Positions 1 to 21,370 of a DNA stretch of 21,370 bases are shown one piece after another; positions within the stretch are counted from its first letter, which is position 1; the number at the start of each line of letters is the position of its first letter. A program made the position numbers and the translations under genes. The DNA comes from Microcoleaceae cyanobacterium (lineage in GTDB: Bacteria; Cyanobacteriota; Cyanobacteriia; Cyanobacteriales; Microcoleaceae). The notes below the pieces were generated by a model. The model did not search any database, was not told the origin of the DNA, and saw nothing but the letters and a program-made list of their open reading frames with translations. The stretch spans positions 1-21,370 of the forward strand of contig JBOFUV010000092.1 in assembly GCA_051652765.1 (NCBI GenBank), written 5' to 3'.

Positions 1-191
1 TTGCTATTGGCGGATCTTTGGCGGGTAAAAGCAAAAAGCTCAGAGCTGAAAACTTAAAGAGGCTTGATTTCTTCAGAGAAAAAGCTGAATCCATGACAAA
101 GGAAGAATTGGATCAAGCGATTGCTGAATTTGATAGAGAGTTTGATGGTGAAATCCCAAAATCCCAAATCCTTATCCGCATCAAAAAATAA
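1..191 (+). CDS. 3' end of a hypothetical protein truncated by the window edge (...AIGGSLAGKSKKLRAENLKRLDFFREKAESMTKEELDQAIAEFDREFDGEIPKSQILIRIKK*)
   Basis: Manual translation of frame 3 is open from base 3 to TAA at 189-191, with a charged, helical-looking composition. Not in the ORF track. No family recognised. Confidence 0.65.
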   Translation, partial: AIGGSLAGKSKKLRAENLKRLDFFREKAESMTKEELDQAIAEFDREFDGEIPKSQILIRIKK

Positions 192-332
192 CCGCCTGAT
201 GAATTCACCCTGTCGGTGAATCGCCCCTAGCAGGATCGGCTAGTTGGTGGAGCTGATGTGGCTCAGAAATCCCACGTTCCTGGGATTGCGGAGAAGGGGT
301 CGCTCCCCCATTCGCCTACTCTTCGGAGTAGC

Positions 333-517
333 GAGAGAGAAGAGATTGAGGGCTTTCATAGGGAAATAAGCACCCCCAGTAATGGGCGCGGGCTTCAATA
401 TTTTCAAAAGCTCCTCTTGACTCTCTCACCCTTGCCTACTCTTACAGAGTGAATTAAGCTCCCCGTAATGGTTGTGGGCTTTCAACGGATTCAGAAGATC
501 TATAGGCATTTAAAGGG
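333..517 (+). ncRNA. Putative bridge RNA core: target-binding hairpin (333-427) and donor-binding hairpin (429-517); transcript may begin further upstream (about 195)
   Basis: Hairpin 1: GAGAGAG(333-339)/CTCTCTC(421-427), AAGAG(340-344)/CTCTT(414-418), GGGCTTT(350-356)/AAAGCTC(407-413), AAGC(368-371)/GCTT(392-395), apical CCCA-GTAA-TGGG. Hairpin 2: CCCTT(429-433)/AAGGG(513-517), GCCTA(434-438)/TAGGC(503-507), TCTT(440-443)/AAGA(495-498), AAGCTC(456-461)/GGGCTT(476-481), apical CCCGTAATGG. Each has two ~11-nt internal-loop strands, and two of the four match the junction at 1848-1861. Confidence 0.8.
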
Positions 518-538
518 CAATAGCGGTGATCCGGTATT

Positions 539-543
539 GAGGA
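539..543 (+). promoter_or_regulatory. Shine-Dalgarno-like GAGGA for the recombinase ATG at 551
   Basis: GAGGA lies 7 nt before ATG 551, favouring 551 over the TTG at 545. Confidence 0.6.
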
Positions 544-550
544 ATTGAAT

Positions 551-1795
551 ATGTCCATTATTGGGCTTGACGTTGGGCGCAACCACGCCGTAGCTGCTGC
601 ATTGGAAGAACTTCCTAGCAACATTCAGCGCTACTATTCCCAGCATCGGCGGGAGTTCGTGCGGGTAAATTGCGATAAAGAAGGTTTTGATCTGTTGTGG
701 GCGATGCAACCGGAAAAGGTTGTAATGGAACCGACTGGAGGATGGTATTCACGTCTGACGGCTGAGAGATGCGAAGAGCGAGGGATTGAGGTGCTCTGGG
801 TAGGTCATGCAGACCTGAAGGCTCAGCGGCAAAGTTACGGGTTTAAAAACAAGCGAGATCCTGAGGATGCACTGTGTTTAGCGGCCTGCTATTTTGACAA
901 CCGCTTTATCGACAAGCATGGACAAAAGCGCTTCATTCAATTCAATCAAGACATCCGGTTGCTTCAGGATTGGTTTTATGAGTCTGAGCAACTGGATAAG
1001 GTTGGCAACGGCCTAGTCAACCAGATTCGTCAGCGACTCTGTTACGAGTTCCCAGAGTGGGCTCAACATGGCGCGGGTGATAGCAGTATTAATGACAAAT
1101 TGGGCTGTCACCCTTTTTGGGCAGCGCTTGCAGGGAGCCACTCATATCATCAATTCAAAAAAGCCTACAGTACAACTGTAGGTGCAGGCTTGAGCGATTA
1201 TACCAAGCTTCATGCAGCACAATTGGTTGAGTTACAGCGACGCACCCAACCCCTACTGGAGAAGATGGAGGAGTTCTTATCTAAGCCAGAGTTTGAGCCT
1301 TATTTAAAAGCCATGGCTCCCTTTAAATTCGGGCTGAAGAATAAAGCTTACTTGGTTTGTAAGTTGTACCCGTTTGATAAGTTTCTGGTGGATGGCAGAC
1401 CATGGATTGAGCACCATTCCAACAGCAAGGGGAAAAGAAGCAAGCACGACCACTCGCAGCGGCAATTGCAAGCTTACTTAGGGTTGAGCTACACCATGGA
1501 AAAATCTGGAGATTCAGGTCAGCTCAATAAGAAATTCCATGGTTCTAAGGTTTGCCGTTCAAGCCTCTACATGTGGGCTAAAAACAAGTTTGACCGGGAA
1601 CGAGGGAAACACATGGACTCAGAACAGGGGCAAGCACTATGGCAGAAGCATAGGTCACAGAGACGCTTGCAAGATAATGGTAATGGTCAGTTTAAGGCGG
1701 GGGAAGATGCGATCGGGGGGGACGATGCAATTATTAGACTGCTATTTAGGACGACTTACGAACTTTACAAAAATCTGAAGCAAGAGTTTTTATGA
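551..1795 (+). CDS. IS110-family recombinase/transposase (N-terminal DEDD RuvC-fold domain, C-terminal Tnp domain with catalytic Ser), 414 aa
   Basis: Motifs IIGLDVG (D7), VVMEPTGGW (E60), KNKRDPEDALCLA (D103, D106) and QLQAYLGLSYTMEKSG (S319) correspond to the IS110 DEDD tetrad and the AY.GL....SG motif. Frame intact. Confidence 0.9.
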   Translation: MSIIGLDVGRNHAVAAALEELPSNIQRYYSQHRREFVRVNCDKEGFDLLWAMQPEKVVMEPTGGWYSRLTAERCEERGIEVLWVGHADLKAQRQSYGFKNKRDPEDALCLAACYFDNRFIDKHGQKRFIQFNQDIRLLQDWFYESEQLDKVGNGLVNQIRQRLCYEFPEWAQHGAGDSSINDKLGCHPFWAALAGSHSYHQFKKAYSTTVGAGLSDYTKLHAAQLVELQRRTQPLLEKMEEFLSKPEFEPYLKAMAPFKFGLKNKAYLVCKLYPFDKFLVDGRPWIEHHSNSKGKRSKHDHSQRQLQAYLGLSYTMEKSGDSGQLNKKFHGSKVCRSSLYMWAKNKFDRERGKHMDSEQGQALWQKHRSQRRLQDNGNGQFKAGEDAIGGDDAIIRLLFRTTYELYKNLKQEFL

Positions 1796-1847
1796 GGTTC
1801 AAAGTAAAATTCTGGGGCTTCTCTTTTTTTGAGGTACGGAATATCCT

Positions 1848-1861
1848 AGAGTGAAAATATT
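1848..1861 (+). other. Recombination junction (left-donor / core / right-target) AGAGT-GAA-AATATT
   Basis: 1848-1855 AGAGTGAA is identical to 446-453. 1852-1861 TGAAAATATT is the exact reverse complement of 397-406. Confidence 0.8.
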
Positions 1862-1984
1862 ACTGACTGAAGCTTAACTTACAGCACTTTGCCCAAAGTA
1901 TGGAACATCTAGCCGCTCAAGTCCTTCTTCAAAAGGGAATACAGGGAGAATTTCTTTGTATTACAACCCAACGAAGCCTGCTGT

Positions 1985-2028
1985 AAGTGCTATTAAGGTG
2001 CTATTAAAGTCCTATTGAAGTTCTGTTG
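1985..2028 (+). repeat. Four degenerate 11-bp tandem repeats upstream of ruvA
   Basis: AAGTGCTATTA / AGGTGCTATTA / AAGTCCTATTG / AAGTTCTGTTG. Confidence 0.75.
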
Positions 2029-2046
2029 GAGTCATAGACAGGTAGA

Positions 2047-2679
2047 ATGATCGGATATCTTAAGGGAAAAATTACAGAAATTCAGAAAATTAGCAACACT
2101 AAAGTTATTCTGATTTTAGAGGCGAATCATATTGGTTATGAGATTCAGATTGTTCCCCGTTTAATTCAGGATCTCCCTGAATTTGGAGAGAGTATTCAAA
2201 TTTTTACTCACCTCCAAGTGCGAGAAGATCAAATGGTATTGTATGGTTTTTCGAGTACCGCCGAACGCGATTTGTTTCGGCAATTAACGAGTGTTAGTGG
2301 TATCGGAACTCAACTCTCAATTGCTTTATTAGACACATTGGGTTTGCAAAATTTAGTTCAAGCTATTGTCAGTGGAAATACCCGCGTTCTCTCGAAGACT
2401 CCCGGCGTTGGGGTGAAAACCGCCGAACGAATTTCTCTTGAACTGAAGACCAAACTGTCTGAATGGCGACAACAGGCGGGATTACCCAAGACTTCAACAA
2501 CACAATTAACCCCAGAAATTCAGGAAGACATTGAGATGACACTTTTGGCTTTAGGTTACACCGGATCAGAAGTGATGCAAGCTTTACAAGCGATCAGCCA
2601 AAACAAACAGTTGACGCAAAATACGCCAACTGAAGAATGGATTAGAAGCGCAATTAGTTGGTTGGGAGAAAACGTTTAA
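2047..2679 (+). CDS. ruvA: Holliday junction branch migration protein RuvA
   Basis: MIGYLKG start, HIGYEI, HLQVREDQMVLYGF (acidic pin), HhH motifs LTSVSGIG and KTPGVGVKTAERISLELK, C-terminal LLALGY; 210 aa. Confidence 0.97.
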   Translation: MIGYLKGKITEIQKISNTKVILILEANHIGYEIQIVPRLIQDLPEFGESIQIFTHLQVREDQMVLYGFSSTAERDLFRQLTSVSGIGTQLSIALLDTLGLQNLVQAIVSGNTRVLSKTPGVGVKTAERISLELKTKLSEWRQQAGLPKTSTTQLTPEIQEDIEMTLLALGYTGSEVMQALQAISQNKQLTQNTPTEEWIRSAISWLGENV

Positions 2680-5600
2680 ACGGTTGCTCCTGAAGTAAAG
2701 TCTACTTCTGTAATTGAACTGAGTGAAACCTGATTCAAGGTTACCAAGAGTTCAGTCCCCACTTGAATCACAACACTCTCTCCTCGTTGTTCTAGAGTCA
2801 AGTCAAGGAAAGATAGTCCGCCCAAAAGCTCTAGAACATCCTCTCCATCTGTAAAGTCCACAATCACATCGGCTCCGGTCTCTACAACTAGAACAAACTG
2901 ATCCAACCCTGCTCCCCCAGCCAGGGTATCGTTCCCTAAGTCTCCGAGGAGTCGATCGTTACCCTCCCCTCCCACTAAGGTATCGTTATCTTTCCCACCA
3001 AACAATGTATCGTTGCCAGTATCTCCGCAAAGCAGATCTTGTCCTTCGTTGCCACTGATCAAGTCATTGCCTGCACCGCCACAGAGAGAATCTTGGGAAC
3101 CCGAACTGCCTACGGGTTGATCACTGCCAATGTCTCCAAACAATGTGTCGTTGCCAGCATCTCCACAAAGTTCATCATTGCCGCGATCGCCTAGTAACTG
3201 ATCATCCCCCGCTTCTCCAGATAACAAGTCATCTTCTTGGCCCCCTCGGATTAGATCGTTTCCTTCCCCGCCTTTTAAGGTATCGGTGTCGCGGTTGCCC
3301 TGGATAAAATCATTGCCTGAACCCCCCAGCAGAATATCTTGACCGACAGGAACTTGATCGGAATCGTTAGTATCGCCAAACAGGGTGTCGTCTCCCAGAT
3401 CCCCAAACAGGGTGTCATTGCCCAGTTCGCCTCGGAGTTCATCGTTGTCTTTACCCCCATAACCGAAGTCGTTCCCTTGACCTGCATACAGGCGATCGCT
3501 CCCAATACTGCCCTGCATAACATCATTACCCTGGTTCCCGAAGAGAGTATCCTGACTCATCTCACCGCCGACGGAACTTTCTTGACCTGGGTCGCCGACT
3601 AACGTGTCGTTATCCAAGTTGCCAAACACAATGTCATTGCCGTCATTGCCGTAGACTAAATCTTCGCCCCTGCCCCCGTAGAGTGTATCGTTGTCTGCGC
3701 CGCCATCCAAGCTATCGTTATTTTCATTGCCCCCGAGGAAATCATTGCCATCTCCCCCAGTTAGCAGATCTGTTCCAGCCAAATCCGGACTGGATAAGCG
3801 ATTTGTGCCGCCAAACAAAGTATCGTTCCCGGCTTCTCCAACCAAAGAATCAACACCTAAGGAACCAAACAGGACATCATTTGCCGTTCCGCCATTCCCG
3901 AAGTCGTTCCCATCTCCACCATCCAGTAAATCACTGCCGGAATTGCCCAACACATTATCGTTGCCGCCTCCAGCCAACAGGATATCATTGCCGCCAAATC
4001 CCAGAACAGCTTCGTCAGCGTCAGAACCGACCAAGAAGTCATTGGCTTCTGTACCGGGGAGGGTCACTGCCACACTGTTGCCTGCTAAGGGCTCCAGGGG
4101 AAAAGGCAACGTCGGCAGCGTAATTCCGGTAATGGTCATAGCACTGCAAAAGTTACACAGTCCCTCAAACTCCCCCCTGTCCTCATCTTCCAGAACTAAC
4201 CGAACGGTGGCAACATTAGAAACGGCTCCTTCGTTGTCGGTGGCTTGATAGGTGAAAGTAAACTCGGCTTCAGAGGGATTAGAGTCAGGACTAAACCTCA
4301 ATTGATCGGCTTGATCCAGAGTTAAGTCCTGCACCTGACTTAAATCCGTAATTTCCAACCCATCCAGGAACAGTTCTCCTTCAGATGGGGTTAACAGACT
4401 AATCAAATCAAAACTCACAACTTCACCGTCTGGATCAGTTGCAGTTAAGGCCGGGACATCAACGCCATCACTGTCTCTGGGAATATCTTCTAAGAGTAAA
4501 TCTTCGGCAATCGGAGCCAGATTGTTGTCAATCGGAGGCGATTGTTGTTGCGTGACATTCAGAATGATATCCACTGAATTGGAGGAATCCCCGTCATTGT
4601 CAATGGCAAAGTAGCCCAACAACAGCTCTCCTACAAAGTTCGGATTGGGGCTGAAAGACAGGGTACTGGCTTGCTCCCCAGACAAGTTCTGAACTTGGCT
4701 GAGATCGGTAACCGCCACTCCCGCTAAAAATAACGTGCCTTCATCCACCTCTGGCAGCGTGATCAGGGTAAAGCCCTCGATTGTTCCATCTGGGTCAGTG
4801 GCAATTAACGGCGGAATTTCAACTCGATTCACCCCATTGGTAAACTGCGGAACAGTCACGGACTCGGCAATGGGCGGAGTATTGGCGACCAAAGGGATAG
4901 TGACCGTGCCGGGTTCAACTGAAGTCTCGTCATCGTTATCGACGGCAAGAAATTGGAACGTCACCTCACCGACAAAATCTCGATCAGGAATAAATTCAAG
5001 TTGTTCAGCGTCCTCAAAATCGATCAAGTCGTCAACTTGAATGGGCTGGCCATTCAGCACCAGTTGTCCATTCAGGGCTAGTTCGGTAATGATAAAGCCC
5101 TCTACGGTTCCATCCTCATCACTTCCGGTTAACGCTGGGAGATCAACGGTGTGGGTATTTCTGACTTCATCCAGGGTAATATCATCAGCAATCGGAGGTA
5201 AATTTCCCTGAAACACAGGAATGGTGTAAGTCCCAGGAGTTAAATCAAAAGCTCCCTGATTGTCAATGGCGGCATAGGTGAAAACAGCCTCTCCGACAAA
5301 GTCCCGATTGGGCTGAAAGGTTAACTGATCCGCTTGATCAATTAAAACCGGTTCATTTAACTGAACGGGTTCCCCGGCCAGAAAGAGTTCCCCAGCTAAA
5401 TCTGGAATCAGGGATTGAATTTCAAAGCGAACCACTTCCCCATCAACATCACTCCCACTTAAAGCTGGAATCGAAACAGGTTGAGCCGTTCGATTCGAAA
5501 CATCGGGGGCGGTAATGTCGTCGGTTTCTGGGGGAATATTAGCTGGAATCGGCGAAACAATCGGAATTCTGAAGGTTCCGGGCAAGCTTTCTGCATTGTC

Positions 5601-8600
5601 ATCATCCGTCGCCACATAGCGGAAATTATCCGTGCCAACAAAATCCCGGTTGGGAGAATAGAGCAATTCATCGGCTTGATCCAAGGGAATCAGCAAGGCT
5701 GTGTCTGTAATGGGCTGATTTCCCAGAAACAGTTGACCATTGTCGGGCAAGTCAACTACCCGGAAATTCACTAGGACACCGTCTTCATCTATTCCTTGTA
5801 AAGTACTTAGGGGAGCTTGGGTTTGATTAACATCAATCTCTGAATTGAAAATATCTTCAACGATTGGAGGTCGATTGATCACCGGAATATTAAAACCCGC
5901 TGTGTTTGAAACGGCGTTTTCATTGTCAATCGCGACATAGTTAAACCCTGTCAGCCCTTTAAAGCTTGGGGTTGAAGTGAAAGTCAAACTGTCGGCTAGG
6001 GAGATCGGAATAAGTTGATTGGGATCAATCAAAGCTTCGCCGTTTAGGGAGATCTGACCTGCCAAGGGAAAATTCACAATCCGGAAGCCAACGACCTCTC
6101 CATCAGAGTCACTCCCAATCAGGGAATTGAGATCTACCTGAATCGAATTGGAGAGAATGTCAGGGTTATTAATCGTCGTGGCAACTGGGGGCTGATTGGG
6201 GTTAGTGGGAATGGCAATCAGGGCTGGATTTAAGGACTGTTCGTTGTCATCATCTGTGGCCGTATAGGAAAACGTGGCAGTGCCTGTGAAGTTAGGATTG
6301 GGTAAGAAGGTCAGTTGACGGCTCTGTGCTTCTGTCAACTGAGCCACCTGACCTAACCCAGTAACAGGTTGCCCCGCCAAGAGTAATTGACCATTACTAG
6401 ACAGTCGATCAATGGTGAAAAACTCAACCGTACCATCTTCATCCTCGCCAATCAGCGGCGGAATCACCACAGGAACCGCTGGATTTCTCACGGGAGGCTC
6501 AACCGTAATATTTTCAACAGTGGGGCGCTGATTGAAAATGCCTCCGGTCACAATCGGAATCGTCACCACCCCAGTGTTGAGCGATCGCAACCCTTCATTG
6601 TCGGTCACGATGTATTCAAAGAAGTCCGCACCGATGAAGTCGCTATCTGGTGTAAAGGTCAATTGAGTCGCCTGTTCGATCTCAACCGCTTGTAATTGGT
6701 CAATATCTGTAATTGGTTGACCCTCAAAAAACAATCGACCCTCTGAGGGAAGTTGCTTCAAGCTAAATTGCTCGACGGTTCCGTCTACATCGACTCCGTT
6801 CAGCAGGGGAATCACAGGAACCTGACTTGCTTGATTGTTCACCGGATCGAGGAAAATCTTATCCGCAACCGGGGGAAAATTGGCAATGCTGGGAATGATA
6901 TAGGTCGCTGGGGTTGGATCTTCCCCCCCTTCGTTGTCGATGGCTGCGAACTGAAAGAGCGCAAAGTTAAATGGGGGCTCAGGACTAGGAGTAAACGTCA
7001 AGTCCCCAGCTCGATCCGCAGGAACCACTGCGTTCAGTTCCAGGGGTGTACCATCCAAGAACAGGGTTCCCTGAGTTGGCAGTTGCGTAATTCTAAACCC
7101 AGTCACAAAGCCATCAGCATCACTTCCCTGCAAGGGGAGCAAAGGAACTTGAACATCGGTAGGACGAATGAAGTTCCCAACGACATCCTCTGTTTCCGGG
7201 AGTTCATTCGGAATATCCGTAATCGCAATGGTTGCGATCGCCAGATCGCTGTTAAAGCCATCCTCCCTAGCTTTATCTCGGACAATCACCTCAACGGTTC
7301 TTGGAGTAGTCGTTGGGTTAATCGAGGCGTTATTATAGACGATGCCATCGATAATGGCTTCATAGTCCTCCAAACTAGCGCTGCCATTAATTTCTATGGT
7401 GGTGCCATCCGCATTGACCGTCAGTCCCAATTGATCCACCAAGGTCTGGGCTGCTTCATTAAAGCCGATGCTTTCCAGAGAGCCATCCAGCGGATTCGTG
7501 AGACGAATCGTTGCGACCTCCAGAGTGTCATCATCTGCATCTTCGATTAACGATTGATTGGCAATGGCAACGGGATCTTGACCTTCGGTAAATCCGGTCT
7601 CAAAATTAACTCCAGGGGTAGTTGTCCGATCCAAATCTAGGACTGGAGGCTCCTGCAAGGTTTGAATCCGAACACTGCGGAGTTCGTGAAAGTTAGTGCC
7701 AGTTCCTGTAGACCCCGCAAACCCAAACTTAAACGTCTCCGGGAAATCCCCATTATCGGCTTTAACATCTAGATTGTTAATTAGCAGTTCATTGGGCTCA
7801 ATGACCTGATCGAAATCTAAATCCAGGGAAACCGAGAGCAACCCATCCTGAGTCAGCAGGATTTCAACAGTTCTCCGACTCTCCTGATTACGCGCATTAA
7901 CGTCAGTATCAATCCCAATCGGGAGTACTCCGGTAGTCGTAATAAAATCATAGCCGTCAGCTTCGCTGCCCCGAATCGTAATCGCATCAGGGGTTGAACC
8001 CGGCCCCCCTATTCGGCCTTCGCTCGCTCTGGGATTGGCAAAGTTGCCAAATGCATCAAAGCCAATGCCAAGATAACCGCCTTCCAGTCCCGGTTTACCC
8101 TGATCAATTCTGGGAGCATAGCCCAAGGAACCCCCAAATCCTCCACTGGTGGTGGGAGATGCGTCACCATCAATCAAGAAAAAACTAATCCCATCGGCTC
8201 GTTTGTCCCCGGTTCCTCCATAGGCGAAGAACTCGAACTCTAACTTCAATCCAGCATCGGAGCGAACAGGAAAATCGTAAATGACAAATCCAGCTTGCTC
8301 ACTTGCATTTGAGGTCAGTCGTAATGCTCCGGCTCCCTCTAAGTCCGGAGTGAACCCCGCAGGAACTCCTGGAATTCCTCCCTCTTGGGGGGCTCGATCA
8401 GGTCTGGCCGTGAGGAAGGGATTTTCTAGGTCGCTTGGAGTATCGGAGGTTGTGCCCGTGCCAAAGATCCATCTCAGTTGATCATCAAAGGGGGGTTGAA
8501 AAGAAAGGTCAGCGTTGACAAAAGTTTCATCAACCAGCAGAATCAGAACAGAGGTGTAAGCCCTTAGAACCTCTGAGCGAAAGGGTAAGATCTGATTCAC

Positions 8601-9086
8601 TTCACCTGTTGTGACTTCAAGACTCCAATTTCCTCCCAGAGATGAACTGCCCGTTAAGGTCTGAGAGGCAGCAATATTGGCTCCTGTTAACTGAGCCAGA
8701 CCATCAACGAAATTGCGACCGTGCTCTCCTGCGGCAACACAGCATCCATAGAGTAAAATTTTTCCAGTCTGACCGAGGGCGATTTTCCACTGTTGGAATT
8801 GCTCTTTATAGGTTTCTAGGGTTTCTAAACTGAGTTCGACATTCCCGAGGCGTAGTCTTCCCGAAGATCCGTGGGACAAAATATGTAGCGATTCAATGTC
8901 CTGGTATTTCCCTAGGGCTTGGGTGATCTGAGTCACGCCATCTTGTTCGGAGCTGAGAAGAACAACACTGGCTTGAGGATCAATACCCTGAACTAAACTC
9001 TGATAGTCAGAAATGGATGAATCAATAACAACAACAGTCCGATCAACTTCAAACACTCTAGTATTCATACCTGAATTTACTGACAT
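2676..9086 (-). CDS. Large secreted/surface protein: DUF4347 + L-type (legume) lectin-like domain + nine Ig/cadherin-like repeats + RTX (haemolysin-type) Ca-binding repeats
   Basis: N-terminal LHILSHGSSG...ILLYGCCVA...GGNWSLE (DUF4347); ADGISFFLID...GGSLGYA...GYLGIGFDAFGNF...FKFGFAGSTG (lectin-like); many GGxGxDxL nonapeptides; C-terminal GADVIVDFTDGEDVL typical of T1SS substrates. Start uncertain (GTG 9095, ATG 9086 or ATG 9068). Confidence 0.88.
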   Translation of the reverse strand: MSVNSGMNTRVFEVDRTVVVIDSSISDYQSLVQGIDPQASVVLLSSEQDGVTQITQALGKYQDIESLHILSHGSSGRLRLGNVELSLETLETYKEQFQQWKIALGQTGKILLYGCCVAAGEHGRNFVDGLAQLTGANIAASQTLTGSSSLGGNWSLEVTTGEVNQILPFRSEVLRAYTSVLILLVDETFVNADLSFQPPFDDQLRWIFGTGTTSDTPSDLENPFLTARPDRAPQEGGIPGVPAGFTPDLEGAGALRLTSNASEQAGFVIYDFPVRSDAGLKLEFEFFAYGGTGDKRADGISFFLIDGDASPTTSGGFGGSLGYAPRIDQGKPGLEGGYLGIGFDAFGNFANPRASEGRIGGPGSTPDAITIRGSEADGYDFITTTGVLPIGIDTDVNARNQESRRTVEILLTQDGLLSVSLDLDFDQVIEPNELLINNLDVKADNGDFPETFKFGFAGSTGTGTNFHELRSVRIQTLQEPPVLDLDRTTTPGVNFETGFTEGQDPVAIANQSLIEDADDDTLEVATIRLTNPLDGSLESIGFNEAAQTLVDQLGLTVNADGTTIEINGSASLEDYEAIIDGIVYNNASINPTTTPRTVEVIVRDKAREDGFNSDLAIATIAITDIPNELPETEDVVGNFIRPTDVQVPLLPLQGSDADGFVTGFRITQLPTQGTLFLDGTPLELNAVVPADRAGDLTFTPSPEPPFNFALFQFAAIDNEGGEDPTPATYIIPSIANFPPVADKIFLDPVNNQASQVPVIPLLNGVDVDGTVEQFSLKQLPSEGRLFFEGQPITDIDQLQAVEIEQATQLTFTPDSDFIGADFFEYIVTDNEGLRSLNTGVVTIPIVTGGIFNQRPTVENITVEPPVRNPAVPVVIPPLIGEDEDGTVEFFTIDRLSSNGQLLLAGQPVTGLGQVAQLTEAQSRQLTFLPNPNFTGTATFSYTATDDDNEQSLNPALIAIPTNPNQPPVATTINNPDILSNSIQVDLNSLIGSDSDGEVVGFRIVNFPLAGQISLNGEALIDPNQLIPISLADSLTFTSTPSFKGLTGFNYVAIDNENAVSNTAGFNIPVINRPPIVEDIFNSEIDVNQTQAPLSTLQGIDEDGVLVNFRVVDLPDNGQLFLGNQPITDTALLIPLDQADELLYSPNRDFVGTDNFRYVATDDDNAESLPGTFRIPIVSPIPANIPPETDDITAPDVSNRTAQPVSIPALSGSDVDGEVVRFEIQSLIPDLAGELFLAGEPVQLNEPVLIDQADQLTFQPNRDFVGEAVFTYAAIDNQGAFDLTPGTYTIPVFQGNLPPIADDITLDEVRNTHTVDLPALTGSDEDGTVEGFIITELALNGQLVLNGQPIQVDDLIDFEDAEQLEFIPDRDFVGEVTFQFLAVDNDDETSVEPGTVTIPLVANTPPIAESVTVPQFTNGVNRVEIPPLIATDPDGTIEGFTLITLPEVDEGTLFLAGVAVTDLSQVQNLSGEQASTLSFSPNPNFVGELLLGYFAIDNDGDSSNSVDIILNVTQQQSPPIDNNLAPIAEDLLLEDIPRDSDGVDVPALTATDPDGEVVSFDLISLLTPSEGELFLDGLEITDLSQVQDLTLDQADQLRFSPDSNPSEAEFTFTYQATDNEGAVSNVATVRLVLEDEDRGEFEGLCNFCSAMTITGITLPTLPFPLEPLAGNSVAVTLPGTEANDFLVGSDADEAVLGFGGNDILLAGGGNDNVLGNSGSDLLDGGDGNDFGNGGTANDVLFGSLGVDSLVGEAGNDTLFGGTNRLSSPDLAGTDLLTGGDGNDFLGGNENNDSLDGGADNDTLYGGRGEDLVYGNDGNDIVFGNLDNDTLVGDPGQESSVGGEMSQDTLFGNQGNDVMQGSIGSDRLYAGQGNDFGYGGKDNDELRGELGNDTLFGDLGDDTLFGDTNDSDQVPVGQDILLGGSGNDFIQGNRDTDTLKGGEGNDLIRGGQEDDLLSGEAGDDQLLGDRGNDELCGDAGNDTLFGDIGSDQPVGSSGSQDSLCGGAGNDLISGNEGQDLLCGDTGNDTLFGGKDNDTLVGGEGNDRLLGDLGNDTLAGGAGLDQFVLVVETGADVIVDFTDGEDVLELLGGLSFLDLTLEQRGESVVIQVGTELLVTLNQVSLSSITEVDFTSGATV
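4195..7208 (-). repeat. Nine tandem ~110-aa Ig/cadherin-like repeats within the DUF4347 protein
   Basis: Recurring NxPP...LxGxDxDGxVxxF...LTFxP...FxYxAxDN units starting NELP, NFPP, NQRP, NQPP, NRPP, NIPP, NLPP, NTPP, NLAP. Confidence 0.85.
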
Positions 9087-9293
9087 AGCCTGCACCTGTA
9101 CCTAATCAAAATGAGGGATCAAAGCACATAGGGGTCTTATACTTAAGCAGTTACATTTTATACGAAGTCAAAGCGTTTTAGGGAAATCGGCTATGGTCTT
9201 GATCAACTCAGACTTTGGAGAGACCGAACTATATCTTTGGTGATATATTGTATGTCAAGTTCTTGACCTACTGTGAAATATTACTGTATTTGA

Positions 9294-11573
9294 TCAGCCC
9301 TGTTTGATTGGAATCTCAATCACAAATTCAGTGCCTTTGTCTAAAACTGAATGACACGTTAACTGCCCCCTATGTTTTTCAACTACGATTTGATAGCTGA
9401 TGGATAATCCCAATCCAGTGCCTTGCCCGACATCCTTAGTGGTGAAAAATGGATCAAAAATTTTGTCCTGAACTGCTTCAGAAATTCCTCCCCCATTATC
9501 TCGAATCCGAATTTGAGCTGATTTAGACTGTACTTTTTCAGTTGTGATCCAAATTGTTGGTAATGTTGTCTGGACTGTTGTTTGGAGTGCTGTTGAAGAT
9601 CCTGTTGAAGGTGTTATTAAAAGTTCAGGAAGGGGAGAATGATCTTGAGTTGCAAAGTGGGTTTCTAGGGCATCGATTGCATTACTCAAAAGATTCAGTA
9701 ACACTTGGTTGAGCTGGCCAGCATAACATTCAACCCGAGGTAACTCTCCGTAGCGTTTAACGATCTGAATTTTAGGACAGTTTTGAGGAGTCTTTAAACG
9801 GTGCTGCAAAATCAGTAAAGTACTGTCAATCCCTTCATGGAGATTAACTGACTTAAACTCAGCTTGATCCAATCGGGAAAAATTGCGTAAGCTGAGAACA
9901 ATGTCTTGAATCCGACTGGTTCCTTCCGCCATTGAACTGAGTAATTTGGGCAAGTCTTCTACTAGGAACTCTAATTCACTAGCCTCAATGCGCTCTTGGA
10001 TTTCTGGAACGGGTTCAGGATAATATTCTTGATACAGGTGAAGAATCTCTAGAATATCGGCAATGTACTCTCTGGCATAAGTAACGCTGCCATGAATAAA
10101 ACTTACAGGATTATTAATTTCATGGGCGACTCCGGCAACCATTTGACCCAAACTGGACATTTTTTCTGTTTGAACGAGTTGCGCTTGAGTCTGTTTCAAA
10201 TCTTTCAAGGCATCGGAAAGTTTTTGAGTGCGTTCTTCCACTCTATCCTCTAGTTCTACATTGGTTTTTTCTAGGGCAGTGAAGGAATCCTCTAGCTGTT
10301 CCGCCATCTGGTTGAAAGAGTTGGCCAAGATGCCTAGCTCTTGAATTTTGTACTTCGGGACTCGTTGATGGAGATTGCCAGAGGCGATCGCCTCAGCCGC
10401 TTTTCCCAACCGGAGAATGGGCTGGCTAATCCAGCGAGCGGTTAATAACCCGAGCGCTATAGTTGCCCCTAGAGAGGCCAGAGATAACAACAGGGTTGTG
10501 CGAGTATTGGCATGAATTTGGGCCATGAAGTCTGACCCTGGGACAGTAACCACGACAACCCAGTCCAAGCCAAACTGATCTCGCCACGGCGTAACTTGCA
10601 CAAACCGTTTCTGACCTTTGTCGATAAAGTCATGATGTTGGTGAACCTGGATCGCAGCAAAGGAGCCTACCGTTGCTTTCAGATGTTGGGCAGTCGCCTG
10701 AATCACTGGATCAGCACTATCAAGGGCGTTGATCCGCTGAGCTTCTCCGTTGACCACTCGATAAGTTGGAGCAGAACCAGAATTTCCAATCAACAGACCA
10801 TCCCGTTCAATAATAAAAATTCGTCCTGACGGACTCAGCTTAAACTGTTGTAGAAAACGATTGATATCTGACAGGAGTAAATCCACACCAAAAACACCGA
10901 GGAGTTGATTGTTTTTGTCATACATTGGGGCGTTAAACGAGGCCGTAATATAGCCTTCAAATCCCTCAGCCGTATAAATTTGACTCCAGATGGGTTTTCC
11001 GGCTTTGGCCGTTTCTGCATACCATTCATCTTGCTCAGCATTGTATTCGTAAATGTCGATCAACTGAGTGCGATTGCCTTTGGCATCCGTAGCATAGACA
11101 TAGTCTTTGTTGCTGGTTTGAGCGTCAATAATCAGACCATAGCCCTCTAACCAGCGTCCTGCCCCCACTCCACCATAGTTTTTGAGATAATAGCCAACAT
11201 AGCTAACATGAGGATGAATCTGAGCCTGCTTCCAGAGGTGGCGACCTGCAAGATTAAAATCTCGACCATCAAAGAGTCCAGCAGCGATCGCATCAGTCCC
11301 CGCCGCCACAATCTGACGAGGAACCAAAAGATATTGATCGAGATGTTGGTCAACCTGATCACTGGTTTTGTCCATCAACTGTTCAGCCAAGTCATTAACT
11401 GCCGCCTGACCATTGCGAAAAGAAAGATACCCAACCAGTCCAACGACTCCACAGACTTGCAACACAAAGGGAACAATTAGCAAAGCTTGGAGAGGAAACT
11501 GTCTCCAACTTTTTCGGAGGGGAGAAGGCGAGGCTTCAGAAGATGTGACAATCATCCGACAAGGATTCTCCAT
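9294..11573 (-). CDS. Membrane sensor histidine kinase (TM - Cache-type sensor - TM - HAMP - HisKA - HATPase_c)
   Basis: TM LLIVPFVLQVCGVVGLVGYLSF; Cache motif WY...GKPIWSQIY; HAMP ISQPILRL...ELGILANSFNQM; H-box AGVAHEINNP; N-box NQVLLNLLSNAIDA; G1/F/G2 boxes DNGGG, IFDPFFTTK, GTGLGLSIS. Start uncertain (ORF is open to 11684; ATGs at 11573 and 11555). Confidence 0.93.
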   Translation of the reverse strand: MENPCRMIVTSSEASPSPLRKSWRQFPLQALLIVPFVLQVCGVVGLVGYLSFRNGQAAVNDLAEQLMDKTSDQVDQHLDQYLLVPRQIVAAGTDAIAAGLFDGRDFNLAGRHLWKQAQIHPHVSYVGYYLKNYGGVGAGRWLEGYGLIIDAQTSNKDYVYATDAKGNRTQLIDIYEYNAEQDEWYAETAKAGKPIWSQIYTAEGFEGYITASFNAPMYDKNNQLLGVFGVDLLLSDINRFLQQFKLSPSGRIFIIERDGLLIGNSGSAPTYRVVNGEAQRINALDSADPVIQATAQHLKATVGSFAAIQVHQHHDFIDKGQKRFVQVTPWRDQFGLDWVVVVTVPGSDFMAQIHANTRTTLLLSLASLGATIALGLLTARWISQPILRLGKAAEAIASGNLHQRVPKYKIQELGILANSFNQMAEQLEDSFTALEKTNVELEDRVEERTQKLSDALKDLKQTQAQLVQTEKMSSLGQMVAGVAHEINNPVSFIHGSVTYAREYIADILEILHLYQEYYPEPVPEIQERIEASELEFLVEDLPKLLSSMAEGTSRIQDIVLSLRNFSRLDQAEFKSVNLHEGIDSTLLILQHRLKTPQNCPKIQIVKRYGELPRVECYAGQLNQVLLNLLSNAIDALETHFATQDHSPLPELLITPSTGSSTALQTTVQTTLPTIWITTEKVQSKSAQIRIRDNGGGISEAVQDKIFDPFFTTKDVGQGTGLGLSISYQIVVEKHRGQLTCHSVLDKGTEFVIEIPIKQG

Positions 11574-11713
11574 GTCGTCCTCCTGATAACGGGCTTGAAC
11601 TATACCGAAGAGTTTAGAGCACAGTCTCTCAGTTGGATTCACCCGATTGGGTCTCTTTTGGGCAGCCTTCAGATTACCCCGCAAAGCAAACTTGGAACGT
11701 CAAGCACTTGGTG

Positions 11714-12412
11714 CTAACAATACTTGGAAACATCCTCACCACAATCATCAGCCAAATAGGAAAGGGCGCGGAATCGCAATCCCACAAGCTGCTCATACAG
11801 AGGGTTGAGCTTGCACATCGGCGGGATATGCACGATCTTGCGACCAAATAGCTTCACATCTCGTTCAAAGGGACACTGAGGCGGAATCAGCTTACAGATA
11901 AAGCGAGCAACTTTAGGATCTTGCAAATCCCAATCTTCTAGCCAACTTTTGACAGGAGCCAGCAAATCAACGGCTGGGTCGGCAGCTTCAGGGTGAGCAA
12001 CGAGAGAAGCTCCTGTAATTGCTTCTGGCTGGGTATTAGGGATGCTTTCAATCGTATGCTTCAAGGCATCCAACGCCTCGACCTTCAGCTCCAGCGCCAA
12101 GCAGAACTGCTGTAAAATCTCATCCTCGCAAAATGAATAGATGCCATCCGCTAGGGCTACCATAACGGCTGTTCTCAAAAAATTCTCCCCCATCGTTGTA
12201 CCCTTACCCAGAGCGATGGCCAGATCTTGGGGAGAAATCGGTTCTAGCGTGGCAACGTCTGCATCTGTTAAGAGTTCATCCTGCGTCAAAGAGATAATTA
12301 ACTGCTTCTCTTCTTCATCAAAGCGTCCATCTATCCACGCCAAGGTCAAAAGCCCCCGTAACCATGCAGTCGTCTGCTCCGGGGTATAGGTAGTTTGAGT
12401 TGTGTTCACCAT
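11714..12412 (-). CDS. Mo-dependent nitrogenase C-terminal domain protein with TerB-like N-terminus (conserved cyanobacterial protein, not itself a nitrogenase)
   Basis: AWLRGLLTLAWIDG and FLRTAVMVALADG (TerB-like); CKLIPPQCPFERD...IPPMCKLNPLYEQLVGLRFRALSYLADDCGEDVSKYC signature. Confidence 0.9.
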   Translation of the reverse strand: MVNTTQTTYTPEQTTAWLRGLLTLAWIDGRFDEEEKQLIISLTQDELLTDADVATLEPISPQDLAIALGKGTTMGENFLRTAVMVALADGIYSFCEDEILQQFCLALELKVEALDALKHTIESIPNTQPEAITGASLVAHPEAADPAVDLLAPVKSWLEDWDLQDPKVARFICKLIPPQCPFERDVKLFGRKIVHIPPMCKLNPLYEQLVGLRFRALSYLADDCGEDVSKYC

Positions 12413-12437
12413 AGCTTCTCCTCTCAGACTAAAAATC

Positions 12438-12456
12438 TCCTATCCAATGGATAGGA
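12438..12456. promoter_or_regulatory. Perfect 19-bp palindrome TCCTATCCA-A-TGGATAGGA, operator-like
   Basis: 9-bp arms with a 1-nt centre, about 25 bp upstream of the start codon at 12412. The regulatory role is inferred. Confidence 0.4.
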
Positions 12457-12490
12457 TAACATTTCAGCTCAGAGAGACTGATAAGAACGC

Positions 12491-12514
12491 AAAAGCCTAC
12501 AAGTCACCGTAGGC
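12491..12514 (-). terminator. Possible intrinsic terminator after psrp3
   Basis: Minus strand reads GCCTAC-GGTGACTT-GTAGGC-TTTT, 36 nt after the stop codon. Confidence 0.45.
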
Positions 12515-12550
12515 CCTAGCTAAATAGTAAGCAGCTAACAGACAGCGTGA

Positions 12551-12850
12551 TCAGCTACTACCTGTGAAAACTACCTCTGGAAATTTCGCTTGAGCTTCGC
12601 CCATAGGACGACCTTTACCCTCTTCCTGCCAGAAATTAATGACTTCTGTCGCTCTATTGAGTAACTCAACCCGTTCAACTTCTGAAATCCAACGCTTGGA
12701 TTCCATCTCATTTTTAAGCTGTTCCCAGGCATCATTTCTAGGCCAGAAAAAGTACTGAGTTAGAGGACTCGTGCCTTTTCCTACCACTTGATCAACTGCT
12801 AATGCCACGTTGTCATCCAACCAGAGAACTTTGAGAACGAACCTTGACAA
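12551..12850 (-). CDS. ycf65: 30S ribosomal protein PSRP-3 (Ycf65-like)
   Basis: [43 protein letters not shown] signature. A TTG start at 12850 is preceded by GGAGG (12860-12856). Confidence 0.93.
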
Positions 12851-12942
12851 TGAAACCTCCAACACAGGCCCAAATACTGAAACTTCACAATGATCAACTA
12901 TAGCGCAGAATAGAACTGATCAGTGGTGATGGAGAATTTTCT

Positions 12943-13743
12943 GTGAATACTGCTATGAATACCTCGGTGACTGCAACTGTTATTTTTGATATTGACGGGG
13001 TGATTCGCGATGTCGGAGGTTCCTATCGTCGAGCGATCGCTGATACGGTTGAACAGTTTACAGCATCAGCCTATCGCCCCAGCCAGAACGACATTGACCA
13101 GCTCAAGGCCGAAGGACTGTGGAACAATGATTGGCACGCCTCTCAAGAACTCATCTCTCGATATTTTGAAGGTCAGGGCGTTTCCAGAACTCAAGCCAAT
13201 CTAGATTACGAGGCTCTAGTCGCCTTTTTTCAATCCCGGTATCGCGGGTCAGATCCCCAGAACTGGACAGGGTATATCCGTTCTGAACCCTTGCTTTGTG
13301 GTAAAGACTATTTTGAACAGTTGACCCAGGCTAGCATTTCTTGGGGGTTTTTTAGCGGAGCCATGCGAGATGAAGCACTCTATGTTTTGCAGGGCAAACT
13401 TGGGTTTTCTAGCCCTGCCCTGGTTGCCATGGAAGATGCCCCTGGAAAACCCGATCCGACTGGGTTATTTCAGGTTGTCCAAGGATTGGAATCTGAGCTT
13501 GCAGGCACAACTCCTGTGATTTACGCGGGGGATACGGTTGCTGATCTAAAAACTATTGAACAAGCCAGACAACAACAGCCCCGGCGACAGTGGATTGGAG
13601 TTGGGGTATTGCCGCCCCATGTGCAAGACACTAAAGCACAGGCCCAAGCCTACCGCACCAATCTGCAAAATGCCGGAGCAACTTTAGTGATTGATAACAT
13701 TGAGGAACTGACTCTAGTTCAGATCGAAAGGCTAGTTCAATAA
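12943..13743 (+). CDS. HAD-superfamily hydrolase (TIGR01548-like, cyanobacterial)
   Basis: Motif I FDIDGVIRDV, GLWNNDW, GKPDPTGL, motif IV YAGDTVAD, GVLPPH. GTG start with upstream GGAG, or ATG 12955. Confidence 0.9.
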   Translation: MNTAMNTSVTATVIFDIDGVIRDVGGSYRRAIADTVEQFTASAYRPSQNDIDQLKAEGLWNNDWHASQELISRYFEGQGVSRTQANLDYEALVAFFQSRYRGSDPQNWTGYIRSEPLLCGKDYFEQLTQASISWGFFSGAMRDEALYVLQGKLGFSSPALVAMEDAPGKPDPTGLFQVVQGLESELAGTTPVIYAGDTVADLKTIEQARQQQPRRQWIGVGVLPPHVQDTKAQAQAYRTNLQNAGATLVIDNIEELTLVQIERLVQ

Positions 13744-13925
13744 ATCAAGAAGTTAGCTCAACCTTCAGTCACTCCCCTTCTCACATATCATCCCTGATCG
13801 CTATGGTGAGATCATGATTTATGAAGCCATGCTCCAACTGATACTTAAATGATTGGCTGCTTAATCTTTGTTTACAGATTATGCTGATTAAGTTGGGTCT
13901 ATGAGGTACGTTTACGAATTACCTC

Positions 13926-16900
13926 TTACCAGGGTGTCCCAATCAGGGTAAATCCAGCCCAGTAATAGGGATGAGCAAGGCTCTGGGAATCAATATCTGC
14001 CAGTTCAGGGGGTAACGGAATCGATCCTTGATTTGTGATTAACTGGCCCGATTCAATCCGAACCTTGCCCTGAATCATACTGACCTGAGCCTGCTGTAGA
14101 GCTATAGACTTAATCGGGGCAGTTCTTAAAGCGGCGTAGAATTCACTCATCAAGCCTAAAGTTCCCTGATCACTGACGTACCACAAACTGGCGATCGCCG
14201 ACTTTACCCCAGCCTGTACCGCTAACCCCGCAAATCCCAACTCCGCCTGACGGTCTCCTACCGCTGTTCGGCAGGCACTTAAGACCAATAGCTCCAAGGG
14301 CGGTACATCCCAGTTGAGATTGGGCAGTTGAGTCAGGGGCAGACGACCGTCCCAAAGCTGAATGTAGGAGTTTTTCGGGGCTCCTGGTTGAAAGTCGGCA
14401 TGGGTTGCCAGGTGAATGATGTCATATTCCGTCAGCCGGCGCTGCACCTTCAAATTTGCAAGGGTGAAGGATTCATTTAGGAAGGTTTGACTCGGCCAGA
14501 GTTCGGCAATGGTTGCAACTTCTAGCGGTACCGCAGGCAGAGGATTTTGATCCCTGAACGTACTGGCTCCCATGGCCAGAATATCTCCCTGCCGCAAGGA
14601 GTCGTAGCGCGTGTTGATGAAACTGGTACTGGGAATCAGGCTGTAGCTATACTTTTCAACCAGGAATTGTTTGCCATCCCAAAGCGCCGCTAGAGGGAGA
14701 CTCCGCAGTCCCGGCCCGAGAGAAAATAACAGAGTGGTTGCCCCCATTTGTTGGAGATCGGCTGCAATCGGTTGCAGAATCCAGTCATGAAGTTGTTGGG
14801 CAGGCCCTTGATAGCGATTGGTGTCCCGTTCCCTGGGATTAGTAATGCTCACTTGCAACTCTCGAATCACCGGAAATAGCTTCTCTGAAGTAGCTTCAGG
14901 CACACTACGACGCACTGGAGAGCCAGAGGACGGAATCAAAATTAGCTCTAACTGTTCCTCACGGGCGACAACGTAGACAACGACATAGACTTCTCTGGTT
15001 TCTCCTTCAATCCGTTTGAGGACTTCCTGAATCGCTTTTCGGTCAACTAAAGACGTAGTTAGCCCCAAATATTCCTCAAATTCTCGATTCCAACTCCGTT
15101 CCACAAGCAGCAAAGTCGTGTCAAGATTCCCACCTTGAAAGGCAAAGTCGGAAGACGCAATTAAATCACTCGGGTTAAAGCTGATTTCACCCGAATCATC
15201 CCCCGGATCGATGGTAATCCCAGTTTCATCCGAGGCTTGATCCCGAGAAATCAGATCTCGACCAATGGCGATCGCCTCCCCTTGTCTCAAATCACCGTTG
15301 GGATCGCCATTGATTGGCAGTTCAGGGTCAGGAATTAGCGGATCGTCAGTTTGGAAGGCAATATTGCCCTCCGTTGCCGAACGGGGCAAGGTCGTTGGCG
15401 CAGTAACTACGGCGGTGCCACTCGTAATTGTTCCGGCAGTGCCGTTGACCCCAGGGTTTCCGACTTCAAAGGCAGCGACAGGAGCGTTTAACTCTCCACC
15501 GGCATGACGAATCGTAATCGATCCGCCGCCGTTTGGACTACCTGTGGACAGACTCGCAGTTCCCGTAGGAGAGAATGGGGTGGGAAACGTCTCTGTAGCG
15601 CGGAAAAACCGACTGGTGGAGGTGATCGAAATATTGCCTCCGACCCCTTGAGTGCCGCCTTCTGAACGAATCGAACCCACTTCAATGTCCCCTAGGGGAT
15701 CAAGGATGACGTTCCCGCCGCTGCCGGGGGAACCACTAGCGTTGATTTGTCCGGCCCGAATGGCCGTCTCTGCCTGGATTGTAACAGCTCCTCCGGTTGT
15801 GCCTGTTGCAGTCAAATTTCCAGTGGCGATCGCCCCAGCAGGCGCAGTCACGGTGATAGCACCCCCAGGTTCTGTGGGTGAGGTCGTACTTAGGCTGCCT
15901 GTGGTTAAATTTTGTTGTTGGCTACTGAGGGTAAGGGTTTCAGCGGTGATGTCTGCCGTGGTTAGGGCTTGATCAGTGGTGATGTCAACGACACCGCGAC
16001 TGAAGAGTGAATTGTTTAAAATCGTCGTTCCCTCGGCCTCAACGTCAACGCCCCCGGAACCCACGGTAATTGGCCCCAGTCCGGTGACGTTGCCACCCAG
16101 AATCTGCAAACCGTTCAGGGGTAAGACGTTACCCACGGTTCCTAAGGTCACGTTCCCGAATCCGGCATTCAGGGTGAGCTGTCCCGGCCCCTCGACTTCA
16201 GGAGTTAAGACCAAGGCTCCATTAGTGCTGTCTGTTTCCAGGGCTACGGTGTCGCCAATCACGTTAACCTGGCTTACCCTGGAGAAATCCAAGCCTCCCC
16301 CTGAGAACACGTCCCCTGATAAACTAACGATTCCTGCTTGCAGGTCTACTCCAGCTAATTCTCCGCCATTCTCACCGACGGAATCTAAGGTGACCGTTCC
16401 TCCAGTCCCGGCATTTAGGATGAGGCGATCGCCCACTCCCGTGATCGGACTGTTATTGAAGAGAATATTTCCAGGATTTAAGGTCGTCAGGGTCACGCCC
16501 GTGGTCAGAACTGTTCCTCCCGTTGCCCCGGTAAAGTCCAGGGTGTCATTGACGGTTAAGTTCCCGTTCAAGGTTGTTGTTCCACTGGTACGAACTTGTA
16601 GACTGGATAAGGGGTTGAGGTTCCCCACGGTAAACAAACCCACGGTTCCTGTCCCTGCGTCCAGGGTTAAACTGGGACTGTCTGCAACGGAATTCGTGGC
16701 ACGGTTAATCGAATTGCCAAAGCGGATATTGCCACTGCTTCCGGTTCCAGTCGTGTCAAGGGTAACGGAATTGTCCAACACCACGGGAGCGTCGAAGTTC
16801 AGGGACCCTCCTTGGCCCGCTGTGGCTGAAACAGTCAAGTTCCCGCCCAAGGTCACCGGGGTCTCCGAGGTGAACGTCACCGTTCCCCCTTGGGAGGTCG

Positions 16901-19900
16901 GGGCCGCCGAACGAGTACTGGTGTTAATTTCCCCGGTTAAGAGCTGGCCGGGAGCGTTGAGGGTAACGGCTCCGCCACTGACCTCGGCAGAACTCGTATC
17001 GACCCTGCCACCACGGGTATCGATATTGCCCTCAGCACTGGTTAAATTCACCGCTCTGCCAGGATTGATGACATCGCCTGTAACAATGTTATTCTGAGCA
17101 TTGAGGGTGAGGGTGGCGGTTTCGGTTCCGGCGAGGGTGAAGCCCTGGGCGTTAACTGATTCTGCCCGCAGCACAAGGGGGGAACGGAAGGTAACATCTC
17201 CAGCCAGGTTAATTGCACTGCCCTGTTCCTCGGCTCCAATGGTGATTGCACTTAAGTTTGCTTCTAAACGGTTGAGTTCAGCGGCGGTCAGTTCCAACGC
17301 TTCCGGGTTAATCGTTTCGATGCCGCCCAGGGTAATGCCCTGATTCGGGGTGAAGGGTTGTAAGGTTAGGGATTGGCCGTTGCCACTAACTGCATTCTCA
17401 AAATCAAGTTCATCCCCGGTGAGGGTTAAGTCAGTCAGCAATGTGACTTCATCTCCGTAACGCTGTCCTGAGTCCCCTGTAGCGGTGATATTGCCATTCA
17501 ACACGGTGGTGCCGCCGCCATTGGTGAAAACGCTGGCGGCATTGACGGCGCTGTTGAACGTTGTTGGGCCTGAACTGTTGACCGTTAACGCTCCCACCGG
17601 AACCAGATCTCCAACGGGTTCAGCAAACTGGACTGTACCCGTTCCCGCCTCTAGGGAGAGGGCATTCGCATTGGCTGTCCTGCCATTGAGAGAACCGTTG
17701 AAGGTAATGGTTCCACTGCTAACCCCCCCCGCCGTCGTGATCAAGGTCGTTGGCTGGGTCAACTGCGTAGTTTGGTTCAGTTCTACAGATCCCCCTTGAC
17801 CCACAGGAGCCGAGGTGTCAATCTCTCCGGTTACGATAATTTGGTTGCCTGCATTGAGGGTGACAGGGCCACTGGTTGCGCCTCCCGAGTCTTGGGTGCT
17901 GCGGGTGTCAATCTCACCCACGGTTAAGGTTTCGGCAGCGTTGAGGGTGATGGCTCCCCCATCACTGCTCCCAGAATCACTCCTGAGCACCCCGTTGCTT
18001 GTGTTGACTGCGCCGTCATTACTGGTAACCGTAATGTTTCCGCCTGGATTGTTGATCTCTCCGGTTCTCACCGCCTGATTCCCGGTGAGGTCAATGGCTC
18101 CTCCCCCCAGGGACTCAATCAGGGATGTGTTACTCAAGAACAGGGCAATTGGGTTTGTCCCGGTGCTGGTTCCATTGATTTGAATGGCCCCGATGTCCGA
18201 TAGAACCACGCTGTTGAAACTGCCAATACCAAAACTGTTGGCTCCGTCTCCTCCCGTTCCGCTCAGATTAACGGCTCCAATTCCTCCCGCCCTGATTTCA
18301 GTGTTGCTCAACAGAAGTATCCCGTCGTTGTTGCCCCCTGAGCCGGTTGCAGTTCCCGCCAAGGCAATATCCCCAGCGTCAATTGTTTCAATCAAGCTGT
18401 TGTTGGTGAGAATGCCCTGACCACTGGTAGTGCCATTGCCCGTTCCGGTTAACTCAATCCCGCCACTAGCAGAACTGATTAAGTTGTTATTTAGAATCGA
18501 AATGCCTTGGCTGTTCGGGCCATTACTACTGGTTCCTGCCAGGGTGATGGTTCCGGTGCCTGAGGTGGTTAAATCAGCCTGATCAAACAGGACAATGCCG
18601 TCGTTATCGAGGCCCGTTCCCTGGCTTAATCCCACCAAGGAAAGATTGCCAGTGCCCTCAGAGAAAAGAGTTCCGCCTGCGTTGATCAAAATGCCCTGAC
18701 TCTGGTTCGTGCCGCGTCCGGTGCCGAAGAGTTGAATATTGCCGTCATTGGACTGAACAAAGCCATTTTCAAAGAGTAAAATTCCTTCGCTGGCTGCGCC
18801 ATTGCCACTCGTTCCAGCAATCGCAATGTTGCCGATTCCGGTTGAGATCACTTGCGAAGCTCGAATCACTACCCCATCATTGTTGTCTCCCAAGGCATTA
18901 CTGGTTCCTGCGAGGTTAATGTCGCCATCGGTGGATAACAGTTGAGCATTGCCCGTCAGGGTAATTCCGTTGGTATTTCCTTGACCGAGTAGGGCCGTTC
19001 CCGTTAAATCAATTGCCCCAGTTCCCGTCGAGATTAACGTGTCCTGAAAAATATTGATCCCACCCCCCGTTGCGGTGAAATTGCCATTGCCTGTATCAAT
19101 CGTGGCGTTGCCAATATTTACACTGCCTGTTGCTGTAAAACTCCCATTAGCCGTGTTAATCGTAGCGTCATTAATGATAATGCCAATGCCTGTTGCTTCA
19201 AAGTTGCCATTGGCAGTATTAATCGTGGCGTTGCCAATATTTACACTTCCTGAACCGTCGTTATCAATATCAGCGGTGAAGGCAATATTTAAACGAGCGG
19301 TTTCGGTCACTTCATTAATACTCTGATTAAAAATATTAATGTTATTCGCAGCATTAAAAACTAACGTTGCTTCCTCAACGTTTACCTCCGGAAAAGGATC
19401 AAAGTCGATGGAAGCATTGAGATTAATATCCCCAATGCCGGGTTCATTCGCATCCGTTGCGATGATAACAGTATTGCCAACTCCCAACCCGTCTTCAATC
19501 AGACTGACTTCAATAATGCTGCCCCCCTCAACCGGAGGAGGAGCACCATCTTCGATAATAGTAATAGTTTGAGGATCGATCAGCCAGGTTCCCCCAGTCC
19601 CGTTGGGAGCAGACAGATCAGGGGCATTGGTAACGGCTAAAAGCCCTCGACTACTGGTTTCAACAAAGCCCCCATTACCAAGGGTTAAGCCACCTCGAAC
19701 ACTAATTTTTCCGTCAATTTGGGTGTAATCCTCTGACCAAACAATCACCCGACCCCCCGATCCATTTTGTAAGGCATCGGCTCGAATCAAAGAGTTGGGA
19801 TCAACAAAAGTTTGTAAGGCATTCGGGAGGGAACCGGAACCCTGATAGTCTCCCCCAATCCGAATCGTTCCGCCGCCATTGCCACTGGCATTAATCGTTG

Positions 19901-20954
19901 CCCCTGAGACTTCAATTTGATTCCCCAGCAGGTTAATTTCTCCCCCCGCGCCTTCAATCCTAGAAGCACCTGTAGAGTCAGGCAGAACTGCTGTACTGAC
20001 TTGCCCTGAAATCATAGCCGTTCCCGGCGTAACAGCTTGAGCAGCCATCAAGGGATGTTCAGCCCGACCTAACACCAAGGCTCCAGTTTCAGTCACCTGA
20101 ACGGAGGTTGCTTGACTTAAAGTTCCTCCCGTTAACAATTCTGGCAAGGACAGCGGAGTTACAGGGGCTTGTGTTGGTACAACTCCCTCGGCCTGAATCC
20201 CTGAATTTAGTCTCTCTGAACTTGAAATCTCTAAACTCAATAAATGCCCAACTTGCCCAATCCGAACGATGCTTTCCCCCGGCACTGCGGCAACTGTGAT
20301 TCGCCCACCGGGAGTTGTGAGGGTTCCAGTATTTAAAACCGTTCCACCCAATAGGGTTAAACTCTCGTTTGGGGCAACGGCCAGCTTGCCAAAATTGACA
20401 ATACTGCCGGGAGCTTGGGCTTCAAACAAGAACTGATTCGGATTGCCCACAAGCTCGCTCCAACTGTTCTCCTGAAGACCGTGAAACCATCCTCCCTGGT
20501 CAAATCCAATACTGTTTGCAGTTGTAACCGTGAACGCAGCCGGAACATTCAAACTGGCATTTTGGCCGAAGACAATGCCTGCTGGATTCATCAAAAATAA
20601 GTTGGAATTCCCCCCGGTGACCTGAATTAAGCCATCAATGAAAGAGGCTTCACCCCCGGTCACCCGACCCAAAATGTTGCGAATTTCCGGCGAAGATAAA
20701 AAGTTGAGAATTTGCCCGTCTGATAGCCCAAGCCGTTCAAAGCTGTGAAATAAGTTGGCGCGATCGCCCGACCGTTGACCCCCCGTCACGTCAAACTGAT
20801 GGGGATTCGGGGAATTTGGGTTCGGAGTAACAACGGTTCCGGTGCCATCCCTAGCCGGGACAATCGGTTGAGCTTGCAGGAATCCCTGAGGCAAGAACAC
20901 CGACAGTAAAACCGCAAGAAACGCACTAAATTGACGAGAGTGTTGTAGAGCCAT
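13926..20954 (-). CDS. Filamentous haemagglutinin N-terminal (TPS) domain protein with long beta-helical repeat region and C-terminal CHAT (caspase-like) domain
   Basis: Signal-peptide-like N-terminus; NLFHSFERLGL...NILGRVTGG...NLFLMNPAGIVFG (TPS domain); GGFVETS and GTWLIDP; G/T/N-rich repeats; CHAT dyad IHLATHADF and LVLSACRTA, ASLWYVSD, HPYYWAGF. Start ATG 20954 or 21002. Confidence 0.92.
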   Translation of the reverse strand: MALQHSRQFSAFLAVLLSVFLPQGFLQAQPIVPARDGTGTVVTPNPNSPNPHQFDVTGGQRSGDRANLFHSFERLGLSDGQILNFLSSPEIRNILGRVTGGEASFIDGLIQVTGGNSNLFLMNPAGIVFGQNASLNVPAAFTVTTANSIGFDQGGWFHGLQENSWSELVGNPNQFLFEAQAPGSIVNFGKLAVAPNESLTLLGGTVLNTGTLTTPGGRITVAAVPGESIVRIGQVGHLLSLEISSSERLNSGIQAEGVVPTQAPVTPLSLPELLTGGTLSQATSVQVTETGALVLGRAEHPLMAAQAVTPGTAMISGQVSTAVLPDSTGASRIEGAGGEINLLGNQIEVSGATINASGNGGGTIRIGGDYQGSGSLPNALQTFVDPNSLIRADALQNGSGGRVIVWSEDYTQIDGKISVRGGLTLGNGGFVETSSRGLLAVTNAPDLSAPNGTGGTWLIDPQTITIIEDGAPPPVEGGSIIEVSLIEDGLGVGNTVIIATDANEPGIGDINLNASIDFDPFPEVNVEEATLVFNAANNINIFNQSINEVTETARLNIAFTADIDNDGSGSVNIGNATINTANGNFEATGIGIIINDATINTANGSFTATGSVNIGNATIDTGNGNFTATGGGINIFQDTLISTGTGAIDLTGTALLGQGNTNGITLTGNAQLLSTDGDINLAGTSNALGDNNDGVVIRASQVISTGIGNIAIAGTSGNGAASEGILLFENGFVQSNDGNIQLFGTGRGTNQSQGILINAGGTLFSEGTGNLSLVGLSQGTGLDNDGIVLFDQADLTTSGTGTITLAGTSSNGPNSQGISILNNNLISSASGGIELTGTGNGTTSGQGILTNNSLIETIDAGDIALAGTATGSGGNNDGILLLSNTEIRAGGIGAVNLSGTGGDGANSFGIGSFNSVVLSDIGAIQINGTSTGTNPIALFLSNTSLIESLGGGAIDLTGNQAVRTGEINNPGGNITVTSNDGAVNTSNGVLRSDSGSSDGGAITLNAAETLTVGEIDTRSTQDSGGATSGPVTLNAGNQIIVTGEIDTSAPVGQGGSVELNQTTQLTQPTTLITTAGGVSSGTITFNGSLNGRTANANALSLEAGTGTVQFAEPVGDLVPVGALTVNSSGPTTFNSAVNAASVFTNGGGTTVLNGNITATGDSGQRYGDEVTLLTDLTLTGDELDFENAVSGNGQSLTLQPFTPNQGITLGGIETINPEALELTAAELNRLEANLSAITIGAEEQGSAINLAGDVTFRSPLVLRAESVNAQGFTLAGTETATLTLNAQNNIVTGDVINPGRAVNLTSAEGNIDTRGGRVDTSSAEVSGGAVTLNAPGQLLTGEINTSTRSAAPTSQGGTVTFTSETPVTLGGNLTVSATAGQGGSLNFDAPVVLDNSVTLDTTGTGSSGNIRFGNSINRATNSVADSPSLTLDAGTGTVGLFTVGNLNPLSSLQVRTSGTTTLNGNLTVNDTLDFTGATGGTVLTTGVTLTTLNPGNILFNNSPITGVGDRLILNAGTGGTVTLDSVGENGGELAGVDLQAGIVSLSGDVFSGGGLDFSRVSQVNVIGDTVALETDSTNGALVLTPEVEGPGQLTLNAGFGNVTLGTVGNVLPLNGLQILGGNVTGLGPITVGSGGVDVEAEGTTILNNSLFSRGVVDITTDQALTTADITAETLTLSSQQQNLTTGSLSTTSPTEPGGAITVTAPAGAIATGNLTATGTTGGAVTIQAETAIRAGQINASGSPGSGGNVILDPLGDIEVGSIRSEGGTQGVGGNISITSTSRFFRATETFPTPFSPTGTASLSTGSPNGGGSITIRHAGGELNAPVAAFEVGNPGVNGTAGTITSGTAVVTAPTTLPRSATEGNIAFQTDDPLIPDPELPINGDPNGDLRQGEAIAIGRDLISRDQASDETGITIDPGDDSGEISFNPSDLIASSDFAFQGGNLDTTLLLVERSWNREFEEYLGLTTSLVDRKAIQEVLKRIEGETREVYVVVYVVAREEQLELILIPSSGSPVRRSVPEATSEKLFPVIRELQVSITNPRERDTNRYQGPAQQLHDWILQPIAADLQQMGATTLLFSLGPGLRSLPLAALWDGKQFLVEKYSYSLIPSTSFINTRYDSLRQGDILAMGASTFRDQNPLPAVPLEVATIAELWPSQTFLNESFTLANLKVQRRLTEYDIIHLATHADFQPGAPKNSYIQLWDGRLPLTQLPNLNWDVPPLELLVLSACRTAVGDRQAELGFAGLAVQAGVKSAIASLWYVSDQGTLGLMSEFYAALRTAPIKSIALQQAQVSMIQGKVRIESGQLITNQGSIPLPPELADIDSQSLAHPYYWAGFTLIGTPW

Positions 20955-21370
20955 GACTAGAACCTTATCTTGTGAAGCAACGCTCAAAATGAAAGCTCCC
21001 ATGCGGTACGCAAGAAACGCTTAATGTCCTCAGGGGGATGAAAGTCGCAACATAGAGCAATCAGGAATGACTTATAAAATGTCTGTTAAAATGTCTGTGA
21101 TGCAGGCAGGATAGGTACTCCACGTTCATGCTTTAAGCTAGATTACTATAGCAACCCTAAATAAGGGACGAGAAACTCAAGAGATTTGGGCACAAAGCTC
21201 CAAGAGAGGCAGCTCCTTCACCCATTTCAATATATATTTCACAGATTATCTAGGATTGCGATCTGAAGTCTCATTAAAGCTCAGTAGAGGGGCGGTAGGC
21301 AGATTCTAGCATTCTAAATGGATCGCAGATTAGCGGTTTACAATTCGCTAGCAATTCTTATTTAGCCGCC

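Follow-up and report, generated by a model that had tools for sequence, protein, structure and literature searches.

Passages of PMC11208160 describe IS621 as an element in which a DEDD and serine recombinase works with an upstream RNA bearing target and donor loops; its ends have a short common core of two bases, the left and right guides pair with opposite strands, and the RNA, adjacent to the left core, is transcribed from a promoter that arises when the circle junction forms. IS110-family genes are also found at the end of filamentous proviruses, namely Neisseria Nf/MDA and Thermus phiOH16, Zuza8 and Zuza27, where they are believed to encode the integrase; guide RNAs are not described in the passages on these proviruses (PMC11437467, PMC7058167). 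Expanded IS110 loci, which are large and IS110-bounded with guides that fit their flanks, are reported to arise by progressive accretion, mostly of plasmid DNA and resistance genes, and their mobility as whole units drops with size, none being seen above ~20 kb (10.64898/2026.08.14.744561). That report had already revised in print the idea of always-minimal IS110 elements from which the first-pass annotation of the present DNA had started, and 'prophage', 'cyanobact', 'capsid' and 'ribozyme' have no occurrence in its main text. Phage hammerheads with a stem I–II pseudoknot flank genes in prophage regions (PMC3088659), and a preprint that clusters bridge RNAs reports a divergent hammerhead cluster, the parts of it drawn on here giving no gene context (10.64898/2026.10.21.760802). 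The literature searched, which included few subscription papers and no supplements, held no IS110-integrated cyanobacterial provirus and no natural ribozyme 5′ of a bridge RNA; the supplementary tables of two 2026 preprints could include such loci.

The DNA analysed here, referred to as the window, is the entire contig C92 (21,370 of 21,370 bases) within a 5.04-Mb draft genome of a Microcoleaceae cyanobacterium. We propose, with a probability of roughly 0.7, that it carries the right end of an integrated, provirus-like element of ~17.3 kb with an IS110-family bridge recombinase as its integrase. The ends, the target site, the guide–DNA complementarity, the intact catalytic residues, the gene content and the family were read from the sequence, and excision, virions and cleavage are predictions. 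As in IS621, a DEDD and serine recombinase is preceded by an RNA with target and donor loops, a short core is common to both ends, and the left and right guides pair with opposite strands; unlike in IS621, the core has three bases, the RNA lies ~15 kb from the left core, a hammerhead motif stands before the RNA and ~25 further genes are carried. The element and its two sisters (~17.3, 15.7 and 13 kb, with the RNA 11–15 kb from the left core) also differ from compact canonical IS110 elements. They resemble the expanded loci of 10.64898/2026.08.14.744561 as far as these are described there, being large and IS110-bounded with guides that fit the flanks, and their sizes are below the 20-kb mobility limit, but they show one conserved virus-like genome plan in place of accretion.

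Element ends, sister copies and target sites

Bases 1–99 of C92 recur without a difference at the beginning of three other contigs, on the same strand in C84 and on the opposite strand in C87 and C94. We read this exact stretch as a collapsed repeat inside a small gene common to two elements; the assembly breaks there, within the element, and the left end is therefore absent from the window. The 3′ part of this early gene, of ~82 aa, occupies 3–191 (+ strand), its start codon being at C87:157 on the minus strand; it is nearly identical in the C94/C84 sister element, and a family search gave no match above the cut-off. The first-pass annotation had reported that a predicted 14-base left junction was missing from 1–550, with a best near-match of 8/14 at 82–95, and that a co-oriented frame stops just before a structured RNA. 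We recounted the near-match by eye with the same result, and the stop codon does lie at 189–191 with the RNA from 192. Across the 5.04 Mb the 14-mer has no exact match; the tolerant search suggested at the time returned three one-mismatch and 40 up-to-two-mismatch matches, none of them on C87 or in window 1–550. The real left junction, on C87, has most of the predicted bases, but relative to the 14-mer one is substituted and one is missing, and a search that allowed only mismatches could therefore not find it.

The claim that the element reaches past the window was borne out, since ~15.5 kb more, with further genes, lies on C87, and the RNA and recombinase do sit at the extreme right end. The element does not begin within 192–330, both sister copies also reaching 11–14 kb leftward, and the frame ending at 191 is not the normal host neighbour of ruvA, as none of 14 relatives' ruvA loci matches window 1–1855. 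The missing left end is confirmed, and its interpretation as that of a cargo-bearing element is supported.

From its junction coordinates, the window element spans ~17.3 kb over C87 and C92. Two sister elements lie elsewhere in the genome, one of ~15.7 kb on C19/C116, where C116 runs on into C19 via an 84-bp overlap with one mismatch, and one of ~13.0 kb on C94/C84. C92 and C116 have a common right end up to a three-base core (window 1853–1855, + strand, the right junction) and then diverge, the window continuing as host DNA from 1856; the left ends of C87 and C19 have the same bases after the same core, which in the window element lies at C87:15539–15541 on the minus strand. A short non-coding right end (1796–1852, +) precedes the right core, its last bases being common to the C116 sister, and host ruvA (2047–2679, +) lies outside the element. 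As both ends are in direct orientation, the element should be excisable, and an invertible segment, the other outcome envisaged for this comparison, was rejected. The right core overlaps the recombinase stop codon in L061, L062, L063, L064, L065, L067, L069, L078 and L079, so these nine elements are without a non-coding right end.

The insertion sites of the three elements in this genome are an NfeD-like gene (at its 3′ end), a GNAT gene and the spacer between the CCA-adding-enzyme gene and ycf34. In the C19/C116 element, the core marks the precise point at which the GNAT gene is split; the two parts match uninterrupted homologues in the genomes G002 and G005 across the core and rejoin in frame there. 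Apart from the short core at both ends, the target is not duplicated and there are no terminal inverted repeats. The C94/C84 element lies between ycf34 and the CCA-adding-enzyme gene, two genes that adjoin in 6/7 relatives, and its predicted empty site is present in G001. This adjacency fixes the pairing of C94 with C84 and leaves that of C87 with C92, with which the left guide agrees; for the C87–C92 join the evidence is the 99-bp overlap together with the guide match, and elimination of the other pairing. NfeD and ruvA were not neighbours in the relatives examined, so the empty site of the window element itself is without confirmation from synteny.

The insertion alters only the last few codons of the NfeD-like gene and leaves it open (L002:15532–15765, window 1856–1877), and the C19/C116 sister truncates its GNAT gene. 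A short host repeat, with copies on C101, C1, C129 and C87, lies just right of the insertion at window 1876–1987. At one locus of G002 (L021 ~1445–1465, G002:C163), nine bases left of the core are in common with the right end of the C84 element; this genome is without the CCA–ycf34 adjacency, showed no element genes upstream of ycf34, and may here carry the scar of a recombinase-driven rearrangement. Host genes on C92 include PSRP-3/Ycf65, which points to a cyanobacterial host, and, within 2676–9095 and 13926–21002, those for two large proteins, a repeat-rich surface-type protein of 2139 aa and a haemagglutinin-like one of 2358 aa with an apparent CHAT domain, as judged by eye.

Recombinase, bridge RNA and hammerhead motif

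The 414-aa IS110-family bridge recombinase is encoded at 551–1795 (+). It matched PF02371 with 23 bits, over the cut-off of 21.3, and PF01548 with an E value of 4.6e-6 and 26.9 bits, below the cut-off of 29. Residues D7, E60, D103, D106 and S319, which we take to correspond to the catalytic residues of IS621, are invariant in 12/12 aligned relatives. The genome holds three recombinases of this IS110 family, on C92, C116 (79% identical) and C84 (27%), and relatives at E≤1e-30 were found in 31 of 401 cyanobacterial genomes. A related-locus search with the recombinase gave no match in viral, genome or metagenome contigs; among INPHARED phages neither the recombinase nor two proteins of the conserved block described below had a match, and integrase matches were weak only.

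The predicted bridge RNA (288–500, +), the ends of which we infer, is made of 5′ hairpins, a target-binding loop and a donor-binding loop. The left target guide (357–365, +) is identical by eye at 8/9 positions to the host flank and core at C87:15547–15539, the single difference being compatible with a G–T wobble, and the right target guide (397–406, +) is complementary at 10/10 positions to the core and host right flank at window 1852–1861. In the donor loop, the left guide (446–453, +) is identical at 8/8 positions to the element's right end (1848–1855), and the right guide (484–493, +) pairs with the core and left end on C87, over six contiguous pairs or nine given one bulged base, both as read by eye. 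In each of the three elements of this genome, the guides before the recombinase fit the flanks and ends of the same element around the three-base core; the target guides of the C116 and C84 RNAs differ and each fits its own flank. Among the relatives, the right junction could be read by eye at 14 or more of 34 loci, and in each of these the right target guide fits its own flank at seven or more positions; this comparison covers right junctions only and is without a scripted family-wide score. In two cases, a pair of loci from one genome differs in its guides, and the flanks differ to match. We consider the element boundaries and the guidance by RNA to be well supported, with little room for doubt.

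Directly before this RNA lies a non-canonical, type I hammerhead-like motif (192–291, +), which most relatives have in canonical form. Its stem I (192–195 with 288–291) is followed by the first core box (196–202), two extra hairpins plus stem II (203–264), one extra base (265), the second core box (266–269) and stem III (270–274 with 281–285), all on the + strand, and cleavage is predicted between 287 and 288. Searched with a descriptor for type I hammerheads, 28/36 loci gave a match upstream of the recombinase, as against 1/1080 shuffles and 3/1500 random genome windows, mostly 190–270 bases before the recombinase start codon; a looser pattern added three more loci. Covariation was assessed on 24 canonical copies, after two duplicates and those with inserts had been set aside. 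Stems I and III and the loop II pseudoknot had 94% of cells paired with 75 double changes, a level reached by 0/500 shuffles and compared with at most 43% paired in slid controls; the covariation score was 0.556 against ≤0.158 in those controls, kinship inflating such counts and being retained by the sliding. Pairs 2–5 of stem II are intact in 24/24 canonical copies, and the pseudoknot, a stem I–II contact, has at least five pairs in 21 of them (controls: 21% across loci, 7% shuffled). With its core, three stems, NUH site and stem I–II contact, the motif in the relatives has the hallmarks of a type I hammerhead. Rfam returned nothing at its gathering threshold in the window or in the loci of 20 relatives, where matches were at chance level with high E values.

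The three copies in this genome keep the core boxes and stems I and III with compensatory changes, and have two hairpins inserted before stem II and one base after it. No pseudoknot is evident in the window's copy, and a close relative in G007 is without the motif. Core insertions can impair hammerhead cleavage (PMC3088659), so we give the window's copy about even odds of being active. Processing of the RNA by a ribozyme is likely for the family and uncertain for the window's own copy. The motif resembles the phage hammerheads described in PMC3088659 in its type I topology, pseudoknot and location in a prophage region; it differs from them in the two hairpins inserted in the core in the window's clade and in a fixed placement immediately 5′ of a guide RNA for recombination, suggestive of a specific function.

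Gene content, distribution and competing explanations

The cargo on C87:1–15541 begins with small early genes co-oriented with the recombinase, continues into a divergent arm with a putative repressor, and includes a C39 peptidase that matches an endolysin PHROG (E 2.9e-15), a 196-aa tyrosine recombinase, a tail-fibre-like protein and a run of uncharacterised genes ending in two membrane proteins. The sister elements have the same gene order, with genes homologous or replaced, and 7–9 kb per element consists of conserved genes without assigned function. Profile scans with Pfam and PHROG found no terminase, portal, known capsid, packaging ATPase or replication protein in the three elements, none of whose proteins has a P-loop motif. 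Likewise, no Zot/pI ATPase was matched among the 41–43 scanned proteins of the C87 and C94 elements, no rolling-circle initiator among scanned ORFs of at least 50 aa, and no relaxase or type IV secretion protein in the Pfam scan. None of 42 host CRISPR spacers matched convincingly.

The first-pass annotation had offered a genomic island, a prophage or an excision element, and of these prophage fits best. An ICE was rejected, as the Pfam scan showed no relaxase or type IV secretion genes. Heterocyst excision elements of the xisA/xisC/xisF type interrupt nif or hup genes and have a terminal tyrosine or serine recombinase; this class was rejected since none of the three target sites is in such a gene. 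The elements resemble the Neisseria and Thermus filamentous proviruses in their terminal IS110-family gene, but measure 13–17 kb against ~8 kb for Nf, reside in a cyanobacterium, lack a recognisable Zot/pI ATPase and rolling-circle initiator, and have a lysis peptidase, as far as those proviruses are described (PMC11437467, PMC7058167). Of the Caudoviricetes hallmarks terminase, portal and HK97-fold capsid, the profile scans matched none in the three elements; such genes do occur in two other carriers of the module, L144 and L066.

The most conserved protein of the left-hand gene block is basic, ~190–210 aa long and represented by 717 sequences at 50% identity. We infer from its position, charge and conservation that it is a candidate capsid protein; its gene was found in 37/401 genomes, 19 of which also have the recombinase at E≤1e-30. 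Structures were predicted for two element proteins. The 212-aa conserved protein has a confident predicted fold (pLDDT 89.7) with no Foldseek match at E≤0.001 in PDB or BFVD (best Z 3.6, rmsd 7.2, 94 aligned), which is no proof of a new fold. The 359-aa protein (pLDDT 67) was closest to a 2H-phosphoesterase, with a Z of 5.9 and an rmsd of 6.2 over 120 aligned residues, a likeness that we do not trust. The top BFVD matches of the models for L002:13151–13786 and L002:11935–13011 are A0A510E8A2 (E 0.046) and A0A510E869 (E 1.7e-4), unnamed entries with neighbouring accessions, perhaps of one virus genome; ESM Atlas gave unnamed clusters or no match. The 212-aa family has no homology to the 359-aa family or to a 182-aa positional equivalent, and in some members, both sisters included, the slot of the capsid candidate is taken by unrelated proteins of 120–187 aa (L001:11507–12055, L086:385–948, L065:15015–16111).

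Flanks were examined at 34 recombinase loci, a subset of the relatives listed. The conserved block was present in 20/34, and of the 14 without it, 13 reach a contig end within ~8 kb and one (L066) has a terminase small subunit. Among 20 loci picked by the candidate capsid gene, no IS110 recombinase was found in the examined stretch, nor was one expected in 18 of the 20; the 12 of these that were annotated include one with a long tyrosine integrase, one with a primase-helicase and five amid host genes. Those five (L226, L227, L230, L236 and L237) have the block surrounded by ordinary host genes and show neither an integrase nor a replication gene close by; they are possibly domesticated or decayed proviruses. 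Block genes also occur on circular ParAB plasmids of Nostocales HT-58-2 (L245 and L246, CP019638.1 and CP019637.1), which are candidate phage-plasmid forms. At the far end of IS110-less members lies a gene for a conserved, membrane-anchored P-loop protein of 415–436 aa with no Pfam match (L225:3394–4701, L228:1605–2846, L235:2100–3344).

The hammerhead pattern matched at least 120 IMG/VR stretches, and one of 79 such loci has the same RNA–recombinase module (L144, IMGVR_UViG_3300045911_000712, 4718–11573); on this 15.4-kb viral contig the hammerhead–RNA–IS110 module lies beside portal, scaffold and major head genes. Since the block is seen with other carriers and the cassette beside phage head genes, block and integration cassette are separately exchangeable modules, as is expected of temperate viruses. 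The present elements may also be linked to the Microcystis MVGF contigs and the NIES-298 P1 plasmid described in parts of PMC12510456.

These observations bear on three other explanations. The element could be an expanded, cargo-carrying IS110 that accreted phage-derived DNA and makes no particles of its own, in keeping with reported IS110 loci that reach ~100 kb and are partly phage-derived (10.64898/2026.08.14.744561) and with the failure to recognise a capsid or packaging gene in the three elements. We consider this unlikely: the cargo is non-random, one gene order with divergent early and late arms recurring in 20/34 flanks across families, plasmids and loci with other integrases have the same block, and the genes carried include one for a lysis peptidase. 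That the element is instead a satellite or defective prophage packaged by a helper phage, its block serving for example host attachment or defence, would suit its size of 13–17 kb, the lack of a recognised terminase or replication enzyme, and the persistence of the block alone amid host genes at five loci. Satellites usually keep less, however, than the lysis and tail-fibre-like genes and the 7–9 kb of conserved uncharacterised genes seen here, and we consider this explanation likewise unlikely.

A role as integrase for the short tyrosine recombinase, with the IS110 module as a passenger at the element's edge, is very unlikely. This enzyme does have a Phage_integrase match and catalytic motifs in 3/3 elements of this genome, and was found in 20/34 relatives. 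Although catalytically plausible, it lies mid-element, is only ~196 aa long and is absent from some members (L074, L077), whereas the ends, with just three bases in common, are predicted by RNA guides that vary per site. Moreover, a 27%-identical short recombinase is encoded on plasmid CP019637.1, where the block is present and IS110 absent, which suits a role as resolvase. We retain an integrated provirus-like element with the bridge recombinase as its integrase, and regard its viral nature, as judged from gene content, as likely.

Proposed life cycle and significance

Upon induction of such a provirus, the recombinase and RNA would join the two cores and release a circle. Products of the conserved left-hand gene block would replicate and package this circle, and particles would leave the cell through the action of the peptidase and the membrane proteins; in a new cell the target loop would pick the chromosomal site. 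Some 6+6 changed guide bases would give a different attachment site, so that, we propose, three such elements can coexist at three sites. As the RNA lies ~15 kb from the left core, a junction-formed promoter as in IS621 cannot drive it, and a scan for promoters stayed at chance level. The RNA would probably be transcribed with the early genes, and the hammerhead, placed right after the last early stop codon, would set its 5′ end; with no junction promoter possible, release from the early transcript by self-cleavage is a likely substitute.

A broader reading, which we hold tentatively and at somewhat less than an even chance, is that these elements represent widespread, undescribed temperate viruses of cyanobacteria, in which the virion protein is without a match among the searched folds and integration relies on a natural cassette of two RNAs: the hammerhead cuts the bridge RNA from the early transcript, and the guide is re-programmed from virus to virus, giving new attachment sites. 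Tailed phages would exchange this cassette with them. Inoviruses integrated by IS110 and IS110s with cargo are known, and the integration mechanism is a variation on one already known; the virus-like group served by it here may be new. With the present elements, RNA-guided recombination reaches beyond insertion sequences and small filamentous phages to include provirus-like genomes of 13–17 kb, with natural whole-unit boundaries and many naturally re-programmed guides. The elements suggest how a bridge RNA could be made at a distance from the circle junction, and what natural job a phage hammerhead may have. They are also a source of cyanobacteria-native recombinases handling large cargo, and point to an unclassified group of cyanobacterial viruses open to induction and imaging.

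Follow-up and report, generated by a model that had tools for sequence, protein, structure and literature searches.

A predicted bridge RNA with its IS110-family recombinase at the right end of a probable large insertion upstream of ruvA in a Microcoleaceae cyanobacterium

The stretch of cyanobacterial DNA analysed here (the window, 21,370 nucleotides) begins with the 3' part of an open reading frame, followed by a hammerhead-like domain, two hairpins with internal loops, a gene for an IS110-family recombinase, a junction site and ruvA (Table 1). The four loop strands read CATAGGGAAAT (357-367) and CAATATTTTCA (396-406) in hairpin 1, and CAGAGTGAATT (445-455) and CAACGGATTCA (483-493) in hairpin 2, and GAA is present in all of them. 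The junction site is AGAGTGAAAATATT (1848-1861), past the recombinase stop at 1795. These strings and coordinates, taken from an initial annotation of the window, were all verified in the sequence, as was the observation that the right junction is a hybrid of the 5' strand of hairpin 2 and the 3' strand of hairpin 1. Indeed, AGAGTGAA (1848-1855) is identical to 446-453, so that the left donor guide matches the right end at 8/8 positions, and part of 396-406, read as its reverse complement, gives GAAAATATT, with the target flank matched at 6/6. The same genome carries a second copy on contig C116, 75% identical, whose homology with the window ends exactly at ...AGAGTGAA. The loop strands of hairpin 1 differ between the two copies, whereas those of hairpin 2 are nearly unchanged.

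Table 1. Features of the window from its left edge to ruvA, with the observations on which each assignment rests
Feature	Position	Strand	Observations
Last cargo ORF before the RNA module, 3' part (62 aa in the window)	3..191	+	TAA stop at 189-191 abuts the hammerhead-like domain
Hammerhead-ribozyme-like domain	192..291	+	Pattern scan, minimum-energy fold
Stem I and CUGAUGA box of this domain	192-195 with 288-291; 196-202	+
Three hairpins of this domain	203-221, 222-249, 250-264	+	In place of stem II
GAAA and stem III of this domain	266-269; 269-274 with 281-286	+
Predicted 5' leader of the bridge RNA	288..336	+	Two small hairpins: 296-299/305-308, and 313-333 with UUCG loop
Target-binding loop hairpin (predicted)	337..427	+	Left target guide 357-365 (CAUAGGG + AA); right target guide 397-404 (pairs with AA + AATATT)
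Donor-binding loop hairpin (predicted)	429..517	+	Left donor guide 446-453 (AGAGUG + AA); right donor guide 484-491, G487 bulged
IS110-family (bridge) recombinase, 414 aa	551..1795	+	NF051857.1, conserved residues, predicted fold
Right end of the element	1796..1855	+	Left donor arm AGAGTG 1848-1853, probable core AA 1854-1855; homology with C116 stops at 1855
Right target arm AATATT	1856..1861	+	Host DNA; 6/6 to the reverse complement of 397-402
ruvA	2047-2679		Identified by Pfam; right target arm 190 bp upstream

The recombinase scored 360.1 bits against the NCBIfam model transpos_IS110_2 (cut-off 180) and 23.0 bits against Pfam Transposase_20 (cut-off 21.3), and 26.9 bits against DEDD_Tnp_IS110, below its cut-off of 29. 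In 22 sequences D7, D103, D106 and S319-G320 are invariant and E60 is nearly so (at least 90%), and the SG pair aligns with the ESG of ISCro4. An AF2 model (pLDDT 89.0) had only ISCro4 and IS621 chains as its top 10 fold matches in the PDB (E ~1e-8). A PDB search with the single sequence missed IS621 and a profile search found it only weakly. A scan of named records gave no matches with the single protein, while a narrower alignment gave 44 named loci. The only NCBI name for this clade is "IS110 family transposase". The architecture, an N-terminal RuvC-like DEDD domain followed by a C-terminal Tnp domain with the catalytic serine, matches that of bridge recombinases, and the protein is predicted to be an RNA-guided recombinase.

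The link between the two hairpins and this enzyme comes from homologous loci. At all 19 loci with a readable donor loop, the left donor guide 8-mer, taken from the same loop columns, equals the right end of the element exactly. For the right target guide 17 loci were counted, L031 and L056 being omitted because a contig end truncates their target loop. It predicts a mean of 4.53 of the 6 positions of the right flank, against 1.93 in 272 mismatched locus pairs; the prediction is correct at 5 or 6 positions in 13 of the 17 loci, at all 6 in the window, and none of 10,000 permutations reached the observed mean. Since homologous loci show the same matches, the agreement between guides and junction in the window goes beyond chance. 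Moreover, uninterrupted target sites exist in sister genomes of two relatives: the empty site of L032, ACAGAGAAATGCT, agrees with its target loop at 13/13 positions, and those of L055 at 16/16 and 15/16.

The hairpins themselves are maintained as well. The two helices of the target hairpin are 90.8% and 89.7% paired (17 sequences) and those of the donor hairpin 92.6% and 90.2%, with seven pairs changed on both sides in the latter. Over all four helices 90.8% of the cells are paired, ten pairs are changed on both sides, and the covariation value is 0.329 against 0.136 (0 of 500 shuffles). The 5' leader, whose hairpins were recognized from the sequence and the computed fold, is conserved in C116, and the RNA would begin at G288. 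An Rfam search of window positions 1-2100 and of the loci of 12 relatives returned chance-level matches only, and no sigma-70-like site was found in window 1-2100. The check proposed by the initial annotation, folding and covariation run across homologues, gave a positive result for both the helices and the loop strands. Its reading of an IS110-type bridge RNA with a 5' target loop and a 3' donor loop is borne out by the guide/junction matches, the empty sites and the helix covariation. The homologous loci also confirm that left guides carry the top-strand sequence while right guides carry the reverse complement of it, and that the right junction has the order left donor, core, right target.

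We thus interpret the segment from 288 to about 520 as the bridge RNA of the recombinase. The whole explanation, in which RNA and recombinase are the module at the right end of a ~17.3-kb insertion with phage-like cargo, has in our judgement a probability of about 0.8. The 5' internal loop would specify the target CATAG(G/A)G-AA-AATATT, and the 3' loop the element ends, ...AGAGTG-AA on the right and TCGTT... on the left. In the latter case a single RNA base, G487, is looped out, so that the right donor guide pairs first with AA + TC and then with GTT. For the crossover core, the dinucleotide AA is the most likely choice. The core had been placed within GAA, not CT, which agrees with the presence of GAA at both junctions of the window element (the left one being the candidate on contig C87 discussed below); two relatives, L037 and L059, have A/T before an invariant AA, which points to AA as the core. 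The proposed right half of the donor, TCCGTT, was wrong, as the bulge at G487 changes the predicted left end to TCGTT. As to the proposed target, its right half AATATT held (6/6) and its left half probably did not, the best candidate being CATAGAGAA and not ATAGGGAA; the single difference between them is compatible with an rG:dT wobble.

In relatives the elements are discrete insertions of 10.7-14 kb. With the bulge rule, five of seven complete-genome elements have the 15-mer left junction predicted from the RNA alone, with 0-1 mismatch and at a distance of 9.3-11.6 kb on the upstream side of the recombinase, whereas a contiguous guide gave 0/7 and foreign junction patterns, used as control, matched in 1/42. 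The other two elements have no left junction within 40 kb, which in one of them is explained by an inversion. The L055 element is an insertion of 12,811 nt, and in at least 20 of 39 congeners its two flanks abut exactly. In genome G007, from the subclade of the window, the predicted 14-mer is exact and lies 154 nt from a contig end, and in the complete genome of Capilliphycus salinus the predicted junction matches at 13/15, on the correct strand, 13,144 nt upstream. The distance from the bridge RNA start to the left end is 9-13 kb in relatives. For the C116 element the predicted left junction is exact on contig C150; this match leads into a gene of tandem repeats whose continuation is on C65, a poor fit to an element of 11-17 kb.

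The left junction of the window element is most likely on C87, which would place it ~17.3 kb away from the right end. In the assembly graph, the start of the window connects to C87 or C94, and the 15-mer predicted for the element on contig C84 is exact in C94, at the cargo edge; C94 thus holds the junction of another element, which leaves C87 for the window. The candidate on C87, CATAGAGAATCGTTA, matches at 13/15 (left target arm plus core 8/9, TCGTT 5/5 paired positions) and lies at the edge of cargo homology, and we estimate the chance of a match with two mismatches in 15 over the 32 kb examined at about 3 in 100. C87 and the window contig (C92) are joined only via a shared 99-mer, which is also common to C94 and C84. 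With this left end, the RNA and recombinase module would be the right-hand 1.7 kb of the insertion, the other 15.4 kb being on C87, and the RNA would start ~15.7 kb from the left end. The insertion would have the 3' end of a small host ORF on one side and ruvA on the other; the circle junction would read ...AGAGTGAA, then TCGTTA..., and the empty site CATAGAGAA, then AATATTACTG. A left junction built from the contiguous right donor guide had no convincing match in the genome of the window. The empty site was not found upstream of ruvA among 40 relatives, which are ~70% identical and in which the intergenic DNA is not conserved, and a synteny test of the C87 flank against the relatives' ruvA loci gave no matches. 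Two of the genomes, G001 and G002, have ruvA on another contig than the small host ORF, and tblastx of the DNA upstream of their ruvA found no match in the genome of the window. The exact 25-nt stretch of the right flank occurred in 0 contigs of a metagenome scan. The interrupted host ORF has 77 aa, and the C-terminal tails of its homologues are highly variable.

Other placements of the left end have to be weighed against C87. Most described IS110 elements have 1.0-1.6 kb and carry the bridge RNA in their left end (PMC11208160; 10.64898/2026.08.14.744561), and the coordinates of the initial annotation, 333-1861, imply a self-contained small IS. A compact element of ~1.7 kb whose left end immediately precedes the hairpins would also account for the start of homology with C116 at ~186. 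However, this start (186-192) is that of the conserved hammerhead motif and not an element end, there is no left-target/core/right-donor junction in the window upstream of 333, and the DNA upstream of the motif in C116, C87 and C94 encodes related, syntenic proteins. Together with the size of the insertions in relatives, this makes a compact element highly improbable, and the unit would run ~15.4 kb past the left edge of the window. It is less far-fetched, though still unlikely, that the bridge RNA is read correctly and the C87 match is due to chance, the true left end lying in unassembled DNA or at one of two further junction matches, on C42 (ATAGGGAATCGTTC, 13/14) and C101 (ATAGGGAATCCCTTG, 14/15), the contig links being ambiguous. 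Against this, only two contigs can precede the window, C87 and C94; the latter is assigned to the C84 module, and the C87 match coincides with the edge of cargo homology. C42 and C101 were set aside as left-end sites: the graph does not connect them with the window, the number of such matches is within that expected by chance for a 5-Mb genome, and the C42 flank is unlike the relatives' ruvA loci.

Directly 5' of the bridge RNA a pattern scan found a hammerhead motif in 20 of 37 loci, as opposed to 0/37 in each of two controls, an arrangement that would be novel; our literature search found no paper linking hammerheads with IS110 or bridge RNA. In the window the core consists of the CUGAUGA and GAAA boxes and a UH site at T286 T287, and cleavage is predicted after U287. 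In its minimum-energy fold, 188-295 is closed by CCGC/GCGG and contains three hairpins and stem III. The copies on C116 and C84 and the unrelated locus L053 fold as the same three-hairpin variant, and the three copies of the window's own genome show compensatory changes. Judging from the alignment, stems II and III differ in sequence between loci yet stay complementary. The stems also vary in length across the alignment. The domain resembles the open-stem-I hammerhead form (nearest RF03152) in its CUGAUGA...GAAA...UH core, in stems I and III and in the cleavage-site triplet, and relatives have the canonical three stems. It departs from the hammerhead models in scoring below the Rfam thresholds, in a stem I of 4 bp with invariant CCGC/GCGG and, in the window, in two extra hairpins that separate the CUGAUGA box from stem II; the window variant also has A..A ends that do not pair and, ahead of GAAA, one additional A, while relatives have a normal stem II. 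The window domain had no Rfam match at E up to 10, and the best match among relatives, L029 with RF03152 (RAGATH-1-hammerhead), aligned every core base but scored 17.7 bits, the gathering score being 56.3. The closest relatives outside the genome, L026 and L136, lack the motif. This domain was absent from the earlier reading of the window.

The hammerhead motif is separated by no more than a few bases from the end of a same-strand ORF, both in the window and in several relatives. The bridge RNA would come from a read-through transcript of this last cargo ORF, which the hammerhead-type domain would cut, setting the 5' end of the RNA. The bridge RNA is thus not at the left tip of the element, because the module occupies the right-hand part of the insertion.

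It could be argued that the guides merely record a past insertion and that the element is now immobile, its RNA or ribozyme being no longer made or active. The one left-arm mismatch to the guide, the non-canonical hammerhead and the want of a promoter-like site would agree with such decay, and in L032 and L035 mutations of the ribozyme core go together with missing or rearranged left junctions. However, the recombinase frame is intact with all its catalytic residues kept, three copies preserve the three-hairpin form of the ribozyme through compensatory changes, an unrelated lineage has this form too, and the mismatch is a G:T wobble of a type that IS621 tolerates (PMC11208160). We consider a fossil module rather unlikely, albeit a serious alternative. 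The hairpins might also be a leader, attenuator or terminator of neighbouring genes, with coincidental junction matches; they form a structured region 5' of an ORF, and the fold of 190-550 has a modest z-score of only -1.82. Such an origin is extremely improbable given that the loop strands covary with the junctions over 17-19 loci and that empty sites are predicted base for base.

The bridge RNA module shares with IS621 (Durrant et al. 2024, PMC11208160; structures 8wt6-8wt9) an RNA with two internal loops, target loop 5' and donor loop 3', upstream of a DEDD + Tnp(Ser) recombinase, a core present in all four guides, a right donor guide that pairs discontinuously, the strand sense of left and right guides, and the best fold matches of the protein model. 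It differs in its sequence (16-17% identity), its probable AA instead of CT core, a right target arm of 5-7 nt, a probable size of ~17 kb instead of ~1.3 kb and the hammerhead-type domain 5' of the RNA. Moreover, the RNA would lie ~15 kb from the left end and not in it, and the window element would therefore not have the terminal RNA, with a promoter rebuilt across the circle junction, of the IS621 type. ISCro4/IS622 (PDB 9t56; preprint 10.1101/2025.05.14.653916) is the best profile and fold match, with the same differences as IS621. Large IS110 loci with cargo have been described by Hu et al. (bioRxiv 10.64898/2026.08.14.744561), and as in the present case these units far exceed 1.5 kb, with whole-unit mobility mostly below 20 kb. 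They are reported there to grow by stepwise accretion, mostly of plasmid-derived DNA with resistance genes, whereas here the cargo is related and syntenic within a genome or genus and the RNA keeps to one internal position. Neither cyanobacteri- nor ribozyme occurs as a word in that text.

As bridge recombinases are in development as programmable DNA-insertion tools, this clade widens their known range with a distant branch whose code for target and donor is legible in the sequence; empty sites, and both junctions of relatives, validate this code. The core would differ from that of IS621, and the right donor guide would have a single bulged base at a defined position. The natural units hold 9-15 kb of cargo, which bears on the amount of DNA such enzymes move, and the predicted self-cleaving ribozyme directly 5' of the guide may be a way of making it without a junction-rebuilt promoter. 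Pipelines of the kind described, which seek element ends within 1 kb of the recombinase, would discard this family.

The cargo on C87 has a phage-like character: besides many ORFs of unassigned function, it encodes a short tyrosine recombinase and a protein resembling endolysins. The endolysin-like and tyrosine recombinase genes recur in both elements annotated, and the cargo includes a match to an HTH_3 regulator and one weak minor-tail match (2.1e-5). No capsid or terminase matches were found in the annotated cargo, which received no NCBIfam names except for the tyrosine recombinase. A 568-aa cargo protein has only two homologues, and the protein atlas is blank for two cargo proteins. Filamentous Neisseria prophages (Nf/MDA island) integrate with the IS110-family pivNM/irg transposase. 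The present elements are similarly phage-sized with an IS110-family enzyme that would act as integrase, unlike them in host phylum and cargo; we know of no guide RNA or ribozyme described for the Neisseria prophages. We tentatively suggest, as a possibility that the present data do not yet favour, that cyanobacteria harbour phage-like elements of 11-17 kb that use a bridge recombinase as integrase and whose guide RNA is freed by a hammerhead from read-through cargo transcripts. If true, the guide RNA would be a natural example of processing by a ribozyme, and the elements would amount to an RNA-addressable lysogeny (or satellite) module. The cargo ORF at the left edge of the window has a weak EF-hand_7 match only, and a copy of it, 91-97% identical, stands at the start of C84, upstream of a second, different IS110-type module. 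The recombinase had no match among 50,697 phage records, and one IMG/VR contig encodes a relative.

The bridge-RNA reading of the region upstream of the recombinase gene, put forward in the initial annotation, proved right in its essentials, as every loop and junction string quoted there was found in its place and donor matches, flank predictions and empty sites all agree with it. Durrant 2024 (PMC11208160) is the source for how the guides are read, for a right donor guide that pairs discontinuously and for rG:dT pairs being tolerated. A copy of the module on another contig of the same genome, C116, is 75% identical to that of the window, the homology stopping exactly at ...AGAGTGAA; the loop strands of hairpin 1 differ between the two copies and those of hairpin 2 are almost unchanged, as expected if the target loop varies and the donor loop is conserved. 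Upstream sequences from 19 homologous loci were aligned, with the loop strands free of gaps, and the 8-mer of the left-donor columns is present exactly at the right end of the element in all 19. Of 17 loci, 13 have a right flank that agrees with the prediction from the right-target columns at 5 or 6 of the 6 positions, L031 and L056 being excluded because contig ends truncate their target loops. The mean match was 4.53 of 6, against 1.93 in 272 mismatched pairs, and none of 10,000 permutations reached the observed mean; thus, covariation of guides with junctions is borne out over the homologous loci. Two of the misses, L033 and L036, have a flank starting with ACCCC, the left-end sequence of their subfamily, indicating right-end-to-left-end joints and not ordinary targets; these chromosomal joints are of tandem or donor type. 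Moreover, the four RNA helices are 90.8% paired over 17 sequences, with ten pairs changed on both sides and a covariation score of 0.329, as opposed to 0.136 in shuffles (0 of 500 reaching it).

Empty sites were found for two related elements. The site of locus L032 is uninterrupted in sister genomes, one of which reads ...CTACAGAGAAATGCTAC... and agrees with the two target guides, left and right, at all 13 positions. The flanks of locus L055 (814 bp left and 776 bp right of the predicted junction) lie 12,811 nt apart in their own genome, G165, and abut exactly in at least 20 of 39 searched congeners; the empty sites are TCCTGAGAAAATTAAA and TCCTGAGAAAATTAAG, the RNA predicting TCCTGAGAA plus AATTAAA. 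One congener carries a different insert of 10,739 nt (G436:C2:4499650-4510390) exactly at the site of the 12,811-nt element. In G165 the flanks of one target site are also found 2.7 Mb apart and inverted, with L032 at 2.47 Mb and L062/L078 at 5.14-5.15 Mb. These flanks adjoin two related elements, one with a broken recombinase, which looks like a chromosomal inversion via recombination between elements.

The left junction of L032 is ACAGAGAA joined to ACCCCACG, whereas a contiguous reading of the guides would give ACTCCCAC, so that the right donor guide pairs with a single RNA base left as a bulge. The donor right half first proposed, TCCGTT, came from a contiguous guide and has to be abandoned, since the contiguous rule matched none of seven elements in complete genomes. 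When 15-mers were built from the RNA alone, taking nine bases of the left target guide with two and four bases either side of the bulge, the predicted left junction was present with 0-1 mismatch in five of these seven elements, 9.3-11.6 kb upstream of the recombinase; foreign patterns matched in 1 of 42 combinations. In G007, which belongs to the subclade of the window, the predicted 14-mer is exact, 154 nt from the contig end, and the junction predicted for the C116 element is exact on contig C150 of the window's genome. Beside this match, a tandem-repeat-rich gene spans the starts of C150 and of contig C65. The complete genome of Capilliphycus salinus contains the predicted junction as GTTAGGGAATTATTA, on the correct strand and 13,144 nt upstream. 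Both there and in the window the left end has A at its sixth position, where G was predicted, so that pairing of the right donor guide seems to involve five bases (2 + bulge + 3). The crossover core is probably AA: loci L037 and L059 have AAA in their left guides and TAA in their right guides, and their junctions fit only with this core, so that its earlier placement within GAA would narrow to these two bases.

It is the size and nature of the element that most needed correction: it had been taken as compact, whereas it is a large insertion, and no left-target/core/right-donor junction was found upstream of the hairpins in the window. The first 99 bases of the window (the start of contig C92) are common to the starts of contigs C84, C87 and C94 of the same genome, indicating an assembly branch point. 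C84 carries at 1-2040 a second IS110 module, with a recombinase 27% identical and its own bridge RNA, preceded by the same upstream ORF as in the window and a related ribozyme-like domain. Its decoded loops predict the right flank (5/5) and a left junction TTAGCAGAATCCCCA; C94 contains this 15-mer without a mismatch, 13,807 nt from the contig end and just past the end of the cargo homology between C94 and C87. Thus, C94 goes with C84, and C87 with the window. On C87 the candidate left junction CATAGAGAATCGTTA matches at 13 of 15 positions, 15,547 nt from the contig end and just past the last cargo homology (15.3 kb); one mismatch, an A, is compatible with rG:dT pairing, and the other falls on the sixth base, which is unpaired. 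We infer from these matches, with roughly two chances in three, that the left end of the window's element lies at this site, in which case the insertion would be of about 17.3 kb. It would interrupt, in its last codons, a 77-aa host ORF with orthologues in both congeners. IS110 loci that reached as much as about 100 kb by accretion of mostly plasmid DNA are described in a 2026 preprint (bioRxiv 10.64898/2026.08.14.744561), and a 2026 genomic-language-model preprint takes element ends from no more than 1 kb around the gene.

C84 and C94 together make a second element of about 15.7 kb. Its left-junction 15-mer recurs, exact or with one mismatch, on two other contigs, at C131 (-) 9218, C131 (+) 53428 and C134 (-) 29773; tblastn in the genome gave no further recombinase gene. 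These copies may represent either solo left ends or a target site that is repeated. An exact GAATCGTTG, the core plus right-donor sequence, is also found on C87, 154 nt outside the inferred left junction and inside the small host ORF, and may be a chance occurrence or a half-match site.

The recombinase itself belongs to the IS110 family. It matches NCBIfam NF051857.1 with 360.1 bits (cut-off 180) and, in Pfam, scores over the cut-off for Transposase_20 and slightly under it for DEDD_Tnp_IS110. In an alignment of 22 homologues D7, D103, D106 and S319-G320 are invariant and E60 nearly so, and a profile of it matched ISCro4 and IS621 weakly in PDB. The ten best PDB matches to an AlphaFold model (pLDDT 89.0) are all ISCro4 or IS621 chains (E ~1e-8, TM 0.59-0.63 on target). 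Among 401 sampled genomes of the same order, 90 encode a homologue, and a scan of named records gave 44 related loci, nearly all cyanobacterial, among them Microcoleaceae, Lyngbya, Capilliphycus, Xenococcus, Waterburya, Pseudanabaena, Crocosphaera and Chamaesiphon. On an IMG/VR contig classed as viral (L120), a recombinase with 37% identity lies 1.7 kb from the contig end.

Features of the window around the right end of the element (C101 and C1 are other contigs of the same genome)
Feature	Position	Strand	Basis or remark
IS110-family recombinase ORF	551-1795	+	NCBIfam, Pfam, alignment, fold
Small dispersed repeat, intergenic, upstream of ruvA	1876-1978		77-78% identical to C101 (38797-38901) and C1
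2139-aa ORF, many tandem domains, C-terminal GGxGxD-type (RTX-like, calcium-binding) repeats	2676-9095	-	directly downstream of ruvA

The cargo on C87 comprises an endolysin-like Peptidase_C39_2 protein, a 207-aa tyrosine recombinase, one weak minor-tail match and about 20 ORFs without family, and related proteins are encoded in synteny on C94 and C116. The L055 element (12.8 kb) carries an M15 endolysin, an HTH_3 regulator, a 190-aa tyrosine recombinase and unknowns. As no capsid or terminase gene was recognised in the cargo and none of 50,697 phage records carries a match to the recombinase, "phage-like" is a description of these elements and not a finding. At L029, L030, L032, L033, L035-L037, L055, L057 and L059 the ribozyme is closely preceded by one or, in some cases, two copies of a small conserved ORF of no known family, marked by the motif KPKY-x-IGDR; the window's element does not have it.

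A hammerhead ribozyme motif was found immediately 5' of the bridge RNA in 20 of 37 loci, its parts arranged as CCGC-CUGANGA, hairpin, GAAA plus hairpin, and UH before GCGG. It lies 186-271 nt ahead of the recombinase start, and the loci include some whose recombinases are only 30% identical to that of the window. Run on the opposite strand and inside the gene, the same scan gave 0 of 37 in each case. In the alignment, stems II and III vary in sequence among loci and keep their complementarity. For L029, all core bases align to the nearest Rfam model, yet the score is 17.7 bits where the gathering score is 56.3. A variant with two extra hairpins between the CUGAUGA box and stem II is common to the window, C116, C84 and the unrelated L053, with the same fold shape in all four, closed by CCGC/GCGG; it has no Rfam match, and compensatory changes are seen among the three copies of the window's own genome. 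This hammerhead-like variant may be capable of cleavage. The literature searched contained no paper joining hammerhead ribozymes with IS110 or bridge RNA, and the genomic-language-model preprint treats bridge RNAs and a divergent hammerhead separately. No promoter-like site was seen in 1-2100 of the window, and in the window and several relatives a same-strand ORF stops within a few bases of the motif. L033 carries a duplicated ribozyme start.
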